A DNA stretch of 64,000 nt from an uncultured Bacteroidaceae bacterium (GCA_964539395.1 CAZIIU010000014.1:8304-72303), one strand, 5' to 3'; shown: positions 1 through 64,000, counted from the stretch's first letter. Program-made: numbers and translations. The notes: generated from the letters alone by a model not told the origin.

Positions 1-147
1 GATTCTCCCAAGGCTGTAGTTCACGGAATCGCCCACTATCAGTGCACCGGTAAGTACTGCGGTGCTAATCGCGATCCCCAGCGACAACAGGAGGTTGCGT
101 TTGTAGAAAAAAAACAGACTTCGTATGATCAGTTTCCGCGGATTCAT
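1..147 (-). CDS. ABC transporter permease (FtsX/MacB/LolE-like), 5' part only; runs off window
   Basis: Read manually: ATG at 147 overlaps the stop of the upstream ATPase (ATGA coupling). Translation MNPRKLIIRSLFFFYKRNLLLSLGIAISTAVLTGALIVGDSV is typical of the first TM helix of FtsX-family permeases. Confidence 0.8.
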   Translation of the reverse strand, partial: MNPRKLIIRSLFFFYKRNLLLSLGIAISTAVLTGALIVGDSVNYSLGRI

Positions 148-821
148 TGTTGTTCCAGCTTTCCTTCTATGATTTCATAAACCGTGCTCATTTTTGATGC
201 AAGTGCCCTTGAGTGTGTTACCAGTATGAGGGTTGTGCCTTCTTCGCTGTTCAATTGCAGAAGAAGTTCCGACATTCTTTCCACATTTTTCCAGTCGAGG
301 GCGCCTGTTGGTTCATCGGCGAGTATGAGCGAGGGTCGGTTAATCATCGCCCGTACCACAGCGGCACGCTGGCACTCTCCTCCCGACAGCTGTCCGGGCA
401 GCTTATTCCTGTGTTCCAGGAGTCCGACCCTTTTTAGCAACTCTTCGGCGTATTGGGTCTTCTGGTTGTGATCAGATCGATCCACCAGGGTGGGGATCAA
501 CACATTTTCGATCAGGTTACACTGGGGGAGGAGGTGGTGGAACTGGAACACAAAACCTATTTCACGGTTTCTGAAAAGGTCGAGTTCGGCATCAGTGAAG
601 GTTGTGATATCCTTGCCTTTGTAAGTATAGGAACCTGAATCGGGACGATCGAGCGTACCTGTAATATTCAACAGAGTGCTTTTACCGGAGCCGGAGGGAC
701 CGAGGATTGCGATCGTATCACCTTCATTTACTGAAAACGAAAGGTTAGCGAGCACTACCTGGTGATTGGTACGGGCAGGACTGCCGTATGCTTTTGAGAT
801 ATTCTGAAGTTGAAGCAGCAT
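144..821 (-). CDS. ABC transporter ATP-binding protein, LolD/MacB-like
   Basis: Walker A GPSGSGKST, GFVFQFHHLL, signature LSGGECQR, Walker B ILADEPTGALD, H-loop VTH. Confidence 0.93.
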   Translation of the reverse strand: MLLQLQNISKAYGSPARTNHQVVLANLSFSVNEGDTIAILGPSGSGKSTLLNITGTLDRPDSGSYTYKGKDITTFTDAELDLFRNREIGFVFQFHHLLPQCNLIENVLIPTLVDRSDHNQKTQYAEELLKRVGLLEHRNKLPGQLSGGECQRAAVVRAMINRPSLILADEPTGALDWKNVERMSELLLQLNSEEGTTLILVTHSRALASKMSTVYEIIEGKLEQQ

Positions 822-1004
822 ATATTATGGTTTAGACCTCTAATATAATGAATTTTAGCAAGTCAGAATAATATAACAGAGCGCAGCATTATCGCTGCAG
901 GAACGATGAATTGAAGTCATGCAGAAATTTCCACTGCAGCTGTGTACAATATGAAGATTTTATGTAAGTTTAGAGGTGGTTTTCACCCTATAACCAACTG
1001 ATAG

Positions 1005-1940
1005 TTGAAAAAACTCCTATTGATCGTTTTTGCAGGGTTGACTTCTGTGGCTCTTTCGCAAAAGACATTTATAAGAATAGAATCACCGATTACCGTCACT
1101 GTCATTCTTGATACGACAGATCACGGCAGCATTCTACCTGGTGAAGGTGCCATGGTAATTAGGGGACTGACACCAGGAGTTTACCCGGCCATATTCCGCT
1201 TCGACAGCCTGGAACTCCGGGATAATATTGTTATAGATGATCAAAATGAAAGGATATTGTATGTGGATATCAACAAGGGAGTGATTGAGGACCGCAGTCC
1301 GGTAAACAGGACCTCGAAACAGGCAATACTAACCTACAGGCATCCTTTCATAGTTTATGATTCCATACTGGACAAACGTGACAAGCGGGTATACAGGGTA
1401 GTAAAAATAGGTGATCAGACATGGTTCGCCGAGAATCTGGGATACAAAACTCCTACCGGCAGTTCAGTTTATCCCCGCGATCCCATTCACGAGAAAGTCT
1501 ACGGAAGACTATATACATGGGACGCGGCACTCATAGCATGTCCGGAAGGATGGCATCTTTCATCGGATGAGGATTGGATGGAGCTTGAACACACGCTTGG
1601 GATGTCAGACATTCTGCAGAATGGACGGGGCTGGAGGAGACCTGCAGGCGCATCTTCCCTGAAATCGGCAATCGGATGGTTTTTTCCTTCAGTATCGAAA
1701 GATGAGGCAGGATTCTCTTCCTTACCGGGTGGATACTGCAATGATGAAGGGTATTATTATAATGAGGGCTTTTTTGCGTATTACTGGACATCAACCAGCA
1801 TAAATGGGTCTGATGCATGGTACAGGGTGTTAACGTACGATATTAATGAGATCGGAAAATTCAGTTTCAGTAAAAAATTCAGGTTCAGTGTACGGTGTGT
1901 CAAAAATAACACCGTCCCACATCATGAAGCACTGCCTTGA
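1005..1940 (+). CDS. Secreted FISUMP (Fibrobacter succinogenes major paralogous) domain protein
   Basis: Signal peptide; IGDQTWFAENL, YGRLYTW, ACPEGWHL, YYWTST, FSVRCVK motifs; TTG start. Confidence 0.85.
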   Translation: MKKLLLIVFAGLTSVALSQKTFIRIESPITVTVILDTTDHGSILPGEGAMVIRGLTPGVYPAIFRFDSLELRDNIVIDDQNERILYVDINKGVIEDRSPVNRTSKQAILTYRHPFIVYDSILDKRDKRVYRVVKIGDQTWFAENLGYKTPTGSSVYPRDPIHEKVYGRLYTWDAALIACPEGWHLSSDEDWMELEHTLGMSDILQNGRGWRRPAGASSLKSAIGWFFPSVSKDEAGFSSLPGGYCNDEGYYYNEGFFAYYWTSTSINGSDAWYRVLTYDINEIGKFSFSKKFRFSVRCVKNNTVPHHEALP

Positions 1941-2069
1941 AAAAAGTATTACCCCCTTTCTGCACAAAATCCTCCAAGAAACTATAAAGAGTCAACTACA
2001 TTCAAAAGTGGTAACCCGTGTCTTTCAGGTACTTAAAGACAGTATATAAGCTATGCAGGGCAGGCTAAA

Positions 2070-4040
2070 TCAATCAGGTGAGAATAGTTCTCCTGCCAGA
2101 TTGATTTTCTCCTGGTCGCCCAGCAGATAGGTAATATCCCCCTCTTCCATCTTCATTCCCGGGTCTGGGTGCTCCATGATGGTATCCCCGCGCTTAATAG
2201 CTAGCAAGGTAACACCGGTCTCCTCCCTTAGTCTCATATCCCTGGCAGATTTGCCGACTGCTTCCGATCCGGCCTCAACACTCACAGCGGCGATATTGAT
2301 GGTCGACATTTCATCAAAGATTGAAGTGGTATTCAATTTATCCTTCTCCGTGTATTCACCAAGGTGTTTGCTCCTGAGGTGCGTCAGCATGCGGTTGATC
2401 TCCCGCAAAGGGTAGAGCTTTTCTACCAGTACCCCGTTGAAAAGATCGATCGCTATCTCCAGCTTTTCGGGAAGCACCTGGTCGGCCCCTGCTTCATACA
2501 TTGGTCCTACATTCTCCACGCTATGCACCCTGGCGAGAATCCGTACATTTTTGCTCAGGTGCCTTACCCTGTCAATGATGGCCATGGAGGTGATCATATT
2601 TCCAATAGAGATTACAACGATCTCAGCCTTATCCACATGTGCTTTCAGCAAAATCGGGTCGTTGGCTGCATCTCCGTAAACGACATAATCGCCCGCATCC
2701 ATCTTCTCTTTGGCTATGGAGGGGTCAAAAATTATTGAAGCATGTTGCAGCTCAAAGTACTTTGCCATCTGCGATAATTTAATGGCGCTTGCATCAGTCC
2801 CGATAATAACCAGGTGGTTTTTCAATTCCGGTATATTGATCTCTTTTAAAGGAAAAAGACCATTTACCCAGAAAGCGGGCAGCGGTAGCTTCAACAACCG
2901 GTTCGCAAGGGGGGAGGAGAACCTGATAAGGAATGGTGTAATGGCCATAGTAGTTACCGATACAGCAAGGAAAAGCTGAAAGTAGAAATTTGAAATAACT
3001 GATTGATCGACACCGATCTTAGCCAGGATAAAGGAGAACTCCCCCACCTGACTCAGTGCCAGTCCGACAAGCACCGTTCCTTTGAATGTATGTCCCAGAA
3101 TAAATCCAACACCACCGGCAATAATCGTTTTAAGGACAATAACAAGAAGAACGCTGACCAGTACCAGCCATGGATTGTCCACAATGAACGTCAGGTCGAG
3201 CAGCATTCCCACGGAGACGAAGAAGAAACTGGTGAAGATGTCTTTGAACGGTAACAATTTTGCAAAGGCGTTGTGGCTGTATTCCGAATCGGAAATCATC
3301 AGTCCGGCCAGGAAAGCACCGAATGCAATGGACATGCCCAGTTCGTGTGTAAGCATGGCCACTGAAAAACAGACGAGCAAAATGCTCATGATAAAGAGCT
3401 CCTGGTTTTTTGTCATGGCAACCTTATGCAACAGCCAGGGAAAGAGCCATTTATTACCGGCATATACAAAAGCCAGTATTGCAACGGTTTTTATGGAAAG
3501 AGAGAATATCTCCCTGCCCACATTGATGGAACCGTCGCCCAGGATATTGGTAAACAGCAACAAAGGAACGAGGATAAGGTCCTGGAAGATAAGGATTCCG
3601 AGTACTGTTCGGCCATAATTAGAGGAGATCTCAGAGCGCTCCTGCAGCAGTTTAAGTACCAGCGCCGAACTGCTCAGGGCAATAAGGAAACCGACGAAGA
3701 TTGCCGATTGCCAATCGAGATCGTAGAAAAGCGATACCACGTAGAAAACTCCGGCAGTTAAAAAAACCTGAAGAAAACCACCAAAGAAAACGATTCTGCG
3801 TATGCGCATCAGGTGTTTAAGGGAGAACTCCAATCCGATGGTAAATAGCAGAAGAGCTACGCCAACCTCAGCCAGGATTTCAATGGAATACTCACTACCG
3901 ACAAGTCCCAGAAGGTGTGGTCCGGCTAGAATCCCGGTGAGCAGGTACCCGACCACTGTTGGGATTTTTATCCTCGTGAAGAGAAAATTTACACCTGTCG
4001 CGAGGGCAAAAATGATGATGATCTCTTTTATTATTCCCAT
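2070..4040 (-). CDS. Monovalent cation:proton antiporter-2 (CPA2, Kef/YbaL-like) with TrkA-N and TrkA-C domains
   Basis: Many TM helices; LLFTIGLEFS, ILIFQD, FGAFLAG, LSQVGEFSF; C-terminal YGDA..L..A (RCK-N) and LLAIKRG (RCK-C). Confidence 0.92.
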   Translation of the reverse strand: MGIIKEIIIIFALATGVNFLFTRIKIPTVVGYLLTGILAGPHLLGLVGSEYSIEILAEVGVALLLFTIGLEFSLKHLMRIRRIVFFGGFLQVFLTAGVFYVVSLFYDLDWQSAIFVGFLIALSSSALVLKLLQERSEISSNYGRTVLGILIFQDLILVPLLLFTNILGDGSINVGREIFSLSIKTVAILAFVYAGNKWLFPWLLHKVAMTKNQELFIMSILLVCFSVAMLTHELGMSIAFGAFLAGLMISDSEYSHNAFAKLLPFKDIFTSFFFVSVGMLLDLTFIVDNPWLVLVSVLLVIVLKTIIAGGVGFILGHTFKGTVLVGLALSQVGEFSFILAKIGVDQSVISNFYFQLFLAVSVTTMAITPFLIRFSSPLANRLLKLPLPAFWVNGLFPLKEINIPELKNHLVIIGTDASAIKLSQMAKYFELQHASIIFDPSIAKEKMDAGDYVVYGDAANDPILLKAHVDKAEIVVISIGNMITSMAIIDRVRHLSKNVRILARVHSVENVGPMYEAGADQVLPEKLEIAIDLFNGVLVEKLYPLREINRMLTHLRSKHLGEYTEKDKLNTTSIFDEMSTINIAAVSVEAGSEAVGKSARDMRLREETGVTLLAIKRGDTIMEHPDPGMKMEEGDITYLLGDQEKINLAGELFSPD

Positions 4041-4241
4041 CGCACAACGATCAAAGTGGTTTTATACACGGCTGTTTCAGCGAACATCAGCAGACATATT
4101 ATATATCTGTTTCGCGAAATTAGTGATAATAATTGAAAAATAAATCTGCCTTAACAATTGAGCGAGGGCTAAAAACTTATGTATGCTGCGGCCTGACTAT
4201 ATCTTCAGCCTCTTTGCAGTAACCTGTTTGGCTCGAACCAG

Positions 4242-5549
4242 TCAACCAGTTGAAACAGGCACGTGTCTGGCCCTCTTATAGACCTCCAACATTTTTTGTA
4301 CCTGTCCCTCAACATGGAAATGTTGTTCGACCCCGGATTTTCCCTGTTTCGCCAGTTCATCCATTCTCAGCTGATCGCCTAGCAGTTCTTTCAGTGCTTT
4401 CGCCAGTGCCTGGGGGGTGTTCGGCTCGTAGGTCACCCCCCCTCCCGATAATCGTACGATTTCGGGGAATGCACCCAAAGCGGGCTGTACAACCGGAATC
4501 CCGGAGGCCATTGATTCAAGCAGGTAGATTCCAAAAGCCTCCCCCTTTCGCACCGGAACCGACATAACAGATACCTCAGCGAAAAAATCGAGTAATCCTT
4601 TTTCTTCAAACTCACCATGAAACTTAACCTGTCCGGCAAGCCCTTCCGTTTCAATTTTTTTTCTCTGCGATTTTAAAAATCCCCTGTCGTCTCCTGTTGA
4701 TCCGCCAGTAATATGAAGCTCCACATCTTCAAACTGCGGGTCCTTCTTTAGCAAAATATATGCATCAACCAGGATATCGAGGCCCAATTCATAACACATT
4801 CTCGACACATAACCAATACTGCGTATTTTTTTGGAAGGCAAAACAAATTTATAGTCATTCGGGTAAACCCCAATGTGGACCGTCGACAGCTTCTCCTCCG
4901 GGATGCGCAACAACCCCTTCATCTCAGCGGCATAGTAATCGCTTACGGCAACAAAAAGCGATACGTCCGAACCCCGCTCCGCCATCAGGTTCCAAACCTT
5001 CTCCTGTGACAAAGGTTGCATAACATCCACCCACTGGTCCTCATCCTGCAGTGAGCAGATCACAGGCACCATCAAGCTTTCAGACAGGCGGCGTGCCAAT
5101 CCGACCAGCAGGGCGTTGGAAAGGTGAATTACATCTGGTTTACAGTGTTCCGACAGCCATTCGATCATTCGATCGAGCTCCTCCTTCTGCTGCCCATGTT
5201 CCCCCAGCAGCATGGAGATGGTCATTTCTTCAAGTCCTTTGGCCCTGGTGGATCCGGCAAATTTTGCAGCCACCTTTAACATCGGTTTGGAATTCAATAT
5301 CCGGTCAACCCAGGCCGGAGCTTTTCTGAAAACAGGGTACTGCTGCTTCAGGTAGATGCTGATGGCACCATAAAACACGGGGATCTCCAGGGTGAGGTCA
5401 TGTTCATCGGCAAAAAGGGGTAAATACATCGGGAGCTTAATCACCTCGTTTTCAGAAGCCCTTAGTGCCTCTATAAACTTACTGTCGCGCAAACAGTTGC
5501 CGCAATAAAAACTTCCACCTGAACCGGGAATGATATGGAGTATCTTCAT
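4242..5549 (-). CDS. Glycosyltransferase family 4 (GT-B) with N-terminal CxxC motif
   Basis: Start MKILHIIPG at 5549; GEAFGIYLLESMASGIPVV (E-x7-E GT4 motif); YCGNCLRD near the N-terminus. Confidence 0.88.
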   Translation of the reverse strand: MKILHIIPGSGGSFYCGNCLRDSKFIEALRASENEVIKLPMYLPLFADEHDLTLEIPVFYGAISIYLKQQYPVFRKAPAWVDRILNSKPMLKVAAKFAGSTRAKGLEEMTISMLLGEHGQQKEELDRMIEWLSEHCKPDVIHLSNALLVGLARRLSESLMVPVICSLQDEDQWVDVMQPLSQEKVWNLMAERGSDVSLFVAVSDYYAAEMKGLLRIPEEKLSTVHIGVYPNDYKFVLPSKKIRSIGYVSRMCYELGLDILVDAYILLKKDPQFEDVELHITGGSTGDDRGFLKSQRKKIETEGLAGQVKFHGEFEEKGLLDFFAEVSVMSVPVRKGEAFGIYLLESMASGIPVVQPALGAFPEIVRLSGGGVTYEPNTPQALAKALKELLGDQLRMDELAKQGKSGVEQHFHVEGQVQKMLEVYKRARHVPVSTG

Positions 5550-5664
5550 GTGTACACTTCTGGTGCTGAAAAGCACATATTAATATTATTGGCTCAAATT
5601 CTGGCTGCTATATTAGTCTTTTACTCTATTTCAATAAATTGGTAACTACTTGATTCCCTAACCT

Positions 5665-6828
5665 TTACTTTTCACCGAAGCAATAGATCCTGCCATCGTC
5701 TGTTCCTGCAATAATGAATCCATCGATCACTGCCGGATTACCCGTTACCGGGCTTCCGATTTCGTAACTCCACCTGATCTTTCCATCTGCTGCATCCATG
5801 ATCAGCAGATCACCCCGCATGGTAGCCACTATCAGTGCATCCTTAACCAATACGGTTGATGCGTCTACCCTGCCACCTGTATTTACTTTCCACACCAGCT
5901 TTCCGCTCTTCTTATTGAATGAATAGACATGCCTGTCCCTGCTCCCGATAAATACCCTATCGCCCGAAAGTGAAGGAGCAGCAATAAAGGGCAAATCGGT
6001 TGCATCATCCTTGAAGCTCCACAACTCCTTCCCGCTCTTCAGCTCCATGCTGGTAAATTTCCCGTCATAATCGCCGATATACGTAACCCCTTTTTCAACC
6101 GCCACAGAGCCTGCTATATATGAGGCGACCTCTTTCCTGCCTACCAGTGTTCCATCCTTTACGCGCACCTGATGCAGCAATCCATCGCACCCACCGAATA
6201 CCGCCACACCGTTATAGATTGCCGGTGCACCATTCAGGAAATTGTCGGCCTCATATTTCCACAATCCTTCTCCGATAGATGCATCAATTCCATGCAGGAA
6301 GTAGTCGTAACTTCCAACCACCACCACACCCCCGCCTTCACTGGTTGAAGTAGCATTATCTCCCGCGGCATCGCCACCCGGATCCCAGTAGTTCGCCGCC
6401 CCCATAATCTGACCTGCTGTTTCGTAGGTCCAGATCGTCCGGCCGCTGGCCACTTCAATTGCAAAAACCTTCCCGTCATAGTTCCCCACATATGCCATAT
6501 TCCCGCGAATCATTGCAGGCGCCTCCACACCATTTCCAGTATTGATCTTCCATTTCATCTTACCGTCAATTGTGAGCCCATATACATTTCCATCCGAAGA
6601 TCCCACAACGATCACTCCGTCACATACCACTGGTGAAGCCTTTACTGCATCACCTGTCTTAAAAGTCCAAAGCAGTGAGGGGTTTGCCGGTATCAAAGCA
6701 TCCGACCTGCCTGAGAATTGCAGATCGCCCCGAAAATTAAGCCAGCAATCCTGTGCCGGCAAGTGAATGCCGGTCAGCAACAGAAGGGAAGCGACAATAA
6801 TCTTTATACATGTTTTTGCACCAATCAT
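5665..6828 (-). CDS. Secreted PQQ-like/BamB-like beta-propeller protein
   Basis: Signal peptide, WLNFRGD, repeated A/D-xx-G-xxx-W blade motifs. Confidence 0.85.
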   Translation of the reverse strand: MIGAKTCIKIIVASLLLLTGIHLPAQDCWLNFRGDLQFSGRSDALIPANPSLLWTFKTGDAVKASPVVCDGVIVVGSSDGNVYGLTIDGKMKWKINTGNGVEAPAMIRGNMAYVGNYDGKVFAIEVASGRTIWTYETAGQIMGAANYWDPGGDAAGDNATSTSEGGGVVVVGSYDYFLHGIDASIGEGLWKYEADNFLNGAPAIYNGVAVFGGCDGLLHQVRVKDGTLVGRKEVASYIAGSVAVEKGVTYIGDYDGKFTSMELKSGKELWSFKDDATDLPFIAAPSLSGDRVFIGSRDRHVYSFNKKSGKLVWKVNTGGRVDASTVLVKDALIVATMRGDLLIMDAADGKIRWSYEIGSPVTGNPAVIDGFIIAGTDDGRIYCFGEK

Positions 6829-6998
6829 TCTTCAGACATATTATCCCGATAAATTACTTCTGACGGCTCTATTATCAATTACCAATTATTTTGTAAATTA
6901 CGAAATTTATACTTATTAAAACATTCATTTTCTAATTATTATATAATATGTTGCCTGAATTCCAAGGTTCAGCATAGTCCCTTACCAAAAAAGAGCGC

Positions 6999-8552
6999 TC
7001 ATCGCCGTGATAAGGCGCCAGTCGGACACCCCTCAACCACGAGTTCTGCCACCTCTGCCAGCCCGTTTCTCAATGCCTCACCGAATGGTACCCCGATCAC
7101 CACATCAAATCCCCTGCCAATGAAGCTCATTCCGTATTTCTCTTTATGATCCTCAGCAATGTGCACGCAGATCCCGCACTTGATGCATTTATTTGGTTCA
7201 TATATAACGAAATCGTGCTGAATTTGTTTTTCAACTTTCTTTCGATCCTCCGACCAGTAGTGTTTCTGGTTAGCCCGATACTCATGTGCCAGGTTTCTGA
7301 GTTTACAGTCGACCAGGTCGCGACAGTCGCAATGCATGCAGCGCGCAGCTTCCGCCATCACCTGTTCTCTGCTGAGCCCCTGTTCAGGAACTGACGGCTC
7401 AATGCGCTCACCCGGTGCCGCCTCCTTCATATACTCAGGCAACTCCTCATCCATTAGCTTTCCAAACCTGGAATTAAAAAGGAAAGGCTCCCCGGTAATC
7501 TTTTCTCCTTTCAGGAACTGATCGATGCTGAAGGCCGCCTCCTTTCCCTGTCCAAGTGTCCTGATCGCCATTTTTGACGGTCGTACCGCGCTCCCTGCAG
7601 CAAACACCTTTTCCATGCTGGTGGTATAGGCCGACCGGTCCGATGCAATCCCCTTGGCATCCATCTCCACGCCCCATGCGGCAATGCCACTCTCTCCGCC
7701 CCCAACAGCGATAAGTACAGAATCATACCCGTCTACCAGTTTTACGAACTGTGACTGGTCAACCTCCGTTTCCTGGTGAAATACTGCACCCAGTTCCCTG
7801 ATAATCCCCACCTCATGTACCAATACCTTCTCAGGCAGAATCCCCTTCTCTACTTCAAGCCAGAGCTTTCCCCCGGGAAACTTGCGCCTGTCGTATATAC
7901 TGCACTGATAACCTCTCAACTGCAGGTAATAGGCAGCGGAGAGACCGGCAGGACCGGCACCAATCACTGCAATCTTTTTACCGGTTGAAGGTGTCTTTTC
8001 AGGCAGCCAGGGAGAGGCTACTTCCAGCTCCTGGTCGCCTGCATAGCGTTTCAGCAGGCAGATCGACAAAGCTGAATCGACCTGTTTTCTTCGACAGGCA
8101 CCTTCGCAGGGTGCGGGACAAATCCTTCCGAAAACAGCCGGCAGGGCAATATCCTGCTTTACCGCCTGCAGTGCTTCACTGAACCTGCCTTCCGCCAGCA
8201 GACGGTTCATCAGGGGAATGTTCATATGTGCCGGACAGGTGATCTGGCAGGGTGCCTCACAATCGCCAACATGCTCACTGAGAAGAAGTTCCAAGGCCAT
8301 GCGGCGCGACTCTTCCACCTCTTCGTCACGCGTAAGCACTTCCATTCCCTCCACGACTTTTACCGAACAGGAGGGAAACAACCTGCCGTTCTTATTATCC
8401 TTTACCATGCAGACCATGCAGGATGTGAAGTGCGGTTTGCCTTCGCGGTAGCACATCGAGGGAATATCTATACCTTTCATTCGTGCAGCACTGAGCACCG
8501 AGATACCTTCAGGAACATTGACCTCTATATGATTGATGTTTATTTTTGGCAT
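6999..8552 (-). CDS. Fe-S flavoprotein: NuoG/HydA-like N-terminal [2Fe-2S] + GltD/NfnB-like Fe-S/FAD module + C-terminal [4Fe-4S] (BfuA/StnC-like, truncated)
   Basis: IPSMC..SCMVCMV..PSC; HVGDCEAPCQITCP; GRICPAPCEGACRR; KIAVIGAGPAGLSAA; RCMHCDC....CKL; CIKCGIC...CPTGAL. Confidence 0.85.
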   Translation of the reverse strand: MPKININHIEVNVPEGISVLSAARMKGIDIPSMCYREGKPHFTSCMVCMVKDNKNGRLFPSCSVKVVEGMEVLTRDEEVEESRRMALELLLSEHVGDCEAPCQITCPAHMNIPLMNRLLAEGRFSEALQAVKQDIALPAVFGRICPAPCEGACRRKQVDSALSICLLKRYAGDQELEVASPWLPEKTPSTGKKIAVIGAGPAGLSAAYYLQLRGYQCSIYDRRKFPGGKLWLEVEKGILPEKVLVHEVGIIRELGAVFHQETEVDQSQFVKLVDGYDSVLIAVGGGESGIAAWGVEMDAKGIASDRSAYTTSMEKVFAAGSAVRPSKMAIRTLGQGKEAAFSIDQFLKGEKITGEPFLFNSRFGKLMDEELPEYMKEAAPGERIEPSVPEQGLSREQVMAEAARCMHCDCRDLVDCKLRNLAHEYRANQKHYWSEDRKKVEKQIQHDFVIYEPNKCIKCGICVHIAEDHKEKYGMSFIGRGFDVVIGVPFGEALRNGLAEVAELVVEGCPTGALSRR

Positions 8553-8626
8553 TTCACTTTTTCTATTGCGCTAATATTCCATTTCAACAAATCGGGAACA
8601 TCCATTTTGACATAATTTCAGATCGT

Positions 8627-11041
8627 TCAGCGTATTATCACAGCATCTTCGGGACAAACCTGGCGGCAGCCGTCACACTTGATGCAAAGCTCCAGGTTAA
8701 TCTCATGCTTCTCATGGGGTTTAAATGGGATGGCATCGACCGGACAATCCTGTGCACATAACGTGCAACCGATACAATCGTCGGTGATCTCATAGTGGAT
8801 AAGTTCCTTGCATTTGCCTGTCGGACAGGTTCCCTGGATATGAGCCTCATACTCGTCCCGGAAAAATGCAAGCGTCGTCCTGATCGGGTTTGGCGCGGTC
8901 TTTCCAAGTCCGCAGAGGCTGCCCTTCGTGGTCCACTCCGCCAGCCTTTCCAACTCTTCGAGGTCCTTCATCACACCCTTCCCAACAGTGATCTTCTCAA
9001 GTATCTCGAGCATCCGTTTTGTACCGATCCTGCAGAAGGTGCATTTTCCGCACGACTCATTCTGTGTGAATGAGAGGAAGTATTTTGCCATATCGACCAT
9101 GCAGTCGGTATCATCAAGCACCACCATTCCTCCGGAACCCATCATTGCACCCACTTCAGAGAGCGATTCAAAATCGATTGGTGTATCCGCCATGGTCGCG
9201 GGTATACACCCACCCGATGGTCCGCCTATCTGTATCGCCTTGAATGTCCGACCATTGGCCACCCCACCGCCGATCTCCTCCACGACTTCCCTGATGGTCA
9301 TCCCCATCGGCACCTCAATCAAACCGCCCCGGGCTACCTTTCCCGCCAGTGCAAATACCTTTGTTCCCCTCGATTTTTCTGTTCCCACGCCATTAAAGGC
9401 ATTAGCATTGTGACGCATAATATAGGCTACTTTTGCCAGAGTCTCAACGTTGTTTACAAGGGTCGGCTTACTCCAGAGTCCGGACACAGCCGGGTACGGC
9501 GGTCTCATCCTGGGAAAGCCGCGTTTTCCCTCGATGGATGCGAGCAGAGCGGTCTCCTCACCACAGACAAAGGCACCTGCACCCTGGTAGATTCGCAGAT
9601 CGAAACTAAATCCGCTATCAAGAATACCTTCGCCGAGGAGTCCCTCCTCATAACATTTTTCAATTGCCTCCTGCACCCTTTTAACAGCGAGCGGGTACTC
9701 AGCACGGATATACATGATCCCCTCATCGGCACCAACGGCATAACCTGCAATTATAACCCCTTCAATAATCCTGTAGGGGTATGATTCGAGCAACATCCGG
9801 TCCATGAATGCACCCGGGTCACCTTCATCACCATTGCAGATTACGTACTTCTTATCACTTTTCTGGTCGGCCACCAACTGCCACTTCGTCCCCGTTGAAA
9901 AACCGGCACCTCCCCTTCCCCTGATGCCACTGTCCATTATTTCATTGATCACCTCCCCTGGCGACCTCTCCAAACTCTTTTTCAGCGCCAGAAAACCCTG
10001 TCGCTCCTTGTATTCCTGAATATCCACCGGATTGATCACCCCCCTGAATTCAGTGGCAATCGGTTTTTGCCTGTCGAGGAAAGCAGCTACATGTTTTTCC
10101 CTGATATTCAAGGAATAGCGATCAACTCCCGACCACTTTCCATCGTCGACTATTCCCTCAATAGCGTTTGTTATCTGACTTTTTAATCTGTCAAATAATC
10201 CCTTAGGTCTGAAGTGGTTGCGCACGATCTGTCCCACATCAACGGCTTGTACCTTTGAATAGAGTACCGTCTCCCCAACTGCAGGAACCACCTCTACCAG
10301 GGGTACCTGGTGACACATCCCCACGCATCCCACATGCTTCAGTTTTACATTCAGGTGGTTTCTTTCGATTGTGTTCTGCACCGCATCCCTGATTTCATCA
10401 CTTCCACTTGCCACACAACAGGAGCCCAGTCCGATCCGGATCTCTCCCTGTATCTCCTCACCAGTTGCCTTTCTGAACCGCCGCCTGCTACCACCGTCCT
10501 TTTCGCGTTCAAAATCGCCCAGCACATTGGCTACACTGCCTGAGGCTACATGACCATAGGTGATGTTATCGATCTGAACCACCGGTGCAAGGGTACAGCA
10601 TCCCAGGCAGTTCACCTTTTCAACCGTATATTTCTTATCCTCAGAAGTGTCATATGCCTCCCCAATGTTCAACTCACGGCGGAGGGCATCGTAAACCTGA
10701 CCGGCTCCCTTCACATGACAGGCAGTACCAACACATACTTTGACCATATGGTCACCCGCCGGCTTAAACCTGAACTGTGAATAGAAGCTGGCAACGCCCG
10801 TGATCATGGCTGGAGTGATCTCGGAGTTCTCACAGACACGACGCAATGCCTCCTCAGGAAGGTAATTATATTTCTCCTGGATTGCCTGCAACACCGGGAT
10901 GACAGAGGACTGTTTCCTTCCCAGTCTCTCTAAGAACTCATCAATTTCCCGGAACGGATCTGTCACAATTTCACTTACGGACTCATGCTTCATCTCCGAA
11001 TCATCTGCGATCTTATCAAAATCTGAATTTCTATTCATCAT
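8627..11041 (-). CDS. NuoE-NuoF (HydC-HydB / BfuC-BfuB) fusion: NADH-oxidising FMN/Fe-S subunit with C-terminal 2[4Fe-4S] ferredoxin
   Basis: NuoE CVGTACH...CLGCC; thioredoxin-like GSCC...GCVGMC; GRGGAGF, CNGDEGDPGAFMDR, GAFVCGEETAL, GGPSGGC, ESCGKCTFCR, CIGCTLCAQDCP/CIKCDGCRQVCP. Start uncertain (11065 TTG, 11041 or 10993 ATG). Confidence 0.9.
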   Translation of the reverse strand: MMNRNSDFDKIADDSEMKHESVSEIVTDPFREIDEFLERLGRKQSSVIPVLQAIQEKYNYLPEEALRRVCENSEITPAMITGVASFYSQFRFKPAGDHMVKVCVGTACHVKGAGQVYDALRRELNIGEAYDTSEDKKYTVEKVNCLGCCTLAPVVQIDNITYGHVASGSVANVLGDFEREKDGGSRRRFRKATGEEIQGEIRIGLGSCCVASGSDEIRDAVQNTIERNHLNVKLKHVGCVGMCHQVPLVEVVPAVGETVLYSKVQAVDVGQIVRNHFRPKGLFDRLKSQITNAIEGIVDDGKWSGVDRYSLNIREKHVAAFLDRQKPIATEFRGVINPVDIQEYKERQGFLALKKSLERSPGEVINEIMDSGIRGRGGAGFSTGTKWQLVADQKSDKKYVICNGDEGDPGAFMDRMLLESYPYRIIEGVIIAGYAVGADEGIMYIRAEYPLAVKRVQEAIEKCYEEGLLGEGILDSGFSFDLRIYQGAGAFVCGEETALLASIEGKRGFPRMRPPYPAVSGLWSKPTLVNNVETLAKVAYIMRHNANAFNGVGTEKSRGTKVFALAGKVARGGLIEVPMGMTIREVVEEIGGGVANGRTFKAIQIGGPSGGCIPATMADTPIDFESLSEVGAMMGSGGMVVLDDTDCMVDMAKYFLSFTQNESCGKCTFCRIGTKRMLEILEKITVGKGVMKDLEELERLAEWTTKGSLCGLGKTAPNPIRTTLAFFRDEYEAHIQGTCPTGKCKELIHYEITDDCIGCTLCAQDCPVDAIPFKPHEKHEINLELCIKCDGCRQVCPEDAVIIR

Positions 11042-11140
11042 CTTTCCCTTCACGAACCTGTTCAACTTACCATTGCAAAATACTTTCTCTTCTCAACTGC
11101 CCGGAAGTACCCTACCGTTCATAAACCTTTTCTCGAAATT

Positions 11141-11310
11141 AAATCAATACAACCTGTCTATTCTTCAACTGCCCTCCAGCACCACATATCCACGAGCCTT
11201 TTCTTCTAACCAAATCAACAAAACCTGTCTATTCTTCAACTGCCCTCCAGCACCATAAATCCACGAGCCATTTCTTCTAACCAAATCAACAAAAACTACC
11301 TATTCTTCCA
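11141..11310. repeat. 71-bp intergenic tandem repeat, ~2.3 copies
   Basis: AACCTGTCTATTCTTCAACTGCCCTCCAGCACCA...CCACGAGCC.TTTCTTCTAACCAAATCAACA starts at 11151 and 11222; degenerate third start near 11294. Confidence 0.9.
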
Positions 11311-11345
11311 TTGTCCGGAATTGCCGAACACTAAACGAACCTTCT

Positions 11346-13247
11346 CTATTCGCCGATACAATACAAACTTTCATCGCCCCTGATATAAATGCGGCCCTCT
11401 GCAAAGGCCGGGATTGCATATGATGCTTCACCCAGAGCCGGTTCGTTGATCACAGTTCCGGTTCGATCGGCCTTCATGATATGCATAATACCGTTATTGC
11501 CCATGATATACACTCTTTTATCCACGATCATGGGGGAGCTGTATAGTGTCGTGCCAAAATCCTTTTCCCAGACCTGTTCACCTGTTTTTGCATCATAGCA
11601 GACAAATACCCCGTAGCTTGTTGCAAGGTAGAGCAACCCATCGTGGGCCACCGGACTTGCTGCTTCAGAGAGGTAATCGTAGCTCTCCCAGACCACCTCA
11701 GCATTAGGCACCGGCTTAATCGCAACAAGGCTGGCATATTCATTATTGGCAAATACAAGTCCGTCGTCGTAGGCACACGACGGTCCCACCTCACCCATCA
11801 TCACATCCAGCTTCCAGACCTCTTTCCCTGTTTCGAGGTCGTGTCCTGCCACACTTGGATCGGTATTGGTCACAACCTGCATCTTACCATCCACCTCAAT
11901 AAGAATCGGCGATGCCCAGGAGATATGGTTATCGCGTTGTATATCCCATACGGTTTCTCCTGTCTGGCCATTAAGTGCCAGCATGCGTCCACCCCGGCCG
12001 GTATCGTATTGAATGATCAGCTTATTGTTCCAGACCATCAATGAGGATGAATGACCATAATGGTTCTGAGGCACCCCAAGGTTGCGGGCCCAAACGCGGT
12101 TTCCGTTCATGTCGAATGCGATTACATCGCCAGTGGCGAAAATGGCGTAAGCCCTGTAACCGTCAACTGCCATGGTGGGTGCTGACAACCCGGTATCGTC
12201 AGTGACCTTTGGCATGACAGCGGGCGATCCTTCGATGTTATCGGCTGACTTTTCCCACAGCAGCTGTCCGGTATGACGGTTAAAGCAGCTCACAATACGT
12301 GCGCTGTTATCGGCACCTGCAAGAAATAACTTGTCGCCCCAGATAACCGGGGAATTATAACCATGTTTAGAAAGAGCAACTTTCCAGATTACGTTGCTAC
12401 CTGCGGCACCATCCCAATTCACCGGAATATTCCTATGATAGGAGATCCCGAGTCCCCACGGACCCCTGAAAGTGTTGTGGTGCTTTTTTACCTCTGTCAG
12501 ACCGTAAGGTTTTTCCTTAACCTTACCTGTTCCTGCCTGCTCAGTCAGGGGATCACCTGCTGCAACTGCACTTTCAGATGCACCTGCTACCTCCGGTCCA
12601 TTATTCCCGGCTCCTTCAGCTATCCGCGCAACCTGTCCGGCCTCATCCTGTGTTGTCCCATCGCCTTCAGAAGAAACCTCTTCACCGACCGGTAATGAAC
12701 CATCGGTGATCTCAATGACCTGAATCCCTTCATCAACAGCGGCAACTGCAGTTGAACCTCCCTCATCCGGAAAATAGTTGTCGAGGTAATTATTGCTAAA
12801 AAATGCAGCAACGAACGCCAGTCCGAATACTACAATCCCAGTTACAAGAAGCCATCTCCAGGCAGCTTTTCTTGCCTGCAGGAACGATTCACCTTCGGGG
12901 TCGGGCCGACCGATGGTATGTTGTTGGTCGGTGAATATTTTGAGGGATATCGCGAATACGATGCCCCCGAAGAGCAGCAGGAAGACACCGGTTTTGATCT
13001 GCCAGGTTGAGGTGAAATAGGCCTTTCTTACCAGCAGATCGAAATCGCGGATCTCCTCCATCAGCTGTTCATTGTTGGGATCCTCCTCAAGCTGCTCAAC
13101 AAGCGCATTTAGTGTGGCACTCTCCAGCGGTTCATATTTTTTTAGCTGAACAAAATTGATCAGCAACAATGCAGCAACCAGCAGGGTAAAGATCCCTGAT
13201 ATCTGCATCCCTTGCTTCGCAAGTTTTAATTTCTCTTCCCTGGTCAT
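11346..13247 (-). CDS. Membrane-anchored PQQ-like beta-propeller protein (3 N-terminal TM helices, acidic linker)
   Basis: Three hydrophobic segments, E/G/A-rich linker, TFRGP, SPVIWGD, YGHSSS, SWASP, SSPMI blade motifs. Confidence 0.85.
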   Translation of the reverse strand: MTREEKLKLAKQGMQISGIFTLLVAALLLINFVQLKKYEPLESATLNALVEQLEEDPNNEQLMEEIRDFDLLVRKAYFTSTWQIKTGVFLLLFGGIVFAISLKIFTDQQHTIGRPDPEGESFLQARKAAWRWLLVTGIVVFGLAFVAAFFSNNYLDNYFPDEGGSTAVAAVDEGIQVIEITDGSLPVGEEVSSEGDGTTQDEAGQVARIAEGAGNNGPEVAGASESAVAAGDPLTEQAGTGKVKEKPYGLTEVKKHHNTFRGPWGLGISYHRNIPVNWDGAAGSNVIWKVALSKHGYNSPVIWGDKLFLAGADNSARIVSCFNRHTGQLLWEKSADNIEGSPAVMPKVTDDTGLSAPTMAVDGYRAYAIFATGDVIAFDMNGNRVWARNLGVPQNHYGHSSSLMVWNNKLIIQYDTGRGGRMLALNGQTGETVWDIQRDNHISWASPILIEVDGKMQVVTNTDPSVAGHDLETGKEVWKLDVMMGEVGPSCAYDDGLVFANNEYASLVAIKPVPNAEVVWESYDYLSEAASPVAHDGLLYLATSYGVFVCYDAKTGEQVWEKDFGTTLYSSPMIVDKRVYIMGNNGIMHIMKADRTGTVINEPALGEASYAIPAFAEGRIYIRGDESLYCIGE

Positions 13248-13249
13248 CT

Positions 13250-14524
13250 CTAAAACTTTTTATCTACCGGACAATAGTCAATGCATCTGCCACAGCTGAA
13301 GCAGTCGCCTTTGTGGGGTTCATAATCGGTTCGTTTTCTGAGGATAAACTGGTTCATAATCATAATCCCGAGCACCAGACCCAGGTACCCTCCAAGGAAC
13401 CATCCACCCTTTTTAAATTTTGTTCTTATGACAGAGGCCTTCTCTACGAGCTGGTCCATCGACTCGCCCGATTCAAGGAACGCCTGGATATCCAAATTCT
13501 CCTCATCAGCTTTGAGCTCCGGGTGTTTAATGAGCAATTCCGACAGGTAAACATCCGGATGGGCCTTCGAAAGTGCGATGTGTGCACTTGAGACAGCGAG
13601 GCCGCCCAGGAATGCCCATACCGGTACCAGCAATCCGAAAATGGCATACTGCCTCAGGAATTTCCGTACAGTTGAACCGGTCCTTACCTTTTCATCGGAG
13701 GGAGCCTCAATGGCATCGAACGGACATGAGTTGGCGCACAGCTTGCAGTTGATACATTCGGCCGGGGTGATAGATACATGCTTTTTAGAAAAGCGCGACA
13801 TCCATCCGAGCAGCACACTGTATGGACAGAACACCCTGCAGTAAGGCCGTGCAAAGAACATTCCAATCAGCAGAAGGGCGATCCCCAGGATAATCATTGT
13901 ATAAGGACCGTCCATTCGGAAAATCCCCACAAAAGGATCGTACCTGCAAATGATAAAATCGGTTCCGGTAGCTGCAAACAGCACCGCCAATCCCAGATAG
14001 ACATGGGGGATGAACGACAGGGTTTTGCGAACCCAGCTGGAGACCGAAATTGGTTTAATGATCACAAGGTCCTGGATGGCACCCAGCGGACAGGCGGCAG
14101 CACAAAAGGTTCGTCCATAGAACAGGGTAAAAACCAGCGGCAACAGGAAGAACAGCAGCACTGCAACCGATATTTTATACGAGGGATCGAAAATTGTAAG
14201 GGTTACATTCTGAACAGAACCGATCGGGCATATGCAGCCGTTCCTGTAAAAGCCGAAATAGAGCAGTGTGAATACAGTGGTCCAGAGTACACCACGCCGG
14301 GAACGCCTTTTCAGGATGAACCAGGTGGCGAGGGATATTACAGCGATCAGCACCAGCACATCGACAAACTCAAGTGCAACAGCACGCGGCTCAGGTGTTG
14401 TAACATCCGGTTGCTCGTAACCACTTTCAAATTCCGGCTTCGGGAAACGCTGCTGGGCATTGATTGCGACAAAGGTGAAGATTATCAGCAGAAACAGGCC
14501 CGTTTTAAAACTAATCCTGATCAT
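13250..14524 (-). CDS. Membrane-bound 4Fe-4S binding protein (NapH/MauN/RdxA-like)
   Basis: Multiple TM helices; GCICP, GRTFCAAACPLG, RPYCRVFCP, CINCKLCANSCP, CFSCGRCIDYCP. Confidence 0.87.
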   Translation of the reverse strand: MIRISFKTGLFLLIIFTFVAINAQQRFPKPEFESGYEQPDVTTPEPRAVALEFVDVLVLIAVISLATWFILKRRSRRGVLWTTVFTLLYFGFYRNGCICPIGSVQNVTLTIFDPSYKISVAVLLFFLLPLVFTLFYGRTFCAAACPLGAIQDLVIIKPISVSSWVRKTLSFIPHVYLGLAVLFAATGTDFIICRYDPFVGIFRMDGPYTMIILGIALLLIGMFFARPYCRVFCPYSVLLGWMSRFSKKHVSITPAECINCKLCANSCPFDAIEAPSDEKVRTGSTVRKFLRQYAIFGLLVPVWAFLGGLAVSSAHIALSKAHPDVYLSELLIKHPELKADEENLDIQAFLESGESMDQLVEKASVIRTKFKKGGWFLGGYLGLVLGIMIMNQFILRKRTDYEPHKGDCFSCGRCIDYCPVDKKF

Positions 14525-15132
14525 ATGGCCTTCTCCCCATCATTGTTTGGTCCAAAATCGCCTTTGATCATATACGGTTTACTGGCCGGCACACGGCTGA
14601 TGGCATCTGACGGGCATACACGGGCAATGGCACACTCATTGCAGTTCACACAGATGTTGTGCCTGATCTGAAGGTGGAAGGAGCCGTTGCCGAATGAACT
14701 GCACCCTTTAACACATTTACCACATCCGAAACAGAGCTCTTCATCGATGATATATTCAAAGTAGGGTTCCTCAATAAACCGCCGCTCAATGGCCGCGGCC
14801 GGACAAAGCTGCTTCTCGGCCCCGGTCTGCAGGTCGGTCACCCCCGGCTTGAAATAACCGCCACAGAGATCACAATAACCGCACAGATCATAGGCATGAA
14901 CACATTTAACTGCTGAAGGCGCAAGAACACAGTCGGTGGCACATCGACCGCACTGACTGCATTTAAAGGGATCGATCTGCCAGACCATTTTTTCTTTGCC
15001 GGAATTGACTGCAGCCAGTGTTCCCACACCGGCCAGTGATAGTCCTAATGTAAGTCGTGCGCTCTTGTTGATAAAAGAGCGCCTGTCGTATGCCTTATCC
15101 TGATCCTTTTCGTTATCCTTATCCTTTTTCAT
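14521..15132 (-). CDS. Tat-signal polyferredoxin (about four [4Fe-4S]; NapG/MauM-like role)
   Basis: DRRSFI followed by a hydrophobic stretch; 17 Cys including CSQCGRCATDC, CGYCDLC, CFGCGKCVKGC, CVNCNEC.....CP. Confidence 0.85.
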   Translation of the reverse strand: MKKDKDNEKDQDKAYDRRSFINKSARLTLGLSLAGVGTLAAVNSGKEKMVWQIDPFKCSQCGRCATDCVLAPSAVKCVHAYDLCGYCDLCGGYFKPGVTDLQTGAEKQLCPAAAIERRFIEEPYFEYIIDEELCFGCGKCVKGCSSFGNGSFHLQIRHNICVNCNECAIARVCPSDAISRVPASKPYMIKGDFGPNNDGEKAI

Positions 15133-15334
15133 GTTCCTTCTCTTTAATAGCTTCAGGAAGCTTACAGCCGCTGAGCTTGCTACAACCCCGGCATGTTATT
15201 AGTGTCGGACAACCGTCTCCTGAATAGGTAATGCTCTTCTGTCTCCAGATCAGCCCGATCATCGCTGCCATACCTGCCAGGATGGTGGTCCTGCCCGTCA
15301 TCTGAATAAATTCTTTCCTGGTCATATCTGTCAC
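15119..15334 (-). CDS. Small single-TM Cys-rich protein with Tat-like N-terminus
   Basis: MTRKEFIQ + TM helix + CPTLITCRGCSKLSGC; overlaps both neighbours (translational coupling). Start 15334 (GTG) or 15325 (ATG). Confidence 0.7.
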   Translation of the reverse strand: MTDMTRKEFIQMTGRTTILAGMAAMIGLIWRQKSITYSGDGCPTLITCRGCSKLSGCKLPEAIKEKEHEKG

Positions 15335-16293
15335 TTTATTTTCTCAAAGACCCGTATCATGCTTTTATCGAAATCGAGAGCATATATCACATCATTCTCA
15401 TCCACGGCCACCTCCGGCGCCTTGCCATCATCAATAAATTTTTCGGGTGCCGCTACCACACCCTGCAGTTCACCTGAGCTGTCGTATACCTTGATTCGTA
15501 CCAACCCCTTTTCGCTGGTCACAAACGACCCGTCGGAGAGAACTGCGAGTTCAGCCGGGTTACAACATCCAGCAAAACCATCGATCTTCATCGAACCTTT
15601 CTGCCAGAAACCTCGCATCTTTCCATCATCGGAATAGTTCTCGATGGCATGCTTCCCGGTGTTTACCACCCATAGCTCCCCGTAGCTGTTCACTACCAGG
15701 TCGAAGCAGGCACTTGGGATGATAAAGCCGTGACCGGCAGCACTCTCCGATTTTCCCTCGAATTCACCCAGCAGTTCGCCGTCAAAATCATAGCGCAGTA
15801 CCCTCCTGTTACCGGCGTCGGCCACATAGAGCACATTGTCATTGGCAGCCATAGATGTAATAACACAGTTCTTTCCCGGTACTTCCCACGTTGCAATCAA
15901 ATCGCCTTCCTGCGAATATTTCTTAATATGGTCATCAAAACCGATAAAAACAGCTTCGTCCGTAACATGTATGCAGGTCCCTGTTCCCTCGATGCCGGTT
16001 TTCAGCTGTTGCACCCCTTCTGTGGTTACAGCCTGCAAAACCCCATTGCCAGTCAGCCATATAGTTCCATCCTTAATATCTATCCCTTCAGCTTTGTAGC
16101 CCCTAACCGGAAAATTTTTGGTCTCCCGGTAAGTGATAAGTGAGGAATCAACCGCCTTATACTCATCCACATTGTATTCGTAGGGATTATCACCCAGTTT
16201 GTCGGGCTGTTGCGAGGTGTAATCAGCGATGATCACTATAATGATTACGACCATTAACAGTGCAAATAGTAACGAAAGACCTCTCTTTTTCAT
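15331..16293 (-). CDS. Membrane-anchored NHL-repeat-like beta-propeller protein with GCCNP motif
   Basis: N-terminal TM (start MKKRG at 16293); LYVADAGNRRVLRYD, LWVVNTGKHAIE, FAGCCNP, VYALDF-like NHL blades. Confidence 0.8.
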   Translation of the reverse strand: MKKRGLSLLFALLMVVIIIVIIADYTSQQPDKLGDNPYEYNVDEYKAVDSSLITYRETKNFPVRGYKAEGIDIKDGTIWLTGNGVLQAVTTEGVQQLKTGIEGTGTCIHVTDEAVFIGFDDHIKKYSQEGDLIATWEVPGKNCVITSMAANDNVLYVADAGNRRVLRYDFDGELLGEFEGKSESAAGHGFIIPSACFDLVVNSYGELWVVNTGKHAIENYSDDGKMRGFWQKGSMKIDGFAGCCNPAELAVLSDGSFVTSEKGLVRIKVYDSSGELQGVVAAPEKFIDDGKAPEVAVDENDVIYALDFDKSMIRVFEKIK

Positions 16294-16303
16294 TCCTAAA
16301 CAA

Positions 16304-17752
16304 TTAAATCCTGTTTTTTGCCAGGTCAATGCATATCACGGTCTCTGAATCGCGTAGTACCATATAGCCGTTGGCCAGTGCCAGTGGCGCCCAGGCGTCG
16401 GCCCCATCTTCAATTACCCTGTAGCTGTCGAGTTCAATATACTCAGTTACCGAGGGTCTGGCAATCGTAAGCGTACCATCATCGCTCAGAATAAACAGCT
16501 TGTTATCGGCGATCATGTACGGACCAAGTCCAAACCGCACTGTCTGCCCGCTCGACCATACCACCTCAGTAAAATCGTCGGGGTGAACGCATATCAGCTG
16601 GTTTCTCAGCGGACCGGCATCCTTTGGGAGAATTCCCAGCAGGTGATCCTTATAAATTACCGGGGTTTGTTGTTCAGAGGCAAGACCATCACGCGGACTG
16701 TACTCCTGCAGTACCTCTGCTACGAATCCGCTGGATGACCGGTTCAACTGAAGCACCATACTTCCTGCACCATACCCTGCAGATAAGAATATCTTCCCAT
16801 CGGGAAGACCAACAGGTGCAGGAGCGACCACATTGTGCCGCCATTCCGGGGCTGTCCAGAGGATATCTCCTGCATCCCTGCCTTCAGCCTTTACACCTAT
16901 AGCTGCCCCAATGGCACTGTAAAGGTACATTTTCACACCGTCGAATTCATAAGGCAGGATGGAGGAGTGGGACATTCCCCAACCGCCGTCGTTGGGGGTT
17001 TCCCAGACAATTTCCCCTGTTTCACAGTCGACAGCCACAAGGACACTTTTCCCGCCGGTGGCGATGATTGCCATTCCGTTGTCGACCAGCGGACACTGAC
17101 CGGTATACCATAATGGTACTTCGGAAGCGTACTCTTTTTCGATGTTCAGTCCCCACCTGAAGTCCCCATCCTCACGGTCAACACACATCACGTGACCCCT
17201 CGGACCAATGGTAACGATATAATCTTCCGTTACGGCTGGCACTGTTCGCGACATCCCATGGTTTCTTTTAATCACGACCTTATACCATCTGCGCCAGTAC
17301 TCAGCTCCTGTTACCAGGTCGAAGCATCGCAGCATGTCGGCCCGGAGATCCTCATCATAGTCGAGCATATAAACTTTCCCTTCGTAGATGGCAGCTCCTG
17401 CATGACCTTCTCCGAGGTGATGGGTCCAGAGTATCTCCGGTCCCGATTCGGGGAATGCATCAATCAGAGAGACGTCCGATCGGCTGATATTGTCAAAATG
17501 CTCACCGCGAAATCTTGGCCAGGTCTCATTCAGCTCTTTTTCAGTCCGACGGCCCGGTCTGCTGTTAAATTCTTCGTAGAACTCACCGATATTGATATCA
17601 AGATTCACCGCAACACCTTCACCCCTGTTGTCCATACCCGGAACACTCGGCACCAGCTCCTTTACCGGATCATTCGTTATCCACCAGGCAAGAGAGAAGA
17701 TTCCTGAGATTACCAACAGGTAGGGTATCAGTATGTTTGGTCGAAGTCTCAT
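16304..17752 (-). CDS. Membrane-anchored PQQ-like beta-propeller protein
   Basis: N-terminal TM, WPRFRGE, CFDLVTGAEYW, AVDCETGEIVW, WAPLAL. Confidence 0.85.
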   Translation of the reverse strand: MRLRPNILIPYLLVISGIFSLAWWITNDPVKELVPSVPGMDNRGEGVAVNLDINIGEFYEEFNSRPGRRTEKELNETWPRFRGEHFDNISRSDVSLIDAFPESGPEILWTHHLGEGHAGAAIYEGKVYMLDYDEDLRADMLRCFDLVTGAEYWRRWYKVVIKRNHGMSRTVPAVTEDYIVTIGPRGHVMCVDREDGDFRWGLNIEKEYASEVPLWYTGQCPLVDNGMAIIATGGKSVLVAVDCETGEIVWETPNDGGWGMSHSSILPYEFDGVKMYLYSAIGAAIGVKAEGRDAGDILWTAPEWRHNVVAPAPVGLPDGKIFLSAGYGAGSMVLQLNRSSSGFVAEVLQEYSPRDGLASEQQTPVIYKDHLLGILPKDAGPLRNQLICVHPDDFTEVVWSSGQTVRFGLGPYMIADNKLFILSDDGTLTIARPSVTEYIELDSYRVIEDGADAWAPLALANGYMVLRDSETVICIDLAKNRI

Positions 17753-17835
17753 TTATATTACCCGTTACACAATAATATTGTTACAGCACTTCAGTGTTAC
17801 TATTCACATTGCTCCTGGCGCGTCTGTTTAAATTC

Positions 17836-19086
17836 TTACTCGTTATTCGTGATATCATATACAAGCAGCACATCATGGTGTCTTAAAAAAAGCTTACCGT
17901 CGTAGATGGAGGGATGTGCCCATCGTGGCCCTCTGCCGGCATCCACCTTGAATGTCCCTTTAGGATAGAATCCTTCAGGGGATGGTTCAATGAGACCTAC
18001 ATTTCCGAATTTCTCCTCAAAAACGTACAACATGCCGTCGGCGTATATGATGGACCCTTTATTGTACCAATCCTCATCGTACATCACCTCTCCCGTGTCC
18101 CAATCGAGGCATATCCAGTGTCCCTTGCCGTTGCTGATCCAGTTGGCACCATAAAGATAGCCATCAACCAGCACCATCCCTCCATGGTGGTTGTCGAGCA
18201 CATCGCTGGTCCACTTCAGCTCAACCGACCGGCAATCGTCCGAAAGTGTCAGCATCAGGGCTACGTCATTATAACCGTTTGAAAAAAAGAATTCGCCTTT
18301 GCTGTAAACCGGAGTATTAGTGCTGATTCGTGTCTCGTCGCCTGCAAAACCTGTAACATGATCGAACTTCCAGAACATTTCACCGTTACCGGGACCGACA
18401 CCAACCAGGTGTTTAGGTGTGGAAGCGATGATCAGAGAAATACCATTGTGTTCAATTAAAAGTGGTGAAACAAATGATCTGACATCGCCAATAGGTTCGC
18501 TTTGCCATAATACCGAACCATCCTTTTTATCGAGTGCTACAAGGGTGGTTTTCTCCCCGACCGGTGATGAAATCACTGCATTTTCAGTAAGCAGAAGAGA
18601 TTCTGCAGTTCCCCAACTGTAAAACTTACCACCAAATTCATTATGCGTGTTGCGTGACCAAAGGATATCCCCTGTGCCGGCATCGATACAATTAACAGTA
18701 CCCATCGTCCCGGCGATATAGATCCTTCCATCCTCTATGGTCGGCGTATTACGTGTTTCCTGGAAAGCCGGCATCCATGGTTTCCCATAAACGGTTTCCC
18801 ATAACATTTCGCCATCCATTGTGAGGGCTGTAACCACTTCCAGGGTATCTCGCCGGCCGCTGACATATATGATATTGTTACTAAAAACCGGTGTGGAGTA
18901 GCCACCGCCCAGACCCTCTTTCTTCAGCAGCAGTTCCGGTCCGCCTTCCGGCCACTCTTTGAGCAGGCCCTCGCCCGGATATTTTCCGTCGCGGTTTGGT
19001 CCTCGCCATTGCGCCGTCTGCGCTGTAGCAGGGAAAGTCATCATTATCGCGAAGAGCAAAACTAAAAAACCATTTCTGTCAATCAT
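17836..19086 (-). CDS. Secreted PQQ-like beta-propeller protein
   Basis: Signal peptide, QWRGPNRDG, GYSTP, RNTPTI, CLDWDTG, WAHPSI. Confidence 0.87.
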   Translation of the reverse strand: MIDRNGFLVLLFAIMMTFPATAQTAQWRGPNRDGKYPGEGLLKEWPEGGPELLLKKEGLGGGYSTPVFSNNIIYVSGRRDTLEVVTALTMDGEMLWETVYGKPWMPAFQETRNTPTIEDGRIYIAGTMGTVNCIDAGTGDILWSRNTHNEFGGKFYSWGTAESLLLTENAVISSPVGEKTTLVALDKKDGSVLWQSEPIGDVRSFVSPLLIEHNGISLIIASTPKHLVGVGPGNGEMFWKFDHVTGFAGDETRISTNTPVYSKGEFFFSNGYNDVALMLTLSDDCRSVELKWTSDVLDNHHGGMVLVDGYLYGANWISNGKGHWICLDWDTGEVMYDEDWYNKGSIIYADGMLYVFEEKFGNVGLIEPSPEGFYPKGTFKVDAGRGPRWAHPSIYDGKLFLRHHDVLLVYDITNNE

Positions 19087-19179
19087 CAGATCATGTTTTA
19101 TAAATTATATACCAGCAATAATTTGCAATGATGTATGTAAAATGTCTTTTGAATATGCCAGGCCGGGCTTTGTACTGAA

Positions 19180-20379
19180 TTATTTCACTTTGTAGGCAAT
19201 AAGTGCCTTACCATGCCTGAGATACAGTATTCCGTTACGTATGACAGGGTGAGCCCAGTGCTGTTCAGACCCTATTTTTACCCTGGTGGTACTGACAAGA
19301 TCGAATTTCTGAGGTGTGGCATTCACCAGTGCAAGTTCTCCGCGGTCGGAATAACAGAACAATTTTCCGTCGGCTGCAATGGTCACCCCTTTACCGATCT
19401 CTGTGCTGGTATACATGTCCCTACCTGTTTTCCAGTCGATACAACGCCAATCCCGGTTATTGTCACCCGATCCGTAAATATATCCATCGATCAGCACAGC
19501 TCCTCCCATTCGGCTGTCGAGCGGATTATTCCAGGCCAGACTTACCTTGCTGCCATCTGCACTCAGGTTGAGTTTTCCCGATCCCAGTCCATATCCACTG
19601 AAAAAGAAGATGCCTCCATCATAATAGATCGGAGTGTTGGCATGGACCGAATACCTGTTTTGGTGCTTGTGTGCCCACAGCATTTTTCCGGTAGAAGGAT
19701 CGATACCGATCAGGTGTGATTCTGTATGAGTGGCAAGGATTTTTCTTCCATTGTGTTCGAAGAGGAGGGGTGTGCAATATGCTGACAGTTCTTCCCTTGC
19801 CGGACAGCTCCAGATTAATTTGCCTGAGTGCCGGTTTAATGCAATCACATTGTTTTTCCCTCCCGGCGTGCAGTAAATTACATCACCGTCGATTACGGGT
19901 GTCTCATTGTATCCCCAACGAATTATCTTGCCTCCGTATTCCTTTACCATATCGATCGACCAAACCATTTCGGCATTCGACTCTTTAAGGCACATCAGCT
20001 TTCCATAGCCACTTATAAGATAAATCAGATCACCGGCAATAACAGGCGATCCGCGCGGTCCTTGATAGCTATCGCTGAATTCCGGTCCATACTCCCTTTT
20101 ATACATCAACTTTCCATTCAGATCTAACTTGAACAGAAACCCGTTATCATCGCTCATGCCGGTGGTATAAATATACTTTCCGCTTGCAACAGGAGATGAG
20201 TGTCCAAGCCCGAGCTCCTCGAATGCCCATATGATCACGGGACCGGAATCGGGCCACTTATCGAGAAGATTCGTTTCAGGATAGACTCCGTCGGTTCCAT
20301 TTCTCCAAACGGTATGATCCTGGGCTTCAGCTAAATTTGCTACAAGCAATAAAGCAGCAACTAAAATATTAATTTTCAT
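19180..20379 (-). CDS. Secreted PQQ-like beta-propeller protein (paralogue of 17836-19086)
   Basis: Signal peptide, VWRNG, GHSSPV, PRGSPV, CIDWKTG, WAHPVI. Confidence 0.87.
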   Translation of the reverse strand: MKINILVAALLLVANLAEAQDHTVWRNGTDGVYPETNLLDKWPDSGPVIIWAFEELGLGHSSPVASGKYIYTTGMSDDNGFLFKLDLNGKLMYKREYGPEFSDSYQGPRGSPVIAGDLIYLISGYGKLMCLKESNAEMVWSIDMVKEYGGKIIRWGYNETPVIDGDVIYCTPGGKNNVIALNRHSGKLIWSCPAREELSAYCTPLLFEHNGRKILATHTESHLIGIDPSTGKMLWAHKHQNRYSVHANTPIYYDGGIFFFSGYGLGSGKLNLSADGSKVSLAWNNPLDSRMGGAVLIDGYIYGSGDNNRDWRCIDWKTGRDMYTSTEIGKGVTIAADGKLFCYSDRGELALVNATPQKFDLVSTTRVKIGSEQHWAHPVIRNGILYLRHGKALIAYKVK

Positions 20380-20451
20380 GATTTTACATTTAAAACAAAT
20401 CGTATAAAGTATCCTTTCCTATCCAGTTTATTACCCTCCTGGTGAAGTTTT

Positions 20452-20459
20452 CAAATATA
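20452..20459 (-). promoter_or_regulatory. Bacteroidota primary-sigma -7 element (TAnnTTTG) for the propeller/redox cluster
   Basis: TATATTTG on the minus strand 73 nt upstream of the start at 20379; -33 TTTG not evident. Confidence 0.5.
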
Positions 20460-20815
20460 TTACATAAGCGACATTTTCAGAGGTTTTTAACTATTTTTAG
20501 GAATAATTCAGAATCATTCTATTTTATGATTCTGACAAAGAAATATCGCGATATAGCAGATCTGGTGAACAGGCAGGATTTCACTTAATAAAACACAGGT
20601 ATCCTGACCATAACCGGGGATCGCTCCCGGCAGAAAAAGCGCGGGTTTTGACACTTTTCATAATGCACTTTCCGGAGCAGAAGGCCCTGGTAAATAACGC
20701 ATGAGCAGTTGCGCTTAAGAAATACGCTGAAAGATAACAGGTCACTGTTGAATAGCAGGTAGAAGACTTCCTTTACCGATATTTAATGAAAATAGAATGT
20801 TTGAAACCATAATTC

Positions 20816-20823
20816 TATATTTG
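20816..20823 (+). promoter_or_regulatory. Bacteroidota -7 promoter element
   Basis: TATATTTG followed by CACA, just upstream of a highly pairable region. Confidence 0.55.
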
Positions 20824-20830
20824 CACAATA

Positions 20831-21062
20831 GGTGAACCCCTCAGCATTGGGTATTGATCCCTGGCTTTGCCGAGCTAAAGGTTCTGCGGTGCAAAGTCAA
20901 AACGACATGAAACGAAATCGCCCTGGCGATGAACCCGGTTAAACCAATAAATGTTCGGCAGCGAATTTCATACCAATAAGGATTGTCTATAGAATGGTAA
21001 TAATAAGCGGTATTCGCAGACCCGCTGTGTTCGGTTCGCCGGACTATATGAAAAAGTATAGT
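20831..21062 (+). ncRNA. Candidate structured ncRNA or long 5' leader (family not recognised)
   Basis: 5' GGTGAACC can pair with 3' GGTTCGCC (21033-21040); several internal stems; begins about 7 nt after a -7 promoter element; no credible ORF. Confidence 0.35.
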
Positions 21063-21139
21063 GTGAGGCAACTGGGCGCTTGTAATTAGAACGATATTTA
21101 TAGTACTATATATCTATTAGTTAAATAGAGTATTTATAC

Positions 21140-22300
21140 ATGAAGGATCATAGCCGGAGTATGACATGGAAGGGCTGCTTCTGCAAATGCCCTGAATACC
21201 GCATGTTATTGGTCGGAATTATCATCTGCAGCATGTTGTTGCCAGCTGCTGCCGGTGAACCGGAAAAGAAAAAAGCCAATGTACATGCATTTCCATTCGG
21301 ATCAGTGGCCTACACACCTGAGCTTGGACCGACACTGATCGGTGTAATGATGCTTTCATTCAAAACCAATCCGGATGACACGCTCATTCAGAGATCCTCT
21401 ACTCCTGTGAACCTGGGGGCATCACTGCGCGGCTCTTATTTTATGAATACCATCGTCTCCACTTACTGGCTGAAGGATAAACTCCGTGTTTTCGGGGAAC
21501 TGCGTTTTCGGAATATGCCCGACCATTACTGGGGAGTGGGCTACGATAAAGCAGCTGCCAGAGTCGGCCGCGATGAGAGCACAGCTTACAGGCGTGATTT
21601 CTGGCAAGTGAGTCCGCAGGTCCTTTGGCAAGCTAAAACTCATTTTTTTCTGGGTGTCAGTATTGACTACAACCGCACCATCGCTATGGATGTCAATGAG
21701 CAAATGGCTTCCGATCCGGATTACCTTGAATTTGGGCCTAGGAACTTCAATACTGGAGCGGGACTGATCATCAGGTATGATAGTCGCGACATACCAGTCA
21801 ATCCCTGGTCTGGTTCACTGGTTGATTTTCAGATGATTCGTTATAATGAGCTCCTCGGGGGTGACAACAATTTTATGGTGAACCAGTTCGACATCCGGAA
21901 GTTTATTCAGGTCTGGCGCCCGGGAACTACCATGGCACTACGATTCACTGCAAAGCATACTTCCGGGAGCGTTCCCTATACCGACCTGGCTATGGTTGGA
22001 AGCCCGTACGATCTTCGTGGATACTTTCATGGCCAGTACCGCGACCGGACCATGGTTCTGGGGATTGCGGAGTACCGGCACCAGTTTATGAAGCGTGACG
22101 GATCGTACAGTAGGCATGGTGCTGTTGCATGGGTTGGCACAGGATCGCTGGGCCCATCGCCCGGCTCGCTCAGTAAATTGCTTCCCAACGGAGGTTTGGG
22201 ATACCGTTTTGAGGTAATCTCGAGAATGAACGTCCGGGCAGAGTTTGGTTTCGGCCGAAAATCCACCGGTTTCTATTTCAGCTTTAACGAGGCATTCTGA
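21140..22300 (+). CDS. Omp85 (BamA/TamA-like) beta-barrel protein without POTRA domains
   Basis: YTPELG, RYDSRD, LRGY..G.YRD, AEYR, GLGYRF, C-terminal FNEAF. Start may be a downstream Met. Confidence 0.82.
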   Translation: MKDHSRSMTWKGCFCKCPEYRMLLVGIIICSMLLPAAAGEPEKKKANVHAFPFGSVAYTPELGPTLIGVMMLSFKTNPDDTLIQRSSTPVNLGASLRGSYFMNTIVSTYWLKDKLRVFGELRFRNMPDHYWGVGYDKAAARVGRDESTAYRRDFWQVSPQVLWQAKTHFFLGVSIDYNRTIAMDVNEQMASDPDYLEFGPRNFNTGAGLIIRYDSRDIPVNPWSGSLVDFQMIRYNELLGGDNNFMVNQFDIRKFIQVWRPGTTMALRFTAKHTSGSVPYTDLAMVGSPYDLRGYFHGQYRDRTMVLGIAEYRHQFMKRDGSYSRHGAVAWVGTGSLGPSPGSLSKLLPNGGLGYRFEVISRMNVRAEFGFGRKSTGFYFSFNEAF

Positions 22301-22349
22301 CAAAAACCTGGCTGGTGTTTACGCTCATTAATAAGCTTCGATTTCAGCT

Positions 22350-23747
22350 TCACTTCAACATTTTAACGAGCAGATAAGCCAGTACGGCACCAAATATTCC
22401 AAACACAATCGGGTCGAGTCCCAGGGGAAGATCAATACCCCAAATGATGAATCCCAGCGATACCGCACCACCCGTAATCATTGACGCCAGGGCAGCTGCC
22501 GGATTTGGTTTTTTTGAAACCAGCGCAACCAGCACAGGAATGAACATTCCTGCTACCATGAAAGAGTAGGAATAAAGCATCAGCTCCAACACATTTTCCA
22601 TTTTCCATGCCAGCAAGAGCGCTGTAGCACCGATGGCAAAAGTAAGAAACATTGAGTATTTCAGGCTCTTCTTGGATCGGTGCTTTTTCAGCACGTCTGT
22701 AAGGATGTTTCCCGAAGAGGCCATCATACAGCTATCTGCGGTTGACATAATCGCTGAAAAGTAAGCAGAAATTACCAATCCGAGTAATCCCACCGGAAGA
22801 ACGGTTTTTAACAGCAGAGGCAGTCCCATTTCCGGGTCAATGTTTGCTATATTATAACCCGAGATAACACCCTGATCCAATGCTACACGGGCAAACATAC
22901 CCAGAATTGCACCCACAAAAGCCATCAGCGGATACTCAAACAGTCCGGCAATAAACCATGCCTTCTGTGCAGTTCTGGTGTCACGTGCGGCATAGATACG
23001 CTGGTAGAGCGTCATCCCTACAAACCAGATAGGGATAATTGTGAAGGCCCAGTTAACAAGCTGCTGCCAGGTGACGTTGTTTAACTTCAGAAATGCCGGT
23101 GGCAGTGTCTCCCTGATTGCCTCCATTCCCCCGATACTTGTATAGGCAAATGGTAACCCTATCAGTGTCAATCCTCCCATCAGAATAATCCACTGAATTG
23201 TATCGGTATAGATCACTGCTTTTATTCCCCCAAATACGGTGTATACCACGGTGATCACACCCATCACAAGCAGTGCCTGGTTAAGCGACATTCCCTCGAA
23301 CGTGGAGGAGGCCAGTTTTGCTCCCGCAAGTATCTGGGAACTTGTAAACCCCAGGTATCCGATGGCAGAGATAACTCCCGCGATCAAGGCCACCCTTTTG
23401 TCGAAAATATACCCGAGGAACTGGGGGAAAGAGAAGAATTTCCGCTCCCTGGCGACAGAAGAGACAAGAGGAATAAGGAACACACCGCTCAGCCAGGCTC
23501 CCACAAGACCTGTAAACAGAAGCCAGCTGCCGGAAACTCCCATAATAAATCCGAGTCCGCCAAGTCCGATTGAGAACCCGCCCCCGACATCCGTGGCAAC
23601 GACAGACAAACCAATGTGCAAACTGCTGAGACCTCGTCCCCCTACATAGTATTCATCAATATTTTTGTTCCGTCTGTAAAAGAAGAATCCTACAGCCAGG
23701 ATCACCGCAAGATAGACAGCAATGATGAGAAGATCTAAAATATGCAT
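22350..23747 (-). CDS. Sodium:solute symporter family protein (PutP/PanF-like)
   Basis: DEYYVGGR, YTVFGGIKAVIYTDTIQ, YQRIYAA, SAIMSTADS; about 13 TM. Confidence 0.9.
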   Translation of the reverse strand: MHILDLLIIAVYLAVILAVGFFFYRRNKNIDEYYVGGRGLSSLHIGLSVVATDVGGGFSIGLGGLGFIMGVSGSWLLFTGLVGAWLSGVFLIPLVSSVARERKFFSFPQFLGYIFDKRVALIAGVISAIGYLGFTSSQILAGAKLASSTFEGMSLNQALLVMGVITVVYTVFGGIKAVIYTDTIQWIILMGGLTLIGLPFAYTSIGGMEAIRETLPPAFLKLNNVTWQQLVNWAFTIIPIWFVGMTLYQRIYAARDTRTAQKAWFIAGLFEYPLMAFVGAILGMFARVALDQGVISGYNIANIDPEMGLPLLLKTVLPVGLLGLVISAYFSAIMSTADSCMMASSGNILTDVLKKHRSKKSLKYSMFLTFAIGATALLLAWKMENVLELMLYSYSFMVAGMFIPVLVALVSKKPNPAAALASMITGGAVSLGFIIWGIDLPLGLDPIVFGIFGAVLAYLLVKMLK

Positions 23748-23750
23748 CTG

Positions 23751-23963
23751 CTATTTTTCTTCCGGTATTATATACTTTGATCCCTCTTTATGCACCACCA
23801 GCTGCTTATCACGCAAAGAATCCAGCACACGCTGTCCGTGATGGGCCGATAGACCGAGCCTCATAATGATCTCGCCAAATTTCATCTGATGATTTCTGCT
23901 TAATAGATTCAACACTTTTCTTTCATATGGATCCAACTCCTTTTCTGCCCTCTGATAACTCAT
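23751..23963 (-). CDS. Small winged-helix DNA-binding domain protein
   Basis: LDPYERKVLNLL...MKFGEIIMRLGLS...RVLDSLRDKQLV pattern; 3 nt upstream of the SSS gene. Confidence 0.65.
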   Translation of the reverse strand: MSYQRAEKELDPYERKVLNLLSRNHQMKFGEIIMRLGLSAHHGQRVLDSLRDKQLVVHKEGSKYIIPEEK

Positions 23964-24187
23964 AATAAAATCTGAATTTAAATTCTACTGTAAGGATTAA
24001 TCTTTATGTCCACCCCTGTTCCTGCTTCACACATCATTTATCTGCTACCAATTCTCCAACCCTGTTTTCCGCGGTTGCAGAATACATTGGCCATCAGGTT
24101 CAATGATATCTCCTTAACCTGTGTTTCCCCCAGGTATAATGGCTACTCCCCGGCATATCCGCACCTCAATCACAAATTCATATCTTT

Positions 24188-25036
24188 CTATATCAGGTGT
24201 TTATATAGGACATTCATACTCTCTATGCTACCTCCAATATTCGTATTGTTGATCAGTGTACCTGAATAAATGTATCCACTATTCAGGAATGTTTTGTTCA
24301 TTGGAAAAGAGTTGAGCCTTGCAATGGTATAAAAGGTGATCATCCCCTCCTCATACATCGCCTTTTCCATGTCCTGCAGCAAAACCAATGATAACTTTTT
24401 TCCTCTTGCCTCCGGCAGTGTCGCAAAATCGGTCATTTCAACATTTTTGCTTTCGCGGTCCATCTCTGCTGAAGAGAGTGCTATCAATCGACCACGCTTT
24501 TCCACTCCAAAGTAACGTATGTTTTTGCGCATGGTTTCACGGATATAATCGGGATCACTTATTGGAAACGGATAGCTCTTAAAAACCTGTCCGTATAAAC
24601 CTGCAATATCTTCTGAGCGATTCTCCGGGAGGATTTTAACATGATAACGGTTACTGCCTGAATTGCCGGCTTTCACCTGCTTCTTAACCGCATAATCCGA
24701 AAGCAGCGAACTAAAAGTGATCATCTCTTCTGTTTCCATTCCAAGCAGCCTGTCGGAATTCAGGAATTTGGACATGAAGCAGACACTCTCCACTCCACCA
24801 AAGAAGCGGGGTATATAGGCTTCCATCACAAAACCATCTGCATTAAAAAGTGGTGCAGACCAGCCTGGCACCTTGCAAAATATCTTGGTATATTTCTTTT
24901 CCCTCGCTATTCTGTTAAGCTCCGGGATAATAGTACCTGAATCCTGTTTGTCCAGTTTTATCAGGTAAATCCTTTTATTCAGGTCACCGTGCTGAATGAT
25001 CGTATTTTTTCCGATTCTCTCAAACCTATCCGCCAT
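24188..25036 (-). CDS. ablB: Putative beta-lysine N6-acetyltransferase
   Basis: Start MADRFE at 25036 overlapping the ablA stop; [55 protein letters not shown]. Confidence 0.88.
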
Positions 25037-26342
25037 TATTCTCCCTCCTCTGCAATCTTTCATTGTTTTCCGGAACAAGGGAGATTGTGTCATTGCCATC
25101 AAGCAGCAATTTCTCAATTCCAATGGCATCTGACTCATCCCCTTCGCCAAGCTCCAGTTCCAGGTTACATTTCTCACAATCCCTGTCGCACATCTTTGGT
25201 TCATAACTGTCGGGCTCTTTGTAGGTTGTAATTACACCTTCATAGTTCCTGAGAACAACCCTGTTAGTTGACCATGAGATGATATAATTGGGCATTACGG
25301 GAATTTTTCCCCCACCTCCCGGAGCATCAATTACATAGGTCGGACGTGCAAACCCACTGGTATGGCCTACCAGACTCTCCATAATCTCAATGCCTTTACC
25401 TATGGGCGTTCGAAAATGCGACAAACCCTCTGCAAGATCACACTGATACAGATAGTAGGGTCTCACACGGTTCTGAACAAGTTTATGAAGCAACGCTTTC
25501 ATAATGCGCGGACAATCGTTCACATCTGCCAGCAGGACAGATTGGTTGCCCAGGGGAAATCCACCATCGGCCAGCCTGGCAAGTGCCTCTTTAGACGAAC
25601 TCGTAATCTCTTTGGGATGGTTGAAATGGGTATTGATCCAAAGTGGTTGATATTTTTTCAGGAGTGCGATCAGTTTATCTGTAATGCGGTAGGGAAGAAC
25701 TACCGGCATCCTTGTGCCTATGCGAATGATTTCCACATGTGGAATGCTGCTGATCTCATTCAGCAACCAGTCAAGTTTATTGTCGGAGAGCATAAAAGGA
25801 TCACCTCCGGAGAGCAGTACATCACGTACCTGGGAAGTTTGTCTGATGTATTCGATCCCTTTGCGAAGCTGATCCCTGGAAGGAACATAATCAATATCAC
25901 CTACTTTTCGCTTCCTTGTGCAGTGCCTGCAATACATCGAACATACATTACTAACATGAAATAGAACCCTGTCGGGATACCGGTGTGTTATCCCCTCAAC
26001 CGGACTGTCATGTTCCTCGGATAGTGGATCCTTTAGTTCCGAGCTAATGGTTGTCAACTCCTCCACACCACCAAAGGCCTGTTTAAAAACGGGATCGTTC
26101 CTGAAATTTCCCGGATCGATCAATGACAGGTAGTATGGTGTGATTGAAAGAGGAAACTGTTCAAAAGTTTGTTGAAGACCTCTCCGTTGCTCTCCATTGA
26201 ACCGGATACCTGTGAGCCTTTCGAACTGATCCAGTGATCTTATTGTGTGTTTCAACTGCCATTTCCAGTCACGCCAGTGTGAGATATTCCTGTTTTTCTC
26301 TATTTTATCTGCAATCGCCTTCTGCGCCTCATCAAAAATCAT
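25026..26342 (-). CDS. ablA: Lysine 2,3-aminomutase (radical SAM/PLP, KamA family)
   Basis: [28 protein letters not shown] (CxxxCxxC), [24 protein letters not shown]-terminal CDRDCEKC; adjacent ablB. Likely start 26342. Confidence 0.93.
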
Positions 26343-26509
26343 CACTAATAATATTGTTTCTACACGAACAAATGTAGCAAAAAAGCTGGTAATGCCTGAA
26401 AATATATGCATGGAATTGGTCATACAACCTGATCTGAAATGTCAGTAAGATGGCATAAAACACTGATAAAAAGAGTACTACCACATGAAAACCTGAATGA
26501 TGCAATAGA

Positions 26510-26998
26510 TTATTCATGCTCTGATTCATATAATTCACTTTCTGTGGTAAGTACAGGGGAAGCCTCAACCTCCTGAAGATTGAGCATAGTAACAAGCAGA
26601 TCAAGTCCCTCTTCTATAACCTTCAGCTTATTCATCTCCAGAATTTGTAGCTTTTCATATAATTGTTCGTGTAAAAGCGATGGAATCTTTGAAAGACAGG
26701 TCTCCCCCTTTGAAGTAAGGGTAATATTCACTACCCTTTTGTCGCCCGATCTCGGAAGCCGGGCAATATATCCCTTTTTTTCCAGCCGCTGAATGATCCC
26801 ACTGGCGGTACTTGAATTCAGGTTCAGGAATTTTCTTATCTCTCCCTGGGTGGACTGAAAATCGGGGGAATTATTGAGATAGTTGAGACATAGTGCTTGT
26901 GGAATGCTTACACCATGCTCCTTCTGGATCTTTTTTGATTCGATGTTGATCGCTCTAACTATCTTTCTTACTTTGATCAATATTTCCGTGGTGTCCAT
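26510..26998 (-). CDS. MarR family transcriptional regulator (EctR-like context)
   Basis: GVSIPQALCL, LNSSTASGIIQRLEKKGYI.R...DKR....LT.KG; likely start MDTTE at 26998. Confidence 0.88.
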   Translation of the reverse strand: MDTTEILIKVRKIVRAINIESKKIQKEHGVSIPQALCLNYLNNSPDFQSTQGEIRKFLNLNSSTASGIIQRLEKKGYIARLPRSGDKRVVNITLTSKGETCLSKIPSLLHEQLYEKLQILEMNKLKVIEEGLDLLVTMLNLQEVEASPVLTTESELYESEHE

Positions 26999-27346
26999 GT
27001 TTTGAAAATTTTCCAAAGATACAGGATTTTCATAAAATGATTTGTACAGAACCCAATTCAGCATAGCTGTTGCATTCCCGCTTTATTTACTATCAGATCA
27101 GGAGATATTACATAAAAATTACAGTTAAATCTCCATCTCCTCAATTTCTGTTCCACCCGGTCGCAATATTTTGCTACTTATTCTAAATAACCGGGATATC
27201 TATCAATCTGTTTAACAACTTGTAAATAAATACTATTCTAAAAATGAAACAGATTACATTTCATTTCGAATATTTTCACATATATTTAAACCGTAGTGTA
27301 AAACCAATAACAACAGTGTAAAACCAAAAACAACCAATTTTAAACT

Positions 27347-28099
27347 ATGAAAGACTCTGACAATGGCTATCACATTAGCTTTTTCAAGCCAACTACCGAT
27401 CGGGCCCGCTTCAACAGGGGCATTGTGATTTGGCTCACATCTTTATGGTTTATTGCCATATTTGGATTCCAGATTGCACTTCGGGTACTACAGAAACCAA
27501 CACCTGAACCTCCGTTGATTGCCTTTGAAAGTGTTTGGGAGAAAATCAAAGAGGGTACTTCAGAAAAAGACGAACTTCAGGCATTCGCCCGGTCCACCCT
27601 GTCGGTACTGGGAAAAGTTGCCCTCAACGAAGATGAACGATCGGTCCTTTCAAGTTCAATGAGCTGGTCTGTCCTCCGGCTTTTGCCCGACTCTGCCCGG
27701 TCGGAAATAAGTAAGGAAATATCAGATTTCGAGGTACTGAAAACGAGTGGAATTGCAATTAATGATCCGGAATATATGGATGCTAAAAAGCGGCTTGCAG
27801 ACAAGTTTATACCGTTTATTGGACTTTCAGCACAGGATCCTCTGATCAGGATACTTCCCCTGGAACTCACTGCAGATGCGACCGGATCCCTGTCAGATGA
27901 AACCGTAAGCAAACTTCCTTCCATCATGCAAAAGTACCTGTTGCACAACCAGTCGGTGCTTACAGATACAAAGTTACTCGGATTTCCTTTTCATTATTTC
28001 TACACGTCAGTATTTCTGCTGATTCTCTTCGTAGGATTGTGTTGGCTTTATTGCGTGCGGGCCGACCGAAGGAACAAAATACTGGGAATTGCAGACTAG
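27347..28099 (+). CDS. DUF4212-like solute:sodium symporter small subunit with a large inserted soluble domain
   Basis: N-terminal TM (N..IV..L..LWF....GF) and C-terminal LLGFPFHYF...ILFVGL.W.Y....D motif; directly upstream of an ActP-like gene. Confidence 0.7.
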   Translation: MKDSDNGYHISFFKPTTDRARFNRGIVIWLTSLWFIAIFGFQIALRVLQKPTPEPPLIAFESVWEKIKEGTSEKDELQAFARSTLSVLGKVALNEDERSVLSSSMSWSVLRLLPDSARSEISKEISDFEVLKTSGIAINDPEYMDAKKRLADKFIPFIGLSAQDPLIRILPLELTADATGSLSDETVSKLPSIMQKYLLHNQSVLTDTKLLGFPFHYFYTSVFLLILFVGLCWLYCVRADRRNKILGIAD

Positions 28100-28125
28100 T
28101 TTGTTGATTTCAAATTACGAACATC

Positions 28126-29796
28126 ATGAAAAAAATATATAGCATACTTACTATTCTCGGGATGCCTGTGCTAACCAGGGCTGCTGCAGTCGCAACCGAA
28201 CTCGAAGGCAGTTTTCAGACCGGACCTGCCATTATTCTGCTGTTCATTCTTGTTCTGTTTGTCATGGTAGGAATCTTCTTCCGTGCAAAGAATACCAATG
28301 ATTATTACGCTGCCGGCCGCGGAATCTCCAAGGTGGGATCGGGAATGGCCATCGCATCCAACTGGATGAGTGCCGCCTCCTTTCTGGGGATGGCAGCCCT
28401 GATGTATGGTTCAGGGTATCACGGACTGGCATATGTGGTGGGGTGGACAGGTGGCTATGTGCTCCTCTTGATACTGATGGCCGGTCAGATCCGGAAATAT
28501 GGTAAATATACCGCAGCCGACTTTATCGGTGACCGCTACTACTCCCAATCACTCAGAGCAGTCGGCGCCATCATTGCCATCTTCATTTCGATCGCTTACT
28601 GTGTCGGTCAGTTCGGAGGTATCGGACTCATGTTTAAATGGATACTGGGGATTGACTATGCACTCGCAGTGATTATCGGGGGAACGGTGGTGCTGGCCTA
28701 TACACTCATTTCAGGAATGCTGGGGGTAACTAAAAACATGCAGATTCAGTACGTTATCATTATTACATCGTTTTTGATTCCCCTCTTCATTCTTCATTTC
28801 AAATTTGACTACTTCTGGGTGCTTCCGCAGATCGGATACGGCTCTCTCGTATCAGATATCGTTTCAGGTGTTCCCCTGGCTGAAACCGGACAGCTTTTCA
28901 ACAGCCTCGGTCATGAATTTGCCATGGCCCCTGCGCCTGAATTTGCCATGCCGTGGGATCCTGCCACAGGTAAAACCTTCTTCCAGTGGATCGCCATTGC
29001 CTTTTCGCTGATGGTGGGTACCGCCGGGCTCCCCCATGTGATCCAGCGTTTTTATGTCGTTCCAAAGGCAAGTGATGCCCGCTGGTCGGTGGTGTGGGGA
29101 CTCTTCTTCATTTGTATCCTCTATTGGAGCGCACCCGCTTACGCAGCATTCGGAAAGATCCTCTCCTCGAATCCGGAAGTGGGAAAACTGGCTAAAGATG
29201 CAATCGTTGTATATACCGCACAGCTCGGAAACGTACACCCGCTGATCGTCGGCTTGCTGGCCGCAGGAGGTGTATCCGCTGCTTTTTCAACTGTATCCGG
29301 ACTCCTCGTCGCGGGGTCATCAGCCTTTGCCCACGACCTATACGTAAAAGTGATCAATCCGGATGCCAAACCACGGAACCAATTGATCGCTGCCAGGCTG
29401 GGCACTATTTTAATGGCCATTATTGTAACTGTTATCGCACTTGCTGAGCTTGCGCTGATCGGCGAATTGGTTGCAGTGGCCTTCTCCCTGGCTGGCTGTA
29501 CTATTTTTCCTCTGTTTCTCCTGGGTATCTGGTGGAGCGGCTCTAACAAGCAGGGTGCCATTGCCGGTCTTACTGCCGGCGGACTGGTATCTGTGGTTGC
29601 CCTGACCTATTTTATAGCAGGTAAAATGGGAGCCGTACTTCCGGCACATGAATTCATCAGTTACTGGCTGGAGGCCTGGTATTTTGCTATCTTTGGTGCA
29701 CCCCTGGCAATCATCGTCAATATTGTTGTATCCAAACTCACAAAGGAAACTCCGGTTGAGGTCCGGAAATTCCTGGTAGAAAATGTACATTCTTAA
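28126..29796 (+). CDS. Cation/acetate symporter ActP-like (SSS family)
   Basis: DYYAAGRGI, GMAIASNWMSAASFLG, GWTGGY, DFIGDRY, LMVGTAGLPHV..RFY.VP, AAFST.SGLL. Confidence 0.9.
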   Translation: MKKIYSILTILGMPVLTRAAAVATELEGSFQTGPAIILLFILVLFVMVGIFFRAKNTNDYYAAGRGISKVGSGMAIASNWMSAASFLGMAALMYGSGYHGLAYVVGWTGGYVLLLILMAGQIRKYGKYTAADFIGDRYYSQSLRAVGAIIAIFISIAYCVGQFGGIGLMFKWILGIDYALAVIIGGTVVLAYTLISGMLGVTKNMQIQYVIIITSFLIPLFILHFKFDYFWVLPQIGYGSLVSDIVSGVPLAETGQLFNSLGHEFAMAPAPEFAMPWDPATGKTFFQWIAIAFSLMVGTAGLPHVIQRFYVVPKASDARWSVVWGLFFICILYWSAPAYAAFGKILSSNPEVGKLAKDAIVVYTAQLGNVHPLIVGLLAAGGVSAAFSTVSGLLVAGSSAFAHDLYVKVINPDAKPRNQLIAARLGTILMAIIVTVIALAELALIGELVAVAFSLAGCTIFPLFLLGIWWSGSNKQGAIAGLTAGGLVSVVALTYFIAGKMGAVLPAHEFISYWLEAWYFAIFGAPLAIIVNIVVSKLTKETPVEVRKFLVENVHS

Positions 29797-30554
29797 TGGT
29801 CCGAATTGGTAAATCCGCAAGAACACTCATCCTCGTAATGGGTGTTCTTGTTTTAATTGCCATTGTCTTCCTGCAAAGATTCTACAGTGAAAAGAATTCT
29901 TCTGTTGATCCGAGGATCAGGCCCGCACGCGAACTTTATAAAAAATACAACAGTTTTGCAGCGGCCAATCAATTCGATTCGGTCCTTGCACTTATGGACA
30001 CGATTGAGGCGATCTATCGCTCAACCGACCATTATGCGAACTCGTTTGAGGTAGGTGTCCTGTATAACAACAGGGCAGCAGCATGGCTCACCGCAGGACT
30101 GTTTGGAGAGTCAGTTACGGGTCCCGGGAGAGACTCTCTCTTACTAAAGGCTGAAAAAGCTGTCCGTAAAAGCATTCGTATTTATGAGTCCTGGAAGGAT
30201 GAATATATGCACCTGGATGAGTCTCAGCTTCGCAATCTCCTTTCAGGAAGTTTTATGAAAGGGTTGAATGGCATGAATAGCGAAGAAAGCGAACGTTTTT
30301 TCCGCACAAGAATCACAGAAATAGTTGAGGCTCAGACTGAAATAGATCGCAGGTTATCGGTAAGCTATACAAATCTCGGCATGGTCTGCCGTCACAACGA
30401 AAAATATGATTCGGCAGCAATCAACTATAAAAAGGCACTGGAACTATGGGAACGGAACCTTACAGCAAAGAACAACCTGAATACCCTGTTCGGGCAACCA
30501 CATATAAAACGGAACTTTATCGAACGACTGTTCCCGCCTGAAAGAATTAAGTAA
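29796..30554 (+). CDS. Membrane-anchored tetratricopeptide repeat protein
   Basis: N-terminal TM; GVLYNNRAA and SVSYTNLGMV...YDSA..NYKKAL TPR helices; TAATG coupling to the symporter. Confidence 0.78.
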   Translation: MVRIGKSARTLILVMGVLVLIAIVFLQRFYSEKNSSVDPRIRPARELYKKYNSFAAANQFDSVLALMDTIEAIYRSTDHYANSFEVGVLYNNRAAAWLTAGLFGESVTGPGRDSLLLKAEKAVRKSIRIYESWKDEYMHLDESQLRNLLSGSFMKGLNGMNSEESERFFRTRITEIVEAQTEIDRRLSVSYTNLGMVCRHNEKYDSAAINYKKALELWERNLTAKNNLNTLFGQPHIKRNFIERLFPPERIK

Positions 30555-30751
30555 ATATGATTGGCTTATTTAACCGGTTTGCTGTCCTATTAATAATTCC
30601 TGATAATAACAGGAGAGAGTTCTGATCCGTTTGGCAGACATACTACAAAAAATATTGCTATTTTTATTGCCTGTCCGGAAGAAAAAGGCACAAAAACATG
30701 TATCAGATCATCAAGATCAAATTTTATAAATACAACCAAAAAAGAAAAAAC

Positions 30752-32053
30752 ATGATGCGGAAAAAAAATCTAATAAGCTTTTTGGCCATCATAACCCTGT
30801 TTGCCGACACATTATTTCTTAACGCACAGGAGAAAGAACCGGAATTTGGCATAAAAATATCCGGTTTTGTTAAAAATGATTTTTTCTGGGATTCCCGGCA
30901 AACTGTTGCGGCCCGGGAAGGTCATTTCCTGCTGTGGCCATCTTCTGAGCTGTTATCCATTGACCAGGTTGATATCAATGCAAAGCCCAACTTCAACTTT
31001 CTGGCAATACAGTCACGACTATCTGTTTCCATCAATGGTCCGGATGCTTTCGGGGCCAAAACCTCAGGGATCATCGAAGGAGATTTTTTTGCACAGAGCG
31101 ACGCCAATATCAACCTGCTGCGGCTCCGCCATGCAATGATAAAACTCAACTGGGAAAAGACAGAACTTCTTACCGGCCAATACTGGAACCCGCTGTTCAT
31201 ACCTGCATGCTTTCCCGGAACAGTCTCTTTTAATACCGGAACACCACTGCAATCCTTTGGGAGAAATCCACAGGTAAGGATTACGCATACCATTGGAAGT
31301 CTTCAGGTAATCGCCGCGGCACTTTCTCAGAGGGACTTCGCAACACGCGGACCCGATCCTTCCGACAACACGAAAACGCTGATCAGCTCGCAGTTTTTAA
31401 GAAACTCGGCCATTCCTGACCTGCACCTGCAGCTACATTACAAAAACGTCTCCTCCGGATCACCTGTCACACTGCTGGCTGGTGCAGGAGTCGCTTATAA
31501 AACTATCGTTCCAAGGCTTTCAAGCGACTGGTTGTCAGAGACGCATAAGGTTGATGAAAAGATTAGCGGCTTTACCGCCATTGCATTTTCAAAAATAACC
31601 ACTGGTCCTGTAACGATCAAGCTACAGGGACGATACGGGGAGAATATTGCAGATGTACTCTCAATCAGCGGATTCGCAGTTAAGCGAGTGGAAAGTATTG
31701 TGACCGGCCGGCAAAGCTACACTCCTCTGCGTAACCTTACCTTCTGGGGAGAAGTGCATACGAACGGCAGTAAGATACAGACAGGCGTTTTTGGTGGTAT
31801 CCTCACCAACATGGGAACCAAAGAACCTTTATCAAGTGCGGGCAACGCGGTTTATGGTCACGGCACCAATATTGCCTCTCTGTGGCGGGTCTCACCACGA
31901 TTGATATTCATTTCTAATAAAACAAAGATTGCGCTGGAGCTAGAGTATACCACTGCAGCTTATGGTAGTGATTATGATGTAAACTATATCCCCGGAACAC
32001 TTACCCCGGTGTCAAATACCAGGGGACTGATGAGTGTTATCTACTCTTTTTGA
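30752..32053 (+). CDS. Outer-membrane porin-like beta-barrel (DcaP-like)
   Basis: Signal peptide, ISGFVKND.FWD, SRL, IEGDF, LRLRHA, LLTGQYW, RNPQVR, C-terminal YSF. Confidence 0.65.
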   Translation: MMRKKNLISFLAIITLFADTLFLNAQEKEPEFGIKISGFVKNDFFWDSRQTVAAREGHFLLWPSSELLSIDQVDINAKPNFNFLAIQSRLSVSINGPDAFGAKTSGIIEGDFFAQSDANINLLRLRHAMIKLNWEKTELLTGQYWNPLFIPACFPGTVSFNTGTPLQSFGRNPQVRITHTIGSLQVIAAALSQRDFATRGPDPSDNTKTLISSQFLRNSAIPDLHLQLHYKNVSSGSPVTLLAGAGVAYKTIVPRLSSDWLSETHKVDEKISGFTAIAFSKITTGPVTIKLQGRYGENIADVLSISGFAVKRVESIVTGRQSYTPLRNLTFWGEVHTNGSKIQTGVFGGILTNMGTKEPLSSAGNAVYGHGTNIASLWRVSPRLIFISNKTKIALELEYTTAAYGSDYDVNYIPGTLTPVSNTRGLMSVIYSF

Positions 32054-32306
32054 AATTACACTCCTAATGGTTGAGCCCTCGAAGGGAAAAGGAATTGGCA
32101 CTGGATGGAAAAGCTTACCTGGCGCCGACACGAACAAAAGGATAGTAATGAGCGCTCCCTTCTTTCTTCCGAACATTTTCATAAGCAGTCCGCCATGGGA
32201 AGCCTGAGTAAGAGTTTGATGCTAAAGACATTATAATCAATAAAGCAACGGGTGACTTCGTTGTGCATAGGACCCGTATGAGATATTCAGTGGAATGGTA
32301 GAAACC

Positions 32307-34283
32307 CTATTTCCGGCTGATGCCTTTGCGGTGTTTCTTCTTTTCACCAGACCTCTTTTTGCTTTCATGTTTGTAACTGTCCGATTTCCTGCTGTCCGAA
32401 TAGCCGCCATGCGCTACACTGTCCTTCCTCTTCCTTACTGATGATGTGCGGTTGGATATGGCGGTATTTCCTTCGGAGATCTCTACCTTTACCTTTGTTC
32501 CTTCATGCCTGATATCGCGGCTGAATGATCTGAATATCAGATCTTCATGCTGCTTTCCTACTTCGAAGAATGAAAATCCCTTCATGATATCTATCCTGCC
32601 GACTTTAATCTGGCGATTATTGGTGGTATCCAACAGGAGACCGATCAGTTTCACCGGGGTCACATCGTTCCTGCTTCCAAGGTTGATATAAAAACGGCAG
32701 TAGCCACTTTCACCCGTATTCCCTTCCCTGCCAGTGCGCTCGTTTTCAGAACTGTGAATGTCGCTCCGGTTGCTTCGCTTTTCCCTCCGGGATACACGTT
32801 CTTCAAAACCCTCATACCATTCACTCAGATTCCCGTTCCTGCCGGCAGCTTTATCCAGGCTTGCATCACCCCTGGAAACGGCCCCCCTGATTCGCCTGCT
32901 AGACTGACCGCTCGTGCCACCATCGAGGTCACCTCTCCTGTCTTTCCGCCTGTCGGCCTCAACATTCAGATCGGGTGCATTTTTATAGTAATTGAGAAAA
33001 CGGTTAAACTCAACAGACACAAACTTCTTGATAAGCTCCTCCTTGCTGAGCCACTCCAGCTTTTTATATATCTCCGGCAGAAACTGGTCGATCTCCCTGT
33101 CGGCCGTCACCACCTTCTCCATATTGCTCACAAGGTTGAATAGCTGCTTTTTGCAAATCTCTTTCCCGCCTGGAACCATCACCCTTTGAAATTTCTTTTT
33201 TGTAATTTTTTCAAGTTCCCTGATCTTACCGGTTTCACGGGTATGGATAATTGTAATGGAGGTTCCGCTTTTCCCCGCCCTGCCAGTCCGCCCGCTGCGA
33301 TGGATATATATTTCCAGGTCGTCGGGAAGATTATAGTTGATCACATGGGTCAGTTCATTCACATCCAGTCCGCGCGCTGCTACATCGGTGGCCACGAGCA
33401 TCTGCAACTGTTTTTTTCTGAACCGGTTCATCACATATTCACGCTGTGCCTGTGAGAGATCACCATGCAGCGCATCAGCGTTATACCCGTCGTTCATCAG
33501 CATATCAGCCACATCCTTTGTCTCCTGTCTTGTCCTGCAGAAGACGATTCCATATATGTCGGGTTGCATATCGGCGATACGCTTCAGCACCTCATACCGG
33601 TTCTTCGCCTGTGTCATGTAGTACTCATGCTCCACATTCTCAGCACCGGCGTTTTTCGCGCCGACCGAGATCTCAAGCGGGGCACTCATGTATTTATTGG
33701 CAATATGGAATACCTGCTTAGGCATGGTGGCGGAAAAGAGGAGCGTCTGCTTTTCTTTGGGCGTTCCCCCGAGAATGGCGTCGAGCTCCTCCTTGAAACC
33801 CATCTGGAGCATCTCATCGGCTTCGTCGAGTACCAGCCAGCGAATCTTTTCTATCTTCAGCACCCTGCGGTCGATCAGGTCGCGCACACGGCCGGGCGTA
33901 CCCACTACAATCTGAGCGCCTCTCCTGAGTTTCTGAATCTGCTTATCGATCGGCGCACCCCCATAAACTGGTATTACATGAAAGTCATTGATGTGTTTTG
34001 AAAAATCCTGCAGGTCGCCTGTGATCTGCATGCAGAGCTCACGCGTCGGACAAAGGATCAGCGCCTGGACCGAGGGATCTCTCATGTCGGTGTTCTGGAT
34101 CAGCGGAAGACCGAATGCAGCAGTTTTTCCTGTCCCCGTTTGTGCCAGGGCAATCAGATCCTGTTGTTCCTTGATAAGGTGTGGGATTACCTTCTCCTGG
34201 ATAGGAGTCGGTTCGGTGAAGCCTAATTCACTGACTGCTTTTAATATGGGATCAGCCAATCCCATTTCATTAAATTGTACCAT
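32307..34283 (-). CDS. deaD: DEAD-box RNA helicase DeaD/CsdA-like with C-terminal DbpA RNA-binding domain
   Basis: Q motif PTPIQ, AQTGTGKT, PTREL, GTPGR, LDEADEM, FSAT, ATDVAARGLD, HRSGRTGRAG; start MVQF at 34283. Confidence 0.92.
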   Translation of the reverse strand: MVQFNEMGLADPILKAVSELGFTEPTPIQEKVIPHLIKEQQDLIALAQTGTGKTAAFGLPLIQNTDMRDPSVQALILCPTRELCMQITGDLQDFSKHINDFHVIPVYGGAPIDKQIQKLRRGAQIVVGTPGRVRDLIDRRVLKIEKIRWLVLDEADEMLQMGFKEELDAILGGTPKEKQTLLFSATMPKQVFHIANKYMSAPLEISVGAKNAGAENVEHEYYMTQAKNRYEVLKRIADMQPDIYGIVFCRTRQETKDVADMLMNDGYNADALHGDLSQAQREYVMNRFRKKQLQMLVATDVAARGLDVNELTHVINYNLPDDLEIYIHRSGRTGRAGKSGTSITIIHTRETGKIRELEKITKKKFQRVMVPGGKEICKKQLFNLVSNMEKVVTADREIDQFLPEIYKKLEWLSKEELIKKFVSVEFNRFLNYYKNAPDLNVEADRRKDRRGDLDGGTSGQSSRRIRGAVSRGDASLDKAAGRNGNLSEWYEGFEERVSRREKRSNRSDIHSSENERTGREGNTGESGYCRFYINLGSRNDVTPVKLIGLLLDTTNNRQIKVGRIDIMKGFSFFEVGKQHEDLIFRSFSRDIRHEGTKVKVEISEGNTAISNRTSSVRKRKDSVAHGGYSDSRKSDSYKHESKKRSGEKKKHRKGISRK

Positions 34284-34484
34284 TTTTCTGTATTTAATCC
34301 GATCCCAAAAGGCAGGTGGTGACAAAAATGATCGGATTTTTTCCCGTGGCCGGGAACGCTTGCGCGGTGTACAAAAACCAGGATCGCCGTCTTCCTCTTT
34401 AAATCGAGGCGCGAAGATATAATAAATAATTGAATTTTCGGACATTAACTTCCTAAATGAATCTGGCAGGGACATTTAATATAA

Positions 34485-34606
34485 TCCCGGCTTCAGAGAC
34501 ACCGCACCCGGTAAGCATGATGTGCGCCTAAGTAACGTTCCCGGCTTCAGAGACACCGCACCCGGGAAGCATGATGTGCACCTATGTAATATTCCCGGCT
34601 TCAGAC
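34485..34606. repeat. 54-bp intergenic tandem repeat, ~2.3 copies
   Basis: TCCCGGCTTCAGAGACACCGCACCCGG.AAGCATGATGTGC.CCTA.GTAA starts at 34485 and 34539; partial third at 34593. Confidence 0.9.
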
Positions 34607-34695
34607 CGGCAAATAAAGTCCCACCCCCCGGCGTGACGAAATCTCTGTGGCTGGAAGGTCTGCTTACAACCCTATCCCCGTTAGAGGCGACATAT

Positions 34696-34743
34696 TATGT
34701 CATATTGTCATGTTTTTACTGATAAGTATGTCGCATTGTCATG
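34696..34743 (+). promoter_or_regulatory. Direct-repeat pair TATGTCnnATTGTCATG, candidate activator sites for hsp20
   Basis: 17-mers at 34696-34712 and 34727-34743, 31 bp apart. Confidence 0.5.
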
Positions 34744-34843
34744 CTTATGTTTGTCTGGTCAGTGCGACCAAGACCAACTAAATACAATTTATCGCCTGTT
34801 TTTCAATGTATTATAAAATCCTGTAAACATCTTTACTGCACCG

Positions 34844-34859
34844 TTGGCATTTTATTTGA
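34844..34859 (+). promoter_or_regulatory. sigma54-like -24/-12 promoter upstream of hsp20
   Basis: TTGGCATTTTATTTGA = GG-N10-GA, 58 nt before the ATG. Confidence 0.5.
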
Positions 34860-34917
34860 TCATAAGAGGATAGAAATTATAAATAATGTTTAACTAATAT
34901 TTAAGGAGGGAATAATC

Positions 34918-35370
34918 ATGACACTCGCAAGATTATCTAACAACTGGACACCATCGTTTCCTTCTTTATTCGAAAGATTTTTTGAAGGAGATATGATGGA
35001 TTGGAACAACTCGAATTATGCAAGCACCAACTCTACGCTGCCGGCTGTGAACATCAAGGAGGATGACGATGAATTTCAGCTGGAAGTTGCTGCACCGGGA
35101 ATGAAGAAAGACGATTTCAAACTGAATTTCGAAAATGGCCGTCTGACAATCTGCTCAGAGCGCAAGCATGAGTCAGAGGAGAAAGAGGGAGAAAAGGTTA
35201 CCCGGAGAGAATTCAGCTACCAGTCATTCCAGCGTTCATTCACAGTACCTGAGAATATTGTTGATGCTGAGAAGATTAAGGCTTCCTACACCGATGGTAT
35301 TCTGAATATCAGACTGCCAAAGAGGGAGGAGGTAAAGCCGAAACCCCCCAAAGAGATTAAAATCTCATAA
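34918..35370 (+). CDS. Small heat shock protein Hsp20/alpha-crystallin
   Basis: PAVNIKE, LEVAAPG.KK.DF, RREFSYQSFQRSF, ASY.DGIL.I.LPK; AAGGAGG upstream. Confidence 0.95.
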   Translation: MTLARLSNNWTPSFPSLFERFFEGDMMDWNNSNYASTNSTLPAVNIKEDDDEFQLEVAAPGMKKDDFKLNFENGRLTICSERKHESEEKEGEKVTRREFSYQSFQRSFTVPENIVDAEKIKASYTDGILNIRLPKREEVKPKPPKEIKIS

Positions 35371-35448
35371 GGGAATTCGAAAGGTTAAATAATAGGAATG
35401 CCTCGGTAAAGAAGGTATTCCTTTTATAAATACCGATAATAATTGCAC

Positions 35449-35482
35449 AGAGACTGTCAGTTTGTGACAGTCTCTTTTTTTT
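35449..35482 (+). terminator. Rho-independent terminator after hsp20
   Basis: AGAGACTGTCA-gtttg-TGACAGTCTCT followed by a T run; a second hairpin at 35394-35422. Confidence 0.75.
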
Positions 35483-35689
35483 CTGAACGACATATCACAA
35501 AACCACTTTGTTTACACTGCACGTTTGTTCGGATCATCCTTTTGCTGTTTATTGCTGTAAGTGAAAATAACAGGATTGAAAGCAGGAATCCAGCTATAAT
35601 TGACTGATAATAGTCTTCATGCCGGTATGGTTGTATAAACCGCTTTCAGTTAAAAAAAGTTGATGAATATTTACAACGCTCTTTTATAA

Positions 35690-35712
35690 TGAGAATATTC
35701 TCACTATATTTG
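35690..35712 (+). promoter_or_regulatory. Perfect palindrome TGAGAATATTCTCA abutting a TATATTTG -7 element (candidate operator/promoter of the DUF134 operon)
   Basis: 14-bp perfect inverted repeat at 35690-35703; TATATTTG at 35705-35712. Confidence 0.6.
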
Positions 35713-35863
35713 CAGAACTGGTAACCAATTTAACCTTTAAGGGTTTTTCTGATGAACAATAATACAAGTACAGAGATACTCAGGCGATACCCAACAGAGA
35801 AGCTGAGTCAGATGGCCGGGTAAAACCGTTCAAATGATTTCCTTTAAAGGTTGACCGCAAACA

Positions 35864-36271
35864 ATGCCAAGAAGAAGAAAACCGAGAAAAGTTGTAGCCC
35901 CGCCAGGGTTTAAAGGCTATCGCCCGTATGGCGTTCAGGTGAATAACAGGGAGGGTGTTAATTTGCTTTACGAGGAATATGAGGCTATTAAGCTTGCTGA
36001 TTATGACCAGATGAATCATTTGCAGGCGAGTAAACTGATGGGTATTTCGAGACCCACCTTTGCAAGAATCTATGAAAGTGCCCGTCGAAAGATAGCAATT
36101 GCACTAACGGAATCGAGAGCTATCATAACAAGTTATGGAAACGCTGTGATGGATGAAAGCTGGAAACTTTGCTTCAGGTGTCATGCAAGATTCACGATAC
36201 CTGTCAGCATGAATAAAGAGAATTGTCCGGTCTGTGGTGCTGAAGAAACTGGAAGTGTGAAACCAGATTAA
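35864..36271 (+). CDS. DUF134 (UPF0251) HTH protein with C-terminal zinc ribbon
   Basis: MPRRRKPRKV, EEYEAIKLADY, MGISRPTFARI..SARRKIA.AL, C..C...CPVCG. Confidence 0.9.
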   Translation: MPRRRKPRKVVAPPGFKGYRPYGVQVNNREGVNLLYEEYEAIKLADYDQMNHLQASKLMGISRPTFARIYESARRKIAIALTESRAIITSYGNAVMDESWKLCFRCHARFTIPVSMNKENCPVCGAEETGSVKPD

Positions 36272-36296
36272 ACAAAACCTAAATTCAGAGCATAAC

Positions 36297-36614
36297 ATGA
36301 AAACTATTATTACGGCAACCGGTAAAAAGCTATCTGCGCCTTTTGATATGAGATTTGGAAGGGCAGCCTGGTTTTGCCTGTACGATCACGAAACAGGGAA
36401 AACAACATTTCACGAGAATTTCCATATAGACGATGGTCATGGCGCCGGACAGAAAGCCGCAGAATTCGCATATGAACTAGGGGCAGCAAGAGTAATCTCG
36501 GGCGATTTCGGTCCAAAAGCAAAGGATATTCTTGACAGGCTCAAAATACAGATGGTAATTATTGAAAATGAAAACCAAACGATTGAAAAAGTGATCAGGA
36601 AACTCAAAGAGTAA
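36297..36614 (+). CDS. NifB/NifX family (dinitrogenase FeMo-cofactor-binding domain) protein
   Basis: RFGRAAWF, GHGAG..AA, VISGDFGPKA. Confidence 0.88.
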   Translation: MKTIITATGKKLSAPFDMRFGRAAWFCLYDHETGKTTFHENFHIDDGHGAGQKAAEFAYELGAARVISGDFGPKAKDILDRLKIQMVIIENENQTIEKVIRKLKE

Positions 36615-36679
36615 AGAACTTCTGTCACGTCACACGACTTTGTGGACAGATAGTACAGTAACCTTTAAAATTAGTAATC

Positions 36680-36955
36680 ATGCCAGGATTTGACAGAACA
36701 GGACCCGGAGGTGAGGGTCCGCGAACAGGAAGGGGATTGGGAAAATGCAATCCCGGAAAAGACAGAGATCTAATCAACGAAGATGATGATCAGAGAGCAG
36801 GCCGGGGAAGAGGCCTACGACCTGGATCAGGATGGTGGAAAGGCAGAAACCCGGGCGCAGGACAGGGACGCCGGTCAGGCCTTGGATCCGGGCAAAGATC
36901 CGGTGGCCGGGGCACCGGCCGGGGCTATGGCTCCGGAACTGACTTTGATCAGTAA
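36680..36955 (+). CDS. DUF5320-like Gly/Arg-rich protein
   Basis: MPGFDRTGPGGEGPRTGRGLGKC followed by GR-rich low-complexity tail. Confidence 0.82.
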   Translation: MPGFDRTGPGGEGPRTGRGLGKCNPGKDRDLINEDDDQRAGRGRGLRPGSGWWKGRNPGAGQGRRSGLGSGQRSGGRGTGRGYGSGTDFDQ

Positions 36956-37193
36956 AGGGTTCTGGTCAGGAGTACAACCTTGTCCCTGAAAGGATTCCGA
37001 ATATTAATCCAAATCTGTAAAAGTAATATTCCCGTGCAGAAAAGAAAGCAAAGGGAATTATAAGCAGAAGGCAATAGATATTCGGAACAGCTGCTCAATT
37101 AGAATTACATGCTCCTGCTGCATACCAGCTCTTTTGAAGAATACCTGGTATACAATAATATAATTATGCTTAACAGAAAAACAAATTGAACAA

Positions 37194-37535
37194 ATGACAA
37201 AACAAATTGCAGTTCCAACCGACGATAATGGGGTGTTAGACACCCATTTCGGACATTGTAAATTCTTCATCCTGTTGCAAGTCAATGATGGTAAAATTGT
37301 CGCGGAGAAAAAGTTGACACCCCCGCCCCATGAACCGGGTGTTTTACCCAAATGGCTGGCGGAGCAGGGTGCAACTGATATTATCGCAGGTGGAATGGGA
37401 CAGAGGGCCATCCAGATCTTTAACCAGCAAGGAGTAAATGTTTTCGTCGGAGCCCCGCAACTTCCTGCCAGAGAGCTGGCTGAGGGACTGCTATCTGAAA
37501 AACTGACCTTTGCAGCGAACTACTGCGATCATTAG
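37194..37535 (+). CDS. NifB/NifX family protein
   Basis: IAVPT...HFGHC..F, PPPHEPG.LP.WL, IIAGGMG.RA, C-terminal CDH. Confidence 0.9.
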   Translation: MTKQIAVPTDDNGVLDTHFGHCKFFILLQVNDGKIVAEKKLTPPPHEPGVLPKWLAEQGATDIIAGGMGQRAIQIFNQQGVNVFVGAPQLPARELAEGLLSEKLTFAANYCDH

Positions 37536-37548
37536 CAGTATCTGATCC

Positions 37549-38421
37549 ATGACACATTCAATCGCTGTAGCATCTGGTAAGGGAGGAACTGGAAAAACGA
37601 CGCTGTCTGTTTGCCTCTACTACATTCTATCTGAGCAGTTGAACGGCAACATACAGCTGATTGACTGTGATGTGGAAGAACCGAATGTCCTTCTGTTTTT
37701 TCCTGCACCGGAGCTGGTCGAATCCAAAACAATTAATAGAGGTCTGCCTTTTATTAACCCGGATAAGTGTACGTATTGCAGAAAATGTGTGGAATACTGT
37801 GAATTCAATGCTATTGTTGTGATACCCCCGGCTGAATTTGCAGAGATTAACGCCGCGCTTTGCCATTCCTGCGGTGCCTGCCTTGTAGCCTGCAGGGATA
37901 ACGCGATCAGCGAAAGCGAAGAGGCCATCGGTGTGGTAAACAGATACAGGTTAACAAATGGATCGGGTATGCTGGAGGGAAAGCTCAGGATCGGATCCAC
38001 CATGCAGACCATGCTGATCAGGAACCTGAAGCGAAGCGTTCCCCTGCTAAACGGACTTACCATTTATGATGCTCCTCCCGGAACAAGTTGCCCGGTAGTG
38101 GAGACGCTCGTAGATACAGATTTCGTGGTACTGGTATGTGAGCCTACACCATTTGGACTCCATGACCTGCGACTGATGGTCAGTATTGTTAAAGAGATGG
38201 AAAAACCGTATGGGGTCGTAATCAACAAATCCGGAATAGGCAATAAGGAGGTATACAGCTACCTTGAAGAGCAGGGGTCTGCGATATTGGGGGAGATTGC
38301 CTACAGCAGGGATTTTGCCGCAGGGTATGCCGACGGATCCATTCTGACGGCAATACCGGACAAAGTAAGGGATCAACTGGACCACATTGCCGGCACAATA
38401 ATACAAAAACTGAAAGCATGA
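37549..38421 (+). CDS. MinD/ParA-type P-loop ATPase with inserted 2[4Fe-4S] ferredoxin (COG1149-like)
   Basis: ASGKGGTGKTT, DCDVEEPN, CTYCRKCVEYC, CHSCGACLVAC, DAPPGTSCP, EPTPFGLHDL. Confidence 0.9.
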   Translation: MTHSIAVASGKGGTGKTTLSVCLYYILSEQLNGNIQLIDCDVEEPNVLLFFPAPELVESKTINRGLPFINPDKCTYCRKCVEYCEFNAIVVIPPAEFAEINAALCHSCGACLVACRDNAISESEEAIGVVNRYRLTNGSGMLEGKLRIGSTMQTMLIRNLKRSVPLLNGLTIYDAPPGTSCPVVETLVDTDFVVLVCEPTPFGLHDLRLMVSIVKEMEKPYGVVINKSGIGNKEVYSYLEEQGSAILGEIAYSRDFAAGYADGSILTAIPDKVRDQLDHIAGTIIQKLKA

Positions 38422-39296
38422 AGGAAATAACAGTGCTCAGCGGCAAGGGAGGAACCGGAAAGACTAGTATCACGGCTGCACTGTCGGCCATAGCTGAGAA
38501 TGCAGTGTTTTGCGACAATGATGTGGATGCTGCAAATCTTCACCTGGTGTTGGATCCTGTTGAAAAAGAGAGACATATTTTTAAAGGTGCCTGGCTTGCA
38601 ACTATCGACACGGAATTGTGCTCACAGTGCGGAATCTGTTCATATTACTGCAGGTTCGATGCAATCAGGGATGGCGTAGATCATTGCTTCCACATCGATC
38701 CATTTAAATGTGAAGGATGCAGGTTATGCGAGCGTGTTTGCCCTGAGGGGGCAGTCTTTTCTGAAAGGAGCAAAAACAACCACTGGTTTGTTTCCGGATC
38801 GCGAATGGGAACGCTCGTGCACGCGGAGATGGGACCCGGGGAGGAGAATTCAGGTAAACTGGTCTCTGTTTTACGCGGGAAAGCCAGGAACATCGCACGT
38901 GAGGAACGGGCCGCATGGATCATAAACGACGGTCCTCCGGGAATTGGATGCGCAGCCATTTCATCGCTCACCGGCACTGATGCAGTGATTATAGTCACTG
39001 AACCGAGCAGGTCGGGATTGCACGATCTGAAGAGGATAGTTGAACTGATCGGTTCCTTTGAAATTCCCTCATTTGCTATTATCAACAAACACGACCTTCA
39101 TCCCGGACTTACAAAGGAAATCACAGCCTATCTTGAATCAGAGAGAATTCAGATCCTTGCCCTGATCCCATTTTCTGACACATTTACCCGTGCCATGATC
39201 AACGGCGTTTCTGTTATCAATTATGCACCCGGATCGGATATATCTTCCGTGATAGCTGACGCCTGGCATAACCTGAAGAAAAATCTGAGAGAATAA
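38418..39296 (+). CDS. MinD/ParA-type P-loop ATPase with inserted 2[4Fe-4S] ferredoxin (COG1149-like), second paralogue
   Basis: SGKGGTGKTS, DNDVDAANL, CSQCGICSYYC, CEGCRLCERVCP, GEENSGKLV, DGPPGIGC. Confidence 0.9.
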   Translation: MKEITVLSGKGGTGKTSITAALSAIAENAVFCDNDVDAANLHLVLDPVEKERHIFKGAWLATIDTELCSQCGICSYYCRFDAIRDGVDHCFHIDPFKCEGCRLCERVCPEGAVFSERSKNNHWFVSGSRMGTLVHAEMGPGEENSGKLVSVLRGKARNIAREERAAWIINDGPPGIGCAAISSLTGTDAVIIVTEPSRSGLHDLKRIVELIGSFEIPSFAIINKHDLHPGLTKEITAYLESERIQILALIPFSDTFTRAMINGVSVINYAPGSDISSVIADAWHNLKKNLRE

Positions 39297-39648
39297 TTCA
39301 ATCATGGTTGTCCTTGTGAATTTTCAGCACTGAACCATCCGCACAAAACAAATGTAGCTTAAATCTGGTCTGCCGCATGGGGGTTCTCATCCGGCCAGCT
39401 GTAACAGGTGTAAATCCGACCTGTTCGTTCAAATTATTTTTAACTGATCCGAATTGCATGTATTAAACAGTTTTTCAAAACAATATCTGTTTTATTATGT
39501 TTGAATAAATGAATTTAAATCATTCGTAAAAAGCATGTCTGATTGAAAAATAAAGGCAGGTGAAGGATTAATATCCAATGAGTCTGCCAGTTCTTCAGGA
39601 TGATTCACAGAATCAACATAATAGCCTGATAAAAACAATAGAAGAACG

Positions 39649-40719
39649 ATGAATGAATTACTGGAACATAACGGCAATAACTGGCAGAGCATCCTGCTGA
39701 TCAGCAGTATAGCACTGGTATTGGTCATTTCAATATATCTTGTCACCATTCAGCTCCTCAAACATATAAGTCACCGTAAAGACAACCGATTAGAAAAAGA
39801 TACGCACAAAAAGTTCAGGTTCCCGGTAGTACTTCTTCTGACAAGCATTGCGACAAGTCTCATTATCTCATCACTGGAAACAGGGATAGAAGTATTTCAA
39901 TATCTGAATCATTTCCTCAACCTGTTGATCATCTTTTCAATCACCTGGCTACTGATCAGGACCATTGGACTCGGCAAGGAGCTGATCTTAAAGCAATTCG
40001 ACTCCCGCGAAAAGGACAACCTCAAGGCACGGAAGGTTCATACCCAATTCAGGATCATTGAGCGCATTCTTATTGCAGTTGTGATCATTATTGCTCTGTC
40101 TGTTGCATTGATGACTTTTGAAGGAATCCGCAAGGTAGGTGTCAGCCTCTTTGCCTCTGCCGGAGTTGCAGGAATCATCCTCGGTTTTTCAGCGCAAAAA
40201 CTGCTTGGAAATATGCTGGCAGGCTTCCAGATTGCCCTTGCACAGCCGATCAGACTGGACGATGTAGTAATTGTTGAAGGCGAATGGGGCCGGATCGAGG
40301 AGATCACCCTCACTTACGTTGTGGTGAATATCTGGGACAAGCGAAGACTGATCGTTCCCACGACCTATTTCATTGAGAAACCTTTCCAGAACTGGACGCG
40401 GGAGTCGGCTGAGATACTTGGAACAGTATTTATCTATACCGACTATACCGTTCCATTTGATGAGTTGCGCGTAGAACTGACCCGCATACTGAAAACAGAC
40501 AAAAACTGGGATGGGAAGGTGAATGTACTGCAGGTGACAAATGCCACGGAAAAGACAGTAGAAATCAGAGCGCTTATGAGTGCGGCAGATTCACCGACAG
40601 CGTGGGACTTGCGTGTGCATGTACGTGAGAAGCTCATTGAGTACCTGCAGAAGCATCACCCTGAATGTCTGCCGCGGACCCGTTTAATTCTGGAGAATGA
40701 ACAAAAAGAAGGCAAATAG
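39649..40719 (+). CDS. Small-conductance mechanosensitive channel (MscS family)
   Basis: SLFASAGVAGIILGFSAQ, QPIRLDDVV.VEGEWGRIEEITLTYVV, PFQNWTR. Confidence 0.92.
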   Translation: MNELLEHNGNNWQSILLISSIALVLVISIYLVTIQLLKHISHRKDNRLEKDTHKKFRFPVVLLLTSIATSLIISSLETGIEVFQYLNHFLNLLIIFSITWLLIRTIGLGKELILKQFDSREKDNLKARKVHTQFRIIERILIAVVIIIALSVALMTFEGIRKVGVSLFASAGVAGIILGFSAQKLLGNMLAGFQIALAQPIRLDDVVIVEGEWGRIEEITLTYVVVNIWDKRRLIVPTTYFIEKPFQNWTRESAEILGTVFIYTDYTVPFDELRVELTRILKTDKNWDGKVNVLQVTNATEKTVEIRALMSAADSPTAWDLRVHVREKLIEYLQKHHPECLPRTRLILENEQKEGK

Positions 40720-40724
40720 CAAGC

Positions 40725-41303
40725 CTATTCCGGAACCTCTTTTTTCAGAAAATATACCGGCATACCGATTGTCTCATCATAAAACTCATCATATATTTCA
40801 AATCCGACATAGTGGTACAGTTTCAAAAGTTTCTCCACAGTTGTTTCGATGAGGACCGGAATACCCAGGTTTCGTGAAAGTTCATTTAAATGATCCCTGA
40901 TCTCAGCGAGTCCGCGTATACTGTTTGTTTCAGGGTCTTTCCCGAGCAGCCACACGTAGATGTAATCGTCTAGCCCCGGCCGCCTGCTCTCCACGTAATT
41001 TTCACGTTTTGCAGTTTCAATCAGCTTGTGAAGCTTGATGGTTCGCAGTAACATCCATCCATACTTCAAGTGATCGGTCAGCGACTTCTTATACCTGCTT
41101 TGCTGCCAGTATACAATGGCCGTGGTTTTATCTTCCGAAAGGTAAATACCGTTAACCTTCACGGCCAGATCGTATGCATAGGCAGCCATGATCTTCAGGC
41201 GCATCTCAGTTTTTCCCCTCCTCAGGATCGGTCTCAGCCGGTCGCTCTTCCTGAACGCCCCGGCCATGATCTCCAGCAGGATCTCTTTGTCTGCTTTCGC
41301 CAT
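40725..41303 (-). CDS. Hypothetical protein, GNAT-like fold
   Basis: YIYVWLLG, VLIETT....LY..VGF resemble GNAT motifs A/B. Confidence 0.6.
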   Translation of the reverse strand: MAKADKEILLEIMAGAFRKSDRLRPILRRGKTEMRLKIMAAYAYDLAVKVNGIYLSEDKTTAIVYWQQSRYKKSLTDHLKYGWMLLRTIKLHKLIETAKRENYVESRRPGLDDYIYVWLLGKDPETNSIRGLAEIRDHLNELSRNLGIPVLIETTVEKLLKLYHYVGFEIYDEFYDETIGMPVYFLKKEVPE

Positions 41304-41414
41304 AGAAGTTCAAAAATAGCGTTTTATTTCCGACAAGAAAGAGAATTACCCTTTTAAATTGTGCAGCAAATAGAGCTGAAAGCCACTTCTGTCAGTCTTC
41401 TGAATACGGAAGCT

Positions 41415-42833
41415 TTATTCATACTTCCACTTCAGGATCCACGGATCGTCGGTGCGTTTCTGGAAGTCTTTCATTTTTACGATATACGCATCGACCAGCG
41501 GCTTGTTCCTTTTTTTCTCAGCCAGGTTCACTGTCTCATGCGGATCGTTTTCAAGGTCGTACAGCTCAAACTTCGGCCTGTGGAGGTATTCACCCACAGT
41601 ACGCCTGCCATAGCTTGCTTTTTCGCCCTTCCTGTAGACCGACTGCCAGGTACTCGACCTCCAGAGGTCGGATGCGCTCGGATATTCGAGCGGATGTGCA
41701 ATATTATAAATAAACTTGTATTTTTTATCCCTGATCACCCGCATGGGATAGTACATGGTTATCTCATGAAATGTGTGGGAAGCATAGACCTCATCTGCTC
41801 CGGTGATTCCGGGATCCTGAAGCTCCTGAGCAAGCGACCTGCCGTGAAAGTGGCGTTCACCCGGGAAGAGACCCGCCAGGTCGAGCAGGGTGGGTGTCAT
41901 ATCCACCCAGCTGAACATATTATCTCTTACCTCTGCAGCATCCTTTTGTCCGGGAAGCTTGACAACACAAGGCAGGTTCATCCCCGGCTCATAAAGGGTG
42001 GTCTTGGCACCCGGGAACGCTATACCATTGTCGGAGATGTAGATGATAACCGTGTTGTCGTATTTTCCGGCCTCTTTCAGCATCTCCGTAAGACGACCGA
42101 CCCCCTGGTCGAGTCGTGACACAGACTGGTAGTATTGAGCCAGTTCGGCCCGGCATTCGTCCGTATCGGGCAGGAACGGCGGAACGATTACCTCACCGGG
42201 AGTATACTTCTGTTCGATAACCCCGGGGTAGAAATCATTCTCAAGGTTACCGAATGAATTAGGCCGCAACGGCCAATCCTCAAATGTATGGTGGCGGTGG
42301 GGATCCTCGGTACAATAGTAGAGAAAAAACGGTGCTGAATTGTCGTTGATGAATGATTCACAGACATTGGCCATCTGCACGGGGTTGCGATTGCTCGCAT
42401 TAAAAACATGCTGAAAATGATAGACCGATTTCGGAGCAAGGTGGTATTTTCCTACCCTGGCCGTACGATAACCGCCATTTTCAAGATAATGGGTAAGGCT
42501 CTTTTCATTTTCAAGCGTACTGAAGTGGTGGTATGAATGGTTATGGCCATAATGTGCTGTGGCATGGTTGAACTTGCCGGTAAGCAGTACCGAGCGACTG
42601 GCACTGCAACTGGCACTTGTGCAGAAGGCATTGGTAAAGCGCATGCCGTCTGCTGCAAGGGCATCAATGGCCGGGGTTTTTATAACCGGGTTTCCGTAGC
42701 ATCCGAGTGCATCCATTCCATGATCATCTGAGACGATCAACACGATATTCGGACGTTCTTGTGCAAATGAAATGCAGGGGTGGAGTAAAAAGGCGATCAG
42801 GAAGAGGAAAATTTGTCTTATCATGGCGTTCAC
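41415..42833 (-). CDS. Secreted Cys-type (formylglycine) sulfatase, N-sulfoglucosamine sulfohydrolase-like
   Basis: RPNIVLIVSDD, SCSASRS.LLTG, GKYH, DPH, SDNG, AKTTLYE.G, HTFHE...YYPMR, ELYDL..DP.E..NLA; TATATTTG at 42901-42908 upstream. Confidence 0.9.
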   Translation of the reverse strand: MNAMIRQIFLFLIAFLLHPCISFAQERPNIVLIVSDDHGMDALGCYGNPVIKTPAIDALAADGMRFTNAFCTSASCSASRSVLLTGKFNHATAHYGHNHSYHHFSTLENEKSLTHYLENGGYRTARVGKYHLAPKSVYHFQHVFNASNRNPVQMANVCESFINDNSAPFFLYYCTEDPHRHHTFEDWPLRPNSFGNLENDFYPGVIEQKYTPGEVIVPPFLPDTDECRAELAQYYQSVSRLDQGVGRLTEMLKEAGKYDNTVIIYISDNGIAFPGAKTTLYEPGMNLPCVVKLPGQKDAAEVRDNMFSWVDMTPTLLDLAGLFPGERHFHGRSLAQELQDPGITGADEVYASHTFHEITMYYPMRVIRDKKYKFIYNIAHPLEYPSASDLWRSSTWQSVYRKGEKASYGRRTVGEYLHRPKFELYDLENDPHETVNLAEKKRNKPLVDAYIVKMKDFQKRTDDPWILKWKYE

Positions 42834-43378
42834 ATCTAAAAATTCGTTTTAATTCAAAATGGTTCCGGTTCTTTCAGGACCATTTCCTTATAGCTTCATG
42901 CAAATATAGCAAGTTTTTCCAGTAGCAATTTTTTCATTCGAAACAATTAGGTTTCACCATTGTATTATTTAAACTGTTTTCCAAGTCTTTGTCCCGGCGA
43001 GGATATCAGGCCTAATCCCGGGATCGACCTCAATGCAGAGAAAGCTTACTTGAAGTCCTGCCTCCGGCAAAAACAGCTGTAGTCCAACAGATCACCTGTA
43101 GTTAGAATGATAATTATATTGTTATATACTAATTAGTTAAATAAATACTTTTTACGTGAGAAGGGATAAATGATACAAAGATTATTATGAAATTTATCAA
43201 CCGGACAAACATATCCTACTGAAAGTGGCAAAACAGACCGTACTGATCAGCTTTTTCAGGTACCTTCCAGGTCAAAAGCTATGGGCCATGATGCAAATGG
43301 TGATCATCCCACGCCGACACCTCAATCCGCTTAGCACACCTTGCACGCACTGCCTCCCAGGGAAAGTCGACCGTAACA

Positions 43379-43531
43379 TTCAGGCTGGAAACAAATCGCC
43401 CCGAACCTGGTTGCTACCAGCTTGAATTCAGGCTGGAAACAAATCGCCCCGAACCTGGTTGCTACCAGCTTGAACTCAGGCTGGAAACAAATCGCCCCGA
43501 ACCTGGTTATTACCTGTTTAAGCTCAGGCTG
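43379..43531. repeat. 48-bp intergenic tandem repeat, ~3.2 copies, internally palindromic
   Basis: CAGGCTGGAAACAAATCGCCCCGAACCTGGTTGCTACCAGCTTGAA.T starts at 43381, 43429 and 43477 (third diverged at its 3' end); partial at 43525. Confidence 0.92.
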
Positions 43532-43704
43532 CTAAATAATCTGTATTTCAGGCAACTCCAAAAAACTGAATAAGTCAAAAAGAAGGCAGCAGCAGGTAAA
43601 GTTAAAAAACAAAACATAAATACAGACCGGAAAATAACCGGGCCTCCTCACCCATATTGGCACGATTTTGGAATAATAGAAAGAGAAAGATTATATTTGT
43701 CCTT

Positions 43705-44967
43705 GTGGAAAAGAAGAAGATCAAAATTAACAACATCAATGCTGTTATACTCCTATTGAAATCTGATCCTCCTCCAATGGAGGAGTTTCAAAAGTGGAAA
43801 AACCTGAAAATCAATATCCTCTCATTTAATCAAACTGCCGGCGAACCAACCAGGAAACATTACAGCACTGAAAAGAATGACTTTTCTATCACCCATATAA
43901 CTTCAAAAATGGAAAAGTCACGCGTCTCCGCGAGGTTAAGAAAAATCATAGCTGAAGAAGAATTAAATCCCGGACTTACGGTTCTTTTCGCAGACGATCC
44001 CGATTTGATCAAGGCATCCAGAAAAAAAGGGTTGTATTTAATTGCCGGTATCACTACGGGGGAAACCACTAAAAAATCGATGTATGATGCAGGAGCTCAC
44101 ATTGTTATTGAAGGGCTTGATAACATCCGGTTATTTAAAGGTACGGAAGGGGCCAAACCGGAGTTTTCCCAACATATTCCGGGACTTTTCGAACAAATGG
44201 ATCATTTTAAAAGCCTTTTGAGCAATAAAAAACCGGTATTTTTTCTCGATTATGACGGCACCCTCTCCAAAATTGTGGATAATCCGAAAAAAGCAATTCT
44301 GAACGACAATACCAGGCGCCTGTTGCATGAATTGGCGAATATCTACACTGTTGCCGTTGTAAGTGGTAGGGACAAGTCTGATATCCAGTCATTTATTGAA
44401 TTAGATAATATTATTTATGCGGGCAGTCATGGTTTTCGCATAACCGGACCAGGAGGCATGCACATGGAAATGGAAAGTGCCCGGGAACTGCTACCCCGAC
44501 TGGACCAGATGGAAGAAGAGCTGACAAGGAGTCTGGAAAAGGAGATTCCTGGCGTTCTGATCGAAAAGAAGTACTTTGCAATTGCCATTCATTACAGGAA
44601 TGCCCCGCGTGGCTCCTATTCGCGAATAATAGAGCAGGTAAAAACCACCATCGGTGCAGATAAAGATTTTAAGATCGGCCGTGGAAAGAAACTACTGGAG
44701 ATTAAGCCTTCCCTGAACTGGCATAAGGGAAAAGCACTCGAATGGATCATGGAACAGCTGAATTTTTCATGGCCCGAGGAATACCTGCCCCTATATGTGG
44801 GTGATGATGTCACCGACGAAGATGCATTCCGAACCCTTTCTGATAATGGTATCGGAATAATTGTAGGACAGCACAGCCTGCTCTCGGCAGCAAATTACCG
44901 GCTGGAAAATGTGGATGAGGTGGATGCATTTATTAAATACATTGTAAATCAGTATCAAAGGAGATGA
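43705..44967 (+). CDS. otsB: Trehalose-6-phosphate phosphatase with degenerate N-terminal HAD-like domain
   Basis: FLDYDGTLS.IV, VVSGRD, YAGSHG, IHYRN, WHKGKA, YVGDDVTDEDAF. Start uncertain (GTG 43705, ATG 43777, TTG 43657). Confidence 0.85.
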   Translation: MEKKKIKINNINAVILLLKSDPPPMEEFQKWKNLKINILSFNQTAGEPTRKHYSTEKNDFSITHITSKMEKSRVSARLRKIIAEEELNPGLTVLFADDPDLIKASRKKGLYLIAGITTGETTKKSMYDAGAHIVIEGLDNIRLFKGTEGAKPEFSQHIPGLFEQMDHFKSLLSNKKPVFFLDYDGTLSKIVDNPKKAILNDNTRRLLHELANIYTVAVVSGRDKSDIQSFIELDNIIYAGSHGFRITGPGGMHMEMESARELLPRLDQMEEELTRSLEKEIPGVLIEKKYFAIAIHYRNAPRGSYSRIIEQVKTTIGADKDFKIGRGKKLLEIKPSLNWHKGKALEWIMEQLNFSWPEEYLPLYVGDDVTDEDAFRTLSDNGIGIIVGQHSLLSAANYRLENVDEVDAFIKYIVNQYQRR

Positions 44968-45111
44968 TGCTAACTTCCCGTATGCACATTTCAACTGGTT
45001 TCCCTCAACCTGTACAACCGACACCGGCACCCACTAAAGATGCGTTGGTAATTCAGACATAAAAAGGAGGAATTTATCTCGCGAAATACAGCTTAATGAT
45101 GGCAACAACGG

Positions 45112-45942
45112 CTATCCCTGCTTTCCGGTAATAATCACATATTGTCGTCGTTTTCGGAGGAGGCGGATATTCAGCTCTACATTAATGGCGTAGAAAGTTT
45201 TAAGTACAGTGTCGCTGATAAAATGTTTCTTCCTCATGGTCTTCAGCCAGTAAGGGTAACGCATGAAGCTTCTAACGACATTGTCAGAGATGTCTTCAAA
45301 CTTTTCAACAGATAGTCCCGCCCGGTTAAACGCCTCATCGTATGCATCTTCAGTCCAGTGATTCATGTGCATATTTTTTTTCCATGACCGGCGTATGATC
45401 CGATTTCTCCGTGGCCTTTTCAAGATATCTGCGATCAGGAAATGTCCGCCGGGTTTCAGCACCCGCCTAACCTCACTTAAGAATGCAGGCTTGTCGGGAT
45501 AATGAAAGGCACTTTCAATGTTCAGCACAAAATCATAAGAGTTTTCAGGAATTTCCCTGAGGTTTTGTGCATCTCCAACTTCAAAATTGACATCCTTTAA
45601 TTCCAGCTTTGCTGCCTCCCCTTTCGCAATTTCAATGTTTGCAGGATTCAGATCAACACCTTTTATGAAAGAGGGTCCATACTTCTGCAGAATATAGATC
45701 GACTGCACCCCGTTACCACATCCGATCTCCAGCATCGATTTCCCCTCTGCCGGAGGCAGCTGGCGCATACAATAATCGGTCAGATTCTTCTGCGCAGTAT
45801 AAAAGCTGTCATCCTCATTCACATAAAAGGGATAGTGCAGCATCGTATACTCCTCATTCAATCGCCTGAGGGCCTCATTCATTGATCTGTAATAACCGTC
45901 GGTTGTAAAACCCGACTTCAACATGGAGATAATCCCTGACAT
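45112..45942 (-). CDS. Class I SAM-dependent methyltransferase
   Basis: LEIGCGNG, GVDLN, GDAQNL, NIESAFHY, RVLKPGG. Confidence 0.88.
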   Translation of the reverse strand: MSGIISMLKSGFTTDGYYRSMNEALRRLNEEYTMLHYPFYVNEDDSFYTAQKNLTDYCMRQLPPAEGKSMLEIGCGNGVQSIYILQKYGPSFIKGVDLNPANIEIAKGEAAKLELKDVNFEVGDAQNLREIPENSYDFVLNIESAFHYPDKPAFLSEVRRVLKPGGHFLIADILKRPRRNRIIRRSWKKNMHMNHWTEDAYDEAFNRAGLSVEKFEDISDNVVRSFMRYPYWLKTMRKKHFISDTVLKTFYAINVELNIRLLRKRRQYVIITGKQG

Positions 45943-46395
45943 AGATTTTTATCTTTATCTTGTTTATTATGATGATACTTCCATCATAAAAATTTTACCG
46001 GACCGGCTTAAAAAATACCGGGTGCAAAGTAAGTCATATTAATACATGGATCAAAATTTATCTCAAAACACTTACAGTTCCCTTTATGATCCATATAGAA
46101 TACACAAGCTGACCCTCAGAAAACCAAGATAAACAAACAGAAAAACCTACGTTATACTCAGTGAAAACAGATTAAATGGAAAGCACAACAAGCTTAAAAC
46201 CGCATTAAAGTATAACCCGCCTCCAGGTAAATACCTTGTCGGCCGTATGCACTATCAAAAAAAAGTTGCCTGGTATTATGTCTTATATACAGAAAGCCTG
46301 TACCCTCTCACCGGTCTCCCAATATCTTAAATATTTTTGGAACCACCTTGCACCAGGCTGATCCGTCGTGTAACTGCCCGGTATGGTTCAATGTG

Positions 46396-46587
46396 CTAAT
46401 CGGTCCGTTTTATGATCTCGGCTTTACGGTGACCATAAGGGAGCGATCCCCCCTCCTCTTCCTTCAATTGCTTCCATGCACGCGCAATGATCAGATCATC
46501 CACATCACTCTTCTTACATGGCACCTCCACCACATATTCCTCATAGGCATAAGTGGCGATATTTAGTTTTACAATTGCTTTTCCCAT
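46396..46587 (-). CDS. Small hypothetical protein (63 aa)
   Basis: MGKAIVKLNIATYAYEEY... has natural composition; isolated ORF in otherwise non-coding DNA. Confidence 0.55.
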   Translation of the reverse strand: MGKAIVKLNIATYAYEEYVVEVPCKKSDVDDLIIARAWKQLKEEEGGSLPYGHRKAEIIKRTD

Positions 46588-46969
46588 TGTACTGCATATT
46601 AGGTAAGTCAGATCAAACATACTAAATTCCGTTGAATTCTCATATTATTTTCTTCCCGACAGCATGCAACAGCTGCAATTGTCGTCGCATACCGCTGTGA
46701 TGAGTTCACCTGATACCCCCGAATGGATCTTCCGAAGCATCAGCGAGGAGAGCATAAAGAATCAATCCGGCTGGAACCCTGGTTAGTTCCGGTCATACAA
46801 CCAGGAGGCTTTTTACGGGCAGCAGCAGGACGGGCAACGTGACCCGGAGCTGTTCCTTCCGTCCTCCTGAAACATATTAAATCATGCGATGTTATATCCT
46901 ACAAGACCGGCAGTGTAGAAAGTTTTCTGAAAGTAATTACCTTTACAGTACTCAAAACGATCTGATAAA

Positions 46970-47815
46970 ATGCAATCCGGCATGACCCAGGACCCTATTT
47001 GCTATTTCAACGGGGAGATGATCCGCTATTCTAAACTGCACCTGCATATCTCCGATCTGCTGATACAACGCGGATACGGCATCTTCGATTTCTTTCGTGC
47101 CAGGAGGGGCGAAATCCCCTGGTTCAGTGACTACACCGATCGGCTTTTCAACTCCATGCATCTGTCGGAAATCGTTCCACCGGTAAGCCGCGATGAGTTC
47201 ACGAAAATAGTCGATGACCTCCGCGAAAGGAACGGACTCGCCAACGGATCATTCAAGGTAATCGCCACCGGCGGCTACTCCGATTCACTCGATTCTGTTT
47301 CCGGAGCGCCAAATTTCCTGGTATTAAACCTCCCCTGGCGGTCCCCGGAAGCAGCGACTTTCCAAAATGGCGTTCCCCTGGTAAGCTACGAATATGTGCG
47401 GCCAAATGCTGAGATTAAAACCCTGAATTATTTTAATACCATGCGTCTCAGGAAAAAAATGCAGAAGTTTGATGCACCCGATGTGCTGTTCCATACAGAC
47501 ACCATTACCGAAGCCTCACGTGCAAACCTCTTTTTCGTCAGGAACGGTGAGGTCATTACACCGGGGAACGATATTCTGTTCGGCGTAACCCGAAAGCAGG
47601 TTCTGTCGCTGTTCGATGGTATACGGGTGGAAAAGGTCCGCTACGGGCAGCTTCACGAATATAACGAGATCTTTATGGCATCGACATCAAAGGATATCAC
47701 CCCCATCGTGGCGGTCGACGGACTCAAAATCGGTAACGGCCGACCCGGTGAATTCACACGTGAAGTACAGGAGGCGTTCCGGTCACGCGACTGGCTACCG
47801 GGTTATAAAGATTGA
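46970..47815 (+). CDS. Class IV PLP aminotransferase (D-amino acid/branched-chain type)
   Basis: RGYGIFDF, IKTLNY, TEASRAN.F, IL.GVTR, F.ASTSK.I.P, G.G.PG. Confidence 0.9.
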   Translation: MQSGMTQDPICYFNGEMIRYSKLHLHISDLLIQRGYGIFDFFRARRGEIPWFSDYTDRLFNSMHLSEIVPPVSRDEFTKIVDDLRERNGLANGSFKVIATGGYSDSLDSVSGAPNFLVLNLPWRSPEAATFQNGVPLVSYEYVRPNAEIKTLNYFNTMRLRKKMQKFDAPDVLFHTDTITEASRANLFFVRNGEVITPGNDILFGVTRKQVLSLFDGIRVEKVRYGQLHEYNEIFMASTSKDITPIVAVDGLKIGNGRPGEFTREVQEAFRSRDWLPGYKD

Positions 47816-47821
47816 ACATGT

Positions 47822-49594
47822 ATGAACAAAAGAAAAATAATACTAAGCTACAGGCAGAAACTGCTGCTGAACTTTTCGGTCATCTTCTCCATTTTCACGG
47901 TTCTGGTGCTGGTGTTCCAGTTTGAAAGGGAAAGGAACTTCAGAATTAGCAATTTCGAAGTCACACTCGATAACATTGCAGAACTTACACATAATTATAT
48001 CCGGCAAAATGATTTGCCTGCTTCAGGAAATTACAACCCAATCGACTCCCTTGCCCGGATCGTTCCCGGGTTCAATATCAGGATCACGCTTATTGCCAGG
48101 GATGGGAAGGTGCTGTACGATAATGAGGTGCCGGATGTCGGCACTATGGAAAACCACCTGCATCGACCGGAAGTAGAGGAGACCCATAAGACCGGAGTTG
48201 GCAGAAACATCAGGAAATCCAGTACTACTGGAAGCAGTTACTACTATTATGTAAAGACATTTCCTGACTACTATATCAGGACTGCATCGTTGTACAATAT
48301 CCAGGTGAAGGATTACCTCCATGTCGAGCGTATCTTCTTCCTCTACCTGCTCTTTCTCTTCATCCTTATAGCACTCACGCTCAGAATACTTACAAGCAGG
48401 GTGTCTCAGACAATTACCAGGCTCAAGGATTTTGCCGTTCAACTCCACAATGGCAGGGAACCGGTTAAACAGATCAGCTTTCCTTCCGATGAGTTGGGGA
48501 TCATCGGCAGCCAGATCACATCAATTTACCGTGAACTTAATGAAGCCAAAGAGCAGATATCCATTGAAAAGGAGAAACTATTCAGTCACCTGAACGCTCT
48601 GAATGAAGGCATCGCCTTTTTCACGTCAAATAAGATAAATATACTAACCAACCAACACTTCATCCAAAACCTGAATTTGGTGTCAAAACGATCGAATATC
48701 ACTCCTGGTGAGATTTTTGAAATCAGGGAGTTATGCCCTATAAACGACTTTATTGACGAGCAGCTGATAAAAACATTTGATTCCGATTCAGCAACTCTGC
48801 CTGTAAAGGAGCTCCTGCTTCAAAACAGCGGCCGGTATTTCAGTGTGAAGTGCATGTTTTTTGCTGACAAAAGTTTCGAGATTCTGATCACGGAAACTAC
48901 CAAATTAGAGAAGCGGCGTCTGATCAAGCAGCAGATGACATCCAACATAGCCCATGAATTAAAAACGCCGGTGACTTCTGTACTTGGCTACCTTGAAACA
49001 CTTCAGCAGGAAGATGTTCCGGAGAATACCAGGAAATACTTTATTGACCGGGCACTTGCACAAGCTGTAAGATTATCGGAGTTGATCTCCGATATATCTT
49101 CGCTAAACAGGATCGAAGAGGCAGGTGAAAACTTTATGTTTGAGCAGGTGAAACTCAGGGAGATTGTGGATGAGGTACATGAACACCTGAAGATAAAACT
49201 TGAAGCACTCCGGATAAGTGTGAATATTGACCTCCCGGAGAACATCACCCTTTTAGGCAATGTTTCATTGCTCTACTCAATCTTCTATAACCTTTTCGAC
49301 AATGTCATTAAATACGGCGGTGAAGGTATAGCGATCAACCTTGTAAATTACCTTGAAGATAAAAAGTACTACTATTTCTCCTTTTCCAATACCGGGAACA
49401 GCATCGACGAGAACCATCTCCCCCGTATTTTCGAGCGGTTTTACCGCATCGACGACGGACGTTCGAGACAGACCGGGGGAACAGGACTCGGCCTCTCCAT
49501 TGTGAAGAATGCCGTTGAACTGCACCAGGGACGAATTACCGCCCGCAACTATAAAGAGGGTGGTGTTGAGTTCCTCTTCTCACTCACGAAATAA
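47822..49594 (+). CDS. PhoR-like sensor histidine kinase
   Basis: 2 TM, RITLI...G.V.YD, MENH..RPEV, NIAHELKTP, NL.DN.IKY, IFERFYR.D..RSR..GGTGLGL.IV. Confidence 0.9.
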   Translation: MNKRKIILSYRQKLLLNFSVIFSIFTVLVLVFQFERERNFRISNFEVTLDNIAELTHNYIRQNDLPASGNYNPIDSLARIVPGFNIRITLIARDGKVLYDNEVPDVGTMENHLHRPEVEETHKTGVGRNIRKSSTTGSSYYYYVKTFPDYYIRTASLYNIQVKDYLHVERIFFLYLLFLFILIALTLRILTSRVSQTITRLKDFAVQLHNGREPVKQISFPSDELGIIGSQITSIYRELNEAKEQISIEKEKLFSHLNALNEGIAFFTSNKINILTNQHFIQNLNLVSKRSNITPGEIFEIRELCPINDFIDEQLIKTFDSDSATLPVKELLLQNSGRYFSVKCMFFADKSFEILITETTKLEKRRLIKQQMTSNIAHELKTPVTSVLGYLETLQQEDVPENTRKYFIDRALAQAVRLSELISDISSLNRIEEAGENFMFEQVKLREIVDEVHEHLKIKLEALRISVNIDLPENITLLGNVSLLYSIFYNLFDNVIKYGGEGIAINLVNYLEDKKYYYFSFSNTGNSIDENHLPRIFERFYRIDDGRSRQTGGTGLGLSIVKNAVELHQGRITARNYKEGGVEFLFSLTK

Positions 49595-49713
49595 TGCAGT
49601 ATTTCTGTTTCCCGCGTTCCATTACTCCAACAGAAACTTTCCATCCTCTGTCCGGAGTATCAATGAATCCACCTTTATGTAAGTCCTGCTACAGGATAAA
49701 ACTGCTGTAAGGA

Positions 49714-49938
49714 TTATCTGGAACGTGACTGAATCAAACGTACCAGTGATGCAGTAAGAATACTGGTACCTGTCTGCACTGCTGCAATCTTCAGGGAATT
49801 CATAAAATATACCCTGAAATTTCGAAAGCTCTCTTTAATTAAATTTTCGTGCAACAGGGCATCATTCCTGAGATTTGCCCTGGCAAGCCTTATATCACTC
49901 TCTGTTCTGAGCCGTGTAAAATCAAATTGTTTTTTCAT
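49714..49938 (-). CDS. Small hypothetical protein (third gene of YtxH/holin triad)
   Basis: Co-oriented, 15 nt downstream of the holin-like gene; basic helical protein. Confidence 0.6.
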   Translation of the reverse strand: MKKQFDFTRLRTESDIRLARANLRNDALLHENLIKESFRNFRVYFMNSLKIAAVQTGTSILTASLVRLIQSRSR

Positions 49939-49953
49939 CTGACAGCACAATTA

Positions 49954-50319
49954 TTACGATGATGCATCATCTCCTGAAAAAAGTATTTTCGAAATATTCT
50001 TTATCAAGCTTCTGCCAAAAATTACTTTTCTTAAAAGAAATACCAGGACGAGGATTAGCAGGAAAAAAACTGCAGAGATCAGGAATCCCTGTGAAATGTT
50101 CCCGGTCCGCTCTCCATACCAGAAGCTAAAAGAAAACATCAGAAAAATGGCCGCTGCAAAAACAGAAAGGATTAAGGAAATAGAGGAAAACAGAAAAAGT
50201 CCTGCCCGGGAAGTCTTCTGCAACAACTCAAGCTTAAAAAGATCCAGCTTTACCTGCAGATAATCTTTCAACACATCTGTAACTGACGAGAGATTTTTGG
50301 ATAAATCTGATTTGGCCAT
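49954..50319 (-). CDS. YqjE-like / phage holin superfamily III membrane protein
   Basis: DYLQ.KLDL.KLE, two TM helices, GFLI...FFL. Confidence 0.75.
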   Translation of the reverse strand: MAKSDLSKNLSSVTDVLKDYLQVKLDLFKLELLQKTSRAGLFLFSSISLILSVFAAAIFLMFSFSFWYGERTGNISQGFLISAVFFLLILVLVFLLRKVIFGRSLIKNISKILFSGDDASS

Positions 50320-50350
50320 AAAGTTACATTTTAAAAATTAATTGTTTCGT

Positions 50351-50680
50351 TTAAGAAGCTGATTTCCTGGCTTGCCGGGCTTTATCCTCAACCTTTGAAG
50401 CGGCCTGTTTTTGTTGTTCAGCTGCCTTTTCCTTCACCTCTTTTTCAAGGTTGGTGATTTTGGTCTTCAGATCATCTACCAAATCATTGAGGTTTTGTTT
50501 CATGTTTTCAACCTGCTCATTCACGTTATCAGTAATGTCTGAAGTAATCTTTTTCGATTTCTTCCTGATATTCTTCCTTGTTTTACTTCCTTTTTCGGGA
50601 GCATAAAGAATACCAATAACTGCACCTGCAGCTGCACCGGTTAAAAACCCCATAAGTGCATTTGATGTTGATTTTTTCAT
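50351..50680 (-). CDS. YtxH domain protein
   Basis: GFL.GAAAGA.IG.LYAPEKG.KTR followed by coiled coil; start MKKST at 50680. Confidence 0.88.
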   Translation of the reverse strand: MKKSTSNALMGFLTGAAAGAVIGILYAPEKGSKTRKNIRKKSKKITSDITDNVNEQVENMKQNLNDLVDDLKTKITNLEKEVKEKAAEQQKQAASKVEDKARQARKSAS

Positions 50681-50901
50681 AATTTGAAATTTTAAAATTT
50701 GAATTCCATTTAATATAGGCATTTTTTTGCGGTAAAAAAAAATATTATCATTTATTAACAGGTACCTGAGCTTTTAAATCTAATCATTCATCCCATAGAA
50801 CATCGGGTATTCCTGCTGCAACTTACTGAAGAGCCGGTTCAACCGGCTATCCGCCCTGATATGGTCAATCGTCTGTTTGTTTTCAGAAACCTGTGATAAA
50901 T

Positions 50902-50938
50902 AAAACAGAGGCTGTCATGATGGACAAGCCTCTGTTTT
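50902..50938 (-). terminator. Rho-independent (possibly bidirectional) terminator downstream of yceI
   Basis: AAAACAGAGGCT...AGCCTCTGTTTT inverted repeat. Confidence 0.65.
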
Positions 50939-50989
50939 AAGAATACTTCGCCCGGACTCCCGGAATTTCAACCTGGATGCAGGCATCCC

Positions 50990-51652
50990 TTAATTCTTCA
51001 TAAACACTACGTCAAATCTAAGGTTGATCATATCACCGATAAAATCATCCGTGAACTCTGCAAAAACTGTTTTTGATTTAAAATTAACGCCCCACAGGGT
51101 TCTGTTAATGGCAAATTCATTGGTCATGGCTTCGACCTTATTATCCCCGACTGAAATTACAGCAGGGAAACTGATGCTCTTGGTTACACCGCGCATGGTA
51201 AGGTTTCCTGTAATTTCATGGGTGGGCTTAACACCAGCCTCTGTTGACATTCCCTCTTTCGCTTCAACTGAAACGATTTCAAATACAGCAACAGGATATT
51301 CTTCCGTGTAGAAGAAATCCTCTGATTTCAGGTGTCCGACAAGCCGGGCGTTCATATCACCCCCGAGATCGAAATTCTCAATTGTATTCAGGTCAATCGT
51401 AATGCTTCCTCCGGTAACAGTACCATTGTCTACCATTACTTTTCCATCAGTTACAGTTACAACTCCGACATGTTCACCTCCCGGTTTCGTACCGCGCCAG
51501 TTAACAACACTGCCATCTTCAGACAACTCATACACTTCACCTGAAGCCTCTTCGGCCTTTTTTGCATCACCTGTCTTTGCCTCTTCGGCACTTTTAGGAT
51601 TGCATGCAAATACCATCACTGCAATAACCGGTATAACAAATATTCTTTTCAT
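50990..51652 (-). CDS. YceI family lipoprotein
   Basis: Lipobox VFAC; S.V.W.G.K..G.H.G, HLKS.DFF....YP...F, GNLT.RG.TK.I.FP, INRT.WG. Confidence 0.9.
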   Translation of the reverse strand: MKRIFVIPVIAVMVFACNPKSAEEAKTGDAKKAEEASGEVYELSEDGSVVNWRGTKPGGEHVGVVTVTDGKVMVDNGTVTGGSITIDLNTIENFDLGGDMNARLVGHLKSEDFFYTEEYPVAVFEIVSVEAKEGMSTEAGVKPTHEITGNLTMRGVTKSISFPAVISVGDNKVEAMTNEFAINRTLWGVNFKSKTVFAEFTDDFIGDMINLRFDVVFMKN

Positions 51653-52074
51653 TGTTTCATCAATTTATAATTTATGTTTTCAATCTGACTGACAACATAG
51701 TATCAATCGAGAATATAATACACCCAAAGGGAAAAATTGTTCACAGTCAGCTGTTCAATTATTGATGACCTTTTCAAAGTATCGGGTCCACAGATTTATA
51801 AGTCAATTTATAGTTGGACACATTCCAAACAACCAGCTTGAATAATTCCGGTTAGCTTAAATTTGCCATCAAAGGCATGGCTCGCAAAATCCCTCTTATC
51901 TCTCTGTGAAAGAATAACTAAATTTGTTTTGTTGCAAACTTCTTTATATTTTTAGGTGAACGTTACAAAATATTTTTTTCTAACAACTACTAAAAGGAAA
52001 GGAGGTGGAGTTTTAATAATCATCCGCGGTATATAAAAATGGAGTTTTTATTAATCATTTAAACAACTAACACT

Positions 52075-53403
52075 ATGAAAACTATTACAATCATTTCTTT
52101 ATGCTTTGTCTCTTTTTTCCTTTCGGCTCAGAATATTGAGCTGAGTTTTACCGGTTCAGGAATGAGTGATATTGTTGCCAGTGTTGAGGCCCTAAATCTT
52201 AATACCGGTGAATCGGTCAGTCTTAGCCAGGGTGATGTATTAACTCTTGTTACCCAGGCAACCGGAATTGATAATCAGATTCCGAATGACGGAGCTTTCC
52301 GCATCTATCCAAATCCCCTGTCAGACGCTTCAAAAATCGAATTCAACAATAAAATATCCGGTACAGTGAATGTTGAGGTATATGATATAACCGGAAAAAA
52401 ACTTCTAAATAACAAGCTGCAATTAAAAACCGGCAGTCATATGTTCAATATTTCAGGATTACGACCTGGCATGTACATTCTGAATGTTATCACCCCCGGT
52501 GAAAAGTTTACGACCAATTTTCTTTCGAATAGCAGATTGTCCGAAAACCCGGCGGTATCTTACCTGGGAAGTAATGCGCTTTCAAATCAGAAACATAACC
52601 TGAAAAAAGTTCAAAGCAGCATTGAATTATCGTTCAACGTAGGTGACCGCATATGGTTGAAGGGTGTCTCAGGTAATTATTCCCGAGTGATAACACTTAT
52701 TCCCACGGTAACCGCCGCTGTAAATTTTGAGTTTGTTGAGTGTCTTGACGGGGAAGGTAATCATTATCCGGTGGTTACAATCGGTAACTGGACTTTTATG
52801 GCTGAGAACCTGAAAACCAGCAAGTACCGTAATGGAGACGACATTGGCACTACAACTCCCGCGACTTTAAATATTGATGCAGAGGATACACCAAAATATC
52901 AATGGCCGGCTAACGGTGAAGAAAGCAATGTTGCAACCTATGGCAGATTGTATACCTGGTTTGCAGTAATGGATGAACGCAGTTTGTGCCCGACAGGCTG
53001 GCATGTGCCCACTGACGAGGAGTGGACCGCGTTTAAGGATTACCTGATTGCCAATGGCTTTAATTATGACGGGACAACTGAAGAGAATAAAATCGCCAAA
53101 TCGTTGGCATCCAGGAGCAACTGGAACGAATATCTGCTTACCGAAGGTGCCGCCGGCAATACAGACTATCCGGGCATGAGAAATGCAACAGGTTTTAACG
53201 CAATACCCGCAGGTCGTCGCATTCGCCAGGGATCATTCGACAGTATGGGCAGTTACAGTAATTTGTGGACCTCTACAGAAACAACAAGTGGTAGTAATCC
53301 GGCATGGTATCACAACATTTACAATCAAAGCATTGCGTTGGGTAGAAGCAACTTGCACAAGAAAACCGCTTATTCTGTCAGATGCATGAAAGATGAATTA
53401 TAA
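52075..53403 (+). CDS. Secreted FISUMP domain protein with internal T9SS type-A sorting-like domain
   Basis: IYPNP...VYDITGK...GL.PG.YIL in the N-terminal half; MAENL, YGRLYTW, LCPTGWHVP, SVRCMKD in the C-terminal half. Confidence 0.85.
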   Translation: MKTITIISLCFVSFFLSAQNIELSFTGSGMSDIVASVEALNLNTGESVSLSQGDVLTLVTQATGIDNQIPNDGAFRIYPNPLSDASKIEFNNKISGTVNVEVYDITGKKLLNNKLQLKTGSHMFNISGLRPGMYILNVITPGEKFTTNFLSNSRLSENPAVSYLGSNALSNQKHNLKKVQSSIELSFNVGDRIWLKGVSGNYSRVITLIPTVTAAVNFEFVECLDGEGNHYPVVTIGNWTFMAENLKTSKYRNGDDIGTTTPATLNIDAEDTPKYQWPANGEESNVATYGRLYTWFAVMDERSLCPTGWHVPTDEEWTAFKDYLIANGFNYDGTTEENKIAKSLASRSNWNEYLLTEGAAGNTDYPGMRNATGFNAIPAGRRIRQGSFDSMGSYSNLWTSTETTSGSNPAWYHNIYNQSIALGRSNLHKKTAYSVRCMKDEL

Positions 53404-53523
53404 AAACCTTCGCGTAAATTATTAAGACAAAAACAGAACTACACCTCATCTTTTTTGTTTAAAGCAGATAATTAACAGTGGTACTGACAATTATTCTGGA
53501 TTAGCTGCTTAAGCCGCAATTTC

Positions 53524-53571
53524 AAACCTATGTGTATGGATGGTTCATATCTCCGGCACATAGGTTTTTTT
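53524..53571 (+). terminator. Putative intrinsic terminator
   Basis: AAACCTATGTG...CACATAGGTTT followed by a T run. Confidence 0.6.
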
Positions 53572-53781
53572 CAACCAGCCCCCGTGACATTTAATTCATG
53601 AATGTCTCTGTATCGGATTGTGAATCTCTCAATCTCAGGCCAATCAGATTATTATTCGACAGAATACACTTTCTTGACACTTTTTTAGCAGGGAATGAGT
53701 TTGTTTTTTTCAACTTTTTGTTTTAAACTTGCCAGCCATATCTTAATAATTACTTAATAAAAATTCTTGGAGGATTCATAT

Positions 53782-54933
53782 ATGTTAACTTTAAGTAAAT
53801 GGATGAAACACTACCTGTTCATCTTCATCTTATTTTTTCCAGTTGTAAGCATTGCAGCAGCAGCCGATTCCCCTGTTATATTGTATACCACCTACACCAG
53901 GGTTGCGGTTCCTCCAGGAGAGACCCTCGATTATCCCATTGCCGTAATGAACAAAAGTAATAAAATACAGTATGTTGACATTAGTGTGTCGGGAATCCCC
54001 AAAGGATGGAATTATGTATTAAAAGGTTCAGGTAAAAATGTAGAACAATATGCCATTCTTCCTAATGAAAACATAAGTGTCAATCTACAGGTGGAAGTGC
54101 CCTGGAACGCGAATAAGGGCTATTATCGATTCAGGGTTTCAGCCGGAAAGTTATTTACACTGCCCCTGGGAGTAACCATCTCGGAACAGGGAACATTTAC
54201 AACGGAATTTACAACCCGGCAAAAAAACATGCAGGGACACGCAGGTGCCTCTTTTACCTTTAATTCAGAAATCAAAAACCGCACTGCCGAAAGTCATTCA
54301 TACGGTCTCAGGGCGCAAAGTCCCCGTGGATGGTCTGTAGTCTTTAAGGCAGATTACAAACAGGTTACCTCTGTACAAACGGACCCGAACAGTACAACTC
54401 CAATCGTTATTGATGTAAAATCGCCGGAAAGAATTGAAGCCGGTACCTATAAAATTCCTGTGAGCGCAGTTTTCGGGACCGCATCGGCAGACCTTGAACT
54501 GGAAGTGGTTATAACAGGATCCTACAATGTGGAGCTTACAACACCAACTGGCAGGGTAAGTGCAAATATCACTGCAGGAGAAGAGAAACGTATTGAACTG
54601 ATTGTGAGAAACCGGGGTACCTCCGGCCTGAATGACATTCGTCTGAACAACAGTGCTCCAAGCAACTGGGAAGTTGCTTTTGAACCTAAAAAAGTTGATT
54701 TTGTTGCTCCCGGGGATGAAGCAAAAGTGGACGCTTTTATTAAAGCGGATAAAAAAGCAATAGCAGGCGATTATATCGTTAATCTTGAGGCCCTGCTCCC
54801 GGAGACCTCTTCCAGGATTCAATACAGAATGTCGGTGAAAACACCGATGCTTTGGGGCTGGATCGGGGTATTGATCATTTTTATTGCATTAGGAAGCGTT
54901 TTATTTCTTTTCCGAAAATATGGAAGGAGGTAA
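53782..54933 (+). CDS. NEW3 (NPCBM-associated) Ig-like repeat protein with C-terminal TM anchor
   Basis: GGAGG RBS; three repeats with P.GW / P.NW motifs, AGDY, C-terminal WGWIG...FRKYGRR. Confidence 0.8.
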   Translation: MLTLSKWMKHYLFIFILFFPVVSIAAAADSPVILYTTYTRVAVPPGETLDYPIAVMNKSNKIQYVDISVSGIPKGWNYVLKGSGKNVEQYAILPNENISVNLQVEVPWNANKGYYRFRVSAGKLFTLPLGVTISEQGTFTTEFTTRQKNMQGHAGASFTFNSEIKNRTAESHSYGLRAQSPRGWSVVFKADYKQVTSVQTDPNSTTPIVIDVKSPERIEAGTYKIPVSAVFGTASADLELEVVITGSYNVELTTPTGRVSANITAGEEKRIELIVRNRGTSGLNDIRLNNSAPSNWEVAFEPKKVDFVAPGDEAKVDAFIKADKKAIAGDYIVNLEALLPETSSRIQYRMSVKTPMLWGWIGVLIIFIALGSVLFLFRKYGRR

Positions 54934-54936
54934 GAG

Positions 54937-55923
54937 GTGGGCAAAAGTATAATCGAACTTGATGCCTTATCGAAGAAGTACGGCTCTTTTACAGCCGTGG
55001 ATGAGCTCTCGCTGACAATTTCCAAAGGGGAGATTTTTGGATTGCTGGGTCCAAACGGTGCGGGAAAGTCAACAACCATCCTGATGATACTTGGCCTGAC
55101 AGAACCTACATCCGGGTCGGTGCATGTATGTGGCATCAGTTCAACCAATAACCCTATTGAGGTGAAGAGAAGGGTCGGATATCTCCCGGAAGATGTTGGG
55201 TTTTATGATGATCTTACCGGGCTGGAGAATCTTATGTTTACCGCCAGGCTGAACAGCATAAAGCGTAACGAGGTAAGGGAAAAATCCGAATCGCTGCTTA
55301 AACGTGTCGGACTCGAAGATAATATGAATAAAAAAGCGGGGAAATACTCCCGGGGCATGAGACAGCGTTTAGGTCTGGCTGATGTGCTTATCAAAGATCC
55401 CGAGGTAATAATTTTAGACGAACCAACGCTGGGGATAGATCCCACAGGCGTGAATGAGTTTCTTGAGTTAATTGTTAAATTAAGTAAAGATGAAGGAATC
55501 ACCGTATTGATTTCTTCTCACCATCTGCACCAAATACAGCAAATATGCGACCGTGTCGGTCTGTTTATAAGGGGTAAACTGATTGCTGAAGGCGATGTTC
55601 AGACACTTTCAAAAGTTCTTTTTTCCAACGAACTTTTTTCCATTACTGCCGGGGTGACAATGCCGGAATTTGATGAAAACTCCTCACCCGGAAAAGTAAT
55701 CACCCTGGAAACCCTTGAATCAAAACTCAAAAAAATTGAAGGGGTAAAGTCTCTGACAACAAAAAACAACATCATGGAGATCAGCTGTGCCACCGATGCT
55801 GCACCCGGCATCGCGAAGGTAATAGTTGAGTCGGGGGTATCTCTCAATTACCTCCATAAAAAGGAATACGGACTTAACGAAATATATCAACGATACTTCG
55901 AAGGGAGTTTAAACGATGAGTGA
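54937..55923 (+). CDS. ABC transporter ATP-binding protein (ABC-2 type)
   Basis: GPNGAGKST, YSRGMRQR, ILDEPT, SSH. Confidence 0.92.
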   Translation: MGKSIIELDALSKKYGSFTAVDELSLTISKGEIFGLLGPNGAGKSTTILMILGLTEPTSGSVHVCGISSTNNPIEVKRRVGYLPEDVGFYDDLTGLENLMFTARLNSIKRNEVREKSESLLKRVGLEDNMNKKAGKYSRGMRQRLGLADVLIKDPEVIILDEPTLGIDPTGVNEFLELIVKLSKDEGITVLISSHHLHQIQQICDRVGLFIRGKLIAEGDVQTLSKVLFSNELFSITAGVTMPEFDENSSPGKVITLETLESKLKKIEGVKSLTTKNNIMEISCATDAAPGIAKVIVESGVSLNYLHKKEYGLNEIYQRYFEGSLNDE

Positions 55924-56974
55924 TGCACATCAAGTAAGAGGAAAGATGAATAACGAAGTTCAGGCTGGCAGAAAAAAACTGCTGAATATAAATAAACTGC
56001 TTCTTTTTTTTACATTGAAGGATGAAATAATTCATCCCTTTTGGGTGATCGTGAAAAAAGAGATTTCCGATCATGTCAAAAGCTGGAGATTCAACATAAT
56101 ATTCGGAATCATTGTCCTTACCTGCCTCGGATCTCTGTATACCGCATTAACAAATGTTACTAAAATCAGTGAAACAGACGGACTGGAAGAAACGTACTTC
56201 TTTTTACGACTCTTTACCATCACCGATGGTACTATGCCATCTTTCATAGTTTTTATAGGATTCCTGGGCCCATTGCTCGGAATTAGCCTTGGATTTGATG
56301 CTGTCAACTCTGAGCAGAATAAGGGTACACTCAGCCGGATTATGTCACAACCCATTCACCGTGATTACCTTATTAATGCTAAATTTTTGTCTGCCCTTAT
56401 TGTTATCAGTGTTATGTTTTTCTCACTTGGTTTTTTGGTCATAGGGACAGGCATACTTACTTTTGGGATTCCTCCGACATTCGAAGAATTTATACGGATT
56501 ATCTGTTTTATTCTGCTCAGTATTTTTTATGTTGCTTTTTGGCTTAACCTATCGATCCTGTTTTCGGTGCGATTCCGGCAGGCGGCTACTTCAGCACTGG
56601 CAGGCATTGCAATATGGCTTTTCTTCAGCGTATTTTTCGGGATGATCGTGAATCTTATTGCAAAGGCTACAATGCCCTCTGAAATGGCATCTCCGCAAAA
56701 TATAATCAATTACCAGAGATTTATTCTGAACCTCCTCAGGCTGGTCCCCAGTCATTTATTCGAGGAAGCAACCACTACACTGCTTGTGCCTTCAGTGAAA
56801 AGTCTCGGGCCACTGACATATGAACAAATTGAAGGAACCATACCTAGTCCCCTGCCATTGGGTCAGAGCATTTTACTTGTCTGGCCACAGCTTACAGGAC
56901 TTATTGCAGCCACTATTACATGTTTTGCATTGTCGTATGTGTCTTTTATGCGCAGGGAAATCAGATCTAGGTAA
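55916..56974 (+). CDS. ABC-2/NosY-like permease
   Basis: KEISDH, LGFDAVNSE..KGTL..IMSQPI.R....AK, multiple TM helices. Confidence 0.88.
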   Translation: MSDAHQVRGKMNNEVQAGRKKLLNINKLLLFFTLKDEIIHPFWVIVKKEISDHVKSWRFNIIFGIIVLTCLGSLYTALTNVTKISETDGLEETYFFLRLFTITDGTMPSFIVFIGFLGPLLGISLGFDAVNSEQNKGTLSRIMSQPIHRDYLINAKFLSALIVISVMFFSLGFLVIGTGILTFGIPPTFEEFIRIICFILLSIFYVAFWLNLSILFSVRFRQAATSALAGIAIWLFFSVFFGMIVNLIAKATMPSEMASPQNIINYQRFILNLLRLVPSHLFEEATTTLLVPSVKSLGPLTYEQIEGTIPSPLPLGQSILLVWPQLTGLIAATITCFALSYVSFMRREIRSR

Positions 56975-57343
56975 AAGTTCGAAAATACACACATTAAATG
57001 CAGAAACACGATCCGGGCTCGATCCCAATATAATTTTAACTGATTAACCCGGATACACTTCTTAATCCGGATATGCGACAATTTAAAATGATTAAACATT
57101 ATAAACATGAAAAGATCATCTGCAACACGGAAAAACTGTATTTCTTGCCGTGTAAATGCGGGTTTTTCAATCAGCATTTTCAACAAAACCGGTAAAATCG
57201 ATCTATTTTATGACCCTCTGTACAAATTATTTTTATGTTAATTTTTTTTTAACCAAAAATTAATTATACTTGTACCCTGATGCAGTAACCACCGAACAAG
57301 TTAAACTACTATAGAAAACAGAAAACCTATAAACTACAGAATT

Positions 57344-60300
57344 ATGAGAAAAAACACCCGTGAAACATGGTTTGTTTCAAAAAACATGTTTAATTTTCCG
57401 CTAAAGATCAAGATACTAAGTCTGTTTGTCATGGTGGGGTTTGTCAGCGTATCTGCCAACACAAACAACACATTTAACAACAGGGACCCAAAGACAGAAA
57501 TCAGGAAGATACCATCAGCACAAGTGGTCTCTACTGAAAATCCGGAATTATCTCAGCCTGAAAGACGCACAGTAACCGGTACGGTCACCGATTTCCAACA
57601 GGTACCACTGCCGGGTGTTAATGTAGTCGAGGCAGGAACAACTACAGGAACCATAACGGATACCGAAGGTAATTATTCAATTACCGTCAGAGGGCCGGAG
57701 TCTGTTATAAGCTATTCGTTCGTAGGATATGTTAAGGAGGAGATTATGGTCGGTAACCAGACACATATTGACGTTACTTTGCTGGAATCTCGAAGCGCAT
57801 TGGACGAAGTGGTTGTTGTAGGGTATGGAATCCAGAAAAAAGAGAGCATCGTTGGATCAATCGTTCAGACTAAAGCTGAAGATCTCATAAAAACCGGAAA
57901 CGTACAGTCGGTTAATGCTGCACTGCAGGGACTCCTACCCGGTGTAACTTCCCTTGAGAGGTCTGGTTTTCCGGGATCCTCTGAAGCCAAAATTTTGATC
58001 AGGGGAGTCTCAACCTGGGGAGATAACAGTCCGCTGATTATAGTTGACGGTGTAGAAAGAGACTTCGAAAATATCAATGTAAACGATGTTGAATCCATTT
58101 CCGTACTAAAAGATGCCTCTGCAACAGCAGTATTTGGCGTGAAGGCAGCAAACGGAGTAATTATGCTTACCACTAAAAGGGGAGTCATAGGAAAACCAGT
58201 TTTTAACTACAGCTCTTCCTATACTTTTAAATCACCTGTGGTACAGCATGAAAACTATTATGCCCCCTTCTCGGAAGCTTTGAGACAACATAACATAGCT
58301 GCGATGAATGACTATAATTACGGCGCCCTTGCTCCTCAAAGTTTTATTGACGAATGGTCGAATCCGAACAGAGACCCCAGGCTCTATACCTATACCGACT
58401 GGGTAGATTATATGTTTGGTAACGGGCATGCACACCAGCATAATATCAGTATGAGGGGAGGTAATAATTTTGTTAAGTATTACACCTCTTTTGGTTATGA
58501 CTATGATGGAGGTATTGAAGATGCAATATATGAGATGCCCGAATTTGACCCAAGGAGGAGGGCAAATATCTACACGTACAGAAGCAACCTCGACTTTCAA
58601 CTTACCAAGACAACTGAACTGGGAGTAAGATTTGCAGGGGAGATCAAAAACGTGGCCGGTAACGGACCCGGTGCTGAACAGGGGACCTACGGATATCTCT
58701 GGTACACACCAATGGTTGGTCCGCCGATACAATTTGAGACTGGTGAATGGGGTACAATGACAGGCCAGTTAGAGGGCAGGAACTGGGCTTCCGTATACCA
58801 AAGCGGCGAAACAAAATCGAAAACTAACCGGCTATTTGCCGACCTCAGGCTTACACAGGACCTTTCTGCCCTGCTTGACGGTTTAAGGGCTGAAGCAAAC
58901 TTTTCATTCGGGAACAGGTTTCAATATCAGCAATCGATATCTCAAACCTTTTTAAGATATTACTATGATCCCGATCTGGAAAAACTTGTGCCGGAAGGTA
59001 GTAATGTAGACATACCTGATGAAAGTCCTGTAACAATCGGGTCTGATAATATTAATAGTTTTAGCAGGAATTTATATTACGATGTAAGATTAAATTACGA
59101 TAAGCAGGTGAACAACCATGAATTCGGCGCACTCGCGCTTTTCATGCGGAGAGAGTCCAGCTCCGGGGTAGTCTGGCCGAGTTATGAGGAGAGCTGGGTT
59201 GGAAGAGCCACCTATAGCTATGCAACGCGCTATCTTTTTGAGGTGAACGGGGCCTATAATGGAAGTGAAAAGTTCGCTCCCGGGTTGCGTTTTGGCTTCT
59301 TTCCTTCCATGGCTGTTGGATGGGTTTTAACCAATGAACCCTTTATGCAGGACCGGTTCTCGGCCTTAAGCTATCTGAAATTCAGGTATTCATACGGTGA
59401 GATAGGAAGTGATGCCGGAGCTCAACGGTGGACCTATGTCTCCCTTTTTAATGAAAGAGACGATCACACCAAGCCCTATTTTGGTGATCCGATTATTACA
59501 AGCCCCGGACCAGTCTACGCGGAAGGTTCCCCGGCAAACCCCAATGCCACATGGGAACGGGCGATAAAACAAAATCTGGGTATCGAAACAGGGTTTTTCG
59601 ACAATAAACTTACCTTAACCGTCGATTTATGGGATGAATACCGCGATCAAATCCTTATGACACGTAGAATTATACCCGTCTGGTATGGCGGTAATGGCTT
59701 ACCCGACGGAAACGTAGGAGAAGTAAAGAACCACGGAATTGATATTGAACTGGGATGGAGACATCAGGTAACTACAGATGTCCTCTATTGGTTTAAAGGA
59801 AGTCTGGCATTAAGCGAAAACCGCGTCGTCTTTAGGGATGACCTTCCATTTGCCCCTGATTACCAAAAAGCTGCCGGCAAGCCCGTTGGGGCCCGATCAG
59901 ATCTTCTGCTAAACGGCTACCTGCAATCATGGGACGAGGTTTACAGATGGACCCAGTCTAGTTTTTCAAATAATCTCATTCCGGGTGATTTTAAATATAT
60001 TGACTATAATGCTGACGGATTGCTTAGTGTTTTAGACAATGCCCCCTCTGACTCCGGGACCCAACCGTTGAATTCTTTTTCTTTCTCTTTAGGGGGAACG
60101 ATCAAACAGTTTTCAATCGTAGCAAGATTCAATGGAATCGCCGGGATTTACAGGAGATATTCAAGAATACTTTGGCCCCAGGATGTGGCTACATCCTACA
60201 AGTACCAGTACTTCCCGGTTGATGTTCCTGAAATAATGGACTTCTGGACACCGGATAATCGTGATGCTACCCGACCCAACATTCATTTGGTCGAGAGCCA

Positions 60301-60556
60301 CAACAAAATAAACAGCCAGTTCAGGTCAGCAAACTCCAGTTACCTGCGCTTCAGGACACTTGAAGTAAATTATAAAGTAAAACAATCTGCGCTCGACAGG
60401 ACCAACACATTCAGTAACCTGGAGTTTTATGTAAGTGGAAACAACCTCTATACATGGCAACATATTTCAAGAATACATGATCCCGAAAACGAAACACTTC
60501 TAATGGTCTATCCTCTTGTAAGAAGATTTTCAATTGGAGTACGGGCAAGTTTTTAA
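57344..60556 (+). CDS. SusC/RagA family TonB-dependent transporter
   Basis: CarboxypepD-like N domain, LDEVVVVGYG, IRG, PL.IVDGVER, SISVLKDASATAVFG...ANGVI..TTKRG, YNGSEKF, C-terminal F. Confidence 0.95.
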   Translation: MRKNTRETWFVSKNMFNFPLKIKILSLFVMVGFVSVSANTNNTFNNRDPKTEIRKIPSAQVVSTENPELSQPERRTVTGTVTDFQQVPLPGVNVVEAGTTTGTITDTEGNYSITVRGPESVISYSFVGYVKEEIMVGNQTHIDVTLLESRSALDEVVVVGYGIQKKESIVGSIVQTKAEDLIKTGNVQSVNAALQGLLPGVTSLERSGFPGSSEAKILIRGVSTWGDNSPLIIVDGVERDFENINVNDVESISVLKDASATAVFGVKAANGVIMLTTKRGVIGKPVFNYSSSYTFKSPVVQHENYYAPFSEALRQHNIAAMNDYNYGALAPQSFIDEWSNPNRDPRLYTYTDWVDYMFGNGHAHQHNISMRGGNNFVKYYTSFGYDYDGGIEDAIYEMPEFDPRRRANIYTYRSNLDFQLTKTTELGVRFAGEIKNVAGNGPGAEQGTYGYLWYTPMVGPPIQFETGEWGTMTGQLEGRNWASVYQSGETKSKTNRLFADLRLTQDLSALLDGLRAEANFSFGNRFQYQQSISQTFLRYYYDPDLEKLVPEGSNVDIPDESPVTIGSDNINSFSRNLYYDVRLNYDKQVNNHEFGALALFMRRESSSGVVWPSYEESWVGRATYSYATRYLFEVNGAYNGSEKFAPGLRFGFFPSMAVGWVLTNEPFMQDRFSALSYLKFRYSYGEIGSDAGAQRWTYVSLFNERDDHTKPYFGDPIITSPGPVYAEGSPANPNATWERAIKQNLGIETGFFDNKLTLTVDLWDEYRDQILMTRRIIPVWYGGNGLPDGNVGEVKNHGIDIELGWRHQVTTDVLYWFKGSLALSENRVVFRDDLPFAPDYQKAAGKPVGARSDLLLNGYLQSWDEVYRWTQSSFSNNLIPGDFKYIDYNADGLLSVLDNAPSDSGTQPLNSFSFSLGGTIKQFSIVARFNGIAGIYRRYSRILWPQDVATSYKYQYFPVDVPEIMDFWTPDNRDATRPNIHLVESHNKINSQFRSANSSYLRFRTLEVNYKVKQSALDRTNTFSNLEFYVSGNNLYTWQHISRIHDPENETLLMVYPLVRRFSIGVRASF

Positions 60557-60581
60557 AGAACATTTTTAAAAATAATTGGAA

Positions 60582-62411
60582 ATGAAAAAGATATATATTT
60601 TATTTATTCTAACAGGATTAATATCAGTGGGTTGTGAAGAATATCTTGAACGCACCCCCGATATGGGTATAACTGATGAAGAGGTGTTTTCCTCCTATTA
60701 TTCCATGCGCGGGTTCCTCGACAGAGCTACTTATGCCGTACGTAATTATAACTATCACCATACACAGCACACCGTTCATCAGGACATTGATAATTTGTGT
60801 GACGGTGGTGTCCCTATGCGATTTGATATTGGTGCAAGGGTCAGAATGAACGCGGGTGATTGGCAAAATCTGGAGTACCGCGACTTTAACTGCATAATAA
60901 ATTACAATGAGCTTCAAAAATATCAGGATGCACAGCGCGATCAATTCATTGCAGCTTTTCCTGCCATACGGGTGTGCAATATGTTCTTTGCTAATCTCGA
61001 TAGGGTCGAGGACTGGCCCTCAGAAACAGGGTATACCCAGGAAGAGTTAAAAAACCAGTTGATAGGACAGGCATATTTTCTCAGAGGCTGGCATTTTTTC
61101 CAGCTTATTAAGAGAAGAGGTGGACTTGCTCCCCTGGATAAAGTCTATAATTCCGATGATGATCTTGACTTTGAGCATCTCTCATACAGGGAATCTACCA
61201 ACTGGGCCATATCTAATTTTGATAGTGCCGCAATGTTCCTGCCTTCAACCTGGGATGCTGTAAACAGGGGACGCCCCACTAAGTCTAGCGCCCTTGCATA
61301 TAAAGCATATCTTCTCCTTTGGGATTCAAGTCCGCTTACAAATCCTGATGATGGTTATAATTATGATGTGGAAAGGTGTAAAGAGACAGTAGCTGCTTCA
61401 ATTGAGGCATTTAATGAAGTAGAGGCAACCAATGGGTATTACTATATGTACCCCTTTGGTGAAAGAACCGCAGAATCCGGCAACTATGTTGATGGATGGC
61501 ACGAGAACACGCATAGCTGGATAACCAAGACCAGTCGCGAAGCTCTTTTCCAACCCTACACATCCCACTGGGCACAAAATAATAGTTGGAATGGAGGAAT
61601 GGGCTTTACACTTCCAATATTCGACGGTGGACAGAAGATGTGGACTGCTCCGACCCAGAATGCGGTTGACTGGTTTGAAACCGCTGACGGGTATGCAATT
61701 GAAGATGCTCCCCCCACCAGCTATGATCCGCAAGATCCTTATGTCAACAGGGACCCCCGTTTATATGAATCAATTTATTATAATGATGGTGAAAGTATGT
61801 ACATAACTTCCGATCTGGGTCCCATACCAACGAAAGTTGAAGCGTGGGCCGGTGGTTTTCACATGTCAAGTATCCCTGGGGGGACTGGATATATCGCTAA
61901 AAAACGCCGGTGGCCCGGAAACAACAAGTATGATCGTACATCTTCAAATCCATTAAGATGGTTTCCCCACTTGCGATTAGCAGAGTTATACCTGATCTAT
62001 GCCGAAGCAGCAAATGAAGCATACGGGCCCACTGGTGCAGTTCCCGGGTCCGACCTTACAGCTGCTGATGCACTAAACGTTGTCCGCAACAGGGCTACAA
62101 TGCCTGATGTGCTTCCTATGTACACAAGCAGCAAAGAAGCACTGCGTGAAAGAATCAGGAATGAAAGAGCTGTGGAGTTTTACCTCGAATGGAAACGTTT
62201 ACATGATCTAAGGAGATGGAGGCAAGTGGAAAAATGTAATACAACCTATAAAGCAAGTATTATCAAATCCGGTGATACATTTATATATGGTAAAGAACTT
62301 ATTTCCGGTAACCAGGCAAAAACCTATGATAATGACAAGCATGTCTGGTATCCGTGGCATACAAATATGTTGGATATGCTGGAAAACCTAAAACAAAATC
62401 CCAACTGGTAA
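60582..62411 (+). CDS. SusD/RagB family lipoprotein
   Basis: Lipobox SVGC; GQAYFLRG, GRPTK, NRDPRL, RLAELYL.YAEA, RIRNERAVEF..E..R..DLRRW. Confidence 0.93.
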   Translation: MKKIYILFILTGLISVGCEEYLERTPDMGITDEEVFSSYYSMRGFLDRATYAVRNYNYHHTQHTVHQDIDNLCDGGVPMRFDIGARVRMNAGDWQNLEYRDFNCIINYNELQKYQDAQRDQFIAAFPAIRVCNMFFANLDRVEDWPSETGYTQEELKNQLIGQAYFLRGWHFFQLIKRRGGLAPLDKVYNSDDDLDFEHLSYRESTNWAISNFDSAAMFLPSTWDAVNRGRPTKSSALAYKAYLLLWDSSPLTNPDDGYNYDVERCKETVAASIEAFNEVEATNGYYYMYPFGERTAESGNYVDGWHENTHSWITKTSREALFQPYTSHWAQNNSWNGGMGFTLPIFDGGQKMWTAPTQNAVDWFETADGYAIEDAPPTSYDPQDPYVNRDPRLYESIYYNDGESMYITSDLGPIPTKVEAWAGGFHMSSIPGGTGYIAKKRRWPGNNKYDRTSSNPLRWFPHLRLAELYLIYAEAANEAYGPTGAVPGSDLTAADALNVVRNRATMPDVLPMYTSSKEALRERIRNERAVEFYLEWKRLHDLRRWRQVEKCNTTYKASIIKSGDTFIYGKELISGNQAKTYDNDKHVWYPWHTNMLDMLENLKQNPNW

Positions 62412-62446
62412 TTAAACTAACCAATAAAACCTAATACTACTGGATT

Positions 62447-64000
62447 ATGAAAAAACATCTTAAAATATTCATTCTTATAATAATAGGTCTTTTATTCTGT
62501 AAAAGCCATAATCTGACTGCCCAACCAGCCAGAACAAATACAGGACAGAATCTGAAACTGGTTGTTATTGATGCCGAAGGTAATCCTATCCAAAACGCTG
62601 CTATCTGGGCTAATGGTGGATCACTAAAGTATTCTACAAGCACTGATGGAACAGCAAATTTATCATCAGTTAAAAGTGGAGAAATACTTATCGAGGCCTC
62701 TGATTTCGAACCTCTTACAATCATGTATAATATGGACACTGAGATGACCGTTACCTTGCTGAAGGCTCCGGTTTTCTCGGGAGAAAGCGACAAAATAAGG
62801 TTACCTTATACCATGCTGCCCAAAAGACGTGTAGTAGGTGCGGTATCGGATATTACAAGTACCGACCTTGAACGTTCCAATGAAATCAGGCCTTCATCGA
62901 GCCTTGCCGGACTTGCTTCCGGGTTGTATGTATTTAAAGGTTCGAACGAACCTGGGTATTCCAATACAAGCATTAAAATAAGAGGTCAGTCACGCGGTGG
63001 CAGTGGCGACGGGCCCCTTTTGGTTGTTGACGGCGTACCTGAAAGGGATATGGATGTAATTAATATACTCGATATTGAATCCATTGAAATACTTAAAGAC
63101 GCAACTTCGAAGCTGATGTATGGTTCCATCGCTGCTAACGGGGTAATCAACGTTACCACGAAAAGTGGTATCGCAAACAAGAGAATAGCTTCTGTTACCG
63201 TCGATTATGGCGTTAAAACACCAACCGTTATGCCGAAATGGCTGAACTCCTACGATTATGCAACGTTATATAACGAGGCACGTGAAAATGATGGTTTAGA
63301 GAAGGCTTACAGCGATGAAGCACTTGCTTCATATCAATCGGGTGACAGCGCAATAAGATATCCCAATGTGGATTTTTATGATGAATTACTTAAGTCAAAT
63401 ACTCGTTACCACAATATTAATGCTCAGTTTTTAGGCGGGACATCGGACCATAAATATTTCGTAAGTTTAGGATACCTGGGAGAATCCGGACTGGAAAAAG
63501 TAGGAAAGGAAACTGTTTATGACCAGTTTAGTTTGCGTGCCAAACTGGATTACACATTAAATCCGGTTTTGTCTGCTCATCTTCATATCAATGGTTATAT
63601 GCAATTGTGGAGTTCACATAACATGAGTTCTTCTGAACTATTCTACCAGCTTTCCACACATCGACCCAATGAATACCCCTTATATTTCTCCCCCCACCCC
63701 AACCCGGACTCTTTAATGTTGGGATGGTCATCCGTTGTTCCTGTTAACTTGTATGGCGAACTCGCGCTAACCGGGTACACAAACACACAGCAGACCGCGG
63801 GTCAGACAGACCTGGAATTAAAATTTAACCTGGAGAAATTTGTAAAAGGTTTACGTGCGAAAGTTGGTACTTCCTTCGATACTTATAATACTCTTGGGAT
63901 AGGTAAAACGGAAGAATACCCAAGGTTCAGGCCTGATAGTACCAAAGTTGGAGACTGGTTAAAAGTGGCTGACCAGTCAAGAAAATCAAATGATTTCTAC
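62447..64000 (+). CDS. Second SusC/RagA family TonB-dependent transporter (partial, runs off window)
   Basis: Read manually from ATG 62447: MKKHLKIFILII..., KIRGQSR, PLLVVDGVPER, DIESIEILKDA...MYG..AANGVI.VTTK.G; not in the ORF track because no stop lies in the window. Confidence 0.9.
   Translation, partial: MKKHLKIFILIIIGLLFCKSHNLTAQPARTNTGQNLKLVVIDAEGNPIQNAAIWANGGSLKYSTSTDGTANLSSVKSGEILIEASDFEPLTIMYNMDTEMTVTLLKAPVFSGESDKIRLPYTMLPKRRVVGAVSDITSTDLERSNEIRPSSSLAGLASGLYVFKGSNEPGYSNTSIKIRGQSRGGSGDGPLLVVDGVPERDMDVINILDIESIEILKDATSKLMYGSIAANGVINVTTKSGIANKRIASVTVDYGVKTPTVMPKWLNSYDYATLYNEARENDGLEKAYSDEALASYQSGDSAIRYPNVDFYDELLKSNTRYHNINAQFLGGTSDHKYFVSLGYLGESGLEKVGKETVYDQFSLRAKLDYTLNPVLSAHLHINGYMQLWSSHNMSSSELFYQLSTHRPNEYPLYFSPHPNPDSLMLGWSSVVPVNLYGELALTGYTNTQQTAGQTDLELKFNLEKFVKGLRAKVGTSFDTYNTLGIGKTEEYPRFRPDSTKVGDWLKVADQSRKSNDFY

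Follow-up and report, generated by a model that had tools for sequence, protein, structure and literature searches.

A short BfuA/NfnA/StnC-like Fe–S flavoprotein, encoded in a 64,000-nucleotide stretch of DNA from an uncultured Bacteroidaceae bacterium (the window), lacks the NADP(H)-binding Rossmann domain of its solved relatives, retains the ligands of five Fe–S clusters and belongs to a gene cluster that is conserved across many phyla and apparently undescribed. From its sequence, the protein appears to descend from NfnA/StnC-like proteins and to have lost the NADP(H) Rossmann domain, the inactive Fdh-like domain together with its side-branch clusters, and one of the ferredoxin-type clusters. 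Our preferred reading, held with slightly more confidence than doubt, is that it would serve a Bfu-type NADH/ferredoxin core as its electron arm, with the third reaction now taken over by partners in the membrane and periplasm, and that it would not be a transhydrogenase. A literature search, with Bfu/Stn papers among the texts covered, found no account of either the short form or its gene cluster.

Architecture of the short protein and its partner

The gene (P0001) was located by ORF, translation and Pfam analysis at positions 6999..8552 of the minus strand, and its open frame starts with ATG and encodes 517 aa; an earlier note on these positions, made from the sequence alone, had named no strand. 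Pfam matched Fer2_4 (aa 4-75), Fer4_20 (aa 98-177) and Fer4_Nqo3 (aa 449-514), and Pyr_redox_2 was matched at aa 193-285 only, corresponding to profile positions 2-109 of 291. The mean pLDDT of the AF2 model was 77.1.

Seven parts were delimited, all on the minus strand. The N-terminal [2Fe-2S] domain (aa 1-93, 8274..8552, Fer2_4) holds C34/C45/C48/C62 and is followed by H94 and a GltD/NfnL-type cluster region (aa 94-180, 8013..8273, Fer4_20) with the residues H94, C98, C102, C106, C145, C149, E150, C153 and K168. The first FAD half-domain (aa 190-284, 7701..7985, partial Pyr_redox_2) carries G198-x-G200-x-x-G203, D221 and G227-G228, and contains a degenerate 'YGIPxYRLP' loop at aa 231-240. 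According to the alignments, a short linker (aa 285-312, 7617..7700) occupies the position of the NADP(H) Rossmann domain and leads into the second FAD half-domain (aa 313-350, 7503..7616), with F317 and with G320-S321 for GD. A C405-x2-C408-x-C410-x5-C416 cluster motif, recognised by conservation (aa 401-425, 7278..7352), and an Nqo3-type ferredoxin-like domain with one cluster, C456/C459/C462/C509 (aa 449-515, 7008..7208, Fer4_Nqo3), complete the chain, which ends three residues past CPTGAL. The Fer4_20 match and the alignment with NfnA of Caldicellulosiruptor saccharolyticus (Csac) agree with the earlier note that a GltD/NfnB-like module is inserted in the NuoG-type His/Cys motif.

The best solved relatives were 9bov_A of C. 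saccharolyticus (1.8e-88), 9n5u_A of Thermococcus sibiricus (4e-84) and 8oh5_C of Sporomusa ovata (1.8e-82). Across aa 1-517 the short protein has the module order of these NfnA/StnC proteins, beginning with the [2Fe-2S] domain and the His/Cys motif, continuing with the NfnL/GltD-like insert, which combines an FAD fold with two [4Fe-4S] clusters, and closing with the four-Cys motif followed by the Nqo3-type cluster; structural Z scores ranged from 32.5 to 34.8, and the partner gene is likewise closest to Nfn/Stn B subunits. The 9bov_A match, however, fell into two pieces (query 3-290 with 5-292, and query 276-514 with 426-671), and the pattern was repeated against 8oh5_C and 9n5u_A. Therefore, about 150 residues between the FAD half-domains are absent, as is everything past residue ~674 of the 1172-1178-aa chains. 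Over reference positions 281-317, the query has 37 residues, whereas the 20 Stn-like proteins of the alignment have 185-198. In the structure comparison (VIA), 497 residues were superposed on 9bov_A over 3..674 (Z 34.8), and NfnL 5jfc_L was matched over 250 residues within chain range 47-472 (rmsd 2.4 Å, Z 26.8); 2vdc_G gave Z 27.4. The Fe–S and FAD domains of the NfnL/GltD/dihydropyrimidine dehydrogenase N-terminal unit thus superpose well, whereas NfnL/GltD-type enzymes are defined by two dinucleotide-binding domains, and the second, NAD(P)H-binding one was not found in the short protein by Pfam, alignment or structure comparison. The loss of this domain bears out the central claim of the earlier note, and the junction lies where it was placed, at YDSVLIAVGG (aa 276-285, nt 7698-7727). 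A G-x-G-x-x-G-like string occurs at the junction (aa 284-289) with nothing Rossmann-like after it; it is a poor candidate for a remnant of a second nucleotide site, being unconserved outside the Bacteroidota set in the alignment consensus.

Two further losses stated in the earlier note were also recovered. Cysteines of a second cluster are missing from the Nqo3-type domain: the query has A466, A499, A502 and V505, at positions that are Cys in 20/20 Stn-like proteins. The C-terminal catalytic, Fdh/NuoG-like domain (clusters A4 and A5) is absent, since the protein stops at aa 517; in NfnA/StnC this domain spans ~450-500 aa in the bacterial chains and ~260 aa in the 963-aa Thermococcus chain. In Csac NfnA, A4 and A5 form a dead-end branch (PMC11829005), to which the lost clusters would correspond, a naming that we infer.

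Other families share parts of this architecture. Proteins of ~660 aa of the PRK12814 type (NCBIfam NF009454; P0200, P0221) have similar N- and C-terminal parts, also lack the Fdh-like domain and are the nearest relatives that retain the NADP(H)-type domain, with 148-213 residues between the FAD half-domains; the query scored 390.3 bits against NF009454 (657 positions) in two stretches, below the cut-off of 916. To NF045663 ('pyridine nucleotide-disulfide oxidoreductase/dicluster-binding protein', found near selenoproteins) the query aligned without a break (aa 98-465 to 16-364 of 759), but the alignment of the organism's GltD stopped at profile position 202. This difference suggests that the family also lacks the NADPH domain. 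The score was 195 bits against a cut-off of 530, and the N- and C-termini differ. The N-terminal part of Nqo3/NuoG and HydA of HydABC have the [2Fe-2S] domain, the His-ligated cluster motif and the single-cluster ferredoxin-like domain in common with the short protein; they are without the inserted flavin unit and have catalytic or large C-terminal domains of their own.

The adjoining gene, 74 nt away on the same strand (8627..11065), encodes a fused NuoE-NuoF protein of 812 aa, identified by Pfam and NCBIfam as a BfuC-BfuB core with an extra thioredoxin-like [2Fe-2S] domain and a C-terminal 2x[4Fe-4S] domain. Its NuoE-like BfuC part is covered by 2Fe-2S_thioredx (aa 41-184), and its NuoF-like BfuB part by Complex1_51K, NADH_4Fe-4S and Fer4_21 (aa 762-809). 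The best solved relatives were NfnB 9n5u_B (5.4e-210), StnB 8oh5_B (5.2e-203), 9bov_B and HydB 7q4v_B, and aa 209-810 aligned with NfnB 9n5u_B over the full length, so that both the N-terminal [2Fe-2S]-type domain and the C-terminal 2x[4Fe-4S] domain were covered. These matches indicate that the partner is a genuine Bfu-type BC core, the feature by which the Bfu family is defined; it differs from that of Nfn/Stn in the fusion of BfuB and BfuC.

Distribution and origin of the short form

The short form is a property of the family. The protein was short in all 159 related loci fetched, and among the genome loci in the matches listed, the match did not exceed 1,587 nt in 80/80 loci of one set and 1,608 nt in 80/80 of another. 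The best 120 90%-clusters had lengths of 469-553 aa, and 139 of 151 rows (the query plus the best 150 50%-identity representatives) were short. The earlier note had named retention of the domain by close syntenic homologues as the observation that would speak for strain-specific decay or misassembly; every syntenic homologue fetched was short. All relatives listed were short down to 36% identity, the frame is open, and the junction is spanned without indels by contigs of two public runs (of one study, and one run may be the source of the window), so that a strain-specific deletion, a pseudogene or an assembly error has a negligible probability in our judgement. The public runs listed for the stretch comprised two DNA runs of one study and no RNA run. 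A single 243-nt contig of run X1 shared 30 nt and then diverged at position 7693.

In the tree rooted on Stn-like proteins, the long forms of ~660 aa formed a basal grade (SH-aLRT 97 and 98), and the query fell inside an all-short clade of 37 rows (SH-aLRT 99). A FastTree analysis of 178 rows recovered an all-short clade of 143 rows. Because the query's clade is nested among domain-bearing relatives, the short state is derived, and the loss is old and has diversified since. A single clean loss was rejected as a description of the trees, which need at least five state changes; branches with SH-aLRT ≥95 force at least three, with one large all-short clade and a few short rows scattered among long rows. 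The 'clean in-frame loss' of the earlier note is thus right in that the domain is gone, but it is an old and diversified loss instead of a recent clean deletion. The family-wide absence of the NADP(H) domain likewise agrees with the note that the protein should probably not be filed as an Nfn/Stn transhydrogenase subunit.

Conservation of the Fe–S wire and the flavin site

The cluster ligands are strongly conserved. C34, C45, C48, C62, H94 and C98 were invariant in 35/35 homologues and align with 9bov_A, and C34/C45/C48/C62 were present in 98-99% of 148 short forms. The motif C405/C408/C410/C416 was invariant in the same 35/35 and found in 100% of the 148. Taken together, the ligands of five clusters (18 Cys and H94, by our own assignment) were conserved in 98-100% of the short forms, the Cys ligands of the two NfnL-type clusters among them in 99-100%, and E150 in 93%. 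C106/C145/C149/K168 align with C108, C147, C151 and K170, the A7 ligands of Csac NfnA (PMC11829005), and K168, the A7 lysine, was invariant in 35/35 Bacteroidota homologues.

The ADP-binding part of the FAD site is likewise retained in the short forms: G198/G200/G203 in 99-100%, G227/G228 in 97-98% and an acidic residue, D/E221, in 144/148. The ribose-binding Asp was replaced by Phe in 4/35 Bacteroidota homologues, so some lineages may be able to dispense with FAD.

The flavin-proximal part, in contrast to that of Nfn/Stn, is not conserved. The YGIPxYRLP loop and the GD aspartate were each conserved in at least 90% of 20 Stn-like proteins; the query has W-L-E-V-E-K-G-I-L-P and G-S. Among the short forms, the loop residues were kept in 20% (Y232), 18% (G233), 19% (I234), 21% (P235) and 0% (Y237), and R238, D321 (the GD aspartate) and G325 in 23%, 13% and 6%. 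Pairwise identity in the loop (aa 229-240) was 0.35 in short forms versus 0.87 in Stn-like proteins, and the linker (aa 285-312) was the least conserved segment of the short forms (0.19). The earlier note had reported GS for GD correctly for this protein. The change does not serve as a family hallmark, because S, G, N, D or A occurs at this position in short forms; as a sign of lost FAD binding it was discarded, since variation here is already seen among the long relatives of ~660 aa.

Identity relative to the whole protein was compared between Stn-like proteins and short forms. The loop fell from 1.79x to 0.89x and the second FAD half-domain (aa 313-350) from 1.05x to 0.87x, whereas the 2Fe-2S domain rose from 1.04x to 1.14x, the four-Cys motif from 1.19x to 1.32x and the N4-type domain from 1.07x to 1.20x; Fer4_20 stayed level (1.15x and 1.16x). 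This shift of constraint away from the flavin site, with three of the four Fe–S parts gaining, can also be read as vestigial: the FAD halves would be a structural leftover, any flavin would be non-catalytic, and the protein would only be an Fe–S wire or scaffold for the BfuBC core, with the exit elsewhere, for example where the ferredoxin-like domain of BfuB touches a membrane polyferredoxin. The low retention of R238, D321 and G325 and the missing ribose-binding acid noted above point in the same direction. The ADP-binding glycines and the acidic residue, kept in 97-100% of the 148 short forms, argue against it, and the ligands of the NfnL-type clusters are held too tightly for a dead end; in the solved enzyme these two clusters lead only towards the FAD (PMC11829005). 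We give the vestigial reading a minor share of the probability. Under the preferred reading of an electron arm, FAD would still be bound by the short protein, and electrons would leave or enter at the FAD end.

The A subunit might still use NAD(P)H, either by an unconventional, Rossmann-free mode of binding or with the help of another NAD(P)H flavoprotein in trans, but this appears very unlikely. NADPH use by flavoenzymes that have no dedicated domain for it has a precedent in p-hydroxybenzoate hydroxylase, and a C-terminal fusion to a complete GltD-like unit, NAD(P)-type domain included, is found in some family members (P0126, and, according to precomputed Pfam lists, P0281, P0283 and P0284). 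However, in relatives the nicotinamide/flavin site is lined by an arginine and a loop that are unconserved here, R238 being present in 11/11 of the ~660-aa proteins; no gene of this cluster encodes an NAD(P)-type domain, and GltD is the only further GltD-type protein in the organism's own genome.

Gene neighbourhood and proposed role

Unlike Nfn/Stn genes, which stand alone, the genes here lie beside genes for membrane and exported proteins, all on the minus strand. Upstream of the NuoE-NuoF gene are a PQQ_2-type beta-propeller of 633 aa (11346..13247; Pfam, synteny), whose N-terminal hydrophobic segments are read as probable membrane anchors, and a NapH/MauN-like integral-membrane polyferredoxin of 424 aa (13250..14524; Fer4_5, synteny). 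The latter has two C-x3-C-P and two C-x2-C-x2-C-x3-C-P motifs, whose Cys were invariant in 28/28, and matched TIGR02163 at 1.1e-9 (38 bits, cut-off 213). A NapG-like ferredoxin of 203 aa with a twin-arginine signal follows (14521..15132; RR and Cys motifs, Fer4 families, synteny), with a TIGR00397 score of 16.6 against a cut-off of 178.85. An NHL-repeat propeller of 332 aa with an N-terminal hydrophobic anchor (15331..16329; Pfam NHL) lies next to it and was found upstream in 50/54 and 38/40 loci with at least 9.9 kb of flank. Beyond it, ORFs and synteny point to three PQQ_2/BamB-like propeller genes (16304..20379): 16304-17752 encodes a propeller by Pfam, 17836-19086 had weak BamB-type NCBIfam matches below cut-off, and for 19180-20379 the assignment rests on homologues (24-59% identity) beside the cluster in related loci. 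On the other side, a propeller of 387 aa with a signal peptide (5665..6828; Pfam) had counterparts within 2.5 kb downstream of the short gene in 67/69 and 34/66 loci. A GT4 glycosyltransferase gene (4242..5576; NCBIfam matches all below cut-off, synteny) often comes next in Bacteroidota and in some further phyla, and a LolD/MacB-type ABC ATPase gene (144..821; NCBIfam below the LolD cut-off, synteny) often follows in relatives.

The upstream order is widely shared. On the upstream side, NuoE-NuoF was encoded no more than 4.5 kb from the short gene in 65/68 and 62/65 related loci and was missing there in 3/68 and 3/65; NuoEF, the NapH-like protein and the Tat ferredoxin were all upstream in 54/58 and 41/43 loci with enough flank. 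The cluster occurs in Bacteroidota, Planctomycetota, Verrucomicrobiota, Armatimonadota, Aminicenantes, Latescibacterota and others, and is carried by the cultured isolates Mariniphaga sediminis SY21 (L035) and Maribellus luteus XSD2 (L043). It is also present in Blastopirellula and Lewinellaceae; these lineages are aerobic, which fits a ferredoxin-dependent role less well. The NapH/NapG-like pair resembles NapGH/NosGH/MauMN, in which a membrane protein with two C-x3-C-P and two [4Fe-4S] motifs is found beside a twin-arginine ferredoxin. Unlike those systems, the pair falls well short of the family cut-offs in score, has no gene for a Nap, Nos or Mau enzyme nearby and sits with a cytoplasmic NADH flavoprotein and propellers.

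Fusions connect the short protein with this neighbourhood. Six 90%-clusters join it to a propeller, and in 5/6 the linker contains a hydrophobic, membrane-span-like segment; the linker of P0277 was left out because its C-terminal motif was not matched by the search pattern. In some lineages it is the downstream propeller that is fused in this way. These fusions would place the short protein at the membrane, opposite an exported propeller. Other family members are fused to the complete GltD-like unit mentioned above or to a URO-D-like domain, and the short protein may therefore be a general adaptor that is not specific to this cluster.

We propose that the fused NuoE-NuoF protein encoded just upstream would form the BC core of a complex with the short protein. 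The wire left in the latter would be the electron-carrying chain of solved NfnABC. In it, the N-terminal [2Fe-2S] cluster would lead to the FMN site of BfuB, and the other members would be the pair of FAD half-domains, two [4Fe-4S] clusters of NfnL type and two further [4Fe-4S] clusters, of which one is His-ligated and the other of Nqo3-N4 type. As the NADP(H) domain is lost, the complex would be unable to use NADP(H) in the known way. The third redox partner would be supplied in trans, most likely via the co-encoded NapH-like membrane polyferredoxin, a putative partner, and the presumed flow of electrons would run from there through the Tat-exported NapG-like ferredoxin to the anchored or exported beta-propellers. 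Against this reading, the parts that would face a partner at the flavin end, the loop (aa 229-240) and the linker (aa 285-312), are variable. The exposed flavin face, which the earlier note suggested as a docking site, does not look like a conserved docking surface. We put forward only tentatively, as more doubtful than the electron arm itself, the specific proposal that the short A subunit may be the cytoplasmic end of a haem-free, all-Fe–S conduit across the inner membrane, running from BfuBC through the flavin end and the NapH/NapG-like pair to the periplasmic beta-propellers.

A different exit would be a small diffusible acceptor, such as menaquinone, reduced by an exposed flavin. In that case, by a logic comparable to that of EtfABCX/FixABCX, the complex would be associated with the membrane and act as an NADH:quinone oxidoreductase, possibly one that uses ferredoxin in addition to NADH, while quinol oxidation towards the periplasm would fall to the NapGH-like pair as a branch of its own. 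NapH/NapG relatives are quinol dehydrogenases, a kinship that suits this alternative, though the neighbours match those families weakly, and the variable flavin environment is compatible with a small, undemanding substrate. Quinones are also proposed among the third substrates of Bfu enzymes by Schut et al. (PMC9304861). On the other side, no quinone-binding feature was identified in the short protein, the 517-aa chain has no membrane anchor of its own, and the tight gene order with the polyferredoxin pair needs no quinone step; we consider this alternative unlikely.

The current classification of Bfu enzymes follows the catalytic module that provides the third substrate. Given the apparently genuine BfuBC partner and the membrane polyferredoxin in the conserved upstream set, the 'new Bfu subtype' proposed in the earlier note is a fair description. 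Automatic annotation would file the short forms as Nfn or glutamate-synthase-like NADPH enzymes. The published phylogeny (PMC9304861) places 'Nfn' BfuB sequences in Bacteroidetes, with entries in BfuB clade 53, and may file the short forms likewise. With the NADP(H) site lost in a large, old and widespread branch in which the wire is kept and the gene order is locked, calls as NADPH enzymes would be wrong for a large group. The wire and the synteny point to a possible new route between the cytoplasmic NADH/ferredoxin pools and the periplasm, and the presence of the cluster in cultured Mariniphaga sediminis and Maribellus luteus makes the question testable at the bench. If the conduit reading is true, the short forms would represent a fourth architectural type of Bfu enzyme, with the 'third substrate' outside the cytoplasm, present in Bacteroidota, PVC phyla, Armatimonadota, Acidobacteriota and others.

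An Fe-S flavoprotein without the NADP(H)-binding domain

The gene that the earlier note placed at 6999-8552 of the window was a single open reading frame on the minus strand and encoded a protein of 517 aa (the short protein). Pfam profiles placed an N-terminal [2Fe-2S] domain (Fer2_4, aa 4-75), an Fe-S domain characteristic of GltD/DPD/NfnL (Fer4_20, aa 98-177), the first third only of a Pyr_redox_2 fold (aa 193-285, profile positions 2-109 of 291) and an Nqo3-type ferredoxin-like domain (aa 449-514) along this strand. The top NCBIfam model, PRK12814 (657 positions), was matched in two stretches with 390 bits, far under its cut-off of 916. Another NCBIfam model, NF045663 ('dicluster-binding protein near selenoproteins'), gave one unbroken alignment spanning the domain junction, and its alignment with the GltD of the same genome (L161) ended at profile position 202; this family may also have an architecture without the NADPH domain.

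The short protein was compared with all solved chains, and the top matches were the A subunits of all three solved Nfn-Bfu/Stn transhydrogenases (9bov_A, 1.8e-88; 9n5u_A, 4e-84; 8oh5_C, 1.8e-82). Each aligned as two pieces; in 9bov_A, residues 5-292 corresponded to 3-290 of the query and residues 426-671 to 276-514. Reference positions 281-317 held 37 residues in the short protein versus 185-198 in 20 Stn-like proteins, a shortfall of about 150 residues that corresponds to the NADP(H) Rossmann domain. The two-piece matches and the residue counts at the junction confirmed the loss of the NADP(H)-binding domain that had been noticed in the sequence, and the other reported deviations were also found: the Fdh-like C-terminal half of NfnA/StnC was absent, S321 occupied the place of the 'GD' aspartate, and A466, A499, A502 and V505 stood where Cys was present in 20/20 Stn-like proteins, so that the final ferredoxin-like domain has lost its second cluster. 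An AlphaFold2 model made from 35 homologues (mean pLDDT 77.1; 87-97 across most of aa 181-280) matched 9bov_A with Z 34.8 over 497 residues (chain 3..674) and the NfnL chain 5jfc_L with Z 26.8 over 250 residues at 2.4 Å (chain 47..472), and Foldseek was concordant.

Distribution of the short state and direction of change

The best 120 90%-identity clusters, 56-83% identical to the query, had lengths of 469-553 aa. Scanning of species-representative genomes yielded 340 relatives, the best 80 of which all matched within at most 1,587 nt, the nearest being a locus of a Bacteroidales MAG (80% identity). A second scan, with an alignment of distant short forms as the query, yielded 495 relatives, and the best 80 of these all matched within at most 1,608 nt; they belonged to Planctomycetota, Verrucomicrobiota, Kiritimatiellia, Armatimonadota, Aminicenantes, Latescibacterota, Poribacteria, Calditrichota, Lentisphaerota and Bacteroidota. 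Homologues in related loci, which the earlier note had proposed to check for the same deletion, were therefore short in the 80 + 80 loci listed (of 340 and 495). When 1.84 billion 50%-identity representatives were searched exhaustively, 17,503 proteins matched at E ≤ 1e-3, and among the query and the best 150 of these, 139 of 151 rows were short; the other 12 had 85-213 residues at the junction (148-213 in 11 of them). Contigs from two public runs, both of one study and one possibly the window's own source, spanned the domain junction without indels. The short gene is neither a product of decay nor a misassembly. Separately, a 243-nt contig of X1, a public DNA run containing window sequence, matched the gene over 30 nt (window 7664-7693) exactly at the junction, and its remaining 213 letters were GC-rich and unlike the gene; it probably represents a homologous gene of another mat organism or a word shared by chance.

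Trees were built from shared columns with the junction region taken out. In the FastTree topology (178 rows, with 20 Stn-like proteins as the outgroup), the ~660-aa long forms, which keep an NADP(H)-type domain, formed a basal grade, and a 143-row clade was wholly short, with weak node support. A quick search with IQ-TREE, run on a subsample of 62 rows (10 Stn-like, 11 long, 41 short; 34 of the short rows chosen randomly), repeated this picture with support: the grade nodes had SH-aLRT values of 97 and 98, the query lay inside an all-short clade of 37 rows (SH-aLRT 99), and four short rows were placed among long ones. The trees needed at least five state changes, at least three of which were forced by well-supported branches; the sample was skewed towards the query, and outgroup monophyly was weakly supported (SH-aLRT 36). 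From this topology and these counts, the absence of the NADP(H) domain is a derived state, an old loss that occurred more than once, with the query in the large short clade.

Retained clusters and the relaxed flavin site

Positions that Stn-like proteins conserve at 90% or more were scored in 148 short forms. All Cys of the [2Fe-2S] cluster were retained in 98-99%, H94, C98, C102, C106, C145, C149 and C153 in 99-100%, E150 in 93%, C405, C408, C410 and C416 in 100%, and C456, C459, C462 and C509 in 99%; Cys at 466, 499 and 502 was found in at most 7%. When identity was scaled to that of the whole protein, conservation in the short forms exceeded that in Stn-like proteins for three Fe-S parts out of four, and Fer4_20 was level. 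In the account of PMC11829005, electrons of Csac NfnABC follow FAD-A7-A6-A3-A2-A1 to the B1-FMN-C1 site, with A4/A5 as a dead-end branch, and the A7 ligands of NfnA given there (C108, C147, C151, K170) align with C106, C145, C149 and K168 of the query. K168 was invariant in 35/35 Bacteroidota homologues; among the 148 short forms overall, 81 had it. By count, the short protein has retained the ligands of one [2Fe-2S] and four [4Fe-4S] clusters, which matches the on-path chain as that paper describes it; we infer that the retained clusters other than A7 are A1-A3 and A6, and that the lost ones are A4/A5.

The flavin is a candidate point of electron hand-over to partners. The two NfnL-type clusters, which lead solely to the flavin, are tightly retained, as are the ADP-binding motifs (G198, G200 and G203 in 99-100%, G227 and G228 in 97-98%, and an acidic residue at 221 in 144/148). 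However, all surroundings of the isoalloxazine are relaxed: residues of the adjoining Y-G-I-P-x-Y-R loop were retained in just 0-23%, D321 in 13% and G325 in 6%, and pairwise identity of the loop at aa 229-240 was 0.35 in short forms versus 0.87 in Stn-like proteins. Phe at the ribose-binding position in 4 of 35 close homologues also speaks against a hand-over at the flavin. The linker in place of the NADPH domain (aa 285-312) had an identity of 0.19 versus 0.30 and was the least conserved segment in short forms. The four homologues with Phe for Asp at position 221 were P0009, P0016, P0019 and P0028 of the 35-member Bacteroidota alignment, and three of them carried an insertion of ~27 residues ahead of the last cluster domain; they may be a sublineage that does not bind FAD.

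Gene neighbourhood, host genome and proposed role

Upstream of the short gene, an 812-aa fusion (8627-11065, minus strand) combined NuoE, a thioredoxin-like [2Fe-2S] domain, NuoF and a C-terminal 2x[4Fe-4S] domain. Its nearest solved chain was NfnB of T. sibiricus (5.4e-210, aa 209 to 810 aligned), followed by StnB, Csac NfnB and HydB, and by sequence it is a BfuC-BfuB core. Further upstream-lying genes on the same strand encoded a propeller whose hydrophobic segments at the N-terminus were read as membrane anchors, a NapH/MauN-like membrane polyferredoxin (C-x3-C-P and [4Fe-4S] motifs, two of each, all invariant in 28/28 homologues), a ferredoxin bearing a twin-arginine signal, an NHL propeller and three further PQQ_2/BamB-like propellers; another propeller and then a GT4 glycosyltransferase lay downstream, with a LolD-type ATPase downstream in relatives. 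Counted solely over loci with enough flank, NuoE-NuoF lay within 4.5 kb upstream in 65/68 Bacteroidota (L001-L080) and 62/65 multi-phylum loci (L081-L159), NuoEF with the NapH-like protein and Tat ferredoxin upstream in 54/58 and 41/43, and a propeller within 2.5 kb downstream in 67/69 and 34/66, respectively. A 656-aa membrane protein (2070-4040, minus strand), which reads as Kef-type K+/H+ antiporter-like, separates the glycosyltransferase gene from that of the ABC ATPase, two genes that adjoin in most related loci.

The host assembly (3.23 Mb, 115 contigs, 99% complete) contained one copy of the short gene and GltBD, and a search of it for a long NfnA/StnC found none. Three group-A6 [FeFe]-hydrogenase genes (L162, L163 and L164 on contigs C32, C11 and C18) each adjoined a NuoF-like gene; two were over the curated cut-off of 765 bits and the third was under it at 638 bits. 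With the cluster studied here, these pairs make four Bfu-type cores, and such gene content suggests that the host is a fermentative anaerobe with several of these cores; the MAG with the nearest locus assigns it to a Bacteroidales lineage. Elsewhere in the window, AblA lysine 2,3-aminomutase (761 bits, cut-off 525) adjoins AblB beta-lysine N-acetyltransferase (306, cut-off 205) at 24188-26423 (minus strand), the two genes for making the osmolyte N-epsilon-acetyl-beta-lysine, consistent with the microbial-mat origin of the window-bearing runs. At 57344-62411 (plus strand), the gene after that of a SusC/RagA-type TonB-linked outer-membrane protein (757 bits) encodes 611 aa that matched no NCBIfam model; this position is the usual site of the SusD-like partner.

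The short protein has neither the NADP(H) domain nor the Fdh-like domain, both of which define NfnA/StnC, and it lacks the flavin-site motifs as well; it was therefore not filed as a transhydrogenase subunit, and the earlier view that it is not a transhydrogenase appears sound. Its sequence features, taken with those of its NuoE-NuoF partner, are those of the Bfu family. PMC9304861 states that Bacteroidetes also have BfuB sequences 'associated with Nfn' (clade 53), which are candidates for the short form. The literature searched, which included passages of PMC10482914, PMC9304861, PMC12018979 and PMC11829005, gave no account of the short form or of its gene cluster.

Fusions indicate where the short protein may act. 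It was joined to a PQQ-type propeller in six 90%-clusters (P0141, P0277-P0280 and P0282). In five, a hydrophobic segment of the linker (Kyte-Doolittle 19-residue mean 1.7-2.2) preceded the propeller, and the linkers varied in length and sequence; these figures cover five since the anchor motif of the sixth was missed by the pattern used. Such fusions place the short protein at the cytoplasmic membrane face, opposite an exported propeller. A complete second GltD-like unit with an NAD(P)-type domain and a Fer4 domain was fused in P0126 (domain scan) and, from precomputed Pfam lists, in P0281, P0283 and P0284 (969-1184 aa in the four); P0126, P0281 and P0284 were nested in the all-short clade of the IQ-TREE topology. 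In P0139 and P0285 (951 aa), the short architecture was fused with a URO-D-like domain.

The simplest reading is of a Bfu core in which the A subunit would retain the Fe-S wire and FAD fold, and the third reaction would be passed to partners in trans; for this role, gene order suggests the NapH/NapG-like pair and the propellers. The URO-D-like and GltD-like fusions suggest that the short A-subunit architecture may be a general adaptor, serving other contexts too.
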